64,000 nucleotides of DNA from an uncultured archaeon (lineage in GTDB: Archaea; Aenigmatarchaeota; Aenigmatarchaeia; QMZP01; QMZT01), in NCBI GenBank assembly GCA_964441265.1, contig CAYYKJ010000005.1, forward strand, positions 29,867 through 93,866, written 5' to 3'. The notes beneath the pieces are model-generated. The model was not told where the DNA came from. It made no database searches and saw only the letters and a list, made by a program, of their open reading frames with translations. Positions 1 to 64,000 of this stretch are shown piece by piece; positions within the stretch are counted from its first letter, which is position 1; every line of letters starts with the position of its first letter. The translations under genes and the position numbers were made by a program.

Positions 1-46
1 TCAGCAGACAAAAAGTCTGACCCATAAAAATTCAGGAGGTGAAAAA

Positions 47-313
47 ATGACGGTGAAAAAAGAAGTCAAAGATGTGAAGATAAGATCGCTCCCTTGGAAT
101 GGGAGTCTTGCCGTATTCACGACCGGGGACAGGAGAAAATATGTATTGGAAAGGGATGTGGATATGAGCCAGATCAAGGATTATAACGGGGGCATTGAAA
201 ACCCTGGAAACGGCGGAAAGACGTTCCTTTATCTGGAAGAGCAGGTTACCAAACCGACTAAAAAAAATGATTCGATATACAGTTCTTCCGGGTCAATCGA
301 ACCGCTGTGGTGA
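47..313 (+). CDS. small hypothetical protein, paralog of the next ORF
   Basis: The 88-aa ORF has a GGAGGTGA Shine-Dalgarno-like motif just upstream. It shares the motif Y..I..NGGI...G.GGKT with 341..550. Confidence 0.5.
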   Translation: MTVKKEVKDVKIRSLPWNGSLAVFTTGDRRKYVLERDVDMSQIKDYNGGIENPGNGGKTFLYLEEQVTKPTKKNDSIYSSSGSIEPLW

Positions 314-340
314 AGAGCATAAGATGTGGGAGGTGAAAGA

Positions 341-550
341 ATGGACGGAAAAAATATTCATGAAGTGAAGGGGCTGGCCGATCCTTCCCCTTTCCCTGAT
401 GTCGAAGGAACCGTCTACATCTTTGAGACATGCTCGGGGAAGGAGATGTCGGTCCCTCGGGAATATCTATATCCAGATCAGATCCGGGAGATCAACGGAG
501 GGATAGGTAAGGGCGGCAAGACATTGATCAGTCTTGATTATCTCGACTGA
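341..550 (+). CDS. small hypothetical protein, paralog of the previous ORF
   Basis: The ORF track starts at GTG 326, but GGAGGTGA at 329-336 fits ATG 341. It contains the motif INGGIGKGGKTLISL. Confidence 0.5.
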   Translation: MDGKNIHEVKGLADPSPFPDVEGTVYIFETCSGKEMSVPREYLYPDQIREINGGIGKGGKTLISLDYLD

Positions 551-584
551 ATCAAAATTTATAGCGGGGAGGCAATAATTAAGC

Positions 585-1709
585 ATGAAGAAGGAAATCA
601 ACCCCTGGGGCTCGGAGGACATCAAGGATTACGGGAAGCTCTCGAAGGAATTCGGAATCCGTCCCTTCGGACCGATGCTGAAGAGAATGAAGGAGCCTCA
701 CTTACTCATGAGGAGGGGCATAGTGTTCGGACACAGGGACTTCGACAGGATACTCGATTCCGTGAAGAAGGGGGAAGGATACGCGATGATGACCGGCCTC
801 ATGCCCTCCGGGAGGTTCCACCTGGGCCATAAGATACTTGCAGAGCAGATAATCTACCATCAGCAGGAGCTTGGGGGGAAGATCTTCCTCTGCGTCGCTG
901 ACATAGAGGCCTATAACATGCGTATGAACGACCCGGAGAAGCTGAGGGAAATCGCCATCAACGAGTATCTCCTCAATTACATAGCACTGGGTCTGAAGCC
1001 GAAGAACTGCGATTTCTACTTCCAGAGCGGGCGCTCCGAGCATCCTGACCAGTCCAACGCGTTCTACCGGCTTGCCGGAATGGCCGCCCGTAAGCCAACC
1101 TTCAACGAGATGCGCGCCATCTACGGGGACCTTTCCCCGGGAAAGATAATGTCCGTCATGGTCCAGGTAGCGGACATACTCCATCCCATGCTCCCCGAGT
1201 TCGGTGGTTTCAGGCACGTGGTCGTTCCGGTGGGTGTGGACCAGGATCCCCACCTCAGGCTGACCAGGGACGTTGCCTCGAGGTTCAGCTCCGAATACGA
1301 TTTCCCGTCGCTTCCCTCCTCCACCTATCACCGCTTCATAAAGGGGCTGAAGGGGGGTAAGATGTCCAGTTCCGACCCCCTGTCCTACGTCGCCCTGACG
1401 GATGAGCCTGAAACCGCCAGGAAGAAGATCATGAAGTACGCCTTCTCCGGCGGCAGGGAGACCGTGGAAGAGCACAGGGAGAAGGGCGGCATCCCCGAGG
1501 TGGACGTTTCCTATCAGTACCTTTATTCTCAGTTCGAGCCGGACGACAAGAAAATCAAAAAGATATACGATGATTACAGATCCGGGAAGATGCTCACCGG
1601 AGAGCTGAAGCAGATACTCGCCGAAAAACTGGAGCGGTTCCTTACGGAGCACCGGAAGAAGCGGGAAAAGGCGAAGAAACATGTGGATAATTTTCTGAAG
1701 AAAAAATAG
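585..1709 (+). CDS. trpS: tryptophanyl-tRNA synthetase (archaeal/eukaryotic type)
   Basis: A class I aaRS with the HIGH-like motif PSGRFHLGH and the KMSKS variant KMSSS. The N-terminal NPWGS..I.DY.KL..EFGI is typical of TrpRS. The gene ends with TAG. Confidence 0.9.
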   Translation: MKKEINPWGSEDIKDYGKLSKEFGIRPFGPMLKRMKEPHLLMRRGIVFGHRDFDRILDSVKKGEGYAMMTGLMPSGRFHLGHKILAEQIIYHQQELGGKIFLCVADIEAYNMRMNDPEKLREIAINEYLLNYIALGLKPKNCDFYFQSGRSEHPDQSNAFYRLAGMAARKPTFNEMRAIYGDLSPGKIMSVMVQVADILHPMLPEFGGFRHVVVPVGVDQDPHLRLTRDVASRFSSEYDFPSLPSSTYHRFIKGLKGGKMSSSDPLSYVALTDEPETARKKIMKYAFSGGRETVEEHREKGGIPEVDVSYQYLYSQFEPDDKKIKKIYDDYRSGKMLTGELKQILAEKLERFLTEHRKKREKAKKHVDNFLKKK

Positions 1710-1716
1710 AAAATGT

Positions 1717-2211
1717 TTACTGTATCTCTTCCAGCACTTCTTTTATCCTGTCAACGAATGTTTTTGCGTTATTCATCAATATTTTACATCTTCCTGCTTC
1801 CATGGAGGTTTCCGAGCCATATTGCATTTCTTCTCTGATTGATTTTGCATCCTCAGTACCTTCCTGCAAACTTCTGATCATATCAATATATCCTTTTTCA
1901 AGGATGATCGTTTTGTCCTTCATGAATTTCTCAATTGCCGTAATGGTGCATTCCTGATTTCTCGATTCATATCCCATTCTGTAAAGTACTGCCAGTAATG
2001 CATGATACATGGCATAGAAGGCAGCGGAGGTGACCCAGTCAGTCTTTTCACCGTCATATAAATATTGCATCGTTTCTAAATCAGACTCAGCCTTTTTTAT
2101 CTGTTCATTGAAATTTGTCGTTCCCTTTTTCATTTTCCTCAGACCTTTATGTTTCATTTTCCTTTCTCCTTGTTTCAGGCACCACTTAAAGTTATTTTCA
2201 ATCCTACCCAT
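1717..2211 (-). CDS. HEPN domain protein (toxin-like partner of the MNT)
   Basis: The 164-aa helical protein has an AAFYAMYHALLAVL-type HEPN core. It overlaps the upstream nucleotidyltransferase gene by 8 nt. Confidence 0.7.
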   Translation of the reverse strand: MGRIENNFKWCLKQGERKMKHKGLRKMKKGTTNFNEQIKKAESDLETMQYLYDGEKTDWVTSAAFYAMYHALLAVLYRMGYESRNQECTITAIEKFMKDKTIILEKGYIDMIRSLQEGTEDAKSIREEMQYGSETSMEAGRCKILMNNAKTFVDRIKEVLEEIQ

Positions 2212-2791
2212 TCTTTATGGCCTCCACGAGGAAATGTCTCCCCCAAAGAATTATTCCTGTTCTTATTTCTTCCAGAATTGACTCATCCCTCTTTTTTATA
2301 TTTTTGATCATATCCCTTTCTGTCTGATAAACCGCATGGACCCTTTTTGATTTTACCCTGTTTATGTTATCGATCAACTTCTCAATATCTTCCATGTTCT
2401 TCCGTCGGAAAACAAGCAGAATATCTATATCATTAGCACGTTTCCCTTTCTTCAGTACCGAACCAAAAAGAATTGCCATTTCTGTTTTGGGTTTCAGTTT
2501 TTCCAGATCTTTCACCCACGCCCTTACATAGGGACTTGCTTTTTTCTCTGTCAGCACGAACTTGCACGCGTCCAATGCATCTTGTGACTGGTAATTTATT
2601 TTATAAAAAATATTGTTACCCAGTCTTTTTGCCTCAAGGAATTTCTGACTCTCCAGTTTTTTAAGTATCTTGAACATGCCTCCCGGACTTATACCCAGTT
2701 CCTTTGCCAGCTGATTTATGTTGTATTCTCTGGAAAAATTCCTAATCAGGAATTCCATGGTCCGGGCCTCATTTTCAGTCAAGGAAACCAT
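2204..2791 (-). CDS. nucleotidyltransferase (MNT-like) with N-terminal winged HTH
   Basis: It contains LFGSVLKKGKRANDIDILLV (the GS...DxD minimal NTase motif) after a wHTH (NINQLAKELGISPGGMFKILKKLE). The start was moved to ATG 2791 because the longer ORF runs into the converging glycosyltransferase gene. Confidence 0.7.
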   Translation of the reverse strand: MVSLTENEARTMEFLIRNFSREYNINQLAKELGISPGGMFKILKKLESQKFLEAKRLGNNIFYKINYQSQDALDACKFVLTEKKASPYVRAWVKDLEKLKPKTEMAILFGSVLKKGKRANDIDILLVFRRKNMEDIEKLIDNINRVKSKRVHAVYQTERDMIKNIKKRDESILEEIRTGIILWGRHFLVEAIKNG

Positions 2792-2922
2792 TTTATTTAC
2801 CTCTGGTATATAATTATTCACTAGGGGTATATAAACGTTTCTTTTATTCATTCGCCCTGCAGAGCACCGGAAGAAGCGGGAAAGGGCGGAGAAGATGATC
2901 GACAAATTCGTATGATCTTCGG

Positions 2923-4122
2923 CTATTTTGGATCCAAGTAATACCTGAACATCTTGATGTAATCGAGCAGGTGCCTGGTTATCAGGAAATTTTCCCTCAC
3001 GTGCTCCTTGGCGGCTTTGCCCATTCTTTCCCTCATCTTTCTGTCCTCGAGCAGCTGCACGCACCTCCTGGCGGCCTCGTCGTAGTCGCTTACGAGGAAG
3101 CCCGTCTTCCTGTCCTTCACCTGCAGGGGTATCCCCCCTACCCTCCTCGCCACCACGGGGGTCTCCTTCCAGAGCGCCTCCGAGACGACGAGACCGAACC
3201 CTTCCTTCTTTGAATTCTGTATTATAATGTCCGACTCCCTCTGGAGGGCGTTCACCAGCAGGTCTGAACTGAGTGCGAGTGCCTTGATGTCGCCGTCGTT
3301 CTTTTCGATCCTCCTCATTATCCTGTGGTATATCTCCGGACCTTCAGGGTCGTCGGTGGCCATCTCCCCCAGGAGTATGAGCCTGCAGTCTACCTTCTTC
3401 TTCACCCTCTCGAAAATCTTCAGGACACCCACGGGATCCTTCCACTTGTCGAATCTGGATATCTGGCATATTATGGGCTTGTCCGTTTCTATTCCGTTGT
3501 GTGAGAGTATCTTCCTGTATCTGCTGTCGGTGAGTATCTTGTTCTTCGGGGAGAGCGGATCTATGGAAGGGGGTATTATGAACTGGGGCATGTCCAGGTT
3601 CTTCCTGTATTTCTTCATGGAGACCACCATGCCGTCGTATCTTTTCAAAAAGCCCTTCACTAGGTCCCATGCGGGCCTGTAAGGACTGCTGAGATCGACG
3701 TGGCACCTCCATATCCACGGCTGGGTCTTCTTGTAGAATTTTATCATTCCCAGTGGCTGTGGGTCGTGGATTATCACGAGGTCATGATCCAGGTGGTTCA
3801 TTATGGCGTTCCTTTCTATCTCTTCCATGTACTTTTTCAGCGATTTACTGCCGAGGTGGGTCCTGCCTCCCTGAAGTCCGTTGTGCAGCTTCTTGGTCAA
3901 GCCGAAAAAGGTAAGGGTGCCTTTTAGTATCCTCCATCCCGTTTCTATCTTGAGCTCGTCCAGCAGGATTACCAGCCGGTTGAGTATCTCGGAGACGCCG
4001 CCGCCCGTATATACCGAATTTATGTTGGTCACGTGGCTGTTTTCTATGGGCTCCGCTTCCTCCCTGATCTTCTCGATCAATTCCTGCCCGACGATTTTCC
4101 TGTAATCCTTGAGTCTTATCAT
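2923..4122 (-). CDS. GT4-family glycosyltransferase, trehalose-synthase (TreT)-like
   Basis: The N-terminal NSVYTGGGVSEILNRLV and the C-terminal E..GFGLVVSEALWK motifs fit the GT-B fold. The ORF track start is 4167. ATG 4122 is preferred because TTATATAA lies 24-33 nt upstream of it. Confidence 0.7.
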   Translation of the reverse strand: MIRLKDYRKIVGQELIEKIREEAEPIENSHVTNINSVYTGGGVSEILNRLVILLDELKIETGWRILKGTLTFFGLTKKLHNGLQGGRTHLGSKSLKKYMEEIERNAIMNHLDHDLVIIHDPQPLGMIKFYKKTQPWIWRCHVDLSSPYRPAWDLVKGFLKRYDGMVVSMKKYRKNLDMPQFIIPPSIDPLSPKNKILTDSRYRKILSHNGIETDKPIICQISRFDKWKDPVGVLKIFERVKKKVDCRLILLGEMATDDPEGPEIYHRIMRRIEKNDGDIKALALSSDLLVNALQRESDIIIQNSKKEGFGLVVSEALWKETPVVARRVGGIPLQVKDRKTGFLVSDYDEAARRCVQLLEDRKMRERMGKAAKEHVRENFLITRHLLDYIKMFRYYLDPK

Positions 4123-4179
4123 GAGGCCACCTGAAGAACCTATCGTTATATAATTGTAGTCAATCATTCAAAAATATTA

Positions 4180-4187
4180 TTTTAAAT
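4180..4187 (+). promoter_or_regulatory. TATA-like box upstream of the tRNA-Leu gene
   Basis: TTTTAAAT lies 30-37 nt upstream of the tRNA 5' end at 4217. Confidence 0.4.
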
Positions 4188-4216
4188 TTAATAACGAATT
4201 AAAACAAATAGAAAGT

Positions 4217-4499
4217 GCGGGGGTACCCAAGCAAGCTCTTTTCAGGAAAGAGCTTTGGGAATGGTTAAAGGGGCAGGTAGGGAGAGGGAGGACCCCCTCG
4301 CGGGCGTCTTCTGATCCCTTGCCATACTTAAGGGAATTAAGTGCTGAGCGTTTCGCTGTGAAGTAATGCCTTCTGAGCCATCCTGTGGCTTAGTGCCTTC
4401 GTGGGTTCGAAACCACGCTTTTTCAAGAAAAGCGTGGGAGCAAAAGGAGCTTCGTTCGCTAGCTCACTCGCTTCCAGGGTGGAATACCCACCCCCCGCA
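4217..4499 (+). tRNA. tRNA-Leu(UAA) with four predicted introns (D-loop 16/17, 30/31, 37/38, 59/60)
   Basis: Removing 4233-4261, 4278-4325, 4333-4379 and 4413-4486 leaves an 85-nt class II cloverleaf: GCGGGGG TA CCC AAGCTGGTTAAA GGG G CAGGA CTTAAGA TCCTG TGGCTTAGTGCCTTC GTGGG TTCGAAA CCCAC CCCCCGC A. It has U8, A14, G18G19, A21, U33, G37, G53-C61, TTCGA, C48 and A73. Confidence 0.78.
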
Positions 4500-4564
4500 T
4501 TCCTTCCGGTCCGGGTTTCAGATTTATTAGTTTCTTAGGGCATATTATACATTAGGGGACGTCT

Positions 4565-4975
4565 ATGGCGGTGTTCGGGAAAGACAGCGGCCAGGGATCT
4601 CAGAGAATAATCTCCGAGATGATAAACAAGATAAACGACAACATGCGGAGACTCAGGGTGGTAGAGCAGCAGCTGAAGTCCCTGGATGTCAGGGTAAATT
4701 CCGTTGAGCAGAGCATGCTCAGCCAGAAGAAGAACCTAAAGAAGCTCCTTGGCGAGAGGGACGAAAAGACCACCTCACTCGAGAGCAGGATATTCAAGAT
4801 AGAGTCCACCATGAAGGAGATGGTCAAGCAGATGAAGACCAACGCGACCAAGTCGGACATAGAGGAGCTGAAGACAATGGTCGATATATTCAACCCTCTG
4901 ACATCGAAATTTGCCACCAAGGAAGAGATGGAGAGACTGGTGGAGAAAAAGATGTCGATGTCAGGCGGGGACTAA
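4565..4975 (+). CDS. coiled-coil hypothetical protein
   Basis: A 136-aa ORF with heptad-like K/E/L-rich sequence. No enzymatic motif was recognised. Confidence 0.5.
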   Translation: MAVFGKDSGQGSQRIISEMINKINDNMRRLRVVEQQLKSLDVRVNSVEQSMLSQKKNLKKLLGERDEKTTSLESRIFKIESTMKEMVKQMKTNATKSDIEELKTMVDIFNPLTSKFATKEEMERLVEKKMSMSGGD

Positions 4976-5031
4976 AAACCTTATATAAGGTGAGATACAA
5001 AAAAATTACTATAAGAACAACCTGATTCGTT

Positions 5032-5907
5032 ATGTTCGAGGGCCTTTTCAAGAAAAAGAAAAAGAAAAAGGGGTCTGCGCCGCCGGAGAGATCCGGGGGG
5101 TCCAGGCCAGCCAGAAGGATTCCTACTTATGAAGTCAAGGCGATGTCCTCCAGGGGTGTTTCCGAGCCGGACATAATAAGGGGCCTCAGGAATGAGGGGT
5201 ACAATACGGTTGAGATAGACCAGGCCATGAAAGAGGCCCTCAGGACCAAGGTCGGAGGGCAGTCTCCCCAGCAGAACCGCATGCCGCCCCCCGGACGTCC
5301 GTCACCTCCCTCACAGCCTTCCGGTCCTCCGCCGGGCGCGGAGCCGGAGGAAGATCTCAGACAGAACCTTCCCGGTCCGATGGGACCCCCAAGGGAACCG
5401 TCCCCGCCTCCCGGGGGTTTCGGAGACACCGGCATGGGCAATATCCCGACCGGTTCGGATTTTTCCGAACGTCCGGAAACGGATTTCAGGGTTCCTCACG
5501 ATGAGGGATTTCCGGAACCGGGTGAGCCGCCCCTGCGGTCGCCTAGGCAGAAGAAAAGGCCGGAGAAGGGCCGCATGGAAAAGGGGGAGATAGAAGAGCT
5601 GGTCGAGGTGGTCGTGGACGAGAAGATAAAGGAGATTCAGGACAGGTTCAACCGCATAAACAACCAGTTCCGCCAGGTCAGCGGCAAGCTGAACACGGTC
5701 AACGACGAGGTCGAGAGGATAAGGGGCGAGAAGAGGGAAGAGCTGAAGGAGATTGAAAACAAGATAGATACCTACAAACAGACCATATCGGAACTCACGG
5801 GAAGGATAGGGAGCATGGAGCGCGCACTCAAGGACTCTCTCACACCGATGATGGAATCCCTGAGATCACTTTCCGAAACAATAAACCTGCTGAAGGAAAA
5901 GAAGTAG
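5032..5907 (+). CDS. hypothetical protein with Pro-rich linker and C-terminal coiled coil
   Basis: A 291-aa ORF with a central PPPGRPSPPSQPSGPPPG low-complexity segment and a C-terminal coiled coil. It ends with TAG. Confidence 0.5.
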   Translation: MFEGLFKKKKKKKGSAPPERSGGSRPARRIPTYEVKAMSSRGVSEPDIIRGLRNEGYNTVEIDQAMKEALRTKVGGQSPQQNRMPPPGRPSPPSQPSGPPPGAEPEEDLRQNLPGPMGPPREPSPPPGGFGDTGMGNIPTGSDFSERPETDFRVPHDEGFPEPGEPPLRSPRQKKRPEKGRMEKGEIEELVEVVVDEKIKEIQDRFNRINNQFRQVSGKLNTVNDEVERIRGEKREELKEIENKIDTYKQTISELTGRIGSMERALKDSLTPMMESLRSLSETINLLKEKK

Positions 5908-5918
5908 CTTACAGCAGC

Positions 5919-6317
5919 TCATTTTACCATTTCATATGATTTGATAAGCTCGGGAACCGTGTCGTATTTGGGAAGATTTCTGGGCTTTATCCATTTGTAC
6001 GCCTTGTGCTCCCTGTCCAGGCGAATCCTTCTTTTCTTGGCCTGGAAGAGAAAGGGGTGGACTATCCATTTCTTCTTGATGTATTTGTCCTCCACTGCGA
6101 AGGTGCTGCCTTCCTTCAGGAGGACCACGTCCGATTTCTTCAGTCCGGTCTCCTCGGATATTTCCCTGAATGCCCTTTCCCTGGACCTCTCTCCCTTTTC
6201 TATGTATCCGGAAACCGCGGCCCAGAGATCCTGATAGGTTCCCACGTGGTCCCTCTCCAAAATTAGTATTTCCCCATTGTTCATGAGAAAGCAGGTCACT
6301 ACGTCGGTTTTTTCCAT
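5919..6317 (-). CDS. NUDIX hydrolase
   Basis: It carries the Nudix box GYIEKGERSRERAFREISEETGL (GX5EX7REUXEEXGU). Confidence 0.85.
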   Translation of the reverse strand: MEKTDVVTCFLMNNGEILILERDHVGTYQDLWAAVSGYIEKGERSRERAFREISEETGLKKSDVVLLKEGSTFAVEDKYIKKKWIVHPFLFQAKKRRIRLDREHKAYKWIKPRNLPKYDTVPELIKSYEMVK

Positions 6318-6427
6318 AATTATTATTCGCTTCGCATTTAAAAATAATGGCTGGCTGGGCTACTTGTTCCGAGGGAATCAAATAAAAAATGGAGTTTTTT
6401 TAAATTTCCCCGATTTATTCCTTTCTT

Positions 6428-6805
6428 ATGAAAGGGAAATTCGATTTCGATAGTCTCTATCCCGAATATCAGAAGCTTGGGATTGAGGAATTGATATACA
6501 AAAAGGAATACGTAAAGGCATTGGAGATAATGGAAACAATTACCGATAAACGCAAGAAAATTACCATGGTTTTGGGTGCGATCACACAAATATCTGCAAT
6601 CAAAATCTCGAATGAATATGGAGGGTCGAAATTTTTCAAGAAACGGGAGGATTTCGAAAAAGCAAAGATGGGAATTGGTGACTGTTCCCCTTACACGGCT
6701 TTTCTTTTGGACGATGAAGGAAAAGTCGAGAACACTGGAGATATGCTGGATTTTGTACCTCCGGACAATCCGGTAAGAAAATATCTGGAATCATTGGTCG
6801 AATGA
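6428..6805 (+). CDS. hypothetical protein
   Basis: A 125-aa ORF with coding-like composition and no recognised motif. Confidence 0.4.
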   Translation: MKGKFDFDSLYPEYQKLGIEELIYKKEYVKALEIMETITDKRKKITMVLGAITQISAIKISNEYGGSKFFKKREDFEKAKMGIGDCSPYTAFLLDDEGKVENTGDMLDFVPPDNPVRKYLESLVE

Positions 6806-6829
6806 ACGATTTTGAATTGAGAAGAAAAT

Positions 6830-7741
6830 CTATTTGTTCTTGAGGAGGAGCTTGATCCTGTTCGTCCTTCCGACGTGTTCTATCCCGATCACTCCCCTTT
6901 CCTTCAGACTCTTCATTATTCTGGAAACCTTGGGCTTTGAGAAATCTGTCTCCCTGACTATGGCCCGCTGCTTGGCTGATCCCCCTTTTTCCATGAGTAT
7001 GTCCACCACCCGTTTTTCGTCACCCTTGAGCACGGGCATTATTACCTTCACGGAGGCTTTGCGGGTGGATTTGAGATAGAATGCACCGAGAGAAACGATT
7101 ATTATCACTGCCAGAACCACCATGATAGCGAGGCCGTAAAATGAGATTATGTTTGCCGGTTTCCGGTAATCCACCGAGAAATAAAGGTCGTCTCCCTCCG
7201 GCACGTCCTCCCTCTCCCATATGACTATTATGTGTTTCCCGTCGGTTATGATTTTTCCGTATTTGGGGGAATAAGATTCCTCCATCGGTGAGACCAGGGA
7301 GGCGGTCTCCGGCAGGTATATCGAATTCGAGAACCTGTTGGCGGAGAAATCGAAGGGATAATTTACGCTCATTTCGTAGCCACCATCCGTCTGCTCCACC
7401 TTACCCTTGCTCTTGAAATAGAACATCACCTGTCCCATCTGATCATCCGGGGGCTCCGTGGTGCAATCCACCTTCAGGGGATCGTTTTTCCTGACGAGAC
7501 ATTCGGCAGAATGATATTCCGGTTCGAACCTGAAGCCGCTGGTTTCCCCGTCATATGTATAATTCAGTACGCTGACATTGCGATCGAAAAGGAGTGTTAC
7601 CGTGTTCTCCATGCTACCGTCCTCTCTAAGACGGCTCTCTATCCCGTAGAACTCCAGCTCAGTCGCTGCTGCCGCTGCTGCGGAACACAATAACAAAACA
7701 ATCAAGGTTGCAGCAGGTAATACGAGAATCTTACGGAGCAT
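6830..7741 (-). CDS. membrane-anchored winged-HTH protein (extracellular domain, TM, cytoplasmic wHTH)
   Basis: It has an N-terminal signal-like segment, a TM helix (FYGLAIMVVLAVIIIVSLGAFY) and a C-terminal wHTH (KQRAIVRETDFSKPKVSRIMKSLKERGVI). Confidence 0.65.
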   Translation of the reverse strand: MLRKILVLPAATLIVLLLCSAAAAAATELEFYGIESRLREDGSMENTVTLLFDRNVSVLNYTYDGETSGFRFEPEYHSAECLVRKNDPLKVDCTTEPPDDQMGQVMFYFKSKGKVEQTDGGYEMSVNYPFDFSANRFSNSIYLPETASLVSPMEESYSPKYGKIITDGKHIIVIWEREDVPEGDDLYFSVDYRKPANIISFYGLAIMVVLAVIIIVSLGAFYLKSTRKASVKVIMPVLKGDEKRVVDILMEKGGSAKQRAIVRETDFSKPKVSRIMKSLKERGVIGIEHVGRTNRIKLLLKNK

Positions 7742-7762
7742 AATAATTATTCAATCGGCGGA

Positions 7763-7770
7763 ATTTAAAT
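7763..7770. promoter_or_regulatory. palindromic TATA box ATTTAAAT
   Basis: It lies 22-29 nt upstream of the minus-strand start at 7741, in a divergent intergenic region. Confidence 0.4.
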
Positions 7771-7839
7771 AAAAAATGAGGGAGTGAAACAGTTTCATTC
7801 ACTGCAAATTATAAAAATCCCCGGATCAATCAGATAAAA

Positions 7840-8448
7840 ATGTTCGAGGAAATCGCCGAGTCCTTTTCGAAGAACAATATAAAAGTCATGCCCGCGAGGG
7901 ACGGGAAGGACGCCTGCGAAAAGATACTCAGTATCATACCGGAGAATTCTTCTGTCGGCTTCGGCGGGAGCATGACCCTGGAGTCCATCGGGATACTCGA
8001 CAGGATCAGTGGGGGCAATTACGTTCTTTATGACAGGAGGAAGGCTGAGCGGGGATCCGGTGAATACCAAGAGATGCTCCTTTCTTCACAGCAGGCTGAT
8101 TATTTTTTATCGGGTTCGAACGCGATAACGAGGGACGGGAAAATAGTGAACATGGACATGACGGGAAACCGCGTCTCCTCCATTCTTTACGGTCCCGGAC
8201 ACGTCATCATCGTGGCGGGGAAAAACAAGATTGTCGATAACGTGGACGAGGCCATCGAAAGAATAAAAAACGTCTCCGCTCCCATGAACGCCGAAAGGCT
8301 GGGTTTGAACACGCCATGCGCGGAGACCGGAAAGTGCACGGACTGCTCCAGCCCCGACAGGATATGCTGTTCCACTGTGATCATCGAAAGACAGCATGAT
8401 CCGGGCAGGATCACACTGATACTTGTGAATGAGGATCTTGGTTATTGA
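7840..8448 (+). CDS. LUD (lactate utilization / DUF162) domain protein
   Basis: A 202-aa protein with GFGGSMTLESIGILD and SGSNAITRDGKIVN, plus a C-terminal Cys cluster typical of the LUD family. Confidence 0.65.
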   Translation: MFEEIAESFSKNNIKVMPARDGKDACEKILSIIPENSSVGFGGSMTLESIGILDRISGGNYVLYDRRKAERGSGEYQEMLLSSQQADYFLSGSNAITRDGKIVNMDMTGNRVSSILYGPGHVIIVAGKNKIVDNVDEAIERIKNVSAPMNAERLGLNTPCAETGKCTDCSSPDRICCSTVIIERQHDPGRITLILVNEDLGY

Positions 8449-8466
8449 GAATAAAACAATCTGCCC

Positions 8467-8721
8467 TTACAGGCTCCTGGACATCGCGATATTCTCGCAG
8501 GACTTGACCTCGGGGATGGAATTCAGCTCCTCCTCCAGCTTGTCAAGCGTGCCTTCCTCGTCCGGAATGATCTTGGTGAATTTGAAGGCCTTCAGCCCGA
8601 AGGCCACCGGCTCCTCCTCCAGCTTGTCCGGCTTCTTCTCCTCCAGCTTCTTCCGGAGCGATTCGAACTGATCCATGTTCTCCGGTATTATCTTGTAAAC
8701 AAGAATGACGTCACCCATCAT
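8467..8721 (-). CDS. ef1b: translation elongation factor aEF-1 beta
   Basis: An 84-aa protein starting MGDVILVYKIIPE, with an acidic C-terminal half and typical archaeal EF-1beta size and sequence. It is adjacent to the Zn-ribbon partner gene. Confidence 0.85.
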   Translation of the reverse strand: MMGDVILVYKIIPENMDQFESLRKKLEEKKPDKLEEEPVAFGLKAFKFTKIIPDEEGTLDKLEEELNSIPEVKSCENIAMSRSL

Positions 8722-8735
8722 AACACTTCCTTACA

Positions 8736-8894
8736 TCAGGGCCCGATGAAGCCGCAGGAAGGGCATTTGTAAGTGTTGACCAGTTTCCTGCACTTCTGGC
8801 ACCTTATGATCTTCTCCTTTCCGCATTGCGGGCAGTCGAACTCGACCCAGTTCTCGCTGGATCCTATGTTCACGCCGCAGCTTGAGCATTTCAT
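8736..8894 (-). CDS. Zn-ribbon protein (COG2888-like; not in the ORF track because it is under 60 aa)
   Basis: My own translation is MKCSSCGVNIGSSENWVEFDCPQCGKEKIIRCQKCRKLVNTYKCPSCGFIGP. It has four CxxC pairs and lies immediately upstream of aEF-1beta, as in many archaea. Confidence 0.7.
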   Translation of the reverse strand: MKCSSCGVNIGSSENWVEFDCPQCGKEKIIRCQKCRKLVNTYKCPSCGFIGP

Positions 8895-8977
8895 GGTTAT
8901 GCACCTGTGTCCCGATTATCATAATAATAGCGGATAGGTATTTAAATTTGTTCCCTTCTGAAGAAGTTTCCGGTGAT

Positions 8978-10795
8978 TCATGTCATGCCGCTGATTCCGG
9001 CCTTGCTCAGCCTCCGCTCCTTGTTCTGGTTCTCGAATCCCAGGAGGCATTCCCTGAACAGGTTCAAAACCCCGGGGTCGTATTCATGCCTGTACCACTT
9101 GTTCTCCCTCGCCTGCCTCTTGAAGGGGACCAGTATCTCCTCGGTTATTTCGATAAGGTAGAACATCCACTTCGTCCTGGTGGGGGTTTCTTGATATTCG
9201 ACGAAGAGATTCGACTTGACGTGCTCTATGATGTCCCTTATGAGATCGATGACCATTTCTATGGAGCCGGTCTTCCAGAGTATCCCGTTTATTTTCATTT
9301 TCTCTCTCTTGGAGAGCTTTTTGCCCAGCGATTCGAAAAGGAAACCCTTCTCTTTCTTCGTTATGTTATCGGAAAACATGGAAACCATGTAGGCGATGTC
9401 GGCCTTTCCTTCTTCCACGTCGGAGTGGGAGACGTTCTTCATCCCCTTGCTGGTGGCCGGCAGGTCCCCGGGCATTATGTAGTCTCCCATATCGTTCCTG
9501 ATCATCTGGATCAGGCCGTAGTACATCCCGACAAGCGGGGATATCCTCTCCACCTCGGAAAAATTCGTTATCTGCTCCTCTTTGTTGCCCGCTTTCGACG
9601 ACAGCTCCCCTATCGATTCATAGAAACCCCCGCATATCCCGTATATCCTCTGACAATATGTTAGGAACAAGTCGTCGGGAGACATTGATTTCAGCTTCCT
9701 TTTCTTTTTTTCCGAGTCGAAGGTTATGGTTATGTCCAGAACCTGCCCCGTGTACATGATGAAATTGTATTCGTTGATTATTCCGGCCAGAGTTTCTGCG
9801 ACATTTTGGTTTTCCTCTGCCACGCGGAGGACGTATTTGAGTGCGAGTAAGTGACCGAGTATGCCGGTGTATATGGAATCCTTCCTGGAAAAGCGTTTCC
9901 AGACCGTTTCGAGGTTTTGCCGGGTTTCCGAGTTATCGAAAACATCGTCGAGTGCGTAGGTGTTCATCCAGTTGTACAGCTCAATGACCGCTCCCGTATC
10001 GTAGGGAAAGCTTTCCGACTTGATGAACCTCTTTTCCTCGGTGAGGTGGTGGGTCACTAGGTCATAAAGTTCGAAGAATAGCTCCGGCCTTGTCTTCTTG
10101 ACTCCCTGTTTTCTCCCCTTTATTTTCTCGAAAGGCGGCCTTATGGAGTGGGACAGGCAGCCAATTATTCTTTCCCTTGACGCTCCCCATTCCTCTGTCA
10201 CAGAACTAATGGCAGAATCTATCACTCCTTCGTTCATCTTTCCTTTGAGATGACGGGATATCCCCCTTTCCGCCTTGCAGACAGCGAATGAGTCACTATC
10301 GGATTCGAAGCTTAGCCCTCTGAGCCCGCTGATCTCTTTGGTCACTCTCTCGTCCGGGGAGGAACCGCTGAACACCATCTTTTCGAGCATCCCCCTGCTG
10401 AAAAGGTTCCTCGCCCGCTCGTCCACGCGATAATTTATGATGCCCTCCCTCGAATATATCGACCTGTAATAGTTGTCCAAGTATTCCGTTATTTTAGATT
10501 CGAACTGGTCGGCATTCTGCGCCAGGAGCACGGTGGTGTGCACGAATTTCTGGTGGTTACCGACGATCTTCGCCACTTCCGGGTTTTCGGTCAGGATGGC
10601 ATTTATGCTGTAGGCCACCATCCACTGTGAGGCGTAATAGTCAATGTGCTCCGCGTCCTCTATCATCATTATGACCGGCTTGCCCTTTGCTATGGCGTAC
10701 CCGCATTCCCATGTGCTGTCGGTCCCGTGCGGAGACCCGTCTTCTGTCTGGTAATGCTTCATGTATACCAGAAGGGCGTCGCTCCTGTTGACCAT
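8978..10795 (-). CDS. fusion protein: nucleoside 2-deoxyribosyltransferase-like N-domain plus polyprenyl-synthase-like C-domain
   Basis: The N-domain has GTDSTWECGYAIAKGKPVIMM. The C-domain has the DDxxD motif YALDDVFD and a second motif GLIQMIRNDMGDY resembling GxxFQxxDDxxD. The open frame continues upstream to 10996 with no ATG, GTG or TTG. Confidence 0.6.
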   Translation of the reverse strand: MVNRSDALLVYMKHYQTEDGSPHGTDSTWECGYAIAKGKPVIMMIEDAEHIDYYASQWMVAYSINAILTENPEVAKIVGNHQKFVHTTVLLAQNADQFESKITEYLDNYYRSIYSREGIINYRVDERARNLFSRGMLEKMVFSGSSPDERVTKEISGLRGLSFESDSDSFAVCKAERGISRHLKGKMNEGVIDSAISSVTEEWGASRERIIGCLSHSIRPPFEKIKGRKQGVKKTRPELFFELYDLVTHHLTEEKRFIKSESFPYDTGAVIELYNWMNTYALDDVFDNSETRQNLETVWKRFSRKDSIYTGILGHLLALKYVLRVAEENQNVAETLAGIINEYNFIMYTGQVLDITITFDSEKKKRKLKSMSPDDLFLTYCQRIYGICGGFYESIGELSSKAGNKEEQITNFSEVERISPLVGMYYGLIQMIRNDMGDYIMPGDLPATSKGMKNVSHSDVEEGKADIAYMVSMFSDNITKKEKGFLFESLGKKLSKREKMKINGILWKTGSIEMVIDLIRDIIEHVKSNLFVEYQETPTRTKWMFYLIEITEEILVPFKRQARENKWYRHEYDPGVLNLFRECLLGFENQNKERRLSKAGISGMT

Positions 10796-11062
10796 GTCCA
10801 GGTCGTGGCAGGCAACCCTGATCGATATCTTCCTGTGATTCTTTGGGACGTCTATCTTGCCCGGCTCGAATAGTTTTATCTTCCTGTTGAAGTGAGCGGA
10901 GTATTTGGGTCCGAAGTCCTCCCTCCAGAGCTTTATGCCGCTGGCCAGATAAAGGGAGTATTTTTTCTTTTTTGCAAACGCTGAATAAAAAGATGTTCAG
11001 TGCGGTTATTAATAATTTTCAGGGATTGATGAATGAGCGGCTGAATTATAATTTTGATATTT

Positions 11063-11413
11063 CTATAAATTGAAAAATTCCTTTTCCGTTTCCTTCATTT
11101 CATTTTTCAGGTCTTTGACATAGTCAAGTGATTCAGAAACGGAGGAATTATCTTCGCAAAAGCCCAAAAGACCAATTAGTTTAATATCATTTTTGTATGC
11201 GTCCATTACATAGTCCCTGTATTTTCTGAAAATGAAATCAGTGGTTTCTGAATCTCTCGGTACATTTTCAGACAGCTCTCTTGTTATCTGTTCCTCGTTG
11301 TAATATAGAACATTCTCATAATCATCCAATAAACAGAATTTTGTTATGTCTTTTATTTCCCTCAGCGTGGTGTCAGGTTTTTTGTTCCTCCTGCCTTTTC
11401 TCCTGTATCTCAT
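11063..11413 (-). CDS. hypothetical protein
   Basis: A 116-aa ORF with no recognised motif. Confidence 0.4.
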   Translation of the reverse strand: MRYRRKGRRNKKPDTTLREIKDITKFCLLDDYENVLYYNEEQITRELSENVPRDSETTDFIFRKYRDYVMDAYKNDIKLIGLLGFCEDNSSVSESLDYVKDLKNEMKETEKEFFNL

Positions 11414-11499
11414 TACTCAAAGAACCATTAAAACTTTTAAAATATATCGTTTTGAATCCCGGAACCGGCCGGTTTCGGCGGCTTTTCACTTACCAATAG

Positions 11500-11507
11500 A
11501 TTTAAAT
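11500..11507. promoter_or_regulatory. ATTTAAAT TATA box upstream of the L7Ae operon (implies a leader of about 90 nt)
   Basis: The palindromic box lies 112 nt upstream of ATG 11619. The GAAGGAGGG Shine-Dalgarno motif is at 11610-11618. Confidence 0.35.
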
Positions 11508-11618
11508 ATACCGTTCTTAATATACTTGTAATTACACAGGATTAGACCGTTGATTGAATCGGATGAGCGGTTGGGGGCGGCTTAATCCCGCTTTCAAGAT
11601 AAATCCGATGAAGGAGGG

Positions 11619-12215
11619 ATGAAAATGACAAAACCTGCATTCGTTAAATTCGAGGTCCCCAAGGACTTCACCGACAAGGTATATGAGGCAGTGGAGATAG
11701 CCAGATCTAGCGGGAAGCTCAGGAAAGGGATAAACGAGACCACCAAGTGCATAGAGAGGGGTCTGGCAAAGCTTGTTGTGATGGCAGAGGATGTGACACC
11801 GGAAGAGATAATGATGCACATCCCGGTTCTGTGCAAGGAGAAAAGCGTTACATTCGCTTACGTTCCTTCCAGGGCAGAGCTCGGAAAGGCGGCCGGCATA
11901 GAGATCCCCACCAGCAGCATAGCCATAGAGGAAGCCGGGGAATCGAAGAACCTCATCGGCCAGATAGCCAAGAAGGCGGAGGCTCTCCAGAAGGGCGGGA
12001 AAGCAGAGAAATCCGCTGAGAAGAAGGAGCAGAAGTCCGAAGAGAAAGAGGAGAAGCCAGCCGAAAAGAAGGAAGAGAAGCCGAAAGAAGAGCCCAAGAA
12101 GGAAGAGAAGAAAGAGGGAAAAAAAGAATCCGCCGGCAAGGAAAAGAAAGAAGAGAAAAAAGAAAATAAAGAGAAGTCCGGAAAGAAGATGGAAAAGAAG
12201 AAGGAAAAAAAATAA
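11619..12215 (+). CDS. rpl7ae: ribosomal protein L7Ae with ~75-aa Lys/Glu-rich C-terminal extension
   Basis: It contains KPAFVKFEVP...GKLRKGINETTKCIERGLAKLVVMAEDV...FAYVPSRAELG, followed by a KKEEKPKEEPKKEEKKEGKK tail. ATG 11625 is an alternative start. Confidence 0.9.
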   Translation: MKMTKPAFVKFEVPKDFTDKVYEAVEIARSSGKLRKGINETTKCIERGLAKLVVMAEDVTPEEIMMHIPVLCKEKSVTFAYVPSRAELGKAAGIEIPTSSIAIEEAGESKNLIGQIAKKAEALQKGGKAEKSAEKKEQKSEEKEEKPAEKKEEKPKEEPKKEEKKEGKKESAGKEKKEEKKENKEKSGKKMEKKKEKK

Positions 12216-12226
12216 AGGTGCTTTGA

Positions 12227-12427
12227 ATGGCAGTGTCAGCAGAAGTCATACAGGTGCTCGAGAGACTCGGAGTGAAGGGAGTGACCAGGATCAGGTGTAA
12301 GGTTCTCGAGGGAAGGGACCAGGGAAAGGTCCTGATGAGGAACGTGATGGGCCCGGTCAGGAAGAGCGACATAATCATGCTCAAGGAGACCGAGATGGAG
12401 GCCTCCGGCAGGATTTCAACGAGCTGA
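12227..12427 (+). CDS. rps28e: ribosomal protein S28e
   Basis: It contains [39 protein letters not shown] and sits in the conserved L7Ae-S28e-L24e order. Confidence 0.9.
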
Positions 12428-12437
12428 GTGATACGAA

Positions 12438-12632
12438 ATGAAATGTTCTCTATGTAAGTCGAAGATTCCCATGGGCAAGGGAAAGATGTTTGTTAAAAAT
12501 ACAGGCCAAATACTACTATTCTGCAGCTCCAAGTGCAGGAAGAATTCCGAGCTCGGCAGGGTCGGGAAGAAGCTTAAATGGGTCACCAAACAGAAGAAGT
12601 CGCCCAAAGCTAAAAAACCCGCTTCAGAATGA
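12438..12632 (+). CDS. rpl24e: ribosomal protein L24e
   Basis: It contains MKCSLCKSKIPMGKGKMFVKNTGQILLFCSSKCRKN. Confidence 0.9.
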   Translation: MKCSLCKSKIPMGKGKMFVKNTGQILLFCSSKCRKNSELGRVGKKLKWVTKQKKSPKAKKPASE

Positions 12633-12975
12633 GGGATCCGTATCTTATAGCGTAGGTTATTATCACCAGTATTATGACCACCGCCAGCCATGCCTCGCCC
12701 GCCATGGCCAGGCCGAAACCTATCGAGAAAACCGCCCCTGCCCCGAAGGCGAAAAGTGTCTGGAAGAAGTACACGCTGGCTCCCCCGTCCCTCATGGTGG
12801 AGTTTATGAATATGAACACTGCGATCACGAAGAGCGCGAGGTAGACCGAAACCGCCAGCTCGCTCTCGGAAACTATCCCCAGTATGAAGGATATCACGGA
12901 CAGGCTGCCGGAAAGGAAACCCTTCCATATCCCGGTAAAATCGAGAATCCCTCCGGGGTTGTATCCCATTCTCAT
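12610..12975 (-). CDS. small integral membrane protein
   Basis: A 121-aa ORF with 3-4 hydrophobic helices. It converges on the L24e gene with a 23-nt overlap. Confidence 0.5.
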   Translation of the reverse strand: MRMGYNPGGILDFTGIWKGFLSGSLSVISFILGIVSESELAVSVYLALFVIAVFIFINSTMRDGGASVYFFQTLFAFGAGAVFSIGFGLAMAGEAWLAVVIILVIITYAIRYGSLILKRVF

Positions 12976-13009
12976 AAGGATTATTTATTCCGGGAGGTTT
13001 TTATTGGTT

Positions 13010-13354
13010 TCAATCGTTAAGGACGAATTCCGCGTGTATTCTCTGGTCACTGGCATCGACTTTTTTTCTTTTATAACCAAAACTCTCCGGATTAAACTTG
13101 TTCACCACGTCAGAATTTCCCTCTCCTGTAATGTCCAGGGAGAATATTTCTGGCCTTCTTTCTTCGCTGATAAGATTTTTCACCAACGGCACTGTTTTCT
13201 TTGAGTTTGTGTATATAACACCGTCTTCTGTCCTGAAAGGGATTTCATATGATTGGATGTCGGAACCACCGGTTAGGGAGGGTTCTTCCCATGAAAAAAT
13301 GATTTTGCCTCCACCTGTTTTATAGCCCTTTCCGGCAACGGCCATGTCAACCAC
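13010..13354 (-). CDS. hypothetical beta-rich protein (possibly FN3-like)
   Basis: A 114-aa ORF. GGSDIQSYEI resembles the FN3 GGSPI.GY motif, but the evidence is weak. Confidence 0.35.
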   Translation of the reverse strand: MVDMAVAGKGYKTGGGKIIFSWEEPSLTGGSDIQSYEIPFRTEDGVIYTNSKKTVPLVKNLISEERRPEIFSLDITGEGNSDVVNKFNPESFGYKRKKVDASDQRIHAEFVLND

Positions 13355-13529
13355 ACTCGTAGATCAGGGACTTTTTCATGAACGACCGGAGCATTTTTCC
13401 CGTTTCCTCGAAATCCCGGGTCATCTCGTCCCATATCATAGGGATTATTGAAGACTAAATTTTTTAAATGCGACCCCGATACGGTAATAAAAATGAGGAG
13501 AGGGAATAAGGGCGGGTTTGGCGAAGCCC

Positions 13530-15851
13530 TTACCCCACGTAACTGGGATCTTCCCTTTCCGGCTTCCTCTCCATGCCCCTGCTCTTGAACTGATCCATCA
13601 TCTTCTCGTAGTATTTCAGTATCTCCGGGCTTATGGAGGGTTTCACCTTGTCCAGAGCTTTCTTGAAGTGTTTCTTGCCGACCTCTTTCGACTTTATGTC
13701 CTCCCTGAGGGCGAAGAGGGCGGCTTCCCTGACGAGGGACTCTATGTCGGCTCCGGAATACCCTTCAGTCTTGTTCGCTATGTTCTTCAGGTTGACCCCC
13801 TTCAGGGGCATTTTCCTGGTATGTATCTTCAGTATCTCTTCTCTTGCCTTCTTGCTCGGTGCCGGAATCAGAACCTGCCTGTCGAACCTTCCGGGCCTGA
13901 GAAGGGCGGGATCCAGCATGTCCGGCCTGTTTGTGGCGCCTATGATGACCACGTTGTGCAGGTCCTCCAGTCCGGACATCTCCGTGAGTATCTGCGACAC
14001 TATGTTTTCCGAGACCCTGGTCCCCATCTGCAGACCCCTCCGGGGGGTCAGGGCGTCCATTTCGTCGAAGAATATCACTGACGGGGCCACCTGTTTCGCG
14101 CGCTTGAATATCTCCCTGATCTTTCTCTCGCTTTCACCGACCCATTTCGTGAAGACTTCGGGCCCCTTTATGGATATGAAGTTGGCACCCGATTCCTGGG
14201 CCACCGCCTTGGCCAGAAGGGTCTTGCCCGTCCCCGGCGGACCGTAAAGCAGTATTCCCTTGGGCGGATTTATTCCCATGTTCCTGAACGCGTCGGGTTT
14301 CTTGAGGGGCCATTCCACTATCTCCTTGAGGTCCTGCTTGATGTTTTCCAGCCCCCCTATGTCCTTCCATCCTATATTGGGTATTTCTACCATTACCTCC
14401 CTCATGGCGGACGGCTCCACTACCTTGAGTGCGTTCTGGAAGTCCTTTTTGCTCACCTTGAGCTTTTCCAGGACGTCCTTGGGCAGCTCCTCGGTCTTCT
14501 TCCATGATATCTGGGGAAGATTGTTCCGCAGCGACGACATTGCCGCCTCCTTGGCCAGTGCTTCCAGATCCGCGCCCACGAAGCCGTAGGTCACTCCGGA
14601 TATCCAGTCTAGCTTGACGTCGCTGGATAGGGGCATGTTCCTTGTGTGTATCTGGAGTATCTCCTTCCTTCCCTTCTCGTCGGGTATCCCTATCTCTATC
14701 TCCCTGTCGAACCTTCCCGGCCTCCTGATTGCGGAGTCCAGTGCGTTCTGCCTGTTTGTCGCCGCGATCACTATCACCTTGCCCCTGGCCTTCAGCCCGT
14801 CCATTAGGGCGAGCAGCTGGGAGACAGACCTCTTTTCCACTTCCCCGGAGACCTCTCCCCTCTTGGGGGCTATGGAGTCTATTTCGTCTATGAAGATTAT
14901 GGAAGGGGCGGATTTCTCCGCGTCCTCGAAAATCTTCCTCAGGTTCTCCTCGGTCTGGCCGTACCATTTGCTGAATATCTCCGGGCCGGATATCGAGTAA
15001 AAGCTCGCTCCGGATTCGTTGGCCACCGCCTTGGCCAGAAGGGTCTTGCCCGTTCCGGGGGCTCCGTAAAGAAGGACTCCCTTGGGCGGATCTATGCCGA
15101 GCCTTCCGAAAAGTTCCGGGTGCCTCAACGGCAGTTCCACCATCTCCCTGATTTTCTCTATGGAACTATGCAGGCCCCCTATGTCCTCGTAGGTGATGGA
15201 TGGTATCTTCTTTTCCATCTCCACCGCTTCCGGCTTTATCTCTATCTGTGTCATGTCGTTTATCTTGACTATGCCTTCAGGTATGGTGTTCACTACGGCG
15301 AGCTTGGTCTCTCCGGGCATGGGTGTGAACGAGAAGTCTCCCATGCCCTCTATGTCGAAACCCAGGCTCCTGAAAAGGTCACCGAAAGAGCTGTTGAATG
15401 GATCCCTGCCGTTCTTCCTCTTTACGATGGGATAAGGTGATATGACGTCGCCCTTCTTAACCGGTCTCATGAAAAGGTTCTTCTTGAGAAGGTCCGGGTT
15501 CATCATGAGTCTTATCCCCTTCTCCGTGGGGGCTATGACCAGCTTCTTGGCCTCCTTTGCGTCCGCCTTGGATATCTTGACGGTTTCGCCGACTCCGACT
15601 CCCACGTTCTTTCGGGTGATACCGTCCATCCTGGCTATCCGGAGCCCCACGTCCGACGGATATGCCCTGACGGCTATCGCTCCGGTATTCTTCTGGCCTG
15701 AAAGCTCCACTATGTCGCCTTCCCGCACTCCCATGTTCCTCATTATCTTGCTGTCCAGACGCACGAGGCCTCTTCCTGACTCCGACCTGTTGGTCAGCTC
15801 CCCCACTTTCAGGGAAACGTGATCATCCTTCTTCTCGTTCATGAACACCAC
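13530..15851 (-). CDS. cdc48: Cdc48/VCP-type AAA+ ATPase (two AAA domains)
   Basis: An N-domain is followed by two Walker A motifs (GAPGTGKTLLAKA and GPPGTGKTLLAKA), two DE Walker B motifs and SRH regions. The first ATG is at 15842; the track start at 15851 is GTG. Confidence 0.92.
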   Translation of the reverse strand: MVFMNEKKDDHVSLKVGELTNRSESGRGLVRLDSKIMRNMGVREGDIVELSGQKNTGAIAVRAYPSDVGLRIARMDGITRKNVGVGVGETVKISKADAKEAKKLVIAPTEKGIRLMMNPDLLKKNLFMRPVKKGDVISPYPIVKRKNGRDPFNSSFGDLFRSLGFDIEGMGDFSFTPMPGETKLAVVNTIPEGIVKINDMTQIEIKPEAVEMEKKIPSITYEDIGGLHSSIEKIREMVELPLRHPELFGRLGIDPPKGVLLYGAPGTGKTLLAKAVANESGASFYSISGPEIFSKWYGQTEENLRKIFEDAEKSAPSIIFIDEIDSIAPKRGEVSGEVEKRSVSQLLALMDGLKARGKVIVIAATNRQNALDSAIRRPGRFDREIEIGIPDEKGRKEILQIHTRNMPLSSDVKLDWISGVTYGFVGADLEALAKEAAMSSLRNNLPQISWKKTEELPKDVLEKLKVSKKDFQNALKVVEPSAMREVMVEIPNIGWKDIGGLENIKQDLKEIVEWPLKKPDAFRNMGINPPKGILLYGPPGTGKTLLAKAVAQESGANFISIKGPEVFTKWVGESERKIREIFKRAKQVAPSVIFFDEMDALTPRRGLQMGTRVSENIVSQILTEMSGLEDLHNVVIIGATNRPDMLDPALLRPGRFDRQVLIPAPSKKAREEILKIHTRKMPLKGVNLKNIANKTEGYSGADIESLVREAALFALREDIKSKEVGKKHFKKALDKVKPSISPEILKYYEKMMDQFKSRGMERKPEREDPSYVG

Positions 15852-15980
15852 CTCTCAACATTTAGATTTGACATGCGAATCATAAATTTGTTATAGCCGA
15901 CGGAGGGCCGGGGCTCCAGCGGACTCCTTGGGTCCCTGTCCCTATCCCTTTCCGGTCCCTGTGGATTCGCATTCATATGA

Positions 15981-16196
15981 TCATCTCCTTATTCGGATTA
16001 TGACCGAGTGCCTGGTCTTTATCACTTCTATGTCCGGTTCCTTCCTGACCAGCTCGATCATCCTGACGTATTTCTTGACGGTTATGTTGTGTATCCCCGT
16101 CCTCTTGGCTATGGAGTTGAGGCTGAGCGGCTCCCGGCTCTTCTCCAGAAGCTCGAGTATCTCGGCCATTATCTCCAGGGGATCCCTTCGCATCAC
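15981..16196 (-). CDS. small winged-HTH protein
   Basis: A 71-aa ORF containing LSLNSIAKRTGIHNITVKKYVRMIE. Confidence 0.5.
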   Translation of the reverse strand: MMRRDPLEIMAEILELLEKSREPLSLNSIAKRTGIHNITVKKYVRMIELVRKEPDIEVIKTRHSVIIRIRR

Positions 16197-16489
16197 CTTC
16201 GCCTCGCTCGTTTTCGAAAGACGGCTTGGTTCATACGATGATAACCGTCATACTACCTTTCCGTCCTTTTAATATATATTTTATTATATTTCAGAGTATG
16301 TTTCTATATACTATAATGTAAAGATATTGACATTTGAAGTATATAAATGTTACGGCCCGGGGGACCTTTATAAACACCCAATATCCCCGTTTTGGACCCC
16401 AAAAAACGATATACATCGGACAACAGGAAGCTTTATATATATGCTAATTAACTACTATATAGTAAGTAATTATTACATGGTGATTTGGG

Positions 16490-17071
16490 GTGCTTTCCGT
16501 GAACGTCGACAAAAACTATCTGAAAGTGAAAGACGGGATTGATCTGGCTGGTTATAAGGAAATCGGTAAACATGGTGCCAACCAGATGACTTACAGGAGT
16601 AATGCTGATCCTGATTATGTTCTTAAGGTTCCGATGGACAACGGAGCCTTCGGGCTGTCGTTAGAAAAAAGAATGGAGAACCAGGTGGATGCTTCCAAAA
16701 AACATCCTGATCTTTTCCCGGAGGCGGAAGAGACAGGTAAGAGAGCTGTGCGCCAGAAATACGTTAAGGGAGGAACGACCCTCAGGGAGGCCATGGAAAG
16801 GGGGAAGTACGACACCGCCTTCAATATTTTCAGGAAACTGAAGAGGGTCCATGACGCCGGATACAAGCACGGCGATGTGAACAGCACGAATCTGGGCGAA
16901 TTCGGGGAAGAGGGATATCTTTCATTCGACACCGAAACCTTCAGTAAGGGTGACTGGAGGGAAGACCTCGGAAGGGCGATGGAGACCGGAGAGCGCCATA
17001 ACCCGGGCTTCATGCCGAAGGTCATAGAAAAGGTCTACGGGAGTTCGGTCCTGGAAGAGCTCAGAAACTGA
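16490..17071 (+). CDS. small atypical protein-kinase-like protein (Bud32/RIO-like catalytic loop)
   Basis: It has a YVLKVP lysine motif and an AGYKHGDVNSTNL catalytic-loop-like motif. The start codon is GTG. Confidence 0.45.
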   Translation: MLSVNVDKNYLKVKDGIDLAGYKEIGKHGANQMTYRSNADPDYVLKVPMDNGAFGLSLEKRMENQVDASKKHPDLFPEAEETGKRAVRQKYVKGGTTLREAMERGKYDTAFNIFRKLKRVHDAGYKHGDVNSTNLGEFGEEGYLSFDTETFSKGDWREDLGRAMETGERHNPGFMPKVIEKVYGSSVLEELRN

Positions 17072-17126
17072 AGAAAGTGAATCATTCATAATAGTTATTT
17101 ATCTCACCTTTTCCATTCTATTCAAT

Positions 17127-17549
17127 ATGAAGAGGAATTTCGAGGTAATGTATTTCTCCAAGACCGGGAACACGGAAAAGGTGGCCGAGGTGATTGCCAA
17201 CAGGCTGGGGGTGATCGCGGAAAGCGTGAAGGACAGGAAAGAATCATCCAAGGGGACCTTACTCTTCCTGGGAAGCCCGATTTACGCCGGGAAGATACCG
17301 AGAGAGATCACAGAATTCATCGAGAAGAACGCTTTCAAAGGAAGGAGCGTCGCCCTTTTCGGGACCTCCGGTGACGGTCAGGGGAAGCAGCTCAACATAA
17401 TCGCGGACAAGCTCAAGAGAAAGGGAGCCAAAATAAAGGGCAAGTATGACTGCATAGGTAAGAGCTTCTTCATTTTCAACCGCGGTCATCCGAGCGACCA
17501 TGAGCTTCTGGAAGCCGAGAGATTCGCGGAACGGATGAAAAAGGCCTGA
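17127..17549 (+). CDS. flavodoxin-family protein
   Basis: It has the YFSKTGNTEKVAEVIA FMN-phosphate loop and is 140 aa long. Confidence 0.75.
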   Translation: MKRNFEVMYFSKTGNTEKVAEVIANRLGVIAESVKDRKESSKGTLLFLGSPIYAGKIPREITEFIEKNAFKGRSVALFGTSGDGQGKQLNIIADKLKRKGAKIKGKYDCIGKSFFIFNRGHPSDHELLEAERFAERMKKA

Positions 17550-17555
17550 TTTCGT

Positions 17556-17975
17556 TCACAGATCAAGCAGTTTCAGGCCCGTCCTTTCGTCTTCCTTCCT
17601 TTTCAGTTCGTCCTCCAGGACGGTCAGAAAAATCTCGCAAGTCACGGATACGATACCCTTCGCGAGGTGGCCCGCATAGACGCGGCCTTTCTCGTCCCCC
17701 AGCGTGGCGTGGGCATGTATTACCAGCCCGTTTTCCGCCATGGCGACGCTTCCCGTCAGATTCGCTATTTCGAGCGGCTTCTCGATCTTGTTCATGGCAT
17801 ATCTCTTGTCTTCCTCGGAGAAGAGCCCGATCTCAGCGTATTGGAGGGCTCCGATCCCCGTGAAGAAGCCGGCGCCCATTTTCTGCTCTTCGCAGAACTT
17901 TCTGAGAGAGTTCATGACATCCTCTCCCTTGTCGACCCTTATCACGAAGACGTTCCCCTTCCTGGTGTGCTTCAT
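17556..17975 (-). CDS. PPC (DUF296) domain protein
   Basis: It contains FVIRVDKGEDVMNSLRKFCEE...GIGAL...LTGSVA...HAHATLGD. The start was set to ATG 17975, which has ATTTAAAT 21-28 nt upstream. Confidence 0.65.
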   Translation of the reverse strand: MKHTRKGNVFVIRVDKGEDVMNSLRKFCEEQKMGAGFFTGIGALQYAEIGLFSEEDKRYAMNKIEKPLEIANLTGSVAMAENGLVIHAHATLGDEKGRVYAGHLAKGIVSVTCEIFLTVLEDELKRKEDERTGLKLLDL

Positions 17976-17995
17976 GTTTATGGATAAACAAACTG

Positions 17996-18003
17996 ATTTA
18001 AAT
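17996..18003. promoter_or_regulatory. palindromic TATA box ATTTAAAT
   Basis: It lies 21-28 nt upstream of ATG 17975 on the minus strand and about 47 nt upstream of the plus-strand histidine kinase gene. Confidence 0.4.
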
Positions 18004-18049
18004 TTAACATCCAAAAGTCATGATTAAGATAATAATTTGACAGGAAAAG

Positions 18050-18769
18050 GTGTTGAAAATTTCTGAAGAAGAGAAGCTCCTGCATCTTTACGAAATAAGC
18101 GCGCATGATGTCAAGAATAAACTTGCCGGGATTCTTGGAATTTCGGAACTTTTGCTGTTGGAAGAAGGAATACCCAATAAAATCCGCAATGATTTGGAAG
18201 TCATACGCAATAGCTCACATAGTATCTCCAATACTTTAAAAAACATGGTGTACTTCTCAAGGATTTGCAGGGATGGCGGTGAACTTCCCGCAGGTCCTTC
18301 CAATCTTTATGAAGTCACGAGAAAGCAGATATATCTGCTGATGAAATGCTCGAAAAACAAGAAATTAAGTATAGTCAACAATACAAAGAACTCTTCCCTC
18401 GACGTCGGGATGGACGAGAAATTCCTCGGTTCCATAGTTTACAATCTTTTGCAGAACTCCGTAAAATACGGGGGGAATGAGATAGAACTGTCCGCGGAAA
18501 GTGGCGGTATAACAAAGGACGGCAGACCGTTCTTCGTTTACAGCAACAGGGACAAGGGTCCAGGCATATCCGCCGATCTCTTAGGCAAGATTTTCGTCCC
18601 ATTCGAGGGCAACGGTACTGGAATTGGCCTTTGCGCGGTCAAAGAGATAGTCGAGGCTTACAAAGGGGGCATAGAAATCGACACCTCAACCACAGAGCCC
18701 ACGTATACAAGAATCAGTCTCACTCTGCCCTCTTACAGCAGGATAATAAGGCCGGACGGCCATTTTTAA
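18050..18769 (+). CDS. sensor histidine kinase (HisKA + HATPase_c, no TM sensor domain)
   Basis: It has the H-box SAHDVKNKLAGILG, the N-box LLQNSVKYG and the G-boxes DKGPGI and GTGIGLCAVKEIVEAYKG. Confidence 0.7.
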   Translation: MLKISEEEKLLHLYEISAHDVKNKLAGILGISELLLLEEGIPNKIRNDLEVIRNSSHSISNTLKNMVYFSRICRDGGELPAGPSNLYEVTRKQIYLLMKCSKNKKLSIVNNTKNSSLDVGMDEKFLGSIVYNLLQNSVKYGGNEIELSAESGGITKDGRPFFVYSNRDKGPGISADLLGKIFVPFEGNGTGIGLCAVKEIVEAYKGGIEIDTSTTEPTYTRISLTLPSYSRIIRPDGHF

Positions 18770-18788
18770 GTCAGTATTTCAGTGGATT

Positions 18789-19061
18789 TTATCTTTCCTG
18801 CTGCCACGGAAGCAGTTTTTCCAGCACGATTCTTTTCGGATAACCTCGGATCTCTCTGTTTTTCCATGAACAAGAATTAGATTCTACCGGATCATCGGCC
18901 AGGTATACCTTTGATTTTCTGATGTCTTTTTCACTCATGACAATGGCATATTTGGTTTTTCCTGAGAGATTTTCGGGAATCTTGAGGTTTTTGTGCCTGC
19001 TCGGGAATTCTACGATATCCGCCACCGCTCTCAGGGTTCCTTCCCCGGCATAGTCTCTCAT
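18789..19061 (-). CDS. hypothetical protein
   Basis: A 90-aa ORF with ATTTAAAT 23-30 nt upstream of its start. Confidence 0.35.
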   Translation of the reverse strand: MRDYAGEGTLRAVADIVEFPSRHKNLKIPENLSGKTKYAIVMSEKDIRKSKVYLADDPVESNSCSWKNREIRGYPKRIVLEKLLPWQQER

Positions 19062-19083
19062 GGTTTAATTATGACAGAAAAAA

Positions 19084-19091
19084 ATTTAAAT
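19084..19091. promoter_or_regulatory. palindromic TATA box ATTTAAAT
   Basis: It lies 23-30 nt upstream of start 19061 on the minus strand and overlaps the cysS stop codon. Confidence 0.4.
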
Positions 19092-20618
19092 CAATCTCCA
19101 TCTCGTGCCCTTCTCCTTGTCCTCCAGCACGATTCCCAGCTCTTTCAGTTCCTCCCTGATCATGTCGGACATGTCGTATTCCTTCCTCTTCCGCAGGCTC
19201 TCCCTCACGTCGGCGATCATGGTGACCAGCTGATCCAGAAGATCGTGACCGGGCTCCAGCGTCTTCATCCTCTTTATCTCGGAGTCCAGCTTCTTTGCCG
19301 CCTTGGGGTCTTTGGAATCCAGGTCCCTGTGTATCTTCGTGGCCAGCCCGAACACCTTGCCCATCAGCTCCGGGGGTATCTCCTTCTTCCCCAGAACGCC
19401 GAGAACCCTGTCGAATCTGTTTATGGTCTTCTCTGCCATCTGCGCGTCTCCGGTTCCCATCTTACCCTCTTCGATCAGCTTGTTGACTTCCTTTATGAAA
19501 TCGAACATGGAAGCCAGGGCGGTGTTTATGTCCAGGTCGTCATCCATGGCCTTCCTGAAGTCATCCATGGCCTTCCTGGTTAGGTCCTTCACCCTGGGAT
19601 TTTTCCTGCTTCCCCTGGTCTCCCCCAGCAGGTCGAGGAAATTGTGTATCCTCTCCAGCGCCTGCTTCGAGTCCCAGAGCACCTTGTCGGTTATGTTGAG
19701 CTTGGAGCGGTAATGGGTGGATATGAGGGAATACCTTATCGCCATGGTATCGTGTCCCCTTTTTACTAGATCCCGGAGGGTGAAGAAGTTCCCCTCGGAT
19801 TTGCTCATCTTCTTGCCCTCCACCAGCACGTGCTCGTTGTGGAGCCAGTATCGGACGAACTGCTTCCCGTTGGCGGCCTCGGACTGGGCGATCTCGTTCT
19901 CGTGGTGGGGGAATATGAGGTCCACCCCTCCCCCGTGGATATCTATGGTGGGCCCGAGATACTTGGTGCTCATGACCGAGCACTCTATGTGCCATCCGGG
20001 GCGTCCCTTCCCGAGATCCGTCTCCCAGAACACGTCCCCGTCCTCCTTGGTCCATGCCTTCCACAGGGCGAAGTCCCTGGCCTCCTCCTTGGTGTATTCA
20101 TCCTGGGAGACCCTGGCGCCTGATTTGAGCTGGGAGAGGTCTATCTTGGAGAGCTTCCCGTACCCGTCGAACTTGGAGACGTCGTAGTATATACAGTCGT
20201 CTTCCCCCTTGTAGGCGTATCCCTTCTTGAGAAGCTTTTTCACCATCTTGACCATGTCTTTTGTCTCCTCGGTGGCCTTGGGGTAAACCTCGAAATCCTC
20301 CACGTTGAGCTCCTTCAGGTCCTCGAAGAATATCTTCGTGTACCTCTCCGTGAATTCCTTCAGGGTCACTCCCTCCTTCCGGGAGTCCCTGATGGTCTTG
20401 TCATCCACATCCGTTATGTTCATGACGTGCTTGACCCTGAATCCCCTGTACTTCAGGTATCTCCTGAGGAGGTCGTAGAACATGAAGGCCCTTAGGTTTC
20501 CTATGTGGGCGTAGGAATATACGGTGGGTCCGCAGGTATACATGTTCACCTTGCCCTTCTTCAGGGGTATGAATTCGTCCTTCTTCCTGGTCAGCGTGTT
20601 GTAAAACCTGAGCACCAT
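19086..20618 (-). CDS. cysS: cysteinyl-tRNA synthetase
   Basis: It has the HIGH motif CGPTVYSYAHIGNLR and the KMSKS motif KMSKSEGN. The track start is 20633. ATG 20618 (MVLRFYNTLTR) is preferred because ATTTAAAT lies 23-30 nt upstream. Confidence 0.9.
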   Translation of the reverse strand: MVLRFYNTLTRKKDEFIPLKKGKVNMYTCGPTVYSYAHIGNLRAFMFYDLLRRYLKYRGFRVKHVMNITDVDDKTIRDSRKEGVTLKEFTERYTKIFFEDLKELNVEDFEVYPKATEETKDMVKMVKKLLKKGYAYKGEDDCIYYDVSKFDGYGKLSKIDLSQLKSGARVSQDEYTKEEARDFALWKAWTKEDGDVFWETDLGKGRPGWHIECSVMSTKYLGPTIDIHGGGVDLIFPHHENEIAQSEAANGKQFVRYWLHNEHVLVEGKKMSKSEGNFFTLRDLVKRGHDTMAIRYSLISTHYRSKLNITDKVLWDSKQALERIHNFLDLLGETRGSRKNPRVKDLTRKAMDDFRKAMDDDLDINTALASMFDFIKEVNKLIEEGKMGTGDAQMAEKTINRFDRVLGVLGKKEIPPELMGKVFGLATKIHRDLDSKDPKAAKKLDSEIKRMKTLEPGHDLLDQLVTMIADVRESLRKRKEYDMSDMIREELKELGIVLEDKEKGTRWRLI

Positions 20619-20640
20619 ATTATCACTTTCCATCCATTCA

Positions 20641-20648
20641 ATTTAAAT
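20641..20648. promoter_or_regulatory. palindromic TATA box ATTTAAAT
   Basis: It lies 23-30 nt upstream of cysS ATG 20618 and overlaps the stop codon of the wHTH gene. Confidence 0.4.
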
Positions 20649-20855
20649 CTTTCTTCCGGTCAGGCGGAAGGTTTTCCTCCTCATGTCCCCGAGGTCGGCG
20701 TTTTCCCTGACCATCCCCATATCCTCGAGCTTCCTTATCGCGAACCTTATGGTCCGTTCGGGCATACCGGTCCTTTCCCTTATCTCGCTCAGATGATGTT
20801 CGGAATCCTCCAGCACCTCCATGACCTTCTTTCCGCTCCTGGGTATGTCACACAT
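20643..20855 (-). CDS. small winged-HTH regulator
   Basis: A 70-aa ORF containing LSEIRERTGMPERTIRFAIRKLEDMGMV. It abuts the cysK stop codon. Confidence 0.6.
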   Translation of the reverse strand: MCDIPRSGKKVMEVLEDSEHHLSEIRERTGMPERTIRFAIRKLEDMGMVRENADLGDMRRKTFRLTGRKI

Positions 20856-21746
20856 TCATTCACCTCCGAAAAGTCCGGTTGACAGGTATTTCATGCCCCC
20901 GTCCGGCAGCATCGCAACTATCGTTCCCCTTTTAACTTTCTTCGCCTCTCTAATGGCAGCGAATACAGCGGCGCCGGAACTCATTCCCGCGAATATACCT
21001 TCTTTCCCGGCCAGGATTCTGGAGGTTCTGACTGCATCTTCCATCCTCACCAGGACCCTCCCGTCTGTTCCGGAGGGGTCCAGTATTTCCGGGACCCGGT
21101 TAATCTCCATGTTCTTCAGTCCCTGTATGGGCGTGTCCCTGTGGGGCTCCACTCCGACCACGCGGATGCTGGGGTTCTTCTCCCTCAGGAACCTTCCTGC
21201 GCCCATTATGGTCCCGCATGTCCCCATGCCGGCCACGAAGACGTCCACTTCCCCGCTCTGCTCCCATATCTCCGGTCCGGTGGTCTCGTAGTGGGCGAGG
21301 GCGTTGGAGGGATTGCTGAACTGGTCGGTGAGGAAATATTCATCATCCATTGCCAGCTCCCCGGCCTTGTCTCTCGCCCCGTCCATTCCCCTGCCGGCAT
21401 GGGTCAGGATGATTTCTGCGCCGAATGCCTTCATGATTCTCCTTCTTTCGATGCTCATGGATTCAGGCATGACCAGGGTGGCTTTGTATCCCTTCTCCGC
21501 CGCAATCATGGCCAGCGCTATTCCCGTGTTTCCCGAAGTGGCCTCGAGTATCTTTTTACCCCTGAAGAGTTCGCCCTTCCTTTCCGCGCTTTCGATCATG
21601 TATTTCGCGGCGCGGTCCTTGACCGATCCCCCGGGGTTGGCCGCCTCCAGCTTGGCGAGTATTCTCACGCTTGGATTGGGGTTCATTTTCCTTATCTCCA
21701 CCATAGGGGTGTTGCCTATGGCGGAGGTTACGCTTTTTCTGGTCAT
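20856..21746 (-). CDS. cysK: cysteine synthase (PLP-dependent O-acetyl/O-phosphoserine sulfhydrylase family)
   Basis: It has GNTPMVEI...NPGGSVKDRAA with the PLP lysine, SGNTGIALA and a GTCGTIMG loop. Confidence 0.88.
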   Translation of the reverse strand: MTRKSVTSAIGNTPMVEIRKMNPNPSVRILAKLEAANPGGSVKDRAAKYMIESAERKGELFRGKKILEATSGNTGIALAMIAAEKGYKATLVMPESMSIERRRIMKAFGAEIILTHAGRGMDGARDKAGELAMDDEYFLTDQFSNPSNALAHYETTGPEIWEQSGEVDVFVAGMGTCGTIMGAGRFLREKNPSIRVVGVEPHRDTPIQGLKNMEINRVPEILDPSGTDGRVLVRMEDAVRTSRILAGKEGIFAGMSSGAAVFAAIREAKKVKRGTIVAMLPDGGMKYLSTGLFGGE

Positions 21747-22069
21747 GCCCCCCTCCCTGTCAGGTCAATGATTCCGGATACGTGGACCAGGCGTTTCCCC
21801 AGCCTGATAAAATGGAATGTGGACTTCGGCGGGAATTTCTCCCCCCTTTCCGCCTTTTCAAGAACCCGCCCCTTGGTGAGGTCCTTCTTCGATTTCAGGA
21901 CTATTCTCGGATCGCTGTAATCCACCGAAATCGCGGGAATTCTCTCCAGACCCATCCTTTTGAATGCCCCCACCCTATGGTGGCCGTCTATGATCATCTT
22001 TGAATGCCCGTCGATGACTATGGGGGATTTCAGACCGCTTTTTTCGATGGACCTTTCCAGGAAGTCCAC
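21743..22069 (-). CDS. ParB-like/Srx-fold domain protein; conserved region continues upstream to 22219 without a start codon
   Basis: It contains PIVIDGHSKMIIDGHHRVGAFKRMGLERIPA. Its stop overlaps the cysK start by 4 nt. The upstream in-frame stretch RIRSDSVPINTLKGHEDIRKGTVDFLERSIEKSG also looks like part of the domain. Confidence 0.6.
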   Translation of the reverse strand: MDFLERSIEKSGLKSPIVIDGHSKMIIDGHHRVGAFKRMGLERIPAISVDYSDPRIVLKSKKDLTKGRVLEKAERGEKFPPKSTFHFIRLGKRLVHVSGIIDLTGRGA

Positions 22070-22353
22070 CGTGCCTTTCCTGATGTCTTCATGCCCCTTC
22101 AGTGTATTTATCGGGACGGAGTCAGACCTGATGCGTATGTTTTCCCTCAGAAACAGATCGATAGAAGAACCCCTGGACAGATCATTTCCCAGGACAGAGA
22201 TTCTTCGCGGTTTCCATCGTTATCAATTACCTTTTCGCGGGTAAGTTATATATGCTTTTCGTTAGGGGCAAGAAAAATATCACAGAATACTGCCGGAATG
22301 GGAATTTAAGTATATAAGGGATTTCCCTGGAAATTATAAAGGGGTGATGTATA

Positions 22354-23724
22354 ATGGCATCTAAAATTTGTTTCATTGGCATGTTTCTGGCCATTCTCAT
22401 GTTTTCGGGGTCTGTTCTGGCCCAGACAGGTGATACCGTTGATGAGCCGGTTAGCGGTACGCAGACTCAGGAAGTGGTGCAGCAGCCGGGGACGATGGGC
22501 ACGGAAAGCGGTTGCGGATGTAATTATGACGGGGTTTGCGATGAAAGCGAATGCAGCGACTGCAAAGACTGCATGAATTACCTTTCCGCCATCATCGAAA
22601 ATGCGGTGCAGAAAACTACGACAAGACCCTCAGTGAAGATGGTGTATGCGGTTGATGATTCTCTCATGAGAGAGCTGGATTCGCTCATGCTCAGGCTCAA
22701 GGAAGCCGAGATGTCCGGTGATTCCTCGCTGGCTGAGAAGATGAGGTCCAGGATAAGGGAAGTGAGGGATAGGATAGACTCCTCTTCGGGCGCTTCCGGA
22801 GAGTCCGGATCGGGCTCCGGGGGAGAGGCTTACACGCCGGCGAAAGAGGCCATGCAGGTGGACAAATGCGCGGAGCTGAAGAACTGGGAAGTGAAAAGGG
22901 ACTTCTATCTGGGTCTGAAAGAGCTCACTGACGAGGAACTCAGAGCAAAGGGTTATTCGGGTCGCGAAGAGATAGAGGCGACCATAGAGAAGCTGGAAGA
23001 CGGCATGGAAAGGATAAGGAGGGAATGCACCGGTTCATCCACCCCGGAAAGCGGGGGATTCGGTGAGACGCAAGCGACCGTTGAGAGGCCGGTCGTAGCG
23101 ACGAATGCCGGTGAAATCGGCAATTATTACAGGATAAGGATAGAGAGCATAATGAGCGATGCGGAGAATCTGGACGAGAAGATAGAAAACCTCAAGGACT
23201 TGAGGAATGACGTAGACAACCTCATATCCGAGCTCATAAAAAGCAGGGACTCCTTCAACGCTTCGGATGTCTCTGGCTTCGTGGAGAGCGTGCAGGTGAC
23301 TCCCGGCAGGATCGTTGCCGGCAATGTCGGCGTGAATGCTCTGGGAAAGAGGATTTACACGAATCTGAACGATAGAGAGATAGAGATATCGCCTTCTGAG
23401 AGCCATGTGGTTATAAGGGAGGAGGGCGTAGAGGTGAACGCCTCCGATGTCAAAATAGAGAAGGGAAAGATGACAGTCGGATCCTCCGAGGTGAAGGTGA
23501 ATCCTTCCCAGGCACGGAGCATGGCCGCAAAGGTAGTCCGGTCCGTAAGGAACATGGAGCTGAAGAGCGAGGAAGGAAGGGCCGTGTATTCGGTGGAAGG
23601 CCAGGAAGACAGAAATCTTCTCGGTTTCATCCCCGTGAGGATGGACAAGAGGGTGACGATAGACGCCGCCAGTGCCGAGCAGATAAGTGAGGAAGCTCCC
23701 TGGTGGTCGTTCATGGCGTTCTGA
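22354..23724 (+). CDS. secreted hypothetical protein with Cys-rich motif and coiled-coil segments
   Basis: It has the signal peptide MASKICFIGMFLAILMFSGSVLA and the motif GCGCNYDGVCDESECSDCKDC. Confidence 0.5.
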   Translation: MASKICFIGMFLAILMFSGSVLAQTGDTVDEPVSGTQTQEVVQQPGTMGTESGCGCNYDGVCDESECSDCKDCMNYLSAIIENAVQKTTTRPSVKMVYAVDDSLMRELDSLMLRLKEAEMSGDSSLAEKMRSRIREVRDRIDSSSGASGESGSGSGGEAYTPAKEAMQVDKCAELKNWEVKRDFYLGLKELTDEELRAKGYSGREEIEATIEKLEDGMERIRRECTGSSTPESGGFGETQATVERPVVATNAGEIGNYYRIRIESIMSDAENLDEKIENLKDLRNDVDNLISELIKSRDSFNASDVSGFVESVQVTPGRIVAGNVGVNALGKRIYTNLNDREIEISPSESHVVIREEGVEVNASDVKIEKGKMTVGSSEVKVNPSQARSMAAKVVRSVRNMELKSEEGRAVYSVEGQEDRNLLGFIPVRMDKRVTIDAASAEQISEEAPWWSFMAF

Positions 23725-23765
23725 GGGAGAACGCCATTTTTTATTTCTTTTTTCATTCTAATAAC

Positions 23766-24104
23766 ATGGGGAAGATATCGGAATTCATAGGATACATGGA
23801 GGCGAAGCATATCAGATCAGGCGACAGAGTGCCCGAAATAGCAGTGAACAACGGCGAGGTCAGACCCCTTGAACTGGAGTCCGACGGTTTTTGCGGGATT
23901 AAAAGAATTCTGAGATGTCTAGAAAAACCGGTGAGTCTTGATATTTTTTATATAAAGAACCCCCTTACGGGAAAGGAACTGAGTTTCGGGGTAGGCCGCT
24001 GCATAGAACAGGCATACAGGGAGCAAAACGCTGTTCCCGCTTCGGACTATCCGCTCGGATGCAGAGTTTGTTCTTATGTGAAAAACACTCTGGTGAGGCT
24101 CTGA
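23766..24104 (+). CDS. hypothetical protein
   Basis: The first ATG of the 133-aa track ORF after the upstream gene ends was used. No motif was recognised. Confidence 0.35.
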   Translation: MGKISEFIGYMEAKHIRSGDRVPEIAVNNGEVRPLELESDGFCGIKRILRCLEKPVSLDIFYIKNPLTGKELSFGVGRCIEQAYREQNAVPASDYPLGCRVCSYVKNTLVRL

Positions 24105-24152
24105 TCAGCGTCTTCTCAAAACAAATTAAAGAAGTGGAAACATAGAATAACC

Positions 24153-25340
24153 ATGGAACTTTGGACGGACAAGTACAGGCCCGGAAGCGTCGGGGGGATC
24201 CTCAGCCAGAACAAGGCCGTCGAGGCGACGCTCTCCTTCCTCAGCCAGTGGAAACCGGGTAAGGCTCTCCTGTTTTACGGCCCGCCGGGGACAGGGAAGA
24301 CCCTGCTGGCGGAGACCGTGGCCAGGGAGAGGGGATGGATGCTGACCGCCCTCAACGCTTCGGACAAGAGGAACACGGATGCGATAGAATCACAGATGCT
24401 GGAGTCCTCCAAGAACAGGGGGCTCTTTTCCAAGGGGAGGCTCATACTCATAGACGAGATAGACGGGCTCTCCGGGAACAGCGACAGGGGAGGTGCCCAG
24501 GCGGTAATAAAGGTGATAAAGGAATCGAAATTCCCGGTCATACTCACGGCGAACGACCCTTACAGTTCAAAGCTGAAGAGTCTCAGGAGATACTGTAAGA
24601 TGGTCAAGTTCTCCAAGGTCCATGCGCTTTCCATAGCCAAGAGGCTGAGGGAGATATGCGAGTCCGAGGGCATTTCTGTCAGGGGGGACGTTCTCAAGAA
24701 CCTCGCCAGGTGGTCCTCCGGGGACATGCGCTCCGCCCTCGCCGACCTGCAGGGGATTTCCCAGAGAAGGGAGGAGATAGGGGAGGACGACCTTCTCTCC
24801 CTTGGATACAGGGAAAGGAAATCCAATGTATTCGAGATACTCCCGGCGGTATTCAAATCCGGCAACCCCAGGGCGGCCAGGAAGGCCATATACGAGTGCG
24901 ACAAGGACCCCGACGAGATATTCTGGTGGATCGAAAGCAACGTTCATTCCCAGTTCAGGGATCCCTCCTCGCTGGCCATGGCTCTGGACATGCTTTCCAG
25001 GGCCGACCTTTACAGGCAGAAGGTGATGAAGCAGCAGAACTGGGCCTTCAAGGGATACATGGTGGACCTCATGTCGGGAGTTTCACTTTCCGGGGAGACT
25101 GCCAGCGGATTCGTCCCCTTCAATCCGCCCAAGCGGCTGGTCATGCTGGGACGCTCCAAATCATCCCGGGCAAAGATGAAGCCCGTGATAGAGAAGATAG
25201 GTGCATACACCCACTCCTCCGGCAGGGTGGTCAGGAGGGAATACATCCCCCTGTTGAGAATCATGCTCGGGAAAGGGACGGTTCCCCGGGAAGGTATGGA
25301 GCTGACGGAGGACGAGGGGAAGACTTTGATTTCCGGGTGA
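24153..25340 (+). CDS. rfcL: replication factor C large subunit
   Basis: It has ELWTDKYRP, the Walker A motif GPPGTGKT, the Walker B motif LILIDEIDG and a SGDMRSA sensor-like motif. Confidence 0.85.
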   Translation: MELWTDKYRPGSVGGILSQNKAVEATLSFLSQWKPGKALLFYGPPGTGKTLLAETVARERGWMLTALNASDKRNTDAIESQMLESSKNRGLFSKGRLILIDEIDGLSGNSDRGGAQAVIKVIKESKFPVILTANDPYSSKLKSLRRYCKMVKFSKVHALSIAKRLREICESEGISVRGDVLKNLARWSSGDMRSALADLQGISQRREEIGEDDLLSLGYRERKSNVFEILPAVFKSGNPRAARKAIYECDKDPDEIFWWIESNVHSQFRDPSSLAMALDMLSRADLYRQKVMKQQNWAFKGYMVDLMSGVSLSGETASGFVPFNPPKRLVMLGRSKSSRAKMKPVIEKIGAYTHSSGRVVRREYIPLLRIMLGKGTVPREGMELTEDEGKTLISG

Positions 25341-25395
25341 AATCCTCTTTTTTGGATGCACTCAAGATTAAAAAATTTCTTCCGTAAGAAGAGAT

Positions 25396-25848
25396 ATGGC
25401 CGAGATAATTTACGGGAAAGATGAATTCGTATTGAAAGTGCCTCAGGAACTGCCTAAAGAACTGGAGCCCTCGGTTTCAGGAGATGATATTCCCATCTTC
25501 CCGGAATATCTTGAGAGAAGTTTGTCTGGTTCCTCCACTTGGATAACTTGTCTTCCCGCGGTTGATATAATGTACATCACCGATGGTAAAAAGGCAATCA
25601 ATTTTTTTATGGAAAAGTTCGATGAAAAATCCCGAAGAGAAAGGAATTTCGGGCTCGTGAGCAAGTATCACGATTTTGGAAGTGGTTCCGAAAGAAAGAC
25701 CTTTGTGCAGAAGGAGAGATCAGTGAGGGCAAGATACCTGCTTGTTACCGGATATGATGAAAATCCGTTTATGATAGATGTGAAAAAACCAAAAACTCTT
25801 ACTGTAATTTCTGAACCAGAGCGGATTCATGTTTACGAAATCCGATAA
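25396..25848 (+). CDS. hypothetical protein
   Basis: A 150-aa ORF with no recognised motif. Confidence 0.4.
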   Translation: MAEIIYGKDEFVLKVPQELPKELEPSVSGDDIPIFPEYLERSLSGSSTWITCLPAVDIMYITDGKKAINFFMEKFDEKSRRERNFGLVSKYHDFGSGSERKTFVQKERSVRARYLLVTGYDENPFMIDVKKPKTLTVISEPERIHVYEIR

Positions 25849-25853
25849 AAATA

Positions 25854-26810
25854 TTATTTCAAATAGATGTTCCCGAAGTCGGGCGTGTACACGTAATCGT
25901 CTTCCGTTGATGCTCTCTTCATCCTCCCCAGCATGTACACCACCTTGGAGTCTATGTCGTCCGCGTGGTATACGCAGAGCGCCTCGGGCGTGGCGGGCGT
26001 CCTGGGCGATCCGTATTCCATCTTCCCGTGGTGGGAAGCGAGTATGTGCTTTATCTTGAGCCGGAGCTCTTCCGGAGTCCCCAGTTCCTCCATCTTCCCG
26101 TTGACCATCTCCAGCGATAACAGGAGATGACCTATCATCATCCCCTCGGTGGAGGTCTTTATGTTGGTGGTCACGGAGAGCTCCTTCATCTTCCCCACGT
26201 CATGGAGCATGGCTCCCGTGATCATTATGTCCCTGTCCAGTTCCTTGTGGATTTTGGAGAGCAGGTCGCATATCCTGGTCACGTGGAGCGTGTGCTCCAG
26301 GAGGCCCCCTATCCATCCGTGGTGCCTGTACATGGCGGCGGGATGCTTCCTGAACTTTCCGGCGATATTCTCATCGTCCCTTATGAAGGCGAACACCAGC
26401 TTCTTCAGGTCGGGGTTCTTTATGGACTCCGCGAAGCCGTTGAGCTCCCCGATCATCTCCTCCTGGTCCCTTTGGGAAACGGGCAGGAATTCCGCCGGAT
26501 CGTATTCCCCCCTTTTCACGACCTTTATGAATCCTCCCGGGGGGTTCACGTTTATGGAGACCATGTTCCTGAACTCGGTCGACTCTCCCTTTATGTGCAC
26601 GACTCCGTCCGGGTTTATGGAGTTGAACAGTTTCTCCACTTCTTTTCTGTCGTTTCCTCCCCAGTAGCTGAGCATCATTTCTCCGGAGGTGTCCCCTATC
26701 CGCATTTTGAACATGTAGCCCTTCTGGTAAGGGGTTATGTTCCTCTTGAACTTTACCACGAATTTCCCTTCCACAGGCTTGTAGGGCTTTAGTTCGATCA
26801 GCGAAGTCAT
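25854..26810 (-). CDS. OB-fold plus HD-domain phosphohydrolase (YhaM-like)
   Basis: It has the HD motifs HHGWIGGLLEHTLHV and LHDVGK. The start was set to ATG 26810 to avoid overlap with the divergent gene; ATTTAAAA lies 21-28 nt upstream. Confidence 0.7.
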   Translation of the reverse strand: MTSLIELKPYKPVEGKFVVKFKRNITPYQKGYMFKMRIGDTSGEMMLSYWGGNDRKEVEKLFNSINPDGVVHIKGESTEFRNMVSINVNPPGGFIKVVKRGEYDPAEFLPVSQRDQEEMIGELNGFAESIKNPDLKKLVFAFIRDDENIAGKFRKHPAAMYRHHGWIGGLLEHTLHVTRICDLLSKIHKELDRDIMITGAMLHDVGKMKELSVTTNIKTSTEGMMIGHLLLSLEMVNGKMEELGTPEELRLKIKHILASHHGKMEYGSPRTPATPEALCVYHADDIDSKVVYMLGRMKRASTEDDYVYTPDFGNIYLK

Positions 26811-26830
26811 AATAAAAAGGGGGAGGAATG

Positions 26831-26838
26831 ATTTAAAA
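26831..26838. promoter_or_regulatory. shared bidirectional TATA box ATTTAAAA
   Basis: It lies 25-32 nt upstream of ATG 26863 on the plus strand and 21-28 nt upstream of ATG 26810 on the minus strand. Confidence 0.4.
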
Positions 26839-26862
26839 GATTGATCCGCCTTTTTTCTAATC

Positions 26863-27216
26863 ATGAAGAAAGTGCTAGTGGTCAATGACAACTCGATTAT
26901 GAACGTGTTGCATTCTAGATATCTGAAAGAAGCGGGCTATAGAACTGTTGCAGCATATGATGGAGTTGATGCAATAAATGCTTTAAAAAATGAAAATCGG
27001 ATTTCCGGTATGCTGCTGGACATTTATATGCCCAGGAAGGACGGATTTGAGGTGCTGAGATACATGAAAAACAGGGACATGGATATACCGGTCATTGTCA
27101 CGAGCATGATGGACGCTTCTGAAATTCAGGGGAAACTGGATTCCATAAAATATCCCGTCGATATTGAAAGAGATACGGAAAAGGTCACCTCTCTGATGAA
27201 GAAAAAAATAGGCTGA
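26863..27216 (+). CDS. single-domain response regulator (CheY-like receiver)
   Basis: It contains KKVLVVNDN...LLDIYMPRKDGFEVL...PVIVTS. Confidence 0.75.
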   Translation: MKKVLVVNDNSIMNVLHSRYLKEAGYRTVAAYDGVDAINALKNENRISGMLLDIYMPRKDGFEVLRYMKNRDMDIPVIVTSMMDASEIQGKLDSIKYPVDIERDTEKVTSLMKKKIG

Positions 27217-27219
27217 TTA

Positions 27220-28011
27220 TCATTCTATGACGACCGGTGACCTTTCGTTCATCTCGTCCACTATCTTCTGGAGCTTCCTTTTGCCGGTGTCCAGCCTGGA
27301 TATCAGATCTTCAAACAATTCGTCATCCCCGCTCCATTCGCTTTTTCCGGTTTCCGGTTGGCTCTTTTTGCCGGCCTTCATCTTCAGGTTGAGTATGTCC
27401 TCCAGCACGTCCCCTATCTCCCTGAATTTCCTCTGCTGGTCGCCCATGACCTTTCTCAGCTTCCACAGCTCGTTGAGACGGCTCTCCTGCTTGAACATGG
27501 ATTCCCTTAGGTGTATGATTTCCTTTATGCCGGTCTCCATCCTCCTTTTGAGGCTTTCCAGTTCATCCGATTTGGCCAGCTGATCCTTTTCCCTTTCTAT
27601 TCCGTCGATCCTCATCTCTGCCGCCCTTATGAGCCTGAGGAGTTCGTGGTATTTCTCAAAACTCTCCGGAGATCCGGATGAGGGCTCTGGCGGCTCCATG
27701 GATTCGAGCTTGCCCTCCAGCTCGTTGACTTTGGTTATGAGGAAGGCCACTTTCTTCCCCAAACCCTCCGGGGGGCTTTCGGTGCTGGTTATCAGCTGGG
27801 GAAAGTCCCGCTTCGGGGTTCCCTTTTTCTTTCCCAGTTTGCTCAGAAAACCTCCTAATTTCCCTGATCTGTCCGACTTGGGCGGGGTCCCCGATGCGAT
27901 GCGGCTTTTGACCGGGTCCTTTGAGGGGGCGGGGTTTCTGAACTTATAACCGCAGTTCTTGCAGAATTTCGCGGAACTCCTGTTTTTCGTTCCGCACACC
28001 TCGCACTTCAT
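27220..28011 (-). CDS. N-terminal zinc-ribbon, coiled-coil protein
   Basis: It starts MKCEVCGTKNRSSAKFCKNCGYKF, followed by a long coiled coil. The start was set to ATG 28011. Confidence 0.55.
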   Translation of the reverse strand: MKCEVCGTKNRSSAKFCKNCGYKFRNPAPSKDPVKSRIASGTPPKSDRSGKLGGFLSKLGKKKGTPKRDFPQLITSTESPPEGLGKKVAFLITKVNELEGKLESMEPPEPSSGSPESFEKYHELLRLIRAAEMRIDGIEREKDQLAKSDELESLKRRMETGIKEIIHLRESMFKQESRLNELWKLRKVMGDQQRKFREIGDVLEDILNLKMKAGKKSQPETGKSEWSGDDELFEDLISRLDTGKRKLQKIVDEMNERSPVVIE

Positions 28012-29153
28012 TTTTTGCCTCCTATGCGGGAACCGCACTCGGTGCAGAATTTGGCGTCCTTCTCTATGACTGAACTGCAATGCGGGCATATCCTGCTGGT
28101 CTTGAGTTCCTTTATCTTCTTCCTGTTGCTCTTCTTCATTTCCCGGAAGGCCTTCGCGGTTATCACACCGTTCTCCCGCTGCTCTTCGAGAGTTTTTATG
28201 ATACTTTCTATCCTCTTTATCTCTTTTTTTATCTTCGGGTGGAGACCTGATTTCTTCACTTCCATCACTTCTCCTTCACTTTCCTGCCTTGCCGCCGAGA
28301 TGCGCAGTTTTGCCTTCCCCAGGAAGTCCGACACGGGGGTCAGGGATGGCATTTTCATCCTTCCCGGCGAAGGAAATATCAGCCGGGGAAGTCCCGGGAG
28401 TTTTACATGCCTCTTTTTATAAACCAAAACCGCCCCTGAGCCCAGCAATATTAAAATAATGGCGTAGTAGTATAAAAAATTTGGCTGGGCCGGTCTCTCC
28501 TCTCCGCCCCCTCCGGAGATAATCTTTTCTGCATTGTCCAGAGTTTCCTCGATGCCGCCGATCCGGGTGAGCGCCTCCATCCACTTGTTCTGGCTTATGG
28601 TCTCGTCCACCATGATCATGTTGTTGCGTGCCCTCTCCAGGAGCTTACGGACGGACGGTGACTCGGAGAGGTTCACTTCTGACTCCAGTTCGGAGATCCT
28701 GCGCTTCAGCTTCGCTGACACGTTCCTGGCCAGATCTTCCAGGGATCCGTATACGGATATGTTCACACTCCCGAATTCCATGTCCTCCAGCGAATAGATT
28801 CTCAGAACCACCCTGTACTCCCCGGTGCTAGCGTTGTAGGGAACCTCGAATTTGATCATCACGGTGTCTTCCCCTCCCCTCTGTATGGAGGGGATGATGT
28901 TTTCCGGCTCGAACCAGCCGGTGAGATTCTCCGCCGCCGAGGTCACGTTGCGGAGTTCGGTCTCACCCGTGTTCTCCACGTCTATGCTGACATACCTCAC
29001 CGCCCCCTTCTCTACGTCGAAATTCCGGGGATATATCTTCTTTATCTCGAGGTCGGGGAGGGGCGCTGCTGAAAAGGCCGGGGTTGCGATTATGAGAATG
29101 AGCATGAATACAACAGCCGTGAATGCTGCATGCCCCGCGAACCCCCGTTCCAT
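28008..29153 (-). CDS. membrane protein: extracellular CARDB-like domain, TM, cytoplasmic coiled coil and C-terminal zinc ribbon
   Basis: It has a signal/TM segment (MERGFAGHAAFTAVVFMLILIIATPAFS), a second TM (YYYAIILILLGSGAVLVY) and a C-terminal ICPHCSSVIEKDAKFCTECG. The start was set to ATG 29153 to avoid the TFS gene. Confidence 0.55.
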   Translation of the reverse strand: MERGFAGHAAFTAVVFMLILIIATPAFSAAPLPDLEIKKIYPRNFDVEKGAVRYVSIDVENTGETELRNVTSAAENLTGWFEPENIIPSIQRGGEDTVMIKFEVPYNASTGEYRVVLRIYSLEDMEFGSVNISVYGSLEDLARNVSAKLKRRISELESEVNLSESPSVRKLLERARNNMIMVDETISQNKWMEALTRIGGIEETLDNAEKIISGGGGEERPAQPNFLYYYAIILILLGSGAVLVYKKRHVKLPGLPRLIFPSPGRMKMPSLTPVSDFLGKAKLRISAARQESEGEVMEVKKSGLHPKIKKEIKRIESIIKTLEEQRENGVITAKAFREMKKSNRKKIKELKTSRICPHCSSVIEKDAKFCTECGSRIGGKK

Positions 29154-29211
29154 TTTATTTAATTGATATGGTGCATAAAAAATATTTCCCGCTACCGCCG
29201 CAGGAACCGGA

Positions 29212-29532
29212 TCAGTATTCTCTCCAGCAGTGGCCGCACTTGGTGCACCTGTAAAAGGTGGTGGGCGGTTCGTCACCGGACCTCATCTGCTGCAGCCACC
29301 ACACGGCTTCTTTGTTGCCGCATTTCCTGCACTTTGTCTTTGCCTTGGGAAGGGCCTCCTTCTTCTCGCTTATCACGACCACGTCATCCTTGGGGTCGTG
29401 CTCGATTCTTTCTTTTATGCTGTTGGGTTTGGCCTTCCTTATCTTGTGGCCGCACCTCTTGCATACCAGCACGACCTTTCCCTTCTCCTTTACGGGGGAA
29501 CACATCGAACCGCATTTCGGGCAAAACTGCAT
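29212..29532 (-). CDS. tfs: transcription factor S / RNA polymerase subunit M
   Basis: It has an N-terminal Zn ribbon (MQFCPKCGS...CKRCGH) and a C-terminal Zn ribbon (KCRKCGNKEAVWWLQQMRSGDEPPTTFYRCTKCGHCW). Confidence 0.85.
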   Translation of the reverse strand: MQFCPKCGSMCSPVKEKGKVVLVCKRCGHKIRKAKPNSIKERIEHDPKDDVVVISEKKEALPKAKTKCRKCGNKEAVWWLQQMRSGDEPPTTFYRCTKCGHCWREY

Positions 29533-29623
29533 GATGATCACTCTCTGAGGGACTCTTCCGTCCCTGAGGGCTATTACCCTATAATTCAGAGCAATGGTAT
29601 ATAAATGTTAATTCGAAAAATGT

Positions 29624-29815
29624 TCAGAGCTGTATTTCGTGTTTTTTACTGATTCTTTCCTCCGGTATCTTCTGTGTTCGCTCGTAATTGAGTCTGTTTT
29701 CCCCGGCGCCGTGAATTTCAGTTTCCCATCGAAGGATATCTGGTTCCTCCGTGTCCTTGTACGATATCATCAGCCACCATGAGAGCGGTGCTATTTGCTC
29801 TATCTTCTTTGTCAT
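29624..29815 (-). CDS. small hypothetical protein
   Basis: A 63-aa ORF with no supporting motif. Confidence 0.3.
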   Translation of the reverse strand: MTKKIEQIAPLSWWLMISYKDTEEPDILRWETEIHGAGENRLNYERTQKIPEERISKKHEIQL

Positions 29816-29849
29816 GAGATAGAATAAACACGATAAATTTTAAAAGTGA

Positions 29850-31331
29850 TTACTTTTTCTTTTCCTTCTTGGGCAGCTGGTCTTCCATCAGGGCCTCCAT
29901 CACCCGGGTGTTCTTCTGTATCAGGTCGGTTATCCGCCCCTCGAATTCCTTCAGCTCCTCGGTCCCGGCCTTGTACCTGAGAAGATTCATGAGCTCCTTC
30001 TGGACCCTTTTTATCTTGTTTTCCAGCATCTCCTTCTGTTCGTTCTCCTGCTCCCTGACCCTTTCCCTGACGTCCTTCATGTCCTTCATGAAGCCGTTCA
30101 GGTTGTCCCTGAGTTCATTGAACGCGCCTGTGAGGTTTTCCTTGGCCTCCTTTTCCTTCCCGAAGGATTTCTCCATCCTGCTGACCCTGCCAAAAAGCTC
30201 CCTGGCTTTTCTGAACCCTTCCTCTATTCCGGTGATTCTCTTCTTCATGTCCCCGAGGGATTCCTTGGTCGCCAGGTCGTCTATGGAGTCCTTCAGGTTT
30301 TCCATGGTTTCCTCCATGGAACGTATCTTTCCGGCGAACATCTCGTTGCTGACCCTGTTGATCGTGACGTTTATCTCCTCTATCCTCTCCCTGTTCTTTC
30401 CGGTTATCTCGTCGAAGGCCTTCTTGCTTATGAGACCGTCCGAGAAATCTTCATGGGCGGTGCCGATTATCTCCTCCAGTTTCGCCTTTTCCTCCTCCAT
30501 CTCCTTTATGCTCTTCCGGTTCCTCCGTATCTCGTTAAGTTCCTTCTTCACGAACCTGACGTCCTCCGGTGTTATCTTGTGTTTCTTTATGTCAAGGAAG
30601 AGCTTCTCTATGTAGTCCATCCTCTTCTTTATGCTCGGAGTGAGTTCGGAGGATATGGAATCCTTTATCTTGTCCTCGATCTCGTTCCTGAGGTCGTCTA
30701 CGTCCCCTCCTTTCACTGCCTCGTCCTCAAACATCACCTTGAACCTGTCAAATTCCTTGACCAGTTCGCTGGTGAGGTCGTCGACCTTCTGTATGGTGGA
30801 GGTCAGCGACTTTATCCTCGCTATCTTTTCGTTGGCGTCTGCGAATATTCCCTCCACCTTCGCCCCTATCCTATCCACATACCTCTTGGTCTTGTTTATT
30901 TCTTCCAGCTTCTCCCCGATGTTCTTGGACTCCTTGACGAAGTTCTCGAAACTCTTGACCCTGGAAAGGAGCTTTTCCATCTCCTTGATCTTGCTGTTCA
31001 TGGCCTCCATGAATTCCCGGTCTTTCTCCCTCTTCATTTCCATGGTCTGGATTTCCGCCTTGATATTCTCGCTGCGCTTCCTCAGCACCTTGGGGTCGAA
31101 CTCTTTGGAGATCTCGGACATCTTTTCCGTCTTCGCCTCCATCTCGGTCAGAGTCTTTTCCCTGTCCAGTATCATCCTCCTGAGGTCGCCTATGCCCTCG
31201 GAAAGCTGGGATATCCTGTCAAAAATAGCCTCCTTGAACTGCTCGAACATCTCCACCCTTCCTTCGAGCTTGTCCATCCTAACGATGAACTTTTCCATGC
31301 CCTTGGAGTCACTCTTTTCCTTCTTGGCCAT
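29850..31331 (-). CDS. long coiled-coil protein (K/E-rich) immediately downstream of the giant gene
   Basis: A 493-aa ORF that is almost entirely heptad-like. Only a 54-nt gap separates it from the giant ORF's stop. Confidence 0.55.
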   Translation of the reverse strand: MAKKEKSDSKGMEKFIVRMDKLEGRVEMFEQFKEAIFDRISQLSEGIGDLRRMILDREKTLTEMEAKTEKMSEISKEFDPKVLRKRSENIKAEIQTMEMKREKDREFMEAMNSKIKEMEKLLSRVKSFENFVKESKNIGEKLEEINKTKRYVDRIGAKVEGIFADANEKIARIKSLTSTIQKVDDLTSELVKEFDRFKVMFEDEAVKGGDVDDLRNEIEDKIKDSISSELTPSIKKRMDYIEKLFLDIKKHKITPEDVRFVKKELNEIRRNRKSIKEMEEEKAKLEEIIGTAHEDFSDGLISKKAFDEITGKNRERIEEINVTINRVSNEMFAGKIRSMEETMENLKDSIDDLATKESLGDMKKRITGIEEGFRKARELFGRVSRMEKSFGKEKEAKENLTGAFNELRDNLNGFMKDMKDVRERVREQENEQKEMLENKIKRVQKELMNLLRYKAGTEELKEFEGRITDLIQKNTRVMEALMEDQLPKKEKKK

Positions 31332-31385
31332 GCAAACCCCTACACACCATACTTATTCCTTCCTTTCAATGGTTTATATTTCTGC

Positions 31386-34300
31386 TCATTTCTTTTTCCC
31401 GCGCTTCTTTTTCTTCTTCCCCTTCTTCCTGGAATGTTTCTTCAGTGATCCCCTGAGGCTGTCCAGGTATATCTCGGTCATCCTGAAGGCCCCCGTCTTC
31501 AGCTTGTCCTTGGCCAGTTTGAGCTCCAGCTTTATGTCGGTGGTGTCCACCTTCTTCTTTTCCAGAGACCTTATCTCCCTCTCCATCTCCTTGAGCTCCT
31601 TGGCGAACTTCTTGTACTTCTCGAGCTCCTCCTCCGGTATCTTGTGCGGGGAATGGAGCAGCGGGCGGAAGGCCACGAAATAAGGCCTCCCCCTGTTATA
31701 CTTGGGATTCTGAACCATTCCCACTCCGACCTCCTGTTTGGTTATCCTATTGGAGTATTCCTCCCCGTATTTCTTCTTGACCCTGTCTATGTCCCCCAGA
31801 CCCTTGGTGTGGAGCTGGAACTCGGTCAGTACGTTTCCCTTTATGGCCTCCTTGAAGTCCGCCAGGACCTGGGAAAGCATTATCATGCCTATGCCCCACT
31901 TCCTGAACTCCCTGCATCCCCTTTCCAGCGCGACGTATCCGCCGCTCCCGCCGTACTTCTCCAGCAGGCGGTGGACCTCGTCGAAGATTACCAGGAGCCT
32001 CAGTTTGGGAGATTCCTCCCAGTCCGTCTCGAATATGGTCTGGACGATGTTCTGGACCGCCTGGTCGAACTCGCCCGGCTTGAGCTTGTTGAGCATGAAA
32101 ACCGTTATCTCCGAGGGGTTCATGAATTCCTTGAACTTAATCTTCACTTTGGGATCAGTGACCTCGAATATCATCCCCTTGAAGGGCATTGCGTCGGTCT
32201 CCTTCATTCCGAACTCGTCGTATCTGTCCAGCATCTTCCTGTCCGTGCACCTCTTCACGAAACCGGTCCACTGTCCCGTGGGGTCGAACACGACCACGGG
32301 TATCTTCAGCTTCAGGCACTCCTCCACCGTTACCATGGCGGATACGGACTTCCCCGCTCCGGTTGCCCCTGCGGAGAGTATGTGGGTGGTCAGGTCGTCC
32401 GGGTCGAGCCACGCCTTGGTCCCGGTCTCCGCTATCTTCCCCATGTATATGGGACCCTTGGGAAGCTTCTTGTAGTCCACGGGGAAAAGGTACCTCCTTC
32501 TCCTCAGCTTCCATTTGCTGTACCACCTGCTCCCCTTCCATCCCACGATGAGGGCGACGGCGATTGCTATGGCCGCGATTAGCATGTATATTTTATCCAT
32601 TGTCCAGAAGGGCTCCACCACCTCGAATATGTCAGCCGAGCTGGCCGTCTTGTTCTCGTAGGAGGCGACCACCTCTATGTAGAATTTACCGGGGTATATG
32701 TTTATTTCGTCCAGGGGGAAATTCTTGACCATGGAGAGCGTCGTCTCCAGGGCCATCTCTTCTTCCTTGTATGCCAGCAGCTTGTTCGTGTTGACGTCGC
32801 GTATGTTGTGGGTCAGGTGGACGTCGAACTTCTTCTTGTACCCGAGGTTGAAGAGAGAGAGCCGGTATCGGACCGTTCCGTTCTGGCCGAGAATCTTGGT
32901 CAGCACTTCCACCTTCACATCCATGAGCGCCTCCTTCTCCGTCACTATCCTCAGCGTCACCGGGATGGTGTTAGGCGTGTCGTCCACCGTAACCAGAAGC
33001 TCCCCGTTGTATACCCCGGGCGGGGCCGACATGGGAGCGAAGAACTTGACCTTTACTGTCTTTGCTGACTGTTCGTCTATGCTGAAAGACCTGCTCTGTA
33101 GCTGGGTGAACTCCCATATCGTTCCGGTGACCTCCATATCGACATCGGAGGCGTCTTCCTGCCGGTTCTCTATGGTTATGGGATAAAGCCTGCTCTCCCC
33201 CGGAAGCAGCTCTATGTCTATCACATCCGTGTCTATGGCGTACGGCTCCTCTTCTTTTGGGCAGTCCTCCGGGCAGTTCTGGTAGTTTTCCCCGGTCTCG
33301 CACCTGTCATTGCCGCAGACAGCCCCGGCGCTGACCCCTCCGGTATATCCCCCTCCGGGTGTTTCCTCCTCGTCGCCCGGTCCGGGGGCCCAGCAGTCCT
33401 CCGGGCAGTTGTCGCTGGATTCCCCGTAGACGTTCTCGCATATTTCGTTGCCGCAGACCACCTCCTCCGCCGCCACGAAGGCGGAGAAATTATCCACGGT
33501 AGCGGTCACGGTCTCCGTGTCCACGTCGACAGAACCGCCCCTGTTGATCCAGGTGGAATTGCATCCGTTTTCGGTCCAGTCCCAGTCCCGGCACTGGTAC
33601 ACCCTTATCACGTCGATGAAGTTGTGTTCGTACCCGGTCCCGGTGAAGTTCATGGAGATATTCGCACGGGAGAAGTTCATGGTGGAGTTGACGGCGAATG
33701 CCTTGAGTATGACCCTCGTCAGGGGTATGCTTATGTATTTCAGGGCGATGTCATCGAATCCGACCGGATCGGTCATGTTCTCCGTCACGTTGATGCCGAA
33801 CATCCCCACCGCGTCCATGCTGCTGTTGATTTTCCACTCGATGTCGTAAACCCTCCTGTAGACGTCCCTGCTGTAGTTTCCTGAGGAGTTGGTGGAGAAG
33901 CTGTTGAGCAGGTAATCCGGAGACAACGACCTGTTGTCCCTGTACATGAAGAAATCTGAGAGCACCGGCTGGCCTTCCATGTCCAGAATCGTCCCGTTTA
34001 TGGTGACCATGTCAGACGGGTAGACGGCGAACCACCATGTGATGTTCCGGAGGTTGCCGTTCTTGTCCCTGGCGTAAAGGACGTAATCGTGATCGCCGAT
34101 GGAAAGTCCGGAAAGGTTTACCGCCCAGTAGGTGGAGTTGGTTTCAGGGGTCTGGTTCTGGAGCCAGCGGACACTCACGCTCCCGTTCGGGTGGGTGAGA
34201 TTCATGCTGACGTTGCTGACGTATTCCTTGTCCGTCAGGTAGGCAAGGACCTCCACTGTTCCCCCCTCCGTCACGGATTCGGATGTGACGTTGACATTGT

Positions 34301-37300
34301 ACGGAGGAGTGGTGTCCTTGTAATAGACCGCGTCAGTCTCGGTATCATTGGCCACGGTCCCGTCGAAACTGTTGGTTGTGTTTATGGTCAGGTTGTGGTA
34401 CTCGGCATCGGTGAGGTTGGGGGCGGTGCATTCCAGATACCACAGCTTGAACGGGCCTATGTAGGATGACGATTCCAGTGCGCAATCCTCTTCGTCGAGA
34501 CGTATGTCGAAATCTACGCCGTCGCTCACCGGAGAGAGCCGGTGGGTGACGTTCGCCGTTATCTGGACGCGGTCACCGGGCAGAACGTCCACCGCCTTGT
34601 CGGAACTGGTGGGCGAGGTGATGTTTATCATGGTGGGCGAAGCTACTGTTATGTGAGTGGAGTTAGTGGCGCTTCCGGGCGAGGAATCCGGGTTGGTCCA
34701 GTATGCGGTGAAGTTTATCGTGTAATTGGCCGGCTGGGTCCCGTTGGGGATCGTCACCGAATATGACCTGGTGCAGTTCTCCCCTGCCCAGACGTCGCCG
34801 CAGCCCTGGAGTCCGGGTACGATTTCCCACCCGGGAGGGAAGTATGTGTGGTTGACAGAGGAGCTGTACAGGAAGCCCTGGCCGGTGTTGGTCAGGTTAA
34901 GCGATATGTTGAAGGTGGTCGAGTAGTTTGCCGTCACGTTGTTGGTCCAGTAGTGACTTGGCATGGTCGTGAAGGCAGGAGATATGGTCTGGTTCTGCAG
35001 GTAGAATGCGTTGCTTGTGCTGGTTCCGTTGCCGTTGTAGTATTCGGAGTCCGTCGTGTTCATCTTCAGGTCATACCAGCCGGCGGGCATGCCGGTGGAA
35101 TCCCATGAGCAGTTATACCATCCGTTCCCCTCGTCATTCGCCGGTGAGCAGCTGAATTCGCTGCCGTTGCTCTCCGGGAAGAAGCTGACATCCGCCGGGG
35201 TCGCGGGATCGCTGCACTCATCCGTGGCGTTTCCCCTGAAGAGTATGCTCTGGGATTCGTAGTGATAATCACCCGCTGGCCGGGTTATGTTGTGCGTGAT
35301 CCACCCCGCCACGGTGAAGTTTCCCTGGGAGGAATTGTATTCCTTGTAGAGCGAATCCCCCAGCCCCGCTTCCCAGTACTGGTAATACACCGAGTAGGTG
35401 CAGTTTATACTGTCCAGATAATATCTGCAGTACCCCCCGGAATCCGTGGTGTTTTCGCTCTCGGTTGTATAGGAGATTCCGTCCCTGGTGGACCAGAAGG
35501 TACAGTTCCTGCCCCCTTCCAGGGGAATGCCCCTGTCGGAATCGGTAACCATCACCTCTATGAGCGCCTTCTCCCCCGCATTTCTGGACAATGTGGTGGA
35601 GGAGTTCCCGGTTATCTCTATCAGCAGGTCATCCCTCTCTATCGAGGGCCCGGTGAACTCGGAGGTGTTGCTGGCGTTGTTGTAGTCGTCCTTGTATTCG
35701 AACATGAATCCCATGGTTTCCCCTATGTCCGATGAGTTGAACGGCCTTATTGTCCAGTATGGCGTGCTTCCGGCTCCCACCAGTTTGGTCTCGTTCTTCT
35801 CCCACGTTCCGCTGTTGTTTATCCAGAGCGTCACGTTCACATCGTCACCGTTATGGTCGTAGACGAACACGGAATAGTTGTATTCCGCCCCCCAGCCGTC
35901 CGTTGAGTTGGACACATTGGCATCGCTCAGCTGGGGGGGCTCGTTGACCGTTGTGACATTTATGATTAACTCGTCCCAGCATTCTCCTGCAGGGGAGCAG
36001 GTGGAATTGGTCGCGTTCGCCTGTATGGTGCAGGGACCGGTCGTTTCCGGATACCCCAGGGGAACGGTCACGTTTATGTCGATCACTATGTGGGTCCCGC
36101 CCGTGAGGTTCGAGACATTTTTGGGTATCAGGGTTATCTTCCTCTCGTCGAGGGGGTTGGCGCAGAATCCGCTCTTGTTTGTGAACCGGATGTCGGAAAG
36201 CTCTGCGCTGCAGTCAGCGTCTATTGTGAAATTCCCTATGGTCGTGGTCCTCCCTATGAACGCGCCCCCCGCTATTTCATCCTCCCTTATCTCAAGATCA
36301 TAATTCTCCGTTACGTTCACCTCGGTTTCGTTGACTGCTGAATTCTCTGTGCCTATCATGTTCGTCCAGTTGGCCTTGAAGCCTACGTAGTAAATGCCGG
36401 AGGTGGTCCCGTTGACCACGAGAACGGTGAAATTTCTGGTGCAGTTGTTCCCTGTCTCTACCATGCCGCAATTATGACTCACCGGGGTCACGTTCCACCA
36501 CCCTGGGAAATAGCTCCTGTTTATGGTGGCGTTGTAGAGATATGCCTCTCCCGTGTTGTTGAGAACGGCGGTGAGGTTGAACGTCTGGTTGAGGTATTTT
36601 GTGACGTTGTCTGTTTCCTTATATATGGGAATGAGAAGCAGATCCGCGAAGGTCTGGGTGGCCTCCAGAACGAGGGCGTCCTTTTTGTTGTAGGTGCCGT
36701 TGTAATAGACCGGGGTCGAAGGCGGGGAGGGGAGATTGGTGGTGTTCATGGTGATGTTGTACTTTCCGGTCTCCTGATTCCATGAATCCCATGTGCAGTT
36801 GTACCAGCCGCTCCCTTCGTCATTCACCGGGGTGCACTGGCTCACGTTTATACCGTTCTCGTTTATCAGGTGGAATTCCACGTTGCCCAGACCGTCCACC
36901 GTGTTATCGCAGTCGTCGGTGGTGTTTCCCCTTATCGTTATGTTTTCCCCTTCCAGATAGTTTTCCCCGTCCGGGGTTTCTATTTTGTGTCTGAACTGGC
37001 CCACCACGTCAAGCTGGGATGTGATTTCGGCGTAATCGTAGTACTTGCTTTCAGAGACCTTCCCGTACCAGTCCTGGTGACCGACGTAATAGCTACAGTC
37101 CGGATTGAAGTACCTCCTGCAGTACCCCTCAGAGGAGGTGTTGGAAAATGAGTCCGGACTCCCTCCTCCGGTCAGGGTGACGTTTATGTAGCAGGCTATG
37201 TCGTAGATGGCGAGGGTCCCCCTGTCGGTGTCGTTTATGGAATATTCTATCAGCGTTTTCTTTGTTCCGTCCCTTGGTGCCTCGCAGTCGTCGCAGGCGG

Positions 37301-40300
37301 TCACCACCAGGGTTATGTTGTCCTTCTCCAGCTTTCCCGTTCCCTCTGACGTGTTCATCTGGTTGAAACTGTCGTTCACCCGGAACCTGTAATTATAGGT
37401 TTCGTTGTCATCTCCCGCGTATAGATCGGTCCCGTTATAATCCTTCGCCTCCATGGAGCAGGTATAGGGTGCCTGCTGCGTGGTGGAATTCTTCATGACC
37501 CAGATTCCGCTCGCGTTCGACCAGAGTTCGCATGTAACGTTGTCATTCTCCGGGTCCGTTATGCTCACGTTGTAGGTGAATGTGGAACCCCATCCCTCCT
37601 GGTAGGGATCCACCGAGAGGGAGGACCATCCGGGCTCAAGGTTGTCCAAAAAGAACCAGTCCCCCTCCGAAACGCTCCCGTTGTTGTAATAGGTCCCGGA
37701 GTAGTTCATCCTCACGTCCCAGTCCCCCTCGTCCTTTCCCGTCGAGTCCCAGGAGCAGTTGTACCATCCGTCCCCCTCGTCATCCACCGGCGTGCATTCC
37801 TCCCAACTCATCCCGTCCAGGCTCACTTCGAAGGTCGCCCCAAGACCGGAAACCATCTCCCCTTCATCATCGGTGACGTTCCCCCTCAGCGTGACAATGT
37901 CCGTAACGTTGTGGTCCTCCTCGTACTCCACCATACCGAAGAGATCACCGAACACGGTCACGTTATAAACGCTGGAGTTCTCGTCATCATAGTACTCGTC
38001 CCCCTCCGTCCCTATAATCCACTCCTGCCTCCCCACCGAATAGATCCCGGACGGATCAAAGCTGAAGTTCGCATACCCTTCCGGATCGGTCACCCCTGAG
38101 CTGTCCGGATTATACCCGGCCCCGTCAGTGGTCACCCACAGACTCACGTTAACATCACTCCCCAAGAAGGCGTCCCTGTCCGTGTCGAACACCCTCACCT
38201 TCAGGTCCGTGGAATTCGTCCCCGACCTGTTCACCTCGCTCTCGTTCCCCGCGACATACTCAATCGAGACGTTGTCCTTCTGCACGTATGGACCGCTGAA
38301 TGTAGTTGTATTGGTCAGGTTGTGCTTTTTGTCTCCGGTGGAGTTCAGGTCGTTGTATTCGAACAGGTAGTTCCTTGTCTCTTCCGTGTCGGAGAAGGAG
38401 AACGGACTTATGGTCCAGTTCACCATCGTGCCGGAACTCACGACCTTGGTTTCGTTCCTCATCCATGTCCCTCCGGGGTTCACCCAGAGCGTTATGTTGA
38501 TGTCATCGTCGTTGTTGTCGAATACCTGGACAGAATAATTGTATTCGGCTCCCCACCCGTCCACCTGCTCTGTGACCTGTGCGTTGCTCAGGACCGGAGG
38601 ATCGTTCACTATGGAAAGGTTAAGGGTGACCGTTTCCCAGCATTCGTTCGCCGGGGAACAGGCCGTTCCCGTGGCGTTGGCCCTCAAGATATACACTATC
38701 CCCTCCTCTTCTTTGTCATCTGACTGGGAGGTGGCATTTATGTTTATTTTCATGGTATTCCCTCCCGGGAGGGAGGAGACCGGATCCGGGAAGAAGTAGA
38801 CAACCGGATCGGGCGGCATGTTCAGACATGCCCCGGAGAGACATTCTATTTCCACGTCGGAGAGGTTTCCGCTGCCGAAGGCCACGAGGGTGAAATTCCC
38901 GATGGTCGTGGTTGTCCCTGAAGAGGCGTTCCCGTAGACGACCGATTCTGATATTTCAAGCTTATAGTTTGGTGTGACATTCACCATGGTCTGGTTGGCG
39001 GCGGACTTGTTCACCAGGTTCCCTTGGGTCCAGTTTCCGGTGAGGTTCACGTAATATATTCCCTCCGTGGTCCCGTTGATCACGGTTATGGTGAAATTCT
39101 CTGTGCAGTTTTCCCCGGGAAGGATGTCCCCGCAGTCGTGTATGGAAGGGGAAATGGTCCAGTTTTCGGGCATGGTGTGGTTGTTTATGGACGCGTTGTA
39201 AAGCTTTGAAAAGCCGGTGTTGTTCAGGGTGACCTGTATTTCGAATGTCCTGTTGCTGCTCCTGTTGATCCCGTCCACTATGTTCTCCTCCGGAATTATG
39301 AGCAGGTCAGCCGAAGTGTCGTTTGTCTGGAGGAAGAAGGCGTCCACCTTTTTGTATTCACCCCCGTATCTCAGGTTGTGGTCGGTGGAATTCATGGTTA
39401 TGTTGTAGTTTCCCATCTTACCACCGCTGGAATTCCACGTGCAGTTGTACCATCCGCCGCCGTCATTTGTCACGGGGGTGCACTGGGTCACGTTATCCGC
39501 CTCGTTTTCCAGATAGTAGAAAACCTTCCCGTCCAGCGTCTGGATGGTGTTGCCGCAGTCGTCGGTGGCCCTGCCCCTGATGGGAACGTTTTCTCCCTCC
39601 GTGTAGTCCTCCCCGTCGGGTATTTGTATCTGGTGGTATATCTGTCCCCAGATGTTCACGTTTTGGCTGGTGATCGTTGCGGTCTTGTAATAACTGTTTT
39701 CGGGGATCTCTCCCATGAAGTCCTGCTGCCCCAGGAAATATTCCCCATCCCCGTCCGTGCTGTTGCACCCCGGGTTAAAGTACCTCCTGCAGTACCCGGG
39801 GCTCGTGGTGTTAGAGAAGGAGTCGTAGTTCGAGAAATCTCTGGTCACGTTCAGACGGCATTCGATCTGATGCGTGATGAGACCTCCCCTGTCCAGATCG
39901 GTTATGTTGTATGAGATCAGCGTCAGAGTGTATTGATCCCTGGGGGCGTGACAATTGGAGCAGTCGGTGACCTCCAGTTCTATGTCGTCCTTCTCAAGCG
40001 TCCCGTTCTCCGTCGTTGTGTTTACTTCGTTGAAGGTGTCGTTCAGCCGGAACTTGAAAAGGTAATCACCCTGATAATCCCATTCGTAGTCATCCGCGTG
40101 GAGCGAGCATATGTACGGTGCCTGGGCGGTCATCCTCCCTTTGAGGACCCATCCCCCGCCCGCGTTGCTCCATAGCGTGCAGGTCACGGAATCGTTCTCC
40201 GGGTCGCTGACTGTGGTGTTGTATGTGAAATTGTATCCCCAACCGTCTACAGGGGGATCCACCAGCAGCGGGGATGAGTTGTAAGGCTCAAGGTTGTCCA

Positions 40301-43300
40301 AAAAGAACCAGTCCCCCTCCGAAACGCTCCCGTTGTTGTAATAGGTCCCGGAGTAGTTCATCCTCACGTCCCAGTCCCCCTCGTCCTTTCCCGTCGAGTC
40401 CCAGGAGCAGTTGTACCATCCGTCCCCCTCGTCATCCACCGGCGTGCATTCCTCCCAACTCATCCCGTCCAGGCTCACTTCGAAGGTCGCCCCAAGACCG
40501 GAAACCATCTCCCCTTCATCATCGGTGACGTTCCCCCTCAGCGTGACAATGTCCGTAACGTTGTGGTCCTCCTCGTACTCCACCATACCGAAGAGATCAC
40601 CGAACACGGTCACGTTATAAACGCTGGAGTTCTCGTCATCATAGTACTCGTCCCCCTCCGTCCCTATAATCCACTCCTGCCTCCCCACCGAATAGATCCC
40701 GGACGGATCAAAGCTGAAGTTCGCATACCCTTCCGGATCGGTCACCCCTGAGCTGTCCGGATTATACCCGGCCCCGTCAGTGGTCACCCACAGACTCACG
40801 TTAACATCACTCCCCAAGAAGGCGTCCCTGTCCGTGTCGAACACCCTCACCTTCAGGTCCGTGGAATTCGTCCCCGACCTGTTCACCTCGCTCTCGTTCC
40901 CCGCGACATACTCAATCGAGACGTTGTCCTTCCGGACATCCGCTCCCTGCGAGCCGGTATCGTCCTTCCCTCCCTCATAATCGCTCGCATTGAACTTGTA
41001 CGACCTGGACCCCACGTCATCGATGTTCCAGCCAGGATCGTGCAGAAATGACACTCTCTCATCCGTGCAGGGACAGCTGACATCCATGGAATTGACGAGT
41101 TCCCACCCGCCCCCCCTGTCATACCATAAGCTCACGTTCACCGTGTCCGGGTTGACCTCGTTCAAATCCACCGAATAGTTCCACCATTCCCCCCATCCCC
41201 CGTCCTGTTCCGTCGCTGAAGACGGGCCGCTCAGCACGGGATCGGTGGTGTTGACAGAAAACCTCCCGCCGAAGGAATCGCTCCCGTCGTTGTAATATGT
41301 CTTGCTTGTGTTGACCCTGACGTCATAAGTACCATACGTCTGGTCATGGGGGACGTCCCACGTACAATTATACCAGCCGCCCCCCTCGTCATTCACGGAG
41401 CAGCTGCCGGTTATCTCCTCCCAGCTCCCGCCGCCCGGAAGAACCTCTATCGTGTTCGAGACCCCGCTTACCATGCTGGAGTTGTCATCCGTGACGTTCC
41501 ACCTGAAAAGAACGGAATCGCTCCCGGCCCTGTAGGTCTGGCCGGATGGCTCCTGGAGGGAGGCGTTCAGTTCGCCTATGATGTTCAGGGACCCCTCTGA
41601 GCTGTTGGAATCCTTGTAATACGCTCCCCCCGATATTCCCGCCTTCCAGTTCTGGACTCCTGTGGAATAGTTGTTATCGGGCTCGAAATCCAGGGTGCAG
41701 TGTCCGGTACTGTTGGTGGTGTTTGTCCCTTCGTGTATGTAATTGGAGCCGTCCTTGGTTATCCAGAAGTGACAAGTGATATCAGGGACCGGAAAGCCCC
41801 TGTCAGTGTCGTTTACGAATGCTGTGAGGGTCATTTTCTGTGAGCCGCTCCTGTTGACCTCCCCCCCGTCACCTTCCGTCAGGGAAACCCCCGTGTCATC
41901 CTTCTCCACGGTTACCGGATAGGCAGGGGTGATGTTAGTCTCGTATTCGTCGTCTATCAGCAATCTCCAGTATTGGTTTCCCACAGCATAACGGCTCCAT
42001 GAGGATTTGACGTTCAGGTAGTTCCATCCAGAACACCCCCAGCAGGTGGTGGAGTTCATCGTACTCCATGATCCAGTCCTATTCTCCTGCACAGAGACAG
42101 TTATGTTGTCGGCCTGGTCCTGGTCGCTGACATTGATATAGAAATCCCACGTCTCTCCCCATCCCTTGTTATCGTCTCCAGACACGTCCTTGTACTGAGG
42201 CACGTAGTTTTTCAGGATGAATTCCTGAAGCGAGGAATGGCTCGTCTGTCCCAGCGAATTGTTGGCGTACCAATAATAGCTCATGTTCTGGTGGGACTGG
42301 GTGTAGTTTCCCTGACCTATCGTTATATAATACTCGTCGCTGGCGTTCTGGGCTCCCGTATAATTCATCACGTGCGTTCCGTTGTGGAATTCAAGGGCGG
42401 TCCAGTTGACACCGTAGTCGCTGGTCATGGTCACGTTTATCTGGACGTCCTGGACTATGTTTGGGGGGTCGGGGTCTATCTTATGCCCGGAGAAGCTGAC
42501 CCCCACTATCTCCAGGTCCTTCACTGTCTCCTCCGAGGTGGTGTGACCCTCCACCGTATACGTCGTGTTGACCAGTATGGGATACGTTCCCAGTTCGGAA
42601 GGCGCCTGGAAAGTGATGTTGTAGTCCCCGTCAGCGTCGGTCTCGAAAACGTAATCCTCATTCCCTGTTTCGGTGACATCAGGCTCGGCCCCGAAGAGGG
42701 ATATCCTGTAATTGTCCATAAGTGAATCCGAGGCACTTTCTCCCCAGAGAGAGGCATTATATGGGCCTCCCGGAAGCGAGACCGAATCGTTGCTTACCTT
42801 GGCCTCATCTATGTCCGTGTAAGATTCGGCATATGTATCGTTTCTTAACATGGTCATGTTATGCCAGACGAAGGTGTCTGAGTTAAAGGTTTCATTTGAT
42901 GCAATCGAAAGATAGTTGTATAACCTTATCCGGTTGTAATTGCCTGACCAGTATTGGGCGGTTGAAGCCAGGAACGTTGTATTATCCTTGTAAACACACG
43001 GACCCACTTCGTAAAAATCATAATACTTGAGTTCCGCCGTTATGTTTACGTAGTTGTAGTTTTCCGTGAAATTACTAACGACCCATTTATAATTCTGGTT
43101 GGAGCCGCCAAGACTCATATTACCCTCGCTGCAGTCCAGATTACTTGTACAGTCCTCACCTTCACCCCAGTCTGAAGCGTAATCGTCCTTTATGCACTTC
43201 CACCCGTCGCAGTCGTTGTCGCTGAAATCGTCATAGAATACGTAGCAGGTATCACCCTCGTATTTCATGCAGACTTCCCCGTAGTCCGGATCCCCTGACA

Positions 43301-46300
43301 GTGGGTTGCCGTAGTACATGGTCACGTTGAATATCGAATCTTCCGAGAGGTTGGCCTTGAACCATATCCTGGTTGAGGAGTCGTTGCACGCGGTTTGGTT
43401 GGACCACTCCAGCTCCTCGCCGTCCTGGAAGATCCTGAGGTCGGAGCAGCTGGCGTTGAGCTTCCCCTGGGAAACGAGGGTCTCGGTGTCTATGTCCGCG
43501 TAAACCGGGAACTGGTCTATCCCCTGCCCTCCGGTGTTGTTTATGCTCAGGTTCTCTCTGTATGCCCAGTTGTAGTCCCACCACCCCTCTGGATGGGAGT
43601 CACCTATCGAATATATGTCCACCATCCCGTTTATCAGGGTGCCGTTCATGTACATGTTGAAGGCGTGGTTCGCGAGGTCGGTTCCGTTGGTGAGATTTAT
43701 GTGTCCCCAGGCGGAGACGTATTCATGCTGGACCGTGGTCTCGTTTGGCTCCAGTGTTTCGGAAATTAGTATGCCGGGATAAACTAGGAGATTCGTTGAA
43801 TTTTTTCCTGATACCTCATCATCATTAACGGTCACCGTATATATTCCGTAATCTCCGGAGGAAATGTTCGGTGCCAGGAAGGATATGTTGTAGTATCCCG
43901 TTGCGTTGCTCATGTCTGATCCGTAAAACGTGTCGTTCAGGTAAAGGCTTATGTTCTCGTTTTCGATAGGCGAACCAGTTGAGGAATTGACGACCTGACC
44001 GTAAACGCTTATGTTTTTTCCCGAAAAGGTTTCATTCTCCGACAGCTCTTCTGAAATATTGATTTTCGTTTCAATGTCAGTTTCAGTGCTGTTGACCCAT
44101 GAAGACCATTCCGTCCCGTTGTATGCCCTGCAGCTGAACTTCCATGATTGCCAGCTGGTGATGTAAGAGCTGTCTACCATATCCAAAAAATTGCTCTGGT
44201 CGTTCGTCCAGAAGGAGCTGTATTCGCTGGAGTCCGTGGTCACGCTGGGATCGCTCACATTATGATTGCCCGTGTCGCCGTCCCCGATCTGGCCGTCGCC
44301 GCCATGTCCCCAGCACAAAACCCTGCCGTCGCTTTCGCGGATTCCGCATGTATGATAATAGCCGGCGGCAACGCTCGTGTATTCGCTCGAATCCGTGGTA
44401 ACGTTAGGATCTCCCGCCCCGTGGATGCTTGTGTTCCCATCGCCCAGGCGCCCGTATGTCCCGTTACCCCAGCACAAGACTCTGGAGTCATTGGCCCTTA
44501 TCCCGCATGTATGGTAGTTCCCCGCAGAAACGCCCAGGTATTCGCTGTCGTCCGTGGTCACGTTTGGATTGCCCACGCTGTGGTCGCCGACGACACCGTC
44601 CCCGAGTTGGCCGTGGTCACCGAACCCCCAGCACAAAACCCTGGAATCATTAGCACGAATACCGCAGGTATGTTGAAATCCGTTAGAGACGCTAATATAG
44701 GCGCTGTCGTCCGTTGTCAGGGTGAAATACGGTACGTTGTGCTGGTCAGTTCTTCCGTCCCCGATCTGTCCATTGTTCCCGCGTCCGCAACAGAGCACTC
44801 TGGAATCGTTGGCACGAACGCCACATGTATGCACTCCTCCCGCACTCACGCTCAGGTAAGCACTGTCATCCATGGTCAAGTTCGGGCTGCCCACGTCATG
44901 GATATCAACATTCCCGTCACCCAATCTCCCCCCGTATCCGTATCCCCAGCACAGCACCCTCGAATCGTTCGCCCTGATGCCGCATGTATGGGCATCCCCC
45001 GTCGAAATGCTGAGATATGCGCTCTCATCAGTGGTCAGGTTCGGATGTCCCACGCTGTGGGCGTTGGTGTCCCCGTCACCCAGCTGACCTTCGTTACCCA
45101 GACCCCAGCACAACACCCTGGAATCGTTGGCACGAACGCCACATGTATGCACTCCTCCCGCACTCACGCTCAGGTAAGCACTCGTATCCATGGTTACATT
45201 GGGAGAACCCGCCTCGTGGGCGTTGGTGTCCCCGTCCCCGAGTCTTCCCTGGTTGCCTAACCCCCAACACAAAACCCTGGAATCGTTCGCCCTTATGCCG
45301 CATGAATGTTCATCACCTGCGCTGATGCTCCCTTTCTTGAAGGCCGTCCCGTTCACCCACTCGACTGAATCATTATACCATTTGTATTCGAACTTCCGTA
45401 TCTCGGCGTCCTCGTCCCCGGTCGCATTGCAGTACCCTCTCAGGTTGTCGTTGGGGTTGGCCGTGTCGGGCTTTATGGTCACGTCGTTTATGGAGACGGA
45501 GAGGATATCGTATTCATCCCCGCCCTCGTCCTGGCTCTGGTTTGTGCCTTCTTCCACCGGCTGCATGGTTGTTATGTTGTTGACCGCATTCCAGGCGTCT
45601 ATCCTTGAGATGTTTGTCGTATAGGTCGAATTGACCTGATAGGGTACCGGTTTCCCGGTGGTCTTGAGCATATGCTCCACCTCTCCGGGCAGGAGGGGTT
45701 CGTTCTCCAGAAGCAGTGCCGAAACCCCCGAAACGAAGGGGACGCTCATGCTGGTCCCGCTCCTTTTCGAGTATTCCCCTCCCATGGTCCTTACCCGGAT
45801 GTCCTCCCCGGGGGCGAGGAGATCTGTCCAGTGATTCACGCTGGAGAAGGAGGCGATTTCGTCATCCTTGGTGGATGCCGCCACGCTTATCACCCCGGAG
45901 CCGCAGGCGGGAGACTTTATTTTCCGGGAGCCGTCGTTCCCGGTCGCCGCTATGACCAGAGTCCCATTGTCGACGAGCTGGTTGCAGTATTCAGCCACCG
46001 GGTTGGAGTCGCAGTAGCCGTCGTAGCTTCCGGAACCTATGGAGAGCGAGATTACATCCGCACCCTCCTGTTCGCAGTATTCCAGACCTTCAAGCACGTC
46101 GGATTCGTATCCTTTCCCGTCCCTGTCGATGACCTTGGCGACGACAAGGTCTATACCCGGTGCGACCGAATCCAGTATGCTGGCCACCTCAGTGCCGTGT
46201 CCCTGGTCGTCCCATGGGTCGTTGTCATCGTTCACGAAGTCGTGGCCTTGGGAGAAGGAATGGATATACATATAGTTGATTCCGGTGTCCAGGAAGCAGA

Positions 46301-46916
46301 CCTTCGTCCCGCTCCCGTTCAGTCCGAGACCATGCACGTCATCGGCGTTAATAAGTTCCATCGATCCGGATGTGAGCATGGAAACTGGCCTGTCGATATG
46401 GATGCTCTCTATATCCGGATTCTCCGCCAGCTCCAGGAGCCCCTCTTTCGAGACCTCCGCCGACAGGAATTTCCTGCCTTCAGCTTTCAGGTCGAAGTCC
46501 TCTTTCCGGGTATCTTTGGTTTCGAAGCTTTTCTCCCCCCTGAATTTGACTATCAGTCTGGTCTTCTCATTTTTGAGGACGGATTCCATGGCTTCTTTCC
46601 CGAGCATGGTGATGGACCTTATGCGGGATTCCACATTCATGGAGGGCAGGGTCTTTTGGATTGCTGTCGAGTTGGTTGAGTTCGGGGTGAGGTTTATGGA
46701 TTCATTGCCTGTCATATTGCCGGAAAGATTGAGAACACCGATTCCGGTCAGTTCTCCTGTTATGGAGGTGTTGTTAACGGCGATGTCGTATGCCATGACG
46801 GCTGCAGGTATGAGAAATATCATGAAAATTGCCAGTAACTGAGCCTGGCTTTTCTTCTTCTTGCCCAGACCCCCTTGAAAAACAGGCAATAAGTTTAACA
46901 GTATACTGTCCATCAA
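31386..46916 (-). CDS. giant (5176 aa) membrane-spanning multidomain surface protein: subtilase, RCC1 propeller, lectin/Ig-like repeats, TM and a cytoplasmic HerA/DUF87-like ATPase
   Basis: A single uninterrupted 15.5-kb ORF. The track start is TTG 46916 and the first ATG is 46913. TATATAAT lies 26-33 nt upstream. Domain motifs are listed under the sub-features. Confidence 0.85.
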   Translation of the reverse strand: MMDSILLNLLPVFQGGLGKKKKSQAQLLAIFMIFLIPAAVMAYDIAVNNTSITGELTGIGVLNLSGNMTGNESINLTPNSTNSTAIQKTLPSMNVESRIRSITMLGKEAMESVLKNEKTRLIVKFRGEKSFETKDTRKEDFDLKAEGRKFLSAEVSKEGLLELAENPDIESIHIDRPVSMLTSGSMELINADDVHGLGLNGSGTKVCFLDTGINYMYIHSFSQGHDFVNDDNDPWDDQGHGTEVASILDSVAPGIDLVVAKVIDRDGKGYESDVLEGLEYCEQEGADVISLSIGSGSYDGYCDSNPVAEYCNQLVDNGTLVIAATGNDGSRKIKSPACGSGVISVAASTKDDEIASFSSVNHWTDLLAPGEDIRVRTMGGEYSKRSGTSMSVPFVSGVSALLLENEPLLPGEVEHMLKTTGKPVPYQVNSTYTTNISRIDAWNAVNNITTMQPVEEGTNQSQDEGGDEYDILSVSINDVTIKPDTANPNDNLRGYCNATGDEDAEIRKFEYKWYNDSVEWVNGTAFKKGSISAGDEHSCGIRANDSRVLCWGLGNQGRLGDGDTNAHEAGSPNVTMDTSAYLSVSAGGVHTCGVRANDSRVLCWGLGNEGQLGDGDTNAHSVGHPNLTTDESAYLSISTGDAHTCGIRANDSRVLCWGYGYGGRLGDGNVDIHDVGSPNLTMDDSAYLSVSAGGVHTCGVRANDSRVLCCGRGNNGQIGDGRTDQHNVPYFTLTTDDSAYISVSNGFQHTCGIRANDSRVLCWGFGDHGQLGDGVVGDHSVGNPNVTTDDSEYLGVSAGNYHTCGIRANDSRVLCWGNGTYGRLGDGNTSIHGAGDPNVTTDSSEYTSVAAGYYHTCGIRESDGRVLCWGHGGDGQIGDGDTGNHNVSDPSVTTDSSEYSSFWTNDQSNFLDMVDSSYITSWQSWKFSCRAYNGTEWSSWVNSTETDIETKINISEELSENETFSGKNISVYGQVVNSSTGSPIENENISLYLNDTFYGSDMSNATGYYNISFLAPNISSGDYGIYTVTVNDDEVSGKNSTNLLVYPGILISETLEPNETTVQHEYVSAWGHINLTNGTDLANHAFNMYMNGTLINGMVDIYSIGDSHPEGWWDYNWAYRENLSINNTGGQGIDQFPVYADIDTETLVSQGKLNASCSDLRIFQDGEELEWSNQTACNDSSTRIWFKANLSEDSIFNVTMYYGNPLSGDPDYGEVCMKYEGDTCYVFYDDFSDNDCDGWKCIKDDYASDWGEGEDCTSNLDCSEGNMSLGGSNQNYKWVVSNFTENYNYVNITAELKYYDFYEVGPCVYKDNTTFLASTAQYWSGNYNRIRLYNYLSIASNETFNSDTFVWHNMTMLRNDTYAESYTDIDEAKVSNDSVSLPGGPYNASLWGESASDSLMDNYRISLFGAEPDVTETGNEDYVFETDADGDYNITFQAPSELGTYPILVNTTYTVEGHTTSEETVKDLEIVGVSFSGHKIDPDPPNIVQDVQINVTMTSDYGVNWTALEFHNGTHVMNYTGAQNASDEYYITIGQGNYTQSHQNMSYYWYANNSLGQTSHSSLQEFILKNYVPQYKDVSGDDNKGWGETWDFYINVSDQDQADNITVSVQENRTGSWSTMNSTTCWGCSGWNYLNVKSSWSRYAVGNQYWRLLIDDEYETNITPAYPVTVEKDDTGVSLTEGDGGEVNRSGSQKMTLTAFVNDTDRGFPVPDITCHFWITKDGSNYIHEGTNTTNSTGHCTLDFEPDNNYSTGVQNWKAGISGGAYYKDSNSSEGSLNIIGELNASLQEPSGQTYRAGSDSVLFRWNVTDDNSSMVSGVSNTIEVLPGGGSWEEITGSCSVNDEGGGWYNCTWDVPHDQTYGTYDVRVNTSKTYYNDGSDSFGGRFSVNTTDPVLSGPSSATEQDGGWGEWWNYSVDLNEVNPDTVNVSLWYDRGGGWELVNSMDVSCPCTDERVSFLHDPGWNIDDVGSRSYKFNASDYEGGKDDTGSQGADVRKDNVSIEYVAGNESEVNRSGTNSTDLKVRVFDTDRDAFLGSDVNVSLWVTTDGAGYNPDSSGVTDPEGYANFSFDPSGIYSVGRQEWIIGTEGDEYYDDENSSVYNVTVFGDLFGMVEYEEDHNVTDIVTLRGNVTDDEGEMVSGLGATFEVSLDGMSWEECTPVDDEGDGWYNCSWDSTGKDEGDWDVRMNYSGTYYNNGSVSEGDWFFLDNLEPYNSSPLLVDPPVDGWGYNFTYNTTVSDPENDSVTCTLWSNAGGGWVLKGRMTAQAPYICSLHADDYEWDYQGDYLFKFRLNDTFNEVNTTTENGTLEKDDIELEVTDCSNCHAPRDQYTLTLISYNITDLDRGGLITHQIECRLNVTRDFSNYDSFSNTTSPGYCRRYFNPGCNSTDGDGEYFLGQQDFMGEIPENSYYKTATITSQNVNIWGQIYHQIQIPDGEDYTEGENVPIRGRATDDCGNTIQTLDGKVFYYLENEADNVTQCTPVTNDGGGWYNCTWNSSGGKMGNYNITMNSTDHNLRYGGEYKKVDAFFLQTNDTSADLLIIPEENIVDGINRSSNRTFEIQVTLNNTGFSKLYNASINNHTMPENWTISPSIHDCGDILPGENCTENFTITVINGTTEGIYYVNLTGNWTQGNLVNKSAANQTMVNVTPNYKLEISESVVYGNASSGTTTTIGNFTLVAFGSGNLSDVEIECLSGACLNMPPDPVVYFFPDPVSSLPGGNTMKININATSQSDDKEEEGIVYILRANATGTACSPANECWETVTLNLSIVNDPPVLSNAQVTEQVDGWGAEYNYSVQVFDNNDDDINITLWVNPGGTWMRNETKVVSSGTMVNWTISPFSFSDTEETRNYLFEYNDLNSTGDKKHNLTNTTTFSGPYVQKDNVSIEYVAGNESEVNRSGTNSTDLKVRVFDTDRDAFLGSDVNVSLWVTTDGAGYNPDSSGVTDPEGYANFSFDPSGIYSVGRQEWIIGTEGDEYYDDENSSVYNVTVFGDLFGMVEYEEDHNVTDIVTLRGNVTDDEGEMVSGLGATFEVSLDGMSWEECTPVDDEGDGWYNCSWDSTGKDEGDWDVRMNYSGTYYNNGSVSEGDWFFLDNLEPGWSSLSVDPYQEGWGSTFTYNVSITDPENDNVTCELWSNASGIWVMKNSTTQQAPYTCSMEAKDYNGTDLYAGDDNETYNYRFRVNDSFNQMNTSEGTGKLEKDNITLVVTACDDCEAPRDGTKKTLIEYSINDTDRGTLAIYDIACYINVTLTGGGSPDSFSNTSSEGYCRRYFNPDCSYYVGHQDWYGKVSESKYYDYAEITSQLDVVGQFRHKIETPDGENYLEGENITIRGNTTDDCDNTVDGLGNVEFHLINENGINVSQCTPVNDEGSGWYNCTWDSWNQETGKYNITMNTTNLPSPPSTPVYYNGTYNKKDALVLEATQTFADLLLIPIYKETDNVTKYLNQTFNLTAVLNNTGEAYLYNATINRSYFPGWWNVTPVSHNCGMVETGNNCTRNFTVLVVNGTTSGIYYVGFKANWTNMIGTENSAVNETEVNVTENYDLEIREDEIAGGAFIGRTTTIGNFTIDADCSAELSDIRFTNKSGFCANPLDERKITLIPKNVSNLTGGTHIVIDINVTVPLGYPETTGPCTIQANATNSTCSPAGECWDELIINVTTVNEPPQLSDANVSNSTDGWGAEYNYSVFVYDHNGDDVNVTLWINNSGTWEKNETKLVGAGSTPYWTIRPFNSSDIGETMGFMFEYKDDYNNASNTSEFTGPSIERDDLLIEITGNSSTTLSRNAGEKALIEVMVTDSDRGIPLEGGRNCTFWSTRDGISYTTESENTTDSGGYCRYYLDSINCTYSVYYQYWEAGLGDSLYKEYNSSQGNFTVAGWITHNITRPAGDYHYESQSILFRGNATDECSDPATPADVSFFPESNGSEFSCSPANDEGNGWYNCSWDSTGMPAGWYDLKMNTTDSEYYNGNGTSTSNAFYLQNQTISPAFTTMPSHYWTNNVTANYSTTFNISLNLTNTGQGFLYSSSVNHTYFPPGWEIVPGLQGCGDVWAGENCTRSYSVTIPNGTQPANYTINFTAYWTNPDSSPGSATNSTHITVASPTMINITSPTSSDKAVDVLPGDRVQITANVTHRLSPVSDGVDFDIRLDEEDCALESSSYIGPFKLWYLECTAPNLTDAEYHNLTINTTNSFDGTVANDTETDAVYYKDTTPPYNVNVTSESVTEGGTVEVLAYLTDKEYVSNVSMNLTHPNGSVSVRWLQNQTPETNSTYWAVNLSGLSIGDHDYVLYARDKNGNLRNITWWFAVYPSDMVTINGTILDMEGQPVLSDFFMYRDNRSLSPDYLLNSFSTNSSGNYSRDVYRRVYDIEWKINSSMDAVGMFGINVTENMTDPVGFDDIALKYISIPLTRVILKAFAVNSTMNFSRANISMNFTGTGYEHNFIDVIRVYQCRDWDWTENGCNSTWINRGGSVDVDTETVTATVDNFSAFVAAEEVVCGNEICENVYGESSDNCPEDCWAPGPGDEEETPGGGYTGGVSAGAVCGNDRCETGENYQNCPEDCPKEEEPYAIDTDVIDIELLPGESRLYPITIENRQEDASDVDMEVTGTIWEFTQLQSRSFSIDEQSAKTVKVKFFAPMSAPPGVYNGELLVTVDDTPNTIPVTLRIVTEKEALMDVKVEVLTKILGQNGTVRYRLSLFNLGYKKKFDVHLTHNIRDVNTNKLLAYKEEEMALETTLSMVKNFPLDEINIYPGKFYIEVVASYENKTASSADIFEVVEPFWTMDKIYMLIAAIAIAVALIVGWKGSRWYSKWKLRRRRYLFPVDYKKLPKGPIYMGKIAETGTKAWLDPDDLTTHILSAGATGAGKSVSAMVTVEECLKLKIPVVVFDPTGQWTGFVKRCTDRKMLDRYDEFGMKETDAMPFKGMIFEVTDPKVKIKFKEFMNPSEITVFMLNKLKPGEFDQAVQNIVQTIFETDWEESPKLRLLVIFDEVHRLLEKYGGSGGYVALERGCREFRKWGIGMIMLSQVLADFKEAIKGNVLTEFQLHTKGLGDIDRVKKKYGEEYSNRITKQEVGVGMVQNPKYNRGRPYFVAFRPLLHSPHKIPEEELEKYKKFAKELKEMEREIRSLEKKKVDTTDIKLELKLAKDKLKTGAFRMTEIYLDSLRGSLKKHSRKKGKKKKKRGKKK
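31700..32480 (-). other. cytoplasmic P-loop ATPase domain (HerA/DUF87-like) of the giant protein
   Basis: It has the Walker A motif GATGAGKS (32346-32369), the Walker B motif LLVIFDEVHRLL (around 31975-31990) and RKWGIGMIMLSQ. It lies C-terminal to the TM helix. Confidence 0.75.
32538..32590 (-). other. single transmembrane helix separating the extracellular and cytoplasmic parts of the giant protein
   Basis: YMLIAAIAIAVALIVGW is followed by KGSRWYSKWKLRRRR, which follows the positive-inside rule. Confidence 0.65.
37633..38280 (-). repeat. copy A of a 648-bp apparently identical intragenic duplication
   Basis: It matches 40285..40932 at an offset of exactly 2652 nt. Antisense ORF translations from the track are identical, and both boundaries were checked base by base. 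Confidence 0.85.
40285..40932 (-). repeat. copy B of a 648-bp apparently identical intragenic duplication
   Basis: See copy A. It encodes KDNVSIEYVAGNESEVNRSG...GDWFFLDNLEP (216 aa), which appears twice in the protein. Confidence 0.85.
43260..43570 (-). other. DUF2341/concanavalin-like lectin module of the giant protein
   Basis: It contains YRENLSINNTGGQGIDQFPVYADIDTETLVSQGKLNASCSDLRIFQDGEELEWS...IWFKANL...MYYGNP. Confidence 0.5.
44210..45330 (-). other. seven RCC1-like propeller repeats of the giant protein
   Basis: There are seven ~51-aa repeats of H(T/S)CG(I/V)RANDSRVLCWG.G..G(Q/R)(L/I)GDG. Confidence 0.8.
45590..46400 (-). other. subtilisin-like (S8) serine protease domain of the giant protein
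   Basis: The catalytic triad motifs are in subtilase order and spacing: D210 in CFLDTG (46287-46289), H240 in GHGTEVAS (46197-46199) and S389 in SGTSMSVP (45750-45752). Confidence 0.85.
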
Positions 46917-46938
46917 TAATTAATAAAGAGTGTCGGAG

Positions 46939-46948
46939 TATATAATTA
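46939..46948 (-). promoter_or_regulatory. TATA-like box for the giant gene
   Basis: TATATAATTA lies 26-35 nt upstream of ATG 46913. Confidence 0.4.
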
Positions 46949-47029
46949 TTGTAAACAAGTCGGTCGACAGTTGAACACATGATACGCGGGGAGGAGACCT
47001 GTCGGTGTCCATTTTCAGACTTATAAATC

Positions 47030-47413
47030 ATGTCGGAAAGAATTAAGCGTGGTTTTATGAAGGTCAGAGACGACCTCCTGAAGGTCAAGGATTTCATAAG
47101 GAAGCCCGCCAAGGCAAGGCCCTATCCCGAGGACGTTGATCAGGTCGTCCTCCAGCTCAAATCGCTCGACGAGAAGATAGACGAGATAAAGGAATTTCTC
47201 ATGAGCAAGAAGGAGAGCCCCGTCAAGCTCAAGAGGAAGAAGCAGATAATCTACGTTCTGAAGGAGAAGGGAAAACTTACTGCAACGGGGCTCAGCAGGA
47301 CCCTCAAGATATCCAGGAATCGAAGCAACGAGTATCTCAGGGAGCTGGAGAAGCAGGGCATAGTAGAGGGCCTCTCCGTCGGCAAGAAGAAATTCTACAG
47401 GATGAAAGAATGA
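47030..47413 (+). CDS. coiled-coil plus winged-HTH protein
   Basis: It has the C-terminal wHTH LTATGLSRTLKISRNRSNEYLRELEKQGIV. Its stop overlaps the minD-like start in an ATGA overlap. Confidence 0.55.
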   Translation: MSERIKRGFMKVRDDLLKVKDFIRKPAKARPYPEDVDQVVLQLKSLDEKIDEIKEFLMSKKESPVKLKRKKQIIYVLKEKGKLTATGLSRTLKISRNRSNEYLRELEKQGIVEGLSVGKKKFYRMKE

Positions 47414-48156
47414 GAAGGATAATAGCGGTGGCCTCCGGGAAGGGAGGAGTCGGAAAGACCGTGACATCCCTGAACCTCGCCATGGCCCTTCATGAAGCCG
47501 GGGAGGATGTCGTTGTCGTCGACGCCGACCTGAACAACCCATCTGTCGGCCTCCATCTCGACCTTTTCCACGCCCCGACCACAATAAACGACGTTCTGGA
47601 AAGGGACATCCACATATCCGAGGCATTGCAGATACACCCCTCCGGCCTGAGGGTCGTACCATCCTCGGTTTCCATAGAGAACCTCCACCCGAACACGGTG
47701 AGGTTCCGGGAGATATTCCATGACCTCGACAGTTACATAATTCTTGACTGCGCCCCGGGATTCGGCAGGGAGGTCCTGTCGGCTCTGGATGTCAGCGATG
47801 AGATAATGGTGGTCACCAATCCCAATTTTCCCGCCGTCGTTGGGGCCATGCGGCTGATGGAGGTGGCCAAGGACATGGACAAGAAGATAATCGGAATTGT
47901 TCTCAACAGGATAGGAATGAGCGACGTGGATGAAGAGGAAATAGAGGGAATCTGCCAGGAGAGCATAATAACCGAGATACCCTTCGACAGGAACGTCGAC
48001 AGGAGTGTCAGGAACAAGGTTCCCCTGATAAGGCACGCACCCCTCTCCCCGGCCTCGGTGAAATTCCGCTTTCTGGCGGGGAGGGTTTCCGGCAACGAGT
48101 ACGTCCCCCCGAGGTTCCTCCCGCTGAGGAGGCTGGCCGGGAAGATCAGAAGATAA
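47410..48156 (+). CDS. minD: MinD/ParA-family P-loop ATPase
   Basis: It has the deviant Walker A motif SGKGGVGKTV and the Walker B motif YIILDCAPG. Confidence 0.85.
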   Translation: MRRIIAVASGKGGVGKTVTSLNLAMALHEAGEDVVVVDADLNNPSVGLHLDLFHAPTTINDVLERDIHISEALQIHPSGLRVVPSSVSIENLHPNTVRFREIFHDLDSYIILDCAPGFGREVLSALDVSDEIMVVTNPNFPAVVGAMRLMEVAKDMDKKIIGIVLNRIGMSDVDEEEIEGICQESIITEIPFDRNVDRSVRNKVPLIRHAPLSPASVKFRFLAGRVSGNEYVPPRFLPLRRLAGKIRR

Positions 48157-48193
48157 CTTATTAAACCGCGAATGAAAAATTTAACAGTATTAT

Positions 48194-50584
48194 TTGACGA
48201 CTTGGACCAGTTTCAAAAAGTCGTCCTTTGAAATATCGGGTGATCTTTTGGGGGCTTCCGACGAGATTGAGATAGATTCGAATTACGTGGAGAAGCCTGA
48301 GAGTACCGATCCGAAAGACCTGCTTCTGTCAATAGGAAAGCTGGAGAGCAAAATAGAGATGATAAAAGGGACCGATTACGAGCAGAACAAAAAGATTTCT
48401 AACCTCTCCGAGAAGATCGAAAATTCCGTGCGGGAGTTCTCCAAACTCAGGGACCTTATCCGTGAGATAAGCCCGGGTGAGATATCCGATATACTGAAGG
48501 TGGTGAAGGAGAAATCCGCCGAAAACAGGAAGTCCATCGAGAAAAACAGGAAAAAGATAGATGAGCTGGGGAAGTCCGCCAGAGCGTCCAAGCTTTATGA
48601 GGAGATGAGCGGGATGCTGGACAAGATGGGCAGCGATCTTGCGAAGATGGAAAAGGAGCAGGACAATGTCGACGAGAAGGTGAAGCAGATAAATTCTATC
48701 AAGAAAGAACTCACCGAAAAACTGAACCATGCATCGGGACTGTCCGAGATAGGACCGATCAAGGAGAAGCTGGATCTCCTCGGCAGGCGGGTCTCCGAAA
48801 TTGCCGGCAGGGAGAATGTATTTTCAAAAAGAAACAGCGAAATGAAGAAGGAAATAAGCGGAATAAAAAAGAATCTGGGGCGGATGAAATCTGACCGGAA
48901 GAAGCTCGGCGAAAGCATCAACGAGCTGAAGAAATCCGACCTTTCCGGTGTGAAGGAGCTGAAAAGGCGGATGGGGGAAACAGAGAATGAGCTGGCTTCC
49001 CTGAAAGAGAAGGCCGGAAAGGTTGATCTGTCGGAAATGTCACGTGAATTCGATAAGAGTCTGGATGGCATAGAGAAAGCGCTGCTTGATATGAAGAAGG
49101 ATCATTCCAGGCTCACCGAAAAGGCCGGTGACGTTGATGAGATGGGAAAAAGGCTGGGCGTAATGGAGAAGGAAATCCGGAAGGTCTCAGAAAAGGCTAA
49201 TAAGGTTTCAGATATCACGGGCCTGAAGAAGAGGGTCGAAGGGATGGGAAAGAGGATTTCCGGGCTGAAGTCGAGGAAGGACCCCGCCGTGAAGAGGCTG
49301 AAGGAAAGCATGAAAGGGAAGCTGGAAGTCCTGGAGAAGGAACTGAAGGAGGAAAAGAAGGAGCGCTCCGGGATTTCGGGAAAGCTCAGGGATTTCGAAA
49401 AGAGCAGGAAGAAGATGGAGAAGAGGATAAAGAAGTTCGACTCCATGGAATCTTCCCTGAAGGGCGAGAAGAAGGGGTTCAGAAAGATGAGGACGGAGGC
49501 CTCCGGGGAGATAAAGGATTTCGCTAAGAAGGAAAAGAAGATAACCAGGGCACTCTCCGATATAGAGAAGATAGGGGAGAGGGCTGAGAGTTTCCTGGAC
49601 AAGATGGAATCCCTCTCGGTGGACAGGAGGATAACCTCGCTTGAGAAATCTTTCAATTCGCTGAATGAGATAACCGGGAAGCACGAGAAGTTCAGAAAGG
49701 ACCTGGTGGCCTCCCATTCCAAGTTGCAGGACAATCTGGAGGACATGATCACCAAGATGGAGAATTCCCTGGACAGGAGGCTGACTGATCTGGAGGGGGA
49801 CTACACCAAGCTCAGGAATTACGCCGCCGAGGTGGACAGGAGGAGCGACGCGGAGGCGGCCAGGAAGATGATATCCGAGGTCAGCGCGAGGATCAAGTCG
49901 ATGGTTTACGACATAGGTACGATATCCAGGGACATAGACTCCCTGAAGGGAACCGTGGACGGCCTGGTCCCCAAGGTTTCGAACCTGGAGAAGTTCAGGA
50001 AGTCCATAAAGAACGATGTTATAGGAAACCAGATAACCGGGATCAGCGAGGAGCTCGCTTCCCTCAGGGGAGAGACCGACTCCATGAGGTCCGGTATCAG
50101 GTCTGTCGGACAGGAGATAGCAGAGATAAAGAAGGAGAGGGTGGAGAGAAGAGAGAAGACCGATTATGAGGTGGAATCCCTCAGGAACAGCATGAAGAGG
50201 ATAGAGGACCTCCACATGGAGAACCTTTTCGATCATTTCGGTAAGGTCATCGCCAGCATCCGGGACAGGCAGAACGAGTTCTCAGCCAGGCTGTCTTCCC
50301 TGGAGGGGAGGGGCAACGTTCAATCTTCCGGGTCGGCAGAGACCAGCAGGAGAACCCCTCTGGTCAGGAAGGACGCCGATGAAATGAAGAGGGAGCTGGG
50401 AGAACTCCTGACCGAGGCGGTTGACAACATCGATCAGGGCGACATGGAGATGGCCAGGGTCCTGCATGATCACATCCTTACCATCTACAACAAGATCAGC
50501 CCCGAGATGCCCGAGAGCTATTCCAGGAGGCTCTATTCCGTGATAAACGAGATATCGGAAAGGCTTGAAGGAAGCACCCGGTAA
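48194..50584 (+). CDS. very long coiled-coil protein (796 aa)
   Basis: K/E/L/S-rich heptad-like sequence runs throughout. The start is TTG in the ORF track and is uncertain. Confidence 0.55.
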   Translation: MTTWTSFKKSSFEISGDLLGASDEIEIDSNYVEKPESTDPKDLLLSIGKLESKIEMIKGTDYEQNKKISNLSEKIENSVREFSKLRDLIREISPGEISDILKVVKEKSAENRKSIEKNRKKIDELGKSARASKLYEEMSGMLDKMGSDLAKMEKEQDNVDEKVKQINSIKKELTEKLNHASGLSEIGPIKEKLDLLGRRVSEIAGRENVFSKRNSEMKKEISGIKKNLGRMKSDRKKLGESINELKKSDLSGVKELKRRMGETENELASLKEKAGKVDLSEMSREFDKSLDGIEKALLDMKKDHSRLTEKAGDVDEMGKRLGVMEKEIRKVSEKANKVSDITGLKKRVEGMGKRISGLKSRKDPAVKRLKESMKGKLEVLEKELKEEKKERSGISGKLRDFEKSRKKMEKRIKKFDSMESSLKGEKKGFRKMRTEASGEIKDFAKKEKKITRALSDIEKIGERAESFLDKMESLSVDRRITSLEKSFNSLNEITGKHEKFRKDLVASHSKLQDNLEDMITKMENSLDRRLTDLEGDYTKLRNYAAEVDRRSDAEAARKMISEVSARIKSMVYDIGTISRDIDSLKGTVDGLVPKVSNLEKFRKSIKNDVIGNQITGISEELASLRGETDSMRSGIRSVGQEIAEIKKERVERREKTDYEVESLRNSMKRIEDLHMENLFDHFGKVIASIRDRQNEFSARLSSLEGRGNVQSSGSAETSRRTPLVRKDADEMKRELGELLTEAVDNIDQGDMEMARVLHDHILTIYNKISPEMPESYSRRLYSVINEISERLEGSTR

Positions 50585-50614
50585 AAATAAAAAATTGGGA
50601 ATCAATCTGATTTT

Positions 50615-51070
50615 ATGGAACTTAATTATGACACAGATGTCACACTGCACGAGAAATACATTTCCTGTATAAATAATCTCATCGGAGACGCAAAAAAATA
50701 CATGAGAGAAAACCGATTTTCAGAAGCGCTGGAAGTACTCAATTTCGCGAGACCTAAACTGAAAGAAGTGTTTTTGAATTGCTTTGACAGCCTGGATTTT
50801 CTTAAGTCCAGGGAATATATGGAAAATGCGTATGCGGAGGCTCTTTTGGGCAAAATTGGGGCCCAGTATATAGGAAAATTAAAATTGACTGACAATGACG
50901 ATCCGTTTGGTGTTCTTTTTTACAGCGGAAGGGGACCCATTGAGAAAATAAATGAATCCATGGAAAAATTTAATGAATTCGTGAAAACGAATATTGATAT
51001 AGCTGTTGACAATAAAAAGAATTATGGGAGTAAGGGTTTTCAGGCTCGGCCACAGGATATCCAGGGATAA
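50615..51070 (+). CDS. hypothetical protein
   Basis: A 151-aa ORF with no motif. Its 3' end overlaps trm56. Confidence 0.4.
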   Translation: MELNYDTDVTLHEKYISCINNLIGDAKKYMRENRFSEALEVLNFARPKLKEVFLNCFDSLDFLKSREYMENAYAEALLGKIGAQYIGKLKLTDNDDPFGVLFYSGRGPIEKINESMEKFNEFVKTNIDIAVDNKKNYGSKGFQARPQDIQG

Positions 51071-51542
51071 GAGGATATCCACACATGTCGCTTTGGTGGC
51101 CAGGGCATTTGGCGCTGAAGGAATCGTGTACAGCGGGGAGAAGGATTCCGGCATGGAGGAGTCTGTCCGCTCCGTGGTGGAGCAGTGGGGCGGGGAGTTT
51201 TTCATAAAATACGAAAAGAGCTGGAGGTCCTTTCTGAATTCATGGAATGGCCGCATAGTCCACCTGACCGTTTACGGGATGCCGGTGGAGGAGAAGATCA
51301 TCGAGATCAGGAAGGGAAGGAAGGACCTGCTCGTGGTGGTCGGAGGGGAGAAGGTGCCCGGGGAGATATACGACCGTGCGGACTACAACGTTTCTGTCAC
51401 CGGCCAGCCCCATTCCGAGATCGCGGCCCTTTCCATACTTCTGGACCGACTGTTCCGGGGGGAGGAACTCGGAAGAAAATATCCCCGGGCGAAGAGAAGG
51501 GTCATTCCCCGGGAGAGAGGGAAGAAGGTTGTGGAGAAATAA
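51024..51542 (+). CDS. trm56: tRNA (cytidine56-2'-O)-methyltransferase aTrm56 (SPOUT family)
   Basis: MGVRVFRLGHRISRDKRISTHVALVARAFGA matches the aTrm56 N-terminus. The start was moved from 51006 to ATG 51024. Confidence 0.75.
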   Translation: MGVRVFRLGHRISRDKRISTHVALVARAFGAEGIVYSGEKDSGMEESVRSVVEQWGGEFFIKYEKSWRSFLNSWNGRIVHLTVYGMPVEEKIIEIRKGRKDLLVVVGGEKVPGEIYDRADYNVSVTGQPHSEIAALSILLDRLFRGEELGRKYPRAKRRVIPRERGKKVVEK

Positions 51543-51566
51543 AAACCCTCTTACATATTTTTTTTC

Positions 51567-52233
51567 ATGGACTTTGCCTTTGAGAATTCGGGCTTCTCAG
51601 ATTTTGACGCAGAGCTTCGGATTTCGAGGTGAAGGAGTGCACAGTCGCCTTCAGAACATGGGAGCTGGATTTTGGAGGGAGCATCGAATCCAGACCCAAT
51701 TTTCAAGATGGGGTTCTGTACTTCGGGGCGGCAGACTACAACGTATTCGGGGTTGATGCGAAAACCGGAAAGGAACTGTGGAGGTTTGACGCGGGCAACC
51801 GGATAGGCGCCCCGGCTCTGGTTCACGGCGACAGGGTTTACTTCGGCTCGGCGAACGGCATCGTCTTCGCCCCCGATTAGAAAAGCGGGGAGGAGCTCTG
51901 GAGGTTCAGGACCAGCCACGAGGTTTGGGCGTTTCCACTCTTCCTGGAGGACAGGATTTACATAGGTAGCACTGACTGTCACATGTACTGCCTGGACGCG
52001 GAAAGCGGGAAGAAGATGTGGGCGTTCCAGACCAGCACCCTCACCGTTTCCCCATGAAAAGGTAGGAAAAGGAGTTCTCCGCGGAAATCATCGTCAGGAA
52101 GGAGGACTATGAGAAGACGGAAGAGGACCAGTACGATATCTCCAAGAGCCACGAAGACATAGAGAGCGAATATACATTCAGGAGCGAGTACACCACCAAT
52201 TCCGAGTACCAGGCAAAGTCGGATTACAAATAA
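51567..52233 (+). pseudogene. disrupted PQQ-like beta-propeller repeat gene (frameshifts plus in-frame TAG)
   Basis: The blades VFGVDAKTGKELWRF, IVFAPD*KSGEELWRF and MYCLDAESGKKMWAF are split by TAG at 51878-51880. An ATG-bearing 5' piece starting at 51567 and an acidic 3' tail (52066-52233) lie in other frames. Confidence 0.45.
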
Positions 52234-52263
52234 ATGATTTAAGTTGTCCCTACAAATCTGATT

Positions 52264-52950
52264 ATGGGAAAAACAATCCTTTTCGACGTGGACGGGACCC
52301 TTATGGACATTCCGGAACTGGGGGAGAGGGTATTCCCTCCCGTACTTAAGGAGGTTTTCAAAAGGGATCTCTTTTTCTCTCCCCGGGCCCAGGGACTCAC
52401 CGACCAGGCAATAGTTTTCAAGTTCATGCAGGAGGCGGGCCTCGGCAGGGAGGAGATAAAAAAGAAGATGGGAGAGGCGATGGAAAAACTCACGGATAAA
52501 TTCAGGAAGAACATAGAAACTGATCTGAGGCCCTTCGTGCTTACCGGGGTGCGCGCCCTTCTGGAGGCGCTCAGGGCGGAGGGGTACGATCTCGGTCTGC
52601 TTACTGGCAACGTCGAGGAGATTGCCTGGGAGAAGATGCGGAGAGCCGGTCTGGAGGGCATTTTCGAGTTCGGGGGCTTCGGGAGCGATGCGGTTGAAAG
52701 GAACGAACTGGTCCCCATAGCGAGGAAGAAAGCAGAAAAGCTGTTGGGAAGGAAGATCGATTCGGGGGATATCATAGTTGTCGGTGACACGCCAAGGGAC
52801 GCTGAATGCGCGAAGGCCGGAGATTCGAAGTTCATGGGCGTCGCCACGGGCATATTCTCCGTGGAGGACCTCGAAAAGGCGGGGGCCAAGCTCGTTTTCG
52901 ATGATTTTTCCGATACCGGGAAAATACTGAAAACAATTAAAGAGTTGTGA
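52264..52950 (+). CDS. HAD-superfamily hydrolase
   Basis: It has motif I (ILFDVDGTL) and motif IV (VVGDTPRD). Confidence 0.8.
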   Translation: MGKTILFDVDGTLMDIPELGERVFPPVLKEVFKRDLFFSPRAQGLTDQAIVFKFMQEAGLGREEIKKKMGEAMEKLTDKFRKNIETDLRPFVLTGVRALLEALRAEGYDLGLLTGNVEEIAWEKMRRAGLEGIFEFGGFGSDAVERNELVPIARKKAEKLLGRKIDSGDIIVVGDTPRDAECAKAGDSKFMGVATGIFSVEDLEKAGAKLVFDDFSDTGKILKTIKEL

Positions 52951-52963
52951 GCAAACATTATTC

Positions 52964-53707
52964 ATGAAACTCACCGTTCTCGGTTCGGGCACGATTGTCC
53001 CTGAGCTGGAGAGGCACATGGCCGGCAATCTTCTGGATGCCGGCGGGAAGAGGATGCTTTTCGACGCCGGGCCGGGGACCGTTTACCAGATACTCAAAGC
53101 GAAGGTGGACATAAGGGACATAGACCACATGTTCTTTACCCATTATCACAACGACCACATCTCCGATCTCCCTGCCCTCTTGTGGATTTATCACGGCAGA
53201 CTGAAGAGGGAAAGGACGCTCAATTTGTACGGGCCTGCCGGCTTCGAGGGTTATGTCGATTTGCTCTCAAAGAAAATCATGAAGCAGGACAAGCTGGACT
53301 GCCCTTTCGTTCCGAAGGGGAACGATGAGACCGAATTCACCGCGGACGGGATCAAGATTTCCACGAGAAGGATGAATCACACGGAGGCGGTAGGTTACAG
53401 GGTCGAGCATAACGGGAAGGTTTTCGCCTACACCGGGGACACCGGTTTCTTTCCGGGTCTTATAGGTTTCGCGAGGGGAGCGGATGTCTTACTCTGCGAA
53501 TGCGCCCTCATGGAGGAGAACCTTGGCGACGAAAAGCACATGACACCGGAGGAATGCGGCAAGGTCGCGAAGGAGGCGGGGGTGAAGAGGCTGGTGCTGA
53601 CCCACATGTATCCCGAGACCCCCAGAGAGAAGGCGAAGGAGATCATTCAGGGGATCTTCGGCGGGGAAGTGGTCGTGGCCAGGGATCTGATGGAGATCGA
53701 GTTCTGA
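52964..53707 (+). CDS. MBL-fold metallo-hydrolase
   Basis: It has the HYHNDHISDL (HxHxDH) motif and, downstream, a TGDTG motif and an LTH histidine motif. Confidence 0.8.
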   Translation: MKLTVLGSGTIVPELERHMAGNLLDAGGKRMLFDAGPGTVYQILKAKVDIRDIDHMFFTHYHNDHISDLPALLWIYHGRLKRERTLNLYGPAGFEGYVDLLSKKIMKQDKLDCPFVPKGNDETEFTADGIKISTRRMNHTEAVGYRVEHNGKVFAYTGDTGFFPGLIGFARGADVLLCECALMEENLGDEKHMTPEECGKVAKEAGVKRLVLTHMYPETPREKAKEIIQGIFGGEVVVARDLMEIEF

Positions 53708-53761
53708 TGCCGGCGTTCACATAGGCGGTATAAATAAAAAACTGACTGCTATGATTAATCC

Positions 53762-54079
53762 ATGATCACTGAAATTACGCTGAAATACAACGAAGGCAGT
53801 TTCATTTTGGGGACGAATGGCATTGATGATTCCAAACCGGTGCGATTCCTAAAAAGCTATCTGAATAATAGAGGGTATGGTCCGGATGAAATTGTGACCA
53901 GTTTATTCGGGAAAGAAGGTCCCATGGCGGCAGAGCCGGGACATCCTGTGGATGGGATCATGTATCACCTAAAGGGTGATCCCGAGGTAATTGACGGTCT
54001 TATGGACCAGTATATCGGAAAGGAAGAGGAACTTTCTTCTGTCCATGTCAGGCATCTCTTTCCGGGTTCTTCCCGGTGA
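53762..54079 (+). CDS. hypothetical protein
   Basis: A 105-aa ORF with TATAAATA 26-33 nt upstream. It shares an ATGATTAATC promoter-proximal motif with the DGR target gene. Confidence 0.4.
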   Translation: MITEITLKYNEGSFILGTNGIDDSKPVRFLKSYLNNRGYGPDEIVTSLFGKEGPMAAEPGHPVDGIMYHLKGDPEVIDGLMDQYIGKEEELSSVHVRHLFPGSSR

Positions 54080-54384
54080 AGAATGTTTAAAAGACCCGAT
54101 TAATCCCGAGAGTAAGAAGTCCATGACTGTTTGATGCTGTTTTTTTGAAGGGGTTCGGTGAAAAAACAGGCAGAGGAATGAGGTAAAAGAACCCATACCC
54201 AATCATATGAGAATCGTTCCGGAGGGACCCGATCCTCATCCCTGGCAGACTGACATACAAAAATAAACTGAGAATAAAGGAATACAGTGACTTCCCCGAA
54301 GAAATTGAATCCAGACAGCAAGAATGACCGACTCCTGAACACATGAATCACAAGGACAGAAGGGGGGTTAACAATGAACATGGG

Positions 54385-54411
54385 AATCTTGTATCGCATT
54401 GCAGAGATAGT
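54385..54411 (+). repeat. direct repeat, copy 1, upstream of the DGR target gene
   Basis: AATCTTGTATCGCATTGCAGAGATAGT compared with 55412-55441 AATCTTGTCTCTGCTCATTGCAGAGATAGT. Confidence 0.6.
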
Positions 54412-54480
54412 CACTTCAGGAAAACGGGGCAATGAAACCGATGCATAACATATATTGACCACCCGAGAGTAATCAAAACA

Positions 54481-54488
54481 TTTATAAA
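54481..54488 (+). promoter_or_regulatory. TATA box of the DGR target gene
   Basis: TTTATAAA lies 24-31 nt upstream of ATG 54512. Confidence 0.4.
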
Positions 54489-54511
54489 CCTTTCCGTCAT
54501 GATTAATCTAT

Positions 54512-55393
54512 ATGACAACAAAGACAGCAGAGAAAATCAGTATGCCAAGCTTCAGGTACAGGGGATTTGACGTCCCTGCTTTAGACCTTTCCACATCGCT
54601 GATTGATGATTTGAAAACTTCAGAGCCCGCATACAAGCTTGCCCCGAAATCCGCTCCGCTTTCATGGAAAGTCGGCCTCTACATGGTCGGCAGGGACCTG
54701 GAAATAGGGTCCGAAGAAGCCGAAGCGCTTCCAGGGCCAGTGAAGGAAGCCGGGAGGATGGTTTATTCCGATTGCCAGGAAAGGAAAGCCGAAGGTACTT
54801 GGCACAAGGACGGAGTCCTGTTCCTCCCAAAGAGCGAGAAGCCGAAGGGCATGTGGCCGATGCCGGATGGCTATGCCTTGGCAAAATACTCAATGGGCAT
54901 CGCTGGTTTCACTGAAAAGGACGGTGTATGGCAACCTGATCCAGAGCATGACACGATAGAGGAATATATGTGGCTGCCACCCGGAGATGGAAGATTCGTT
55001 GCGCCTCCTGATAGCGGTGAGGGTGCATATCACCCATTGGGTCCTCCGAGATTTACGGTCGGGGACAGGAAGGAAGCTGTCAAGAGATGGGTCAATGCGG
55101 GACTTACTGAGCAGCAGGCGGGCAAGGAGCTTTCAATATTCTACAGGGCGGATTCAGGCACGCGTGCCGTTATCTCGTGGTCTGACGGCGACGACGGCCC
55201 GTTGTGCGTTAACCTCTACGGCGAGCCCCGGGGCAGGGGCTCGAGTATCGGCTCGTTCGCCGCGAGTAGGTCTGCCGAGCGGAGCGAGGCTCCGAAGAAT
55301 TCGGGCTACAGGCTGCTCACATCAGACGAATTCAGGTCATTCGAGAACGACAGGAAAGCGCTTGAAACCATCAGGAAGGCCGTCAACAAATAA
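54512..55393 (+). CDS. DGR variable (target) protein, no signal peptide evident
   Basis: A 293-aa ORF whose C-terminal region (ISWSDGDDGPLCVNLYGEPRGRGSSIGSFAASRS) is encoded by the VR. Confidence 0.8.
   Translation: MTTKTAEKISMPSFRYRGFDVPALDLSTSLIDDLKTSEPAYKLAPKSAPLSWKVGLYMVGRDLEIGSEEAEALPGPVKEAGRMVYSDCQERKAEGTWHKDGVLFLPKSEKPKGMWPMPDGYALAKYSMGIAGFTEKDGVWQPDPEHDTIEEYMWLPPGDGRFVAPPDSGEGAYHPLGPPRFTVGDRKEAVKRWVNAGLTEQQAGKELSIFYRADSGTRAVISWSDGDDGPLCVNLYGEPRGRGSSIGSFAASRSAERSEAPKNSGYRLLTSDEFRSFENDRKALETIRKAVNK
55161..55269 (+). repeat. DGR variable repeat (VR)
   Basis: It aligns to TR 55644-55815 with 14 substitutions, all opposite TR adenines, and two gaps of 30 and 33 nt. Confidence 0.85.
55280..55294 (+). 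promoter_or_regulatory. GC-rich hairpin 11 nt downstream of the VR (candidate DGR target-recognition element)
   Basis: CGGAGC-GAG-GCTCCG forms a 6-bp stem with a 3-nt loop. Confidence 0.45.
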
Positions 55394-55411
55394 ATTTCTT
55401 CTTTCTATATT

Positions 55412-55441
55412 AATCTTGTCTCTGCTCATTGCAGAGATAGT
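55412..55441 (+). repeat. direct repeat, copy 2, downstream of the DGR target gene
   Basis: See 54385-54411. It starts 19 nt after the target gene's stop codon. Confidence 0.6.
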
Positions 55442-55643
55442 TGTCCCGGACAGCTGTGCATCGGTGCAGGCACTGTCCAAGGACTTGCCTGGAGCATGCT
55501 TGAACTACATGCCCGGCTGTAGCGCGTGAGAAGAGATCCGATCCGTAATTGCTCGCGCCGTGAAATTCAGCAGCGATAGCCGAAAAATGCGTTAAAGCTG
55601 CGGTGCGGCCCAATGGGGCCATTGGGCAGCCGGGCTACATAAG

Positions 55644-55815
55644 CGCGTGCCGTTAACTCGTGGTCTGACGACAACAACGGCCCGTTGTGCGTTAATGTCG
55701 GAAGAGCATCTTCCAGCAGCGCAAACCTCAACAACGAGCCCCGGAACAGGAAAGACGGCAAGCGAACGCTTGTCTTTGCCCTGAACTCGAATATCGGCTC
55801 GTTCGCCGCGAATAG
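55644..55815 (+). repeat. DGR template repeat (TR)
   Basis: It is the A-rich counterpart of the VR, with AAC/AAT codons in the VR reading frame. It contains two extra segments, about 55696-55725 and 55754-55786. Confidence 0.85.
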
Positions 55816-55858
55816 TTCGGGTTGTCCGGGACCAATACTGATAACAGGACGGTCAGGC

Positions 55859-56386
55859 ATGTCTTACGGTTTGATTTTCCAGAAAACGTACGATCTTGTC
55901 AAATGGGTCTATCCGACCGTCAACAGGTTTCCAAGGAAGCAGCGGCTAATACTGTCGCAGAGGATAGAAGTGACCACTATCAGGATTCTTGAACTCGTTA
56001 TCGACATAAGCCGGCGGGACACCGAAACGACCAGGAGAAAAATACTCCACGAACTTCGCAAGCTCCAGATCCTGCTCAGGTTGTCAAAGGACCTCTCATA
56101 CCTAAGCTTCAGGAAATACGAGCACGCAAGCTCATTGCTGGACGAGATCTCGCGCATTCTTGATAATCGGGGGGGGGGGGGCACCGCATGGATTGCGGAA
56201 ATTTATACGATGAGCTGTGCTCTTTCAGGAATCTTGAGCTTGCCTTCAGGAAAGCCAGGAAAAACAAAAGATGCAGGAAAGACGTGCAGGACTTTGAGTT
56301 CAATCTGGAGAAGAATCTGCTGCGACTCAAGAGCGAGCTTGAGTCCCTTTCTTACAGACCAAAGCCTCTCAAGCAATTTGTTATAA
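55859..56386 (+). CDS. avd: Avd (accessory variability determinant, four-helix bundle); the 3' end is uncertain because of the G13 tract at 56169-56181
   Basis: MSYGLIFQKTYDLVKWVYPTVNRFPRKQRLILSQRIE...LRLSKDLSYLSFRKYEHASSLLDEISRIL is typical of Avd over about 105 aa. After the G-run, the frame as given continues 66 codons into the RT gene. Confidence 0.65.
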   Translation: MSYGLIFQKTYDLVKWVYPTVNRFPRKQRLILSQRIEVTTIRILELVIDISRRDTETTRRKILHELRKLQILLRLSKDLSYLSFRKYEHASSLLDEISRILDNRGGGGTAWIAEIYTMSCALSGILSLPSGKPGKTKDAGKTCRTLSSIWRRICCDSRASLSPFLTDQSLSSNLL

Positions 56387-57264
56387 GGGATCCGAAGACC
56401 AGGCTTATATCAGCATCACATTTCAGGGACAGGGTTGTCCACCACGCCCTGTGCAACATAATACAGCCGATATTCGAAAGGTCGTTCATCCACGATTCGT
56501 ATGCTAACAGGATAAACAAGGGAAGCGGCAGGGCCATCGAAAGGTTCGACTCATTCAAGAGAAAAGCGTCAAGAAATGGGAAATTGCTGAACAGAGCGAA
56601 AGACGGAAACATGGTCATGGGATATGTACTCAAAGCCGACATAAGGCACTTCTTCGATACTGTTGATCATAAAGTCCTTATGAATGTCATAGGAAAGAAG
56701 ATAAAAGACGATAGGGTCCTTGCGCTTGTCGGAAGGATCCTTTGTAACCACGTGACGAAGCAGCAGGGCAAGGGAATGCCCATCGGAAACCTCACAAGCC
56801 AGTTCTTCGCTAACCTCTACCTCGACTGCCTTGATCATTTCGTAAAGCACGATCTTGGAGCCAGATTTTATGTGAGATATGTCGATGATTTCGTGATACT
56901 TCATCAGTCAAGGGAGAGGCTTCAGGAATGGAAGACAACGATATCGGAATTCCTGCGGACTGTCAAACTAAAGCTTCACCCAGAGAAATCGAAAATATAC
57001 CCCATTCATAAGGGAACAGCCTTTCTTGGATACAGGCACTTCTATCACTTCAGGCTGATCAGGAAAAGCAATCTCAGGACGCTGGAGAGCAGAATGGAAA
57101 AGCTCATGGATCTTTACCTAAAAGGCGTGATCGAGTATGAAAAGGTCATTGAAAGCTATGAAGGATGGTCGGCCTACGCGAAACAGGCGAACAGCTATAA
57201 TCTTAGAAGAAGGGTTATCGCAAAATTGAATTCGGATATCAAGCTTAATAAGTGCATTTATTAA
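56188..57264 (+). CDS. DGR-type reverse transcriptase
   Basis: It has RDRVVHHAL, LKADIRHFFD, the DGR-signature MPIGNLTSQFFANLYL and the catalytic YVDDFVIL motif. Confidence 0.92.
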   Translation: MDCGNLYDELCSFRNLELAFRKARKNKRCRKDVQDFEFNLEKNLLRLKSELESLSYRPKPLKQFVIRDPKTRLISASHFRDRVVHHALCNIIQPIFERSFIHDSYANRINKGSGRAIERFDSFKRKASRNGKLLNRAKDGNMVMGYVLKADIRHFFDTVDHKVLMNVIGKKIKDDRVLALVGRILCNHVTKQQGKGMPIGNLTSQFFANLYLDCLDHFVKHDLGARFYVRYVDDFVILHQSRERLQEWKTTISEFLRTVKLKLHPEKSKIYPIHKGTAFLGYRHFYHFRLIRKSNLRTLESRMEKLMDLYLKGVIEYEKVIESYEGWSAYAKQANSYNLRRRVIAKLNSDIKLNKCIY

Positions 57265-57300
57265 ATAGATGCATTGCTAATAACATTCCAAGGTGGGTTA

Positions 57301-57948
57301 ATGATCAATTCTGTCGTATTCGACATGGACGGTGTCCTTCTGGACAGCATCCCCCAGCACAGGGAGGCCTTTGAGGAGGTCTTCAGGGAGAACGGTATTG
57401 AGATATCCAAAGAGGATTTCGTGGAGGTCAGCGGGATGACCACCCCCGACATCATAAGGAACATCGCCAAAAAGCACGGGAAGGAAGTGGACGTAGAGAG
57501 GATGTCGGAGGAGAAGGACAGGAAGGCCATCGAGAAGATATCGGACGACATGAAGATTTTTGACGGGGTCCATGACGTTATCGAGAACCTGAAGAAGAGC
57601 GGATTCAGGATAGGCTTCGCCTCTTCCAGCGACAGGTCCGTGATAGACCATTTCATGGAGAAGAGCGGCCTCGGGGGCATGTTCGATTCCGTCGTAGCTG
57701 GAATAGATCTCCACAGGTCAAAGCCCGACCCGGAGGTTTTTCTGGTTGCCGCCGAAAGGATGGGTTCGGAGCCGGAGGAGTGCGCCGTGGTGGAGGACGC
57801 GAGGAACGGGATAATAGCCGCCAGAAGGGCGGGAATGGTCTGCATAGGGGTGAGGAGTGAATACATCAGGCCGGAGGACCTGGAGAAGGCCGATATCGTG
57901 GTGGATTCCATAAAGGAGATAACCCCCGAATTTCTCGGAAAGCTTTAA
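57301..57948 (+). CDS. HAD hydrolase, beta-phosphoglucomutase-like (paralog 1)
   Basis: It contains VVFDMDGVLLDS...SSS...KPDPEVF...VEDARNGIIAARRAGM. The start was moved to ATG 57301. Confidence 0.8.
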   Translation: MINSVVFDMDGVLLDSIPQHREAFEEVFRENGIEISKEDFVEVSGMTTPDIIRNIAKKHGKEVDVERMSEEKDRKAIEKISDDMKIFDGVHDVIENLKKSGFRIGFASSSDRSVIDHFMEKSGLGGMFDSVVAGIDLHRSKPDPEVFLVAAERMGSEPEECAVVEDARNGIIAARRAGMVCIGVRSEYIRPEDLEKADIVVDSIKEITPEFLGKL

Positions 57949-58000
57949 ATAGGCGGACTCATTGTTAATTGTTTCATCTATCGTGTTGAGAAGTGGTTGT

Positions 58001-58657
58001 ATGATAAATACGGTAATATTCGACATGGACGGGGTGCTCATCGACAGCGTTCCCCATCATTACGAGGTCTTCAGGGACTTCATGAAGGAACACGGGGTGG
58101 AGATAGACATGGACGATTTCAGGGAATTCAACGGGACCACCACCAAGGAAGTGATAGAATATCTGTCCCGGAAGCACGCGAAGGACCTGGACGTCCACGA
58201 ACTCTCCGCAGAGAAGGAGAGGAGGACCTGGAAGAGGATCGCGGAAGAGGCGGATATTTTCGACGGCGTTCACAGCCTGATAGAGGTGCTGAAATACAGC
58301 GGGTTCAGGGTCGCCCTGGCCACCTCGACCGAGAGGGAGCACGCAGAACACTTCTTCAGGATGAGCGGCCTGAAGGACAGGTTCGATTCCATAGTCACAA
58401 AGGATGACGTCCACAGGTCAAAGCCCGACCCGGAGATATTCAGTCTCGCCGCCAAAAGGGCGGGGTCGAGGCCGGAGGAATGCGTGGTCATAGAGGACTC
58501 CAAGAACGGGATTTTGGCCGCCCGCAGGGCCGGCATGAAGTGCATAGGGATAAAGAGCGATTTCGCCAAGGGCGAGCATCTGGAGATGGCCGACCTGCTG
58601 GTGGATTCCATGAAGGATATAACCCTCGATAAAATCAGGCGCATGAGGGATTCATAA
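58001..58657 (+). CDS. HAD hydrolase, beta-phosphoglucomutase-like (paralog 2)
   Basis: It contains VIFDMDGVLIDS...KPDPEIF...IEDSKNGILAARRAGM. The start was moved to ATG 58001. Confidence 0.8.
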   Translation: MINTVIFDMDGVLIDSVPHHYEVFRDFMKEHGVEIDMDDFREFNGTTTKEVIEYLSRKHAKDLDVHELSAEKERRTWKRIAEEADIFDGVHSLIEVLKYSGFRVALATSTEREHAEHFFRMSGLKDRFDSIVTKDDVHRSKPDPEIFSLAAKRAGSRPEECVVIEDSKNGILAARRAGMKCIGIKSDFAKGEHLEMADLLVDSMKDITLDKIRRMRDS

Positions 58658-58921
58658 CATATCAGGGTCATTTATGGCGATCGATACTCCGTGTCTTTTT
58701 CTCAGTCTCCAAGATGCCATTTTCGCTCCGGTATAGGTTCGCGCTGGGGTGTTTTCGATGATCTTTATTTCCTTCCCATCGTTTCTGTAGAGGCTCCCCA
58801 ATCCGTTTTCTACCACTTTGCCATAATGCTCTATGATAACGGATCCGTTCCCCGGGCTGCCGTCTGTCTTTACGGCCGAGACCATGTATTTTGGCTCAAT
58901 TAATCTTCCTATGCTCAACAT
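58652..58921 (-). CDS. hypothetical protein
   Basis: An 89-aa ORF with no motif. Confidence 0.3.
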   Translation of the reverse strand: MLSIGRLIEPKYMVSAVKTDGSPGNGSVIIEHYGKVVENGLGSLYRNDGKEIKIIENTPARTYTGAKMASWRLRKRHGVSIAINDPDML

Positions 58922-58967
58922 CTTATCACCGATTTAGGAATTAATATTCACAGAGTATATAAAACAT

Positions 58968-59600
58968 ATGCATATGCGTACGGGCGCGATCAGGGCGATA
59001 ATATTCGACCTGGGAGGGGTTATCGCCTGCGAGGACTGGGATTCCTACGGGGAGACCGTCTGGAAGAATCTCGCTGAATTCCTCGGGATGGAAGAGAAAG
59101 AAGTCGGAAAAATTTTCCATAAGTATTACAGGGACGTCGGTCTGGAATCGGGAAAGGGGAGCGAGACCGAATACTTCTCTGAGCTCGCCGGTGCGTCACC
59201 CGAAAACCTCTCGGAGAACGACGTGAGGGATTACTATCTTTCGCTTTTCTACGCACATGGGGAGGTTCTGGAGCTGGTCAGGAAGCTCTCCGGATCGTAT
59301 CCCCTTTACATGATCTCCAATGACGTTGCCTCCTGGTTCGACTTCAAGGTCAGGAAATTCGGCCTGCGCCCCCTTTTCAAGGGACTGTTCTGCTCCGGGC
59401 ACATAGGCTACGTTAAGCCTGATCCCAGGATATATGAATATGCCCTTTCAAAGATACCGGAGAATCCGGGTGAATGCGTGTTCATAGACAATCTGGAGAG
59501 AAACCTCCATCCCGCGGAAAGGCTGGGGGTTAAGACCATACTTTTCAGATCCGCCGGTCAGCTCAGGGAAGACCTGGGGAAGATGGGGATAAAAATCTGA
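58968..59600 (+). CDS. HAD-superfamily hydrolase (third copy, divergent)
   Basis: It contains IIFDLGGVIA...ISND...KPDPRIY...FIDNLERN. Confidence 0.75.
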   Translation: MHMRTGAIRAIIFDLGGVIACEDWDSYGETVWKNLAEFLGMEEKEVGKIFHKYYRDVGLESGKGSETEYFSELAGASPENLSENDVRDYYLSLFYAHGEVLELVRKLSGSYPLYMISNDVASWFDFKVRKFGLRPLFKGLFCSGHIGYVKPDPRIYEYALSKIPENPGECVFIDNLERNLHPAERLGVKTILFRSAGQLREDLGKMGIKI

Positions 59601-59690
59601 AATTATTTATTCCCCGCGGGCAAAATCATAATATAAGTTTGACGGCCTGAACCAATAACACAAGCTGTCTCTCGAAACAGGGGGTGTCCG

Positions 59691-60962
59691 ATGGATTACG
59701 TTGATCTCAAGTACAAACCGAGCAGGGACGAGATAATCGCAGAGTTCCGCATGGAGCCGGAGGGAATCACCTTCAGGAAGGCCTGCAATGAGGTGGCCGC
59801 GGAGTCCTCAATAGGGACCTGGACCAAGGTTTCCACCATGAGTCCCTCGATAGCAAAGAAGCTGAAGCCGCACGTTTTCAATATTGATGAGAAGGAGAAG
59901 ACTTTCAAGGTTGCCTATCCGGTGGGGCTTTTCGAGCACGGGAGCATTCCCCAGCTGATGAGCTCCATCGGAGGGAACATATTCGGAATGAAGATCCTTA
60001 AGTCGCTGAGACTGGAGGACATACAATTCCCGGAGAATTACGTCCGGGGCTTCAGGGGCCCCGCTTTCGGGATAGAAGGTGTCAGGAAACGCCTGAGGAT
60101 ATGGGGACGTCCCCTCCTGGGCACCATAATAAAGCCGAAGGTGGGCCTGACACCCAGGCAGATGGCGGGGATAGCTCATGATGTCGCTGTCGGGGGTCTG
60201 GATTTCGTGAAGGATGACGAGAACCTCACCTCCATGAAATATTGCAGGTTCGAGAACCGCGTCCCCCTGATACTGGAGGCCTTGGACAAGGCAGAGGAGG
60301 AGACCGGCAGGAGGATCGGATATTCCCCCAACATAACTGGTCCCGTCGATGTGATGGAAGAGAGGGCATATTACGCCAAGAAGCACGGTAGCAGGTACGT
60401 GATGGTAGACGTGCTGACCACGGGCTGGTCAGGACTCCAGTATATGAGAAATCTGGACCTCGGCATGATAATACATGCCCACCGGGCCGGGCACGCCGCC
60501 TTCACGAGGAACCCGGAGCACGGAATCTCCATGCTCACGATAGCCAAGCTGTGCAGGCTCATAGGCGTGGACCAGATACACGTGGGGACTGCCCACGTGG
60601 GGAAGATGTCCGGGACGGCAGACGAGACATGCGAGATAGAAGACGAGATTGAGAGCAAGTTCATCACGGAGAAGGGCGGGGAGCACATACTCGAGCAGTT
60701 CTGGTACAAGATAAAGCCCACCCTGGCTGTCGCTTCGGGGGGACTCCATCCGGGAATGATACCCAAGCTCCTGGAGAGAATGGGATCCAACATAGTGATG
60801 CAGTTCGGGGGAGGATGCCACGGCCATCCCAAAGGACCGAAGAAGGGAGCGATGGCGATCCGTCAGGCGATGGAGGCGGCGAGGGATGATATCCCGCTCC
60901 CGGAGAAGGCCAGAGAAAACAAAGAGCTGAAACAGGCGATTGAGAAATGGGGTCCGGCCTGA
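59691..60962 (+). CDS. rbcL: ribulose-1,5-bisphosphate carboxylase large subunit, form III-like
   Basis: It has GTIIKPKVGL, GGLDFVKDDENL with the carbamylated lysine motif, HAHRAGHAAF and GGGCHGHP. No small-subunit gene is nearby. Confidence 0.9.
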   Translation: MDYVDLKYKPSRDEIIAEFRMEPEGITFRKACNEVAAESSIGTWTKVSTMSPSIAKKLKPHVFNIDEKEKTFKVAYPVGLFEHGSIPQLMSSIGGNIFGMKILKSLRLEDIQFPENYVRGFRGPAFGIEGVRKRLRIWGRPLLGTIIKPKVGLTPRQMAGIAHDVAVGGLDFVKDDENLTSMKYCRFENRVPLILEALDKAEEETGRRIGYSPNITGPVDVMEERAYYAKKHGSRYVMVDVLTTGWSGLQYMRNLDLGMIIHAHRAGHAAFTRNPEHGISMLTIAKLCRLIGVDQIHVGTAHVGKMSGTADETCEIEDEIESKFITEKGGEHILEQFWYKIKPTLAVASGGLHPGMIPKLLERMGSNIVMQFGGGCHGHPKGPKKGAMAIRQAMEAARDDIPLPEKARENKELKQAIEKWGPA

Positions 60963-61874
60963 TCACCCGAAGAATTTTCCCGCCGTTTCCAGAAACAGGT
61001 TCCATCTTTCCGTGTCGAACGCCTTGGGGTTTTCTTTTATGATCATTTCCGCCGTCTTTTTGTCCAGTCCCAGCGGATTCCTGCCAGTTATGTAACCCAG
61101 GTCCCTGCACATCACCTTCCCGGGTGTGCCCGAACAGTCGCAGAATTCGGTCATTCGCTTCATGACGTTCAGGTACCTTATCCTGCTTTCCGGGAAGAGG
61201 GTTGATACGGTCTTTGCCGCTTTGGCCAGGGCTTCTAGTGACTTTTCCACCCCGTCCTCCGGATGCCACATCGCTCCGGTGGGGCACTCCAGGACGCATC
61301 TCCGGCAGCCGCTGCAGTGCTCGTAATCTATGACCATCTTGCCTTCCGGCCCCCGGAATATCAGATCCTTCGGGCAGACCTCCGTGCAGGAACCGCAGGA
61401 GGTGCATTTCTTTTCGTCATATCTTGGCTGTGTATGTCGGTGTATATCCTTTTTGCCCTCCCTCGTCACGCAGCCCATCCCGAGGTTCTTCAGCGCGCCC
61501 GCGAATCCGGTGAGTATGTGGCCGGTTGCATGGGAAAGCACCAGCAGGGAATCGGCGTCTGCGAGTCTTTTGGGTATTTTTATCCCGTCCTTCTCGATAA
61601 ACGGCGTGTCTCCCGCGATCACCGGGGAGAATTCCCCGTATCCGTTCTTCCTGGCTATTTCCAGATATCCATCCTTCGTGTTCCTCCTGCTCCTGTAGAG
61701 TACGGTTGTGTCGAAAAGGAACGGCCTGCTGCCCTCGGACTCCAGCTTCTCGAGAACCGCCCTGACGTCCTTCACCGGAACAGGGGCTCCCCCTTTCTCT
61801 TCTCCGAGGTGCAGTTTGACCGCAACGCTTCCGGAAACATCAAACCGGGCGTCCGTAATGTTGTCGTAAAGCAT
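60963..61874 (-). CDS. DUF362-domain protein with 2x[4Fe-4S] ferredoxin insert
   Basis: It has CTSCGSCTEVCP and CSGCRRCVLECP cluster motifs within a DUF362-like frame. Confidence 0.7.
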   Translation of the reverse strand: MLYDNITDARFDVSGSVAVKLHLGEEKGGAPVPVKDVRAVLEKLESEGSRPFLFDTTVLYRSRRNTKDGYLEIARKNGYGEFSPVIAGDTPFIEKDGIKIPKRLADADSLLVLSHATGHILTGFAGALKNLGMGCVTREGKKDIHRHTQPRYDEKKCTSCGSCTEVCPKDLIFRGPEGKMVIDYEHCSGCRRCVLECPTGAMWHPEDGVEKSLEALAKAAKTVSTLFPESRIRYLNVMKRMTEFCDCSGTPGKVMCRDLGYITGRNPLGLDKKTAEMIIKENPKAFDTERWNLFLETAGKFFG

Positions 61875-61950
61875 GTTTTATCCTCTTTTCTCGGTAACTA
61901 ATTAAAGTATTCCCTGACCAAATAATAACATTGAGTGTTTTGGGGTTTAC

Positions 61951-63492
61951 ATGAAGCTCAAGGTAAGACTGCTCCCGCTGGACGCCGAGAAGCCCATAGT
62001 GGTTCTGAACAAGGATGATGCCGAGGAGATAGACGTGAGGCCGCTGGAGAGGGTCAGGATAAAGCACAACAAGCATACCTTCGTCGCCATTGTGAACACG
62101 ACCAAGAGGATGGTGGGCCAGGGGGAGATCGGGCTATATGAGGACATAATAGAGGACAACAGGATAAGGAGTTCCCAGACCGTCGAAGTCGAGGCGGCCG
62201 AGGCGCCCAGCTCCCTGTCTTTCATAAGGAAGAAGATAGAGGGCATGGTCCTCTCCAAAAAGGAGATCGAGAGCATAATAAAGGACACGGTTGAAAACAA
62301 CCTTTCCGACATCGAGATTGCCTCCTTCGTGACATCTCTCTACAACCACGGGATGACCATGAACGAGACTGCGAATCTCTCCATGGCCATGACCAAGACG
62401 GGAGACGTGCTGAAGCTCGGGAAGAAGGAGGTATACGACAAGCACAGCATAGGGGGCGTCCCGGGGGACAAGACCTCCATACTCACGGTTCCGGTGGTGG
62501 CCGCCGGGGGGCTCACCATACCCAAGACATCCTCCCGCGCGATAACCTCGCCCGCGGGCACGGCGGACAGGTTCGAGTGCATAGCCCCGGTGGAACTGGA
62601 CCTCGGGGAGATAAAGCGGGTCGTTAAGAAGACCAACGGCTGCCTGGTCTGGGGCGGTGCGGTCGACCTCGCCCCCGCCGATGACATGTTCATAAAGATA
62701 GAGTATCCCCTCTCCATAGACCCCTTCCTTCTGCCCTCCGTGATGTCCAAGAAGAGGGCCGTGGGCGCCAAATACCTGGTGGTGGACATACCCACCGGGG
62801 ACGAGGCCAAGATAAACACGAGCGAGGACTTCGAGAACCTCGCGGACAAGTTCGTCACCCTCGGAAAAAAGCTGGGCATAAAGGCCAACGCGATCTCCAC
62901 CTATGCCGACCAGCCGGTGGGTTACGGGATAGGACCTGCTCTGGAGGCCAGGGAGGCCCTGGCGACCATAAAGAAGGGACATGGTCCCCCGGACCTGGTG
63001 GACAAGGTGGCCACCCTCGCAGGGGTGCTGTTCTCCTTCTCCGGAGCGAAGGACGGGAAGTCACATGCGATGAGATTGCTCAGGTCGGGTAAGGCCTACA
63101 GGAAGCTCCGGGAGATAATAGAGGCCCAGGGAGGGGATCCGGGGATCGAGCCCTCCGACATTTCGGTGGGAAAAAGGAAGGCGTCCTTCCTCTCCAAGAA
63201 GAGCGGTAAGGTGCTCTGGATACACAACAAGGCGGTCGATGTCGTTGCCAGGGCGGCCGGCGCCCCCAAATACAAAGAAGCGGGCGTGTTGCTCAGGAAG
63301 AAGATCGGCGACAGGGTGAGGAAGGGGGAGAAGCTCTTCGAGATATACGCCAGGAACACCTCCAAGCTGAACAGTGCCCTGAAGATTTCGGAGAAGATGG
63401 AGCTGATGCGGGTGGGTAAGAAATCCACAGTCGCCCTGGAGAAATTCCCGAGCGGCGGGGAAGCGGAGAGGACGTTCATACTGGAGAGATGA
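61951..63492 (+). CDS. deoA: AMP phosphorylase (archaeal thymidine-phosphorylase family with N-terminal extension)
   Basis: A 513-aa protein with the N-terminal MKLKVRLLPLDAEKPIVVLNKDDAEEIDV extension, HSIGGVPGDKTS and TSSRAITSPAGTAD motifs. Confidence 0.85.
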   Translation: MKLKVRLLPLDAEKPIVVLNKDDAEEIDVRPLERVRIKHNKHTFVAIVNTTKRMVGQGEIGLYEDIIEDNRIRSSQTVEVEAAEAPSSLSFIRKKIEGMVLSKKEIESIIKDTVENNLSDIEIASFVTSLYNHGMTMNETANLSMAMTKTGDVLKLGKKEVYDKHSIGGVPGDKTSILTVPVVAAGGLTIPKTSSRAITSPAGTADRFECIAPVELDLGEIKRVVKKTNGCLVWGGAVDLAPADDMFIKIEYPLSIDPFLLPSVMSKKRAVGAKYLVVDIPTGDEAKINTSEDFENLADKFVTLGKKLGIKANAISTYADQPVGYGIGPALEAREALATIKKGHGPPDLVDKVATLAGVLFSFSGAKDGKSHAMRLLRSGKAYRKLREIIEAQGGDPGIEPSDISVGKRKASFLSKKSGKVLWIHNKAVDVVARAAGAPKYKEAGVLLRKKIGDRVRKGEKLFEIYARNTSKLNSALKISEKMELMRVGKKSTVALEKFPSGGEAERTFILER

Positions 63493-63495
63493 AGC

Positions 63496-64000
63496 ATGAG
63501 AAAGAAGATAATATTCGTTGTTCTGGACGGCGCCGGGGACAGGGGAAAGAACACCCCATTCCAGACGGCCTCCAAGCCCAACACAGACTCCCTCGCCAGG
63601 AGGGGGGTCTGCGGCCTGATCGACATAGGATACAGGAAGTACGTGGAATCGGACATAGGATACCTGACCCTGCTGGGGTTCTTCACGAAGGAGAATTACC
63701 CCGGGAGGGGATACCTCGAGGCGCTGGGGATAGACCTCAGACCAAAGAAGGGCGAGCTTTGCATACGGGGGAATTTCGCCACACTTGACGGGAACGGGAA
63801 CGTTGTCGACAGGAGAGCCGGAAGGGAGGAGACCGGCCTGGATGATGTGTGCGAGAAGCTCGACGGCATGGAGATCGACGGCATCAAAATCCACGTGAGG
63901 AAGGGGGCAGGTCATCGGGTGGTGCTGATGATGGAGGGGGACGTCTCCATGGACATCACCCCCAACGATCCCAAGATCGAGGGCAAACCGCTGCCCCAGA
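63496..64000 (+). CDS. apgM: cofactor-independent phosphoglycerate mutase, archaeal ApgM type (3' partial, runs off the window)
   Basis: My own translation is MRKKIIFVVLDGAGDRGKNTPFQTASKPNTDSLARRGVCGL...CIRGNFATLD...HRVVLMMEG. It is open to the end of the window and absent from the ORF track because no stop codon is reached. Confidence 0.8.
   Translation, partial: MRKKIIFVVLDGAGDRGKNTPFQTASKPNTDSLARRGVCGLIDIGYRKYVESDIGYLTLLGFFTKENYPGRGYLEALGIDLRPKKGELCIRGNFATLDGNGNVVDRRAGREETGLDDVCEKLDGMEIDGIKIHVRKGAGHRVVLMMEGDVSMDITPNDPKIEGKPLPQ

Follow-up and report, generated by a model that had tools for sequence, protein, structure and literature searches.

The diversity-generating retroelement (DGR) described here carries, inside its template repeat (TR), two structured blocks that its variable repeat (VR) lacks. 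Because these blocks look like archaeal tRNA-type introns, the host probably splices the template RNA ahead of copying; we assign a probability of roughly 0.65 to the reading in which a host splicing endonuclease and a ligase would remove the TR blocks before mutagenic reverse transcription. From the sequences we infer two things, that the blocks are removed at the level of RNA and that host splicing enzymes remove them. The wider proposal, that in a clade of DGRs from Aenigmatarchaeota the TR retains one to three bulge-helix-bulge (BHB) introns and retrohoming depends on the host tRNA-splicing enzymes, seems to us slightly better than an even bet. Among the papers searched, we found no prior description of TR introns and none joining DGRs with BHB motifs.

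The element lies in a 64-kb stretch of DNA (the window) and is a real DGR of a DPANN archaeon, located on an Aenigmatarchaeota chromosome. Its parts, all on the forward strand, are a target open reading frame (ORF) containing the VR, the TR, an avd gene and a reverse transcriptase (RT) gene, and their order (target-TR-avd-RT) is unlike that of known DGRs. A sequence-only reading had called this locus a DGR and had guessed at a DPANN host. Both proposals proved right: the host is archaeal, the best named relatives of its CysRS and RT are Aenigmatarchaeota, and substitutions confined to TR adenines are found together with Avd and a DGR-type RT. The RT (56188–57264; 358 aa) matches RVT_1 at 1.1e-21 and contains the IGNLTSQ and YVDD motifs by which it had been recognised. 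More than 6000 homologues were found at E < 1e-60, the closest of which adjoin Avd genes and TR/VR pairs, and an exact-protein look-up of the RT returned no record. The avd reading frame (55859–56386, within an ORF spanning 55685–56386) encodes the Avd domain in its first ~105 codons (55859 to ~56168), and the earlier assignment of this gene is backed by matches to Pfam bAvd (62 bits, cut-off 40; 8.7e-17) and to NCBIfam DivGenRetAVD (79.2 bits, just below the cut-off of 80; 2.5e-22). We found no second VR or TR in the 64-kb window. To judge from its sequence, the DGR looks like a working one; the description of it as complete and intact is uncertain at the avd/RT junction because of a tract of 13 G residues and a frame offset there.

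The interesting part of the locus is the 63 nucleotides by which TR exceeds VR. By alignment to the VR, the TR as encoded in DNA spans 172 nt (55644–55815), whereas the VR spans 109 nt (55161–55269, from an A-tolerant gapped alignment) in the C-terminal part of the 293-aa target gene (54512–55393, from the ORF list); the coordinates read earlier for all three were right. The pair had been taken for an ordinary colinear one, which is wrong, in that the alignment requires two TR-only gaps, of 30 nt (55695–55724) and 33 nt (55753–55785), and both contain a structured block. If the three TR exons (55644–55694, 51 nt; 55725–55752, 28 nt; 55786–55815, 30 nt) are joined at 55694/55725 and 55752/55786, the resulting sequence is colinear with the VR and has its length (51 + 28 + 30 = 109 nt). 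The colinearity that characterises a DGR is thus missing from the repeats as encoded and appears once the blocks are removed. When gap placement avoids any non-A mismatch, the spliced TR and the VR differ solely at 13 adenines, by A>T at 55656 and 55730 and by A>G at 55671, 55673, 55676, 55733, 55734, 55745, 55746, 55751, 55752, 55791 and 55812. The chance of 13 random mismatches all falling at adenines is P ~4e-10. The earlier statements that every substitution lies at a TR adenine and that C, G and T are unchanged hold in this gapped alignment; the count of 14 does not, because the additional change, 55753 A>C, is produced by the way the gap was placed: A55753 lies in a TR-only block, and VR C55240 matches C55786. 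All 26 adenines of the 109-nt colinear TR occupy codon positions 1 or 2, and the mutable codons are AAC, AAT and GAC only. The AAC and AAT codons named earlier are therefore present; the AAA codon named with them had been read across a TR-only gap.

Both blocks fold, by minimum free energy (MFE), into structures that resemble the relaxed HBh′ form of the BHB motif. In block 1 (55695–55724), a putative BHB intron of 30 nt, GCGU (55689–55692) pairs with GCGC (55719–55722) in a central helix, followed by a 5′ bulge U-A|A, an inner hairpin UGUCGGAAGA/UCUUCCAGCA and a 3′ side A-A|A. In its MFE fold the 4 bp of this helix are succeeded by a 3-nt bulge and a stacked hairpin, and the predicted 3′ cut site lies within an 8-nt loop and not in a 3-nt bulge. 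Its homologues in loci L011, L140 and L147 show compensatory changes (e.g., GCUU/AAGC in L140). Block 2 (55753–55785), the second putative BHB intron, has 33 nt; CAGG (55747–55750) pairs with CCUG (55780–55783), the 5′ bulge is A-A|A, the inner hairpin is GGCAAGC/GCUUGUC, and the MFE fold continues with a 3-nt 3′ bulge (A-A|C) and then a short exon-exon helix offset by 2 nt. The core of this block, CAGG-AAA...CCUG-A(A/U/C)N, was found in 14 related loci, in which the inner hairpins are unrelated and vary from 0 to 44 nt. Both window blocks possess a central helix, a 5′ bulge and a stacked inner helix, as do 21 of the 23 related constructs.

One to three TR-only blocks occur in 15 further loci of the same RT clade, of which 14 are independent (L139 repeats the DGR of L011), so that 16 loci, or 15 independent ones, carry them when the window is included; their RTs are 57–68% identical to that of the window. 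The blocks, which are 13–58 nt long and unrelated in their inner sequences, are missing from the VR at every one of these loci, and 29 aligned target homologues are all free of them. At locus L144 there are two target genes; their A-substitutions differ, and all three blocks of the locus are missing from both. The bacterial relatives L007–L009 have no TR-only blocks. The blocks are built to one plan in 23 constructs: the upstream exon and the block's 3′ end form a 4-bp helix, which is followed by a 3-nt bulge (N-A|A) and a variable inner hairpin. The junctions lie 2 nt beyond each strand of the central helix, which is the archaeal BHB register. Three positions in the bulges are invariably adenine throughout the 23 constructs. 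Unconstrained MFE folding mostly returned the succession of 4 bp, three unpaired nucleotides and a hairpin, with three or four of the four central pairs in 19 of 25 folds, and in several site-2 blocks a 3-nt 3′ bulge and then an exon-exon helix. The outer exon-exon pairing that continues the central helix without interruption is limited to 0–2 bp in all 20 tabulated blocks except L012 site 2.

Three observations bear on whether this register is real. First, 17 of the 20 tabulated blocks have a VR-allowed junction at which the cut falls 2 nt downstream of four exon nucleotides; these form at least three of four pairs with the 4 nt ending 2 nt before the block end, and the inner hairpin is stacked directly on the resulting helix. 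The same test is passed by other registers 16 times out of 320. L141 site 2 obeys the rule save for one non-A mismatch away from the junction, L011 site 2 requires one non-A mismatch, and L143 site 2 is off by 1 nt (its VR lacks 32 nt, and the rule predicts 33). The blocks of L147 and L148, judged by reading the sequences, have the same register. Second, 91.3% of the pair cells in the 23 constructs are paired, a value reached in none of 500 shuffles (52.5% in shuffles), slid-partner controls gave 23–41%, and all nine pairs show changes on both sides, although the constructs were built in the very register under test. Eight central helices occur: CAGG/CCUG, GCGU/GCGC, GCUU/AAGC, CUUC/GAGG, ACGU/GCGG, ACGA/UCGG, GCGA/UCGC and CGGU/GCCG. 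Third, because the window has no tRNA genes, the tRNA genes of another Aenigmatarchaeota contig (L005) served as the positive control. They include multi-intron tRNAs and carry introns of 29–30 nt at non-canonical positions, with the register and relaxed architecture of the TR blocks, and removing these introns by the same rule restores the cloverleaf. A search of viral contigs with the pattern AACAGGAAA-N(6-36)-CCTGAAC gave at least 120 matches, and the pattern looked too unspecific.

The TR is preceded by a second structured element. The Rfam RT-16 RNA motif (RF03019) was detected at 55465–55643, ending one base before the TR, with a cmscan score of 50.4 bits that is only just above the gathering score of 50. 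It occupies the matching position in L002–L006, L010, L012 and L013 (52–74 bits), and all archaeal loci in which it was detected have it directly before the TR. RT-16 was previously found beside RT genes with no function assigned, and additional RT motifs were speculated to function in DGRs (Weinberg et al. 2017; PMC5737381). In both the MFE and the centroid folds of 55425–55850, RT-16 and the TR are enclosed by a long-range, uninterrupted 13-bp duplex between 55443–55455 and 55820–55832, the 3′ arm starting 4 nt after the TR end. In L147 this closing helix shows a compensatory G>A / C>T change, and in L144, L013 and L148 the arms differ in sequence yet remain complementary. Because shuffled sequences reach 13–16 bp, the helix is not significant at any single locus in an ungapped duplex search, and a duplex-energy calculation over-extends duplexes; the case for it comes from position and covariation rather than from energy.

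How might the blocks be lost on the way to the VR? Archaeal BHB introns occur in tRNAs, rRNAs and a few mRNAs (cbf5), and are cut by the splicing endonuclease EndA and joined by the ligase RtcB. To our knowledge, EndA and an RNA ligase are regarded as universal in Archaea. In the splicing model, the template would be made as a precursor RNA consisting of a 5′ arm, the RT-16 domain, the TR with two short introns of the BHB kind, and a 3′ arm pairing back to the 5′ arm. Host EndA would cut at a distance of 2 nt beyond either strand of the central 4-bp helix, and RtcB would ligate the three exons, yielding a template of 109 nt that is colinear with the VR. The Avd/RT complex would then copy this spliced template, misreading adenines, and the cDNA would replace the VR. 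Cleavage of relaxed BHB motifs has been reported for DPANN endonucleases, and introns of the BHB type are not confined to tRNA but also occur in mRNA and rRNA (PMC5829648). Several features speak against splicing: the motif is relaxed, the 3′ cut site of window block 1 lies in an 8-nt loop, and L011 site 2 and L143 site 2 are exceptions to the register. The invariant bulge adenines, moreover, are not explained by a sequence-blind endonuclease and could point to the DGR machinery itself. Finally, the total extra TR length is divisible by 3 in 13 of 15 independent loci, which splicing alone does not predict. Translation was ruled out as the cause of these lengths, because the VR-equivalent frame contains stops (L003, L012) and the TR is inconsistently in frame with avd.

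We also considered that the blocks stay in the TR RNA and that the DGR RT skips them by a programmed template jump from the 3′ bulge to the 5′ bulge, passing between A-rich bulges across the short helix during cDNA synthesis. We regard this as unlikely, although it accounts for several features: each block is a hairpin, most site-2 junctions show GAA microhomology, and misincorporation by the DGR RT at the three invariant bulge adenines could favour primer realignment. Unequal TR and VR lengths, moreover, have been reported for ~7% of DGRs, with multiples of 3 bp as the commoner class (14/25), and these indels beside AAC repeats were attributed to RT slippage (Wu et al. 2018; PMC5758913); neither structured, register-defined blocks nor splicing was proposed in that study. 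However, the 5′ helix strand and 2 nt are kept at each block and the 3′ strand and 2 nt are lost, whereas a simple bypass would delete both. The helix has 4 bp and the bulge 3 nt whatever the length of the inner hairpin (0–44 nt), and L012 site 2, with 13 nt in all, has almost no hairpin and would therefore be no obstacle to an RT. Junctions at L002 site 2, L144 site 2 (against both of its VRs) and L012 site 1 have no microhomology, and because they fit only if the 2 nt of the 5′ bulge are kept and the 2 nt of the 3′ bulge removed, they show the BHB stagger. Also against a jump are the identity of the geometry with that of the tRNA introns on the related contig and the absence of blocks from the bacterial relatives that were fetched.

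Less likely again is RNA processing by neither EndA nor RT, that is, by a DGR-specific nuclease or ligase activity, or by self-cleavage for which the conserved N-A|A and A-N|N junctions serve as guides. Such processing would suit the invariant junction adenines, which are not a known requirement of EndA, and the relaxed 3′ sites, which make poor canonical substrates; however, no extra conserved gene accompanies the DGR cassette in the loci examined, the blocks (13–58 nt, their inner sequences unrelated) have neither the size nor the constancy expected of a ribozyme, and RT-16 is the sole Rfam match in the region. The least credible explanation is that of a relic, a dead DGR with ordinary TR insertions or VR losses or with a block-free true TR elsewhere: only one VR and one TR are visible, within 64 kb of the genome, but 15 independent loci show the same pattern, every block being flanked on either side by A-only substitutions, both L144 VRs lack the same three blocks, no target homologue retains one, the blocks keep a covarying structure that is not expected of decay, and each locus would require its own hidden second TR.

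The window element resembles known DGRs (those of DPANN and CPR genomes and the prototype of Bordetella phage BPP-1), with which it shares a C-terminal VR, TR adenines at codon positions 1 and 2, exclusively A-to-N differences, Avd, an RT with DGR-type motifs and a GC hairpin after the VR. Unlike them, DGRs of its clade have a TR broken up by one to three structured blocks, none of which reaches the VR; in addition, RT-16 lies 5′ of the TR and a long-range helix closes the RNA. With archaeal BHB introns the blocks share the 4-bp central helix, a 3-nt 5′ bulge (with a 3-nt 3′ bulge in several site-2 blocks), the predicted cuts 2 nt into each bulge, the variable inner hairpin and the small size (13–58 nt), and their architecture resembles that of the relaxed HBh′ introns found at non-canonical positions in DPANN tRNAs. 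They differ from BHB introns in that they sit in a retroelement template, are putative introns, have invariant junction adenines and often place the 3′ site in a loop. Guo et al. (Mol Cell, 2008) reportedly engineered a self-splicing group I intron into the Bordetella TR and found it lost on transfer to the VR, which is said to be experimental proof of an RNA intermediate. There, too, an intron in TR was absent from VR after homing, but that intron was artificial and self-splicing, whereas the window blocks are natural, conserved in a clade and putatively of the protein-spliced archaeal type.

We know of no other natural system of targeted protein hypermutation in prokaryotes than DGRs, and the DGR template has so far been treated as a simple copy of the VR. 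If the splicing model is right, a retroelement would be linked to the archaeal tRNA-splicing machinery, which would gain a new class of substrate, and each VR would record, as a natural case of "intron loss", that its information had passed through a processed RNA. It may be that the interruptions then serve to break the DNA homology between TR and VR, or to gate DGR activity through RNA processing. Standard DGR finders expect colinear repeats, and the model would also explain why such elements may escape them or be mis-reported; for engineering it would mean that TR interruptions are tolerated if they can be removed at the RNA level.

The target protein has no match to a Pfam or NCBIfam family. 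It has 37 homologues, and in the family alignment the hypervariable columns coincide exactly with the VR; the VRs of the window and of its closest relative, L147, differ at A-templated sites; the VR is followed by a conserved SAERSEAPKN segment and then a terminal helix. The C-type lectin fold that had been expected gains slight backing: the AlphaFold2 model is confident (pLDDT 90), yet a PDB fold search with it gave no significant match, the DGR variable protein TaqVP appearing at E 0.56, and the best viral matches are phage tail-collar fibre proteins (E 0.017–0.1). A scan of viral contigs with the target protein yielded no relative. The GC-rich hairpin noted 11 nt past the VR is indeed present (CGGAGC-GAG-GCTCCG; 55280–55294, read from the sequence) and is a candidate DGR target-site stem-loop, whose role is uncertain because it lies in conserved coding sequence; L147 has one stem mismatch in it.

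At the avd/RT junction, the run of 13 G residues (56169–56181) separates two out-of-phase frames; the avd frame meets no stop ahead of the RT start and continues out of frame over the RT gene. One added G or a −1 shift at this run would yield an Avd-RT fusion (…ILDNRGGGGHRMDCGNLY…). Natural fusions with GGG(G) linkers occur in relatives (P0014, P0015, P0020, P0028, P0033 and P0093), and G runs of 9–13 nt, a junction unlike that of known DGRs, are found at ten loci, spread over all three phases. The slippage-prone poly-G tract may set the amount of Avd-RT fusion that is made.

The window carries a diversity-generating retroelement (DGR) at the place assigned to it by the sequence-only reading: a 293-aa target ORF (54512-55393, + strand) contains a 109-nt variable repeat (VR; 55161-55269, +) that matches the template repeat (TR) at 55644-55815. 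In an alignment that tolerates mismatches at TR adenines, the colinear TR segments 55644-55694, 55725-55752 and 55786-55815 sum to the 109 nt of the VR. The TR itself, at 172 nt, is 63 nt longer, and the excess lies in two TR-only blocks of 30 nt (55695-55724) and 33 nt (55753-55785) that have no VR counterpart. The alignment reported in the sequence-only reading is real, but this excess was overlooked in it. Its substitutions are indeed adenine-only, although they number 13 rather than 14: the A>C change at 55753 was produced by reading across the gap, and an AAA codon listed among the mutable codons arose in the same way. All 13 differences fall at TR adenines, a placement with a chance of about 4e-10 for 13 random differences, and each of the 26 adenines in the colinear TR occupies codon position 1 or 2. 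Both junctions split AAC codons. We file the locus as a member of the DGR class, with the TR-only blocks as a new variant feature.

Related loci were retrieved with the reverse transcriptase (RT) and the target protein as queries. One to three TR-only blocks are present in all loci with an RT at least ~57% identical to that of the window. Their lengths are 30+33 nt in the window and in its closest relative, L147; 36 nt in L001; 45+21 nt in L002; 27 nt in L003 and in L142; 30 nt in L004, in L140 and in L145; 30+18 nt in L011 (the same DGR as L139); 26+13 nt in L012; 23 nt in L141; 32 nt in L143; 30+30+51 nt in L144; 24 nt in L146; and 17+58+27 nt in L148, an archaeon GW2011_AR5-type contig. The TR and VR are colinear in the remoter archaeal relatives L005, L006 and L013 and, bar one 1-nt gap in L007, in the bacterial loci L007-L009, and L010 (Micrarchaeota) has a TR-only gap of just 3 nt. 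On either side of every block the differences stay adenine-specific. Such blocks belong to the clade as a whole and are no accident. L144 (positions 1102-1209 and 1939-2040) has a single TR with three blocks and two target genes with different adenine substitutions, and both of its VRs are block-free. None of 29 aligned target-protein homologues carries additional residues where the blocks would lie; the VR columns of this alignment are hypervariable. With the blocks missing from the VRs, from both L144 targets and from the 29 homologues, the information passed to the VR is reproducibly free of them. In 13 of 15 independent loci the block lengths add up to a number divisible by 3 (63, 36, 66, 27, 30, 48, 39, 30, 27, 111, 30, 24 and 102), and the other two loci total 23 and 32; the 13 include loci with single blocks that are not themselves divisible by 3 (26+13, 17+58+27). 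Of 25 blocks, 10 are exactly 30 nt long, or eight without L147, which matches the window. These multiple-of-3 totals are explained neither by splicing nor by a translated TR.

How might the blocks be lost between TR and VR? In archaea the splicing endonuclease (EndA) recognises the bulge-helix-bulge (BHB), which has two 3-nt bulges on opposite strands, 4 bp apart, and is cut 2 nt into each; relaxed HBh' and hBH motifs are reportedly accepted by DPANN endonucleases, and BHB introns are known from rRNA and a few mRNAs (PMC5829648). At the TR-only blocks, the preceding exon ends in a 4-nt segment, C, followed by 2 nt, and the block consists of 1 nt, a hairpin that differs in length and is unrelated in sequence from block to block, a 4-nt C' complementary to C, and 2 nt. 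At block 1 of the window the exon ends GCGU-UA, the block reads A, the hairpin UGUCGGAAGA/UCUUCCAGCA, GCGC and AA, and the exon resumes with A; at block 2 the exon ends CAGG-AA, the block reads A, a hairpin, CCUG and AA, and the exon resumes with C.

We read the blocks as BHB introns for the following reasons. First, the VRs show the BHB stagger: of the central helix, the 5' strand is kept together with 2 nt and the 3' strand is lost together with 2 nt. Second, the junctions at L002 site 2, L144 site 2 (against both VRs) and L012 site 1 have no microhomology, and only the BHB stagger avoids non-adenine mismatches there. Third, the BHB rule was applied, as a positive control, to two tRNA genes with introns on L005, an Aenigmatarchaeota contig (8500-8603, - strand, and 8731-8872, + strand); both genes had been missed by ARAGORN. 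One of them has a D-loop intron of ~29 nt and an anticodon-loop intron of ~41 nt, the other a 30-nt intron at 27/28. The 29-nt D-loop and 30-nt introns share the relaxed architecture of the blocks, with a 4/4 central helix and a stacked inner helix of 9-10 bp but no outer helix, and once they are removed the D arm and the anticodon arm are intact again. Fourth, the relaxed motifs reported for DPANN endonucleases would accommodate such substrates. From these sequence comparisons we estimate a probability of roughly 65% that the TR-only blocks are removed by host-mediated splicing, and their assignment as putative members of the BHB-intron class is structurally supported.

A junction placement that the VR permits lies in exactly the BHB register in 17 of 20 tabulated blocks, and other registers pass in 16 of 320 cases. 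The site-2 block of L141 fits save for one non-adenine mismatch off the junction, L011 site 2 requires one non-adenine mismatch under the strict rule, and at L143 site 2 the rule predicts a loss of 33 nt and the VR is 32 nt short. Unconstrained folds of the blocks with 20-nt flanks mostly give 4 bp, 3 unpaired nucleotides and a hairpin, with three or four of the four central pairs in 19 of 25; in several site-2 blocks a 3-nt bulge also forms on the 3' side, with a short exon-exon helix after it. We also aligned 23 constructs of equal length, each joining the exon end, five nucleotides from either end of the inner part, C' and the flank; their construction in the very register being tested biases them somewhat toward it. 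Standard pairs occupy 91.3% of the pair cells, against 52.5% after shuffling (none of 500 shuffles reached as high), and sliding the pair partners leaves 23-41% of cells paired; these controls argue that the pairing signal in the constructs is real. Changes on both sides occur in all nine pairs. Related blocks share ancestry and are not independent, so that the eight distinct central helices amount to about eight independent classes. Between L147 and the window, both blocks show structure-preserving changes only.

In all 23 constructs, which cover about eight unrelated central helices, adenine is present at the nucleotide before the 5' junction, the nucleotide after it and the second-to-last nucleotide of the block (alignment columns 8, 9 and 24; window 55694, 55695 and 55723 at block 1, and 55752, 55753 and 55784 at block 2). 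Cleavage by a sequence-blind endonuclease gives no reason for these three bulge adenines, which recall the behaviour of RTs at adenines and so favour the main alternative, a programmed jump of the RT across the hairpin; the formation of hairpins by the blocks and the GAA microhomology at most site-2 junctions point the same way. We nevertheless consider such a jump doubtful, because of the stagger, because the 4-bp/3-nt geometry is constant whatever the hairpin size, including a 13-nt block nearly without a hairpin, because some junctions lack microhomology, and because the block geometry is identical to that of tRNA introns. Some other form of processing, or a relic, would jointly take up the small probability left beside these two readings. 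That the element is dead and decaying, or that an intron-less TR lies hidden elsewhere, is unlikely given the 15 independent loci, the two block-free VRs of L144 and the block covariation.

If host-mediated splicing is correct, a precursor RNA would be made over roughly 55440-55835, EndA would cut at 55694/55695, 55724/55725, 55752/55753 and 55785/55786, and the RNA ligase RtcB would join the exons; the resulting 109-nt template would be copied by Avd/RT with adenine mutagenesis, and the cDNA would replace the VR. A match to the Rfam family RT-16 (RF03019), whose original description assigns no function to it (PMC5737381), spans 55465-55643 and ends on the base immediately preceding the TR. 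RT-16 abuts the TR likewise in eight of 10 related loci scanned, and falls below the gathering score in the other two, L001 and L011. Both RT-16 and the TR are enclosed by a 13-bp helix (55443-55455/55820-55832) whose 3' arm lies 4 nt past the TR; its length is non-significant at each single locus. The arms covary (GUCCCGGAC/GUCCGGGAC in the window, GUCCCAGAC/GUCUGGGAC in L147), and L144, L013 and L148 have unrelated yet complementary arms at equivalent positions. This arrangement resembles archaeal processing stems, although no BHB was seen in the closing stem. The motif AATCTTGT(A/C)TC..GC(TC)ATTGCAGAGATAGT occurs twice: at 54386-54412, with the target gene ~100 nt further downstream, and at 55414-55441, just upstream of the 5' arm, where a TATA-like TTTCTATATTAA precedes it. 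The motif could act as a promoter or start-site element shared by the two sites.

In the literature searched, we found no paper that treats DGRs together with BHBs, and queries pairing DGRs with archaea, introns and splicing gave general reviews only. When a self-splicing intron was engineered into the Bordetella TR, it was reportedly lost on transfer to the VR, and the archaeal block-bearing loci look like a possible natural version of that experiment. Unequal TR and VR lengths occur in ~7% of DGRs and have been attributed to slippage at AAC repeats (Wu et al. 2018, PMC5758913). We speculate that the blocks may break the DNA homology of TR and VR and so reduce recombination between direct repeats, may couple DGR activity to RNA processing, or may be tolerated passengers within mutable AAC codons.

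Downstream of the TR, the Avd-like ORF and the DGR-type RT that had been recognised from sequence were both recovered, the former by Pfam bAvd (62 bits) and NCBIfam DivGenRetAVD (79.2 bits, against a cut-off of 80), the latter by RVT_1 (1e-21) with the IGNLTSQ and YVDD motifs. The avd frame is open up to the RT start, and a run of 13 G (56169-56181) lies between the two frames; one added G would create an Avd-RT fusion, as in P0014 or P0015, natural fusion proteins of relatives. A poly-G run of 9-13 nt is found at this junction in 10 loci of the intron-bearing clade (the window, L002, L003, L004, L011, L140-L143 and L146), with the RT in phase -1 relative to avd in three, +1 in four and in frame (fused) in three. 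The run could serve slippage-controlled expression or phase variation, could be a Shine-Dalgarno-like element, or could be a homopolymer assembly error.

The target protein received no family assignment from Pfam or NCBIfam. A lectin or Ig-like fold had been expected of it; AlphaFold2 gave a confident model (pLDDT 90), and nothing in the PDB matches it significantly, with TaqVP, a DGR variable protein, at E 0.56. Among viral proteins the target comes closest to phage tail-collar fibre proteins (E 0.017-0.1 over ~165 residues), and a lectin-like variable domain is possible. The segment SAERSEAPKNSG following the VR (55270-55330; columns ~345-360 of the target-family alignment) is among the better-conserved protein stretches of the family; because it overlaps the post-VR hairpin, its nucleotide conservation may reflect a DGR target-site signal besides coding.

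The window is chromosomal DNA, encoding TyrRS/TrpRS-type and Cys tRNA synthetases, CDC48, a RuBisCO large subunit and a glycosyl transferase family 3/nucleoside phosphorylase-type protein. Among named sequences, its CysRS (66-76% identity) and RT (57-63%) have their best homologues in Candidatus Aenigmatarchaeota, a DPANN phylum. The RuBisCO and phosphorylase-type genes adjoin each other (59691-60962 and 61951-63492), and their Pfam domains suggest that the neighbour is AMP phosphorylase and that the pair may represent archaeal AMP salvage with form III RuBisCO. A 5176-aa ORF (31386-46916, - strand) containing internally repeated sequence (a 159-nt unit six times in tandem at 44302-45308, and ~2.65-kb repeats at 35027-40584) looks like a giant surface protein of a kind common in DPANN genomes. 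Straight after the RT gene lie three tandem paralogous ORFs (57274-57948, 57962-58657 and 58968-59600; repeat family D5, 75% identity) that carry the motif DMDGV(L/I)(L/I)DS, typical of HAD-family phosphatases.

Follow-up and report, generated by a model that had tools for sequence, protein, structure and literature searches.

How a 172-nt TR can serve as the template for a 109-nt VR is the question raised by this DGR, which was found in a stretch of 64 kb (the whole stretch that was analysed, called the window below). By gapped alignment, the TR was resolved into the 109 nt of the VR plus two segments of 30 and 33 nt present only in the TR, which bears out the initial annotation, where the 63-nt excess had been read as two insertions. 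With the inserts removed, the TR and VR were colinear over 109 nt and 13 of 13 mismatches were at TR adenines (13 of the 26 A), indicating that they were a genuine DGR TR/VR pair. The equal length and colinearity normal for TR/VR pairs of DGRs were thus not found in the intact repeats, which were colinear only without the 30-nt and 33-nt segments.

The DGR and its interrupted TR

As listed in Table 1, the DGR was complete and lay entirely on the + strand, in the order target gene with VR and hairpin, RT-16 RNA motif, TR, Avd, G13 and reverse transcriptase (RT). The RT translation matched the motifs of the DGR clade ([I/L/V]GxxxSQ, as IGNLTSQ, and YxDD, as YVDD), and the Avd protein expected of a DGR was encoded (PF22296). 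Relatives of this RT were DGR RTs with adjacent TR/VR pairs and were all from DPANN archaea, the closest being 60–68% identical (the named hits were Aenigmarchaeota). The window was a cellular archaeal chromosome, encoding Cdc48, RFC, CysRS and a form III RuBisCO beside an AMP-phosphorylase-like gene. Both this gene content and the DPANN relatives of the RT support that the host is archaeal. Genes for EndA and RtcB were not found among the 10 other large ORFs scanned in the window.

The target protein gave no sequence match in Pfam or PDB. It had 37 homologues of 253–299 aa, in which the hypervariable columns corresponded to AAC codons of the TR, and the length of the VR segment was identical in 28 of 28 aligned homologues. 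The hairpin 3′ of the VR (55280–55294), whose function is presumed, resembled the trinucleotide-loop hairpins inside the target genes of Nanoarchaeota DGRs (PMC4372165). The RT-16 match in the window was a borderline pass (50.4 bits against a gathering threshold of 50; Rfam RF03019), and of 20 relatives tested, 18 had the motif directly 5′ of their TR, with scores of 51–97 bits; the RT-1 to RT-19 motifs have been listed without a function for RT-16 (Weinberg et al. 2017). At the Avd/RT junction, relatives carried runs of G8–G14 coding for a GGG(G) linker, and an in-frame Avd-RT fusion was present in only some of them.

Table 1. Features of the DGR locus (positions in the window)
Feature	Position	Strand	Remarks
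DGR target gene (variable protein, 293 aa)	54512–55393	+	ORF; VR near C-terminus
VR, 109 nt	55161–55269	+	matches TR colinearly without the two inserts; 13 mismatches, all at TR adenines
Hairpin CGGAGC-GAG-GCTCCG	55280–55294	+	within target ORF, 11 nt 3′ of VR; from sequence
RT-16 RNA motif (Rfam RF03019)	55465–55643	+	3′ end abuts TR start exactly
TR, whole	55644–55815	+	172 nt
TR exon 1, 51 nt	55644–55694	+	contains H5 of intron 1 (GCGT, 55689–55692) and first two bulge nt (UA)
TR insert 1, putative BHB-type intron, 30 nt	55695–55724	+	h′ 55696–55705/55709–55718; H3 GCGC 55719–55722; AA 55723–55724 precedes 3′ junction
TR exon 2, 28 nt	55725–55752	+	contains H5 of intron 2 (CAGG, 55747–55750) and bulge AA
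TR insert 2, putative BHB-type intron, 33 nt	55753–55785	+	hairpin 55757–55763/55768–55774; H3 CCTG 55780–55783; AA 55784–55785 precedes 3′ junction
TR exon 3, 30 nt	55786–55815	+	TAG 55813–55815 is the end of TR/VR homology
Avd accessory protein coding region	55859–56181	+	Pfam bAvd PF22296, E = 8e-17; frame continues to 56386
G13 homopolymer, Avd/RT junction	56169–56181		from sequence
DGR reverse transcriptase, 358 aa	56188–57264	+	Pfam RVT_1, E = 1e-21; IGNLTSQ and YVDD present

The junctions of the inserts were ambiguous because of flanking A/GAA repeats. The coordinates first proposed (about 55696–55725 and 55754–55786) lay within the range allowed by this ambiguity, and the BHB register described below corresponded to 55695–55724 and 55753–55785. 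Two hairpins recognized earlier, GGAAGA-GCA-TCTTCC at 55700–55714 and CAAGCG-AA-CGCTTG at 55759–55772, were confirmed at these sites, and sense-strand folds of both regions were better than those of shuffled sequences (z = −4.05 for 55679–55740 and z = −2.57 for 55741–55792).

Recurrence and geometry of the inserts

A comparison with related DGRs had been suggested initially. A set of 160 loci with related RTs, plus nine more obtained through close RT and target homologues, was assembled, and seeded, flank-restricted, A-tolerant gapped alignment yielded a confident TR/VR pair for 88 of them; a local alignment with very cheap long gaps had been discarded, since it chained random matches together. 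In the curated set, one to three TR-only insertions were found in 36 of the 88 loci (before curation in 37, with one, two and three insertions per TR in 26, 9 and 2 loci, respectively), including 15 of 15 loci whose RT was at least 58% identical to that of the window. Inside the repeat core the extra DNA was always in the TR and never in the VR. The insertions were 17–44 nt long, with an excess of lengths that were multiples of three (29/46), and most were stop-free in frame. Both inserts of the window were multiples of three and stop-free in frame, as originally observed, but this was not a general property, as 17 of the 46 lengths in relatives were not multiples of three. At two loci (L015 and L077) one TR served two VRs, and the same block, with identical junctions, was missing from both VRs; together with the recurrence of the arrangement across related DGRs, this ruled out decay or deletion of the window VR.

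The sites of the two inserts were shared with close relatives. Homologues of insert 1, also of 30 nt and with compensatory changes in the helices H and h′ described below, were present at L165, L161, L162 and L166. At the site of insert 2, the same CAGG/CCTG helix with an AA↓A bulge and an AA↓C/T junction (↓, position of the junction) was found at L001, L002, L003, L081, L087, L161, L164 and L165, and a CAGG/CCAG variant with three of four pairs at L163. Both inserts, at the same sites as in the window, were carried by L165.

From 5′ to 3′, the insertions followed a common plan: four exon nucleotides (H5); three unpaired nucleotides, mostly AAA; an immediate hairpin; four further nucleotides (H3) that are complementary to H5; two more nucleotides; and the 3′ junction. 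The 5′ junction was two nucleotides past H5, with H5 kept in the exon and H3 removed. Such a staggered cut is a hallmark of the BHB motif, in which both cuts are made after the second bulge nucleotide, and not of a deletion at the base of a stem. In intron 1 of the window, H was formed by GCGT and GCGC, followed by a bulge UA↓A and a 10-bp h′ with one C·A mismatch, and the 3′ junction was AA↓A. Both the minimum-free-energy fold and RNAalifold gave an outer helix (55683–55688/55731–55736), an 8-nt 3′ loop, the 4-bp H, the 3-nt bulge UAA and h′. In intron 2, H was formed by CAGG and CCTG, with a bulge AA↓A and a 3′ junction AA↓C; in its minimum-free-energy fold both bulges were small internal loops, and only one closing pair preceded the internal loop. 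The intron hairpin did not directly abut the bulge in insert 2 of the window or in L165. Each splice would restore an AAC codon; after both splices the TR would read RAVNSWSDDNNGPLCVNLNNEPRNRNSNIGSFAAN.

A register test was employed in which every junction placement compatible with the VR was considered. A perfect 4-bp helix between exon and insert, at symmetric offsets of 2 nt before each junction, was obtained for 37 of 44 insertions. When 5′ and 3′ sides from different insertions were combined instead (1000 permutations), such a helix was obtained on average 6.4 times and at most 13 times. Asymmetric offsets scored 0–10, and the offsets (2,2) and (3,3) were nearly equal (37 and 36), A-rich repeats blurring the junctions by 1–4 nt. 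Of the 37 insertions whose central helix was perfect, 33 had an h′ of at least 3 bp directly next to the 3-nt bulge. Across the relatives, four of four central pairs were formed in 40 of 53 insertions and three of four in another 7, while the first pair of h′ was formed in 45 of 46 introns, and A was the first intron nucleotide in 45 of 46. Retained introns could not be identified with a loose BHB pattern (4 bp plus 3 bp, 14 to 55 nt), which gave many chance matches in colinear TRs.

Covariation was counted in Python for the survey as a whole, the pair-counting tool being applied only to the gap-free homologues of intron 1. Over eight positions of H and h′ in 46 introns, 93.5% were standard pairs, compared with 50% (maximum 57%) for shuffled partners and 32–44% for slid registers; there were 24 distinct H helices. 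G·U pairs (22) exceeded A·C mismatches (7), indicating that the structure was formed on the sense strand, i.e. in RNA. In the intron-1 set (the window, L165, L161, L162 and L166), H was 100% paired, with two of its four pairs compensatory (GCGT/GCGC, GCTT/AAGC and GTGT/GCAT), and four pairs of h′ were also compensatory (e.g. tgtcgg/ccagca and taccag/ctggta). The covariation score of this set was 0.291, compared with 0.169 for shuffled alignments, and was reached in 1 of 500 shuffles. RNAalifold independently yielded the same consensus for intron 1.

In a strict hBHBh′ motif there would be a 3-nt 3′ bulge and an outer exon-exon helix h; on the 3′ side, an 8-nt loop was found in intron 1 and a 2 × 3 internal loop in intron 2. 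The outer helix of intron 1 was 6 bp long and showed no compensatory changes in the five sequences of the intron-1 set. Outer helices of at least 4 bp were formed in 24 of 46 introns, compared with 13.1 ± 2.6 in shuffles, and mostly flanked 1 × 3 or 2 × 4 loops. The other BHB features were present, namely the central 4-bp H, junctions compatible with the symmetric splice register and, in intron 1 and the survey, the 3-nt 5′ bulge. With a non-canonical 3′ bulge and a weak outer helix, the fold can be assigned only to the relaxed HBh′ class. We rejected self-splicing ribozymes and mobile-element insertions as explanations, since the inserts (17–44 nt) were too short and their ends were reverse-complementary to the exon and not to each other, nor were they direct target-site duplications.

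Proposed removal of the inserts from the template RNA

A tRNA intron of the same layout was present at L164, on an Aenigmarchaeota contig that carries a DGR closely related to that of the window. There, a 104-nt tRNA (Rfam) lay 1.2 kb upstream of the DGR and was recognized by ARAGORN, as tRNA-Gln(CUG), only once a 31-nt insert in the T-arm had been removed. The insert had H of CCCA/TGGG and cuts GG↓A and AA↓T, in the relaxed layout of the TR inserts and at a non-canonical position. Its junction was unambiguous and confirmed, for this lineage, the rule that cuts are made two nucleotides into the bulges. Ten unverified intron calls from the intron mode of ARAGORN were kept out of the evidence. 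Relaxed HBh′ introns require EndAs of broad specificity, and DPANN EndAs with specific loop insertions have been linked to heavy disruption of tRNA genes (PMC5829648).

We therefore consider it likely, judging from sequence comparisons, that the two TR-only segments are archaeal BHB-type introns (relaxed HBh′) carried by the non-coding RNA that serves as template in a DPANN-archaeal DGR, and that the host splicing endonuclease and ligase remove them from it before mutagenic reverse transcription, so that the variable gene receives a copy of the spliced RNA. The structure, conservation, covariation, junction register and archaeal host on which this reading is based were all observed in the analysis. 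Of the options raised initially, that of the hairpins as functional RNA elements embedded in the TR is thus supported, and it can now be specified as a conserved, covarying BHB-intron geometry.

The order of events that we infer is as follows. A single transcript would contain the RT-16 domain, TR exon 1, intron 1, exon 2, intron 2 and exon 3. Each insert would fold such that four nucleotides of the upstream exon pair with the last four paired nucleotides of the insert, leaving a 3-nt bulge on the 5′ strand and the intron hairpin. The host tRNA-splicing endonuclease (EndA) would then cleave each strand 2 nt past the helix, and an RtcB-type ligase would join the exons, giving a 109-nt template colinear with the VR and rebuilding an AAC codon at each junction. 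The predicted junctions of the spliced TR are ...GTGCGTTA↓ACCTCAACAACGAG... and ...GGAACAGGAA↓CTCGAATATCGG..., the latter with TR-type adenines at which the VR differs. The Avd/RT complex would copy the spliced RNA with adenine mutagenesis, and the cDNA would replace the VR. Use of a spliced TR RNA by a DGR has been demonstrated experimentally for the TR of a Bordetella phage, into which a td group I intron had been introduced artificially (PMC5703328).

Removal of the inserts is probably efficient but not obligatory. At L136, which comes from Hainich groundwater samples, a single TR carrying a 17-nt insert (H CTCG/CGAG) was accompanied by two VRs in tandem target genes, one without the insert and the other keeping it as 18 nt, in frame, which adds roughly six residues. 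Over 104 nt, the insert-retaining VR had 18 mismatches at A and 2 others, with A-to-N changes inside the retained segment, indicating that insert-containing RNA was also reverse-transcribed and homed. The excess of multiples of three (29/46) is not predicted for an intron that is never translated and counts against splicing; together with the mostly stop-free inserts, this in-frame excess suggests that retention is tolerated. The spliced-type and insert-retaining VRs derived from one TR at L136, with the in-frame excess, suggest an extra layer of programmed protein diversity.

Skipping of the structured segments by the RT, another of the options raised initially, stays the main rival, although we regard it as unlikely. 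The RNA would remain uncut, and the DGR RT with Avd would leap over the folded element from one bulge to the other, with the A-rich repeats there (AA/GAA) serving as donor and acceptor sites and the insert being left out of the cDNA. Short direct repeats do flank the junctions (GAA...GAA in intron 2 and AA...AA in intron 1), the inserts are stable hairpins, facultative removal at L136 is what a probabilistic jump predicts, and small TR/VR indels beside AAC have been ascribed to RT slippage (PMC5758913). A jump over a hairpin, however, should either take out the whole stem or leave it intact, whereas one strand of a covarying 4-bp helix was always kept here and the other lost, at equal offsets. 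This staggered 4-bp-helix geometry, which skipping does not predict, is that of an archaeal endonuclease substrate and matches the tRNA intron in the genome of a relative (L164). The microhomology consists of adenines, precisely what this RT miscopies; junctions were identical where two VRs share a TR (L015 and L077); and TR/VR length differences were found in only 7% of 372 DGRs (246 core and 126 CPR/DPANN), where they were ascribed to AAC slippage (PMC5758913).

Loss at integration appears improbable. The cDNA would contain the inserts, which homology-driven replacement of the VR would loop out while repair kept the recipient length, and the hairpins would serve another role, e.g. RT/Avd binding. 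This agrees with the inserts being conserved structured elements near the RT-16 domain and with the VR of L136 that acquired the insert, by which insert-containing cDNA exists; it leaves unexplained, however, why, on each strand, the boundary lies 2 nt beyond a 4-bp helix that covaries. Information was also transferred to the VR 5′ and 3′ of each insert, rebuilt junction codons included (AAC to GGC at junction 2), and three separate exchange tracts of 28–51 nt would be needed. The proposals that the VR had suffered two deletions, or that a second, longer VR exists elsewhere, can be combined into a reading in which the TR has its true partner in a longer VR at another place in the genome, the window VR being a decayed copy. 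Both inserts being in frame and stop-free would suit this reading, and a longer, insert-retaining VR beside a short one at L136 provides a real precedent for the longer VR. It is largely refuted, however, and we give it hardly any credence: all 13 differences were at TR adenines with no other substitutions, so that the VR is not decayed; 36 of 88 relatives showed the same arrangement, their insert lengths often not being divisible by three; and two VRs sharing a TR can both miss the identical segment. No second VR-like copy, and hence no longer VR, was present on either strand of the 64-kb window, and none of the 28 aligned target homologues had +10 or +11 aa isoforms or other extra residues at either insert site. 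A longer VR may exist in the rest of the genome, and would not make the window VR a decayed copy.

Relation to known systems and possible consequences

If the inserts are spliced as proposed, several benefits may follow: the TR DNA may be prevented from serving the VR as a partner in homing or recombination, diversification may be coupled to host RNA processing, and occasional length variants may arise. For DPANN archaea more widely, we hold with somewhat more confidence than doubt that many DGRs have genuine endonuclease-spliced BHB introns in their TRs; that the host tRNA-splicing machinery licenses, and could regulate, a retroelement template; that facultative in-frame retention adds length isoforms; and that the interruptions shield TR DNA from homing and recombination.

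Archaeal BHB introns occur in pre-tRNA, pre-rRNA and a few pre-mRNAs, and relaxed HBh′/hBH forms are processed by EndAs of broad specificity (PMC5829648). With these introns the TR inserts share the 4-bp helix in which the exon pairs with the 3′ end of the intron, the 3-nt 5′ bulge with an intron helix, junctions 2 nt past the helix, a short length (17–44 nt), occurrence in an archaeal host and a number that may reach three per RNA. They differ in lying in the template of a retroelement rather than in tRNA, rRNA or mRNA, in that the spliced product would be read by a reverse transcriptase, and in having a 3′ bulge that is mostly an enlarged or asymmetric loop and a weak outer helix; cleavage is predicted here from sequence.

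The canonical DGR of Bordetella phage BPP-1 and the archaeal DGRs (Nanoarchaeota AAA011-G17 and ANMV-1; PMC4372165) resemble that of the window in having an IGxxxSQ/YxDD RT, Avd, a TR beside the RT, a target gene with the VR at its 3′ end, mismatches at A only and a hairpin after the VR. The TR of the window is distinguished by its interruptions, by being 63 nt longer than the VR and by the RT-16 domain at its 5′ side. In the description of the Nanoarchaeota DGR, the TR and VR were treated as colinear and interruptions were unmentioned (Paul et al. 2015, PMC4372165). The TR tagged with the td group I intron (PMC5703328) shares removal of an intron at the RNA level and use of the spliced RNA as template for A-mutagenic cDNA, both of which are proposed for the window. 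The td intron, however, is artificial, self-splicing, large and bacterial, whereas the inserts of the window are natural and very small, presumably depend on proteins for removal and are shared, in conserved form, by many archaeal DGRs. Slippage indels at AAC repeats (Wu et al. 2018, PMC5758913) likewise involve a TR/VR length difference and junctions beside AA(C), but they are slippage products seen in about 7% of DGRs, whereas the inserts described here were always in the TR, were 17–44 nt long, had a covarying BHB-like fold and were conserved in position.

The initial annotation knew of no description of such an arrangement, and searches of the accessible literature agree with this in that they gave no paper combining DGRs with BHB, splicing endonuclease or RtcB. 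As far as can be told, BHB-type introns in a DGR template are new. If the proposal is true, this would be the first natural retroelement template needing splicing by host RNA processing before reverse transcription, the archaeal splicing endonuclease would have a new class of substrate beyond tRNA, rRNA and a few mRNAs, and facultative in-frame retention would in effect write alternative splicing back into DNA through retrohoming. The proposal also offers a concrete, testable account of TR/VR length differences otherwise blamed on RT slippage. Spliced TR RNA can be told apart from VR mRNA by its adenines.

DGR finders that expect colinear repeats would truncate or miss such TRs and, for a large share of DPANN elements, assign the 3′ end (IMH*) wrongly, for example in that of Nanoarchaeota AAA011-G17. 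Two loci of the survey (L005 and L074) derived from AAA011-G17, and at L005 an 18-nt BHB-type insert was located 16 nt before the end of the TR. Small slippage-type indels of 3–6 nt were also seen in the survey set and are a separate phenomenon.

Positions of the features are collected in the table below.

Positions of features in the window and in related loci
Feature	Sequence	Position	Remarks
Single 5176-aa ORF	window	31386-46916	minus strand
RT-16 RNA motif (RF03019)	window	55465-55643	directly 5′ of TR
G homopolymer, Avd/RT junction	window	56169-56181	G13
Tandem pair of HAD-hydrolase paralogues	window	57274-57948 and 57962-58657	directly after RT gene
Form III-like RuBisCO large subunit and AMP-phosphorylase-like glycosyltransferase-family-3 gene	window	59691-63492	close neighbours
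TR/VR copies	L136	688-772, 1479-1582, 2389-2491
Interrupted tRNA-Gln(CUG) gene	L164	1057-1160	ARAGORN, insert taken out

Reading frame and occurrence of the inserts

Among the inserts found only in TRs (L001-L166 and the window), 29 of 46 had lengths divisible by three, against about 15 expected, kinship among the loci being ignored, and 26 of the 28 in-frame inserts checked contained no in-frame stop codon. If the inserts are never translated, both the excess of multiples of three and the stop-free frames are left unexplained. In the related locus L136, a single TR with a 17-nt insert of the archaeal bulge-helix-bulge (BHB) type served two VRs; one VR lacked the insert, and the second kept it in frame as 18 nt, with adenine mutagenesis within the retained segment.

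An insert of matching BHB layout was also found in a tRNA gene of L164, another of the related loci. This 31-nt insert split the T-arm of tRNA-Gln(CUG), a non-canonical position, and the gene was detected by ARAGORN only once the insert was taken out.

The RT-16 motif and the Avd/RT junction

Of 20 relatives, 18 likewise had the RT-16 motif directly 5′ of the TR, and the motif occurred with or without TR inserts. The original publication assigned it no function; in these archaeal DGRs it probably serves as the structured 5′ domain of the DGR RNA.

At the junction of the accessory gene avd and the RT gene, the window and the relatives closest to it (L001, L002, L081, L082, L083, L092 and L161-L164) had a run of 8 to 14 G residues, and fused Avd-RT proteins carried a GGG(G) linker at the position of the run. 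In the window, the Avd and RT frames were separated by +1 G or −2 G. Avd and RT were fused in frame in L081, L164 and L057 only; in the remaining loci, a shift of +1 or +2 is needed. An ATG was located after the G tract, within a few codons of the start of the RT frame. The offset could be a homopolymer assembly error or phase variation, or could reflect programmed frameshifting or transcriptional slippage, either of which could set the ratio of Avd to Avd-RT.

Target homologues and other genes of the window

Close homologues (56-60% identity) of the target protein were encoded in L167, L168 and L169, with no TR, Avd or RT adjoining the homologue on these contigs. For two of the three, the neighbours were unrelated genes or an integrase. 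Such homologues may serve as remote targets or represent orphaned copies.

The 5176-aa ORF, probably encoding a giant surface protein, contained several internal repeat families, including six tandem units of 159 nt (44302-45308) and an exact 300-nt duplicate (copies at 37633 and 40285). The RuBisCO and AMP-phosphorylase-like genes together make up part of the archaeal nucleotide-salvage module. The HAD-hydrolase paralogues were ~75% identical over 220 nt and ~68% over 637 nt.
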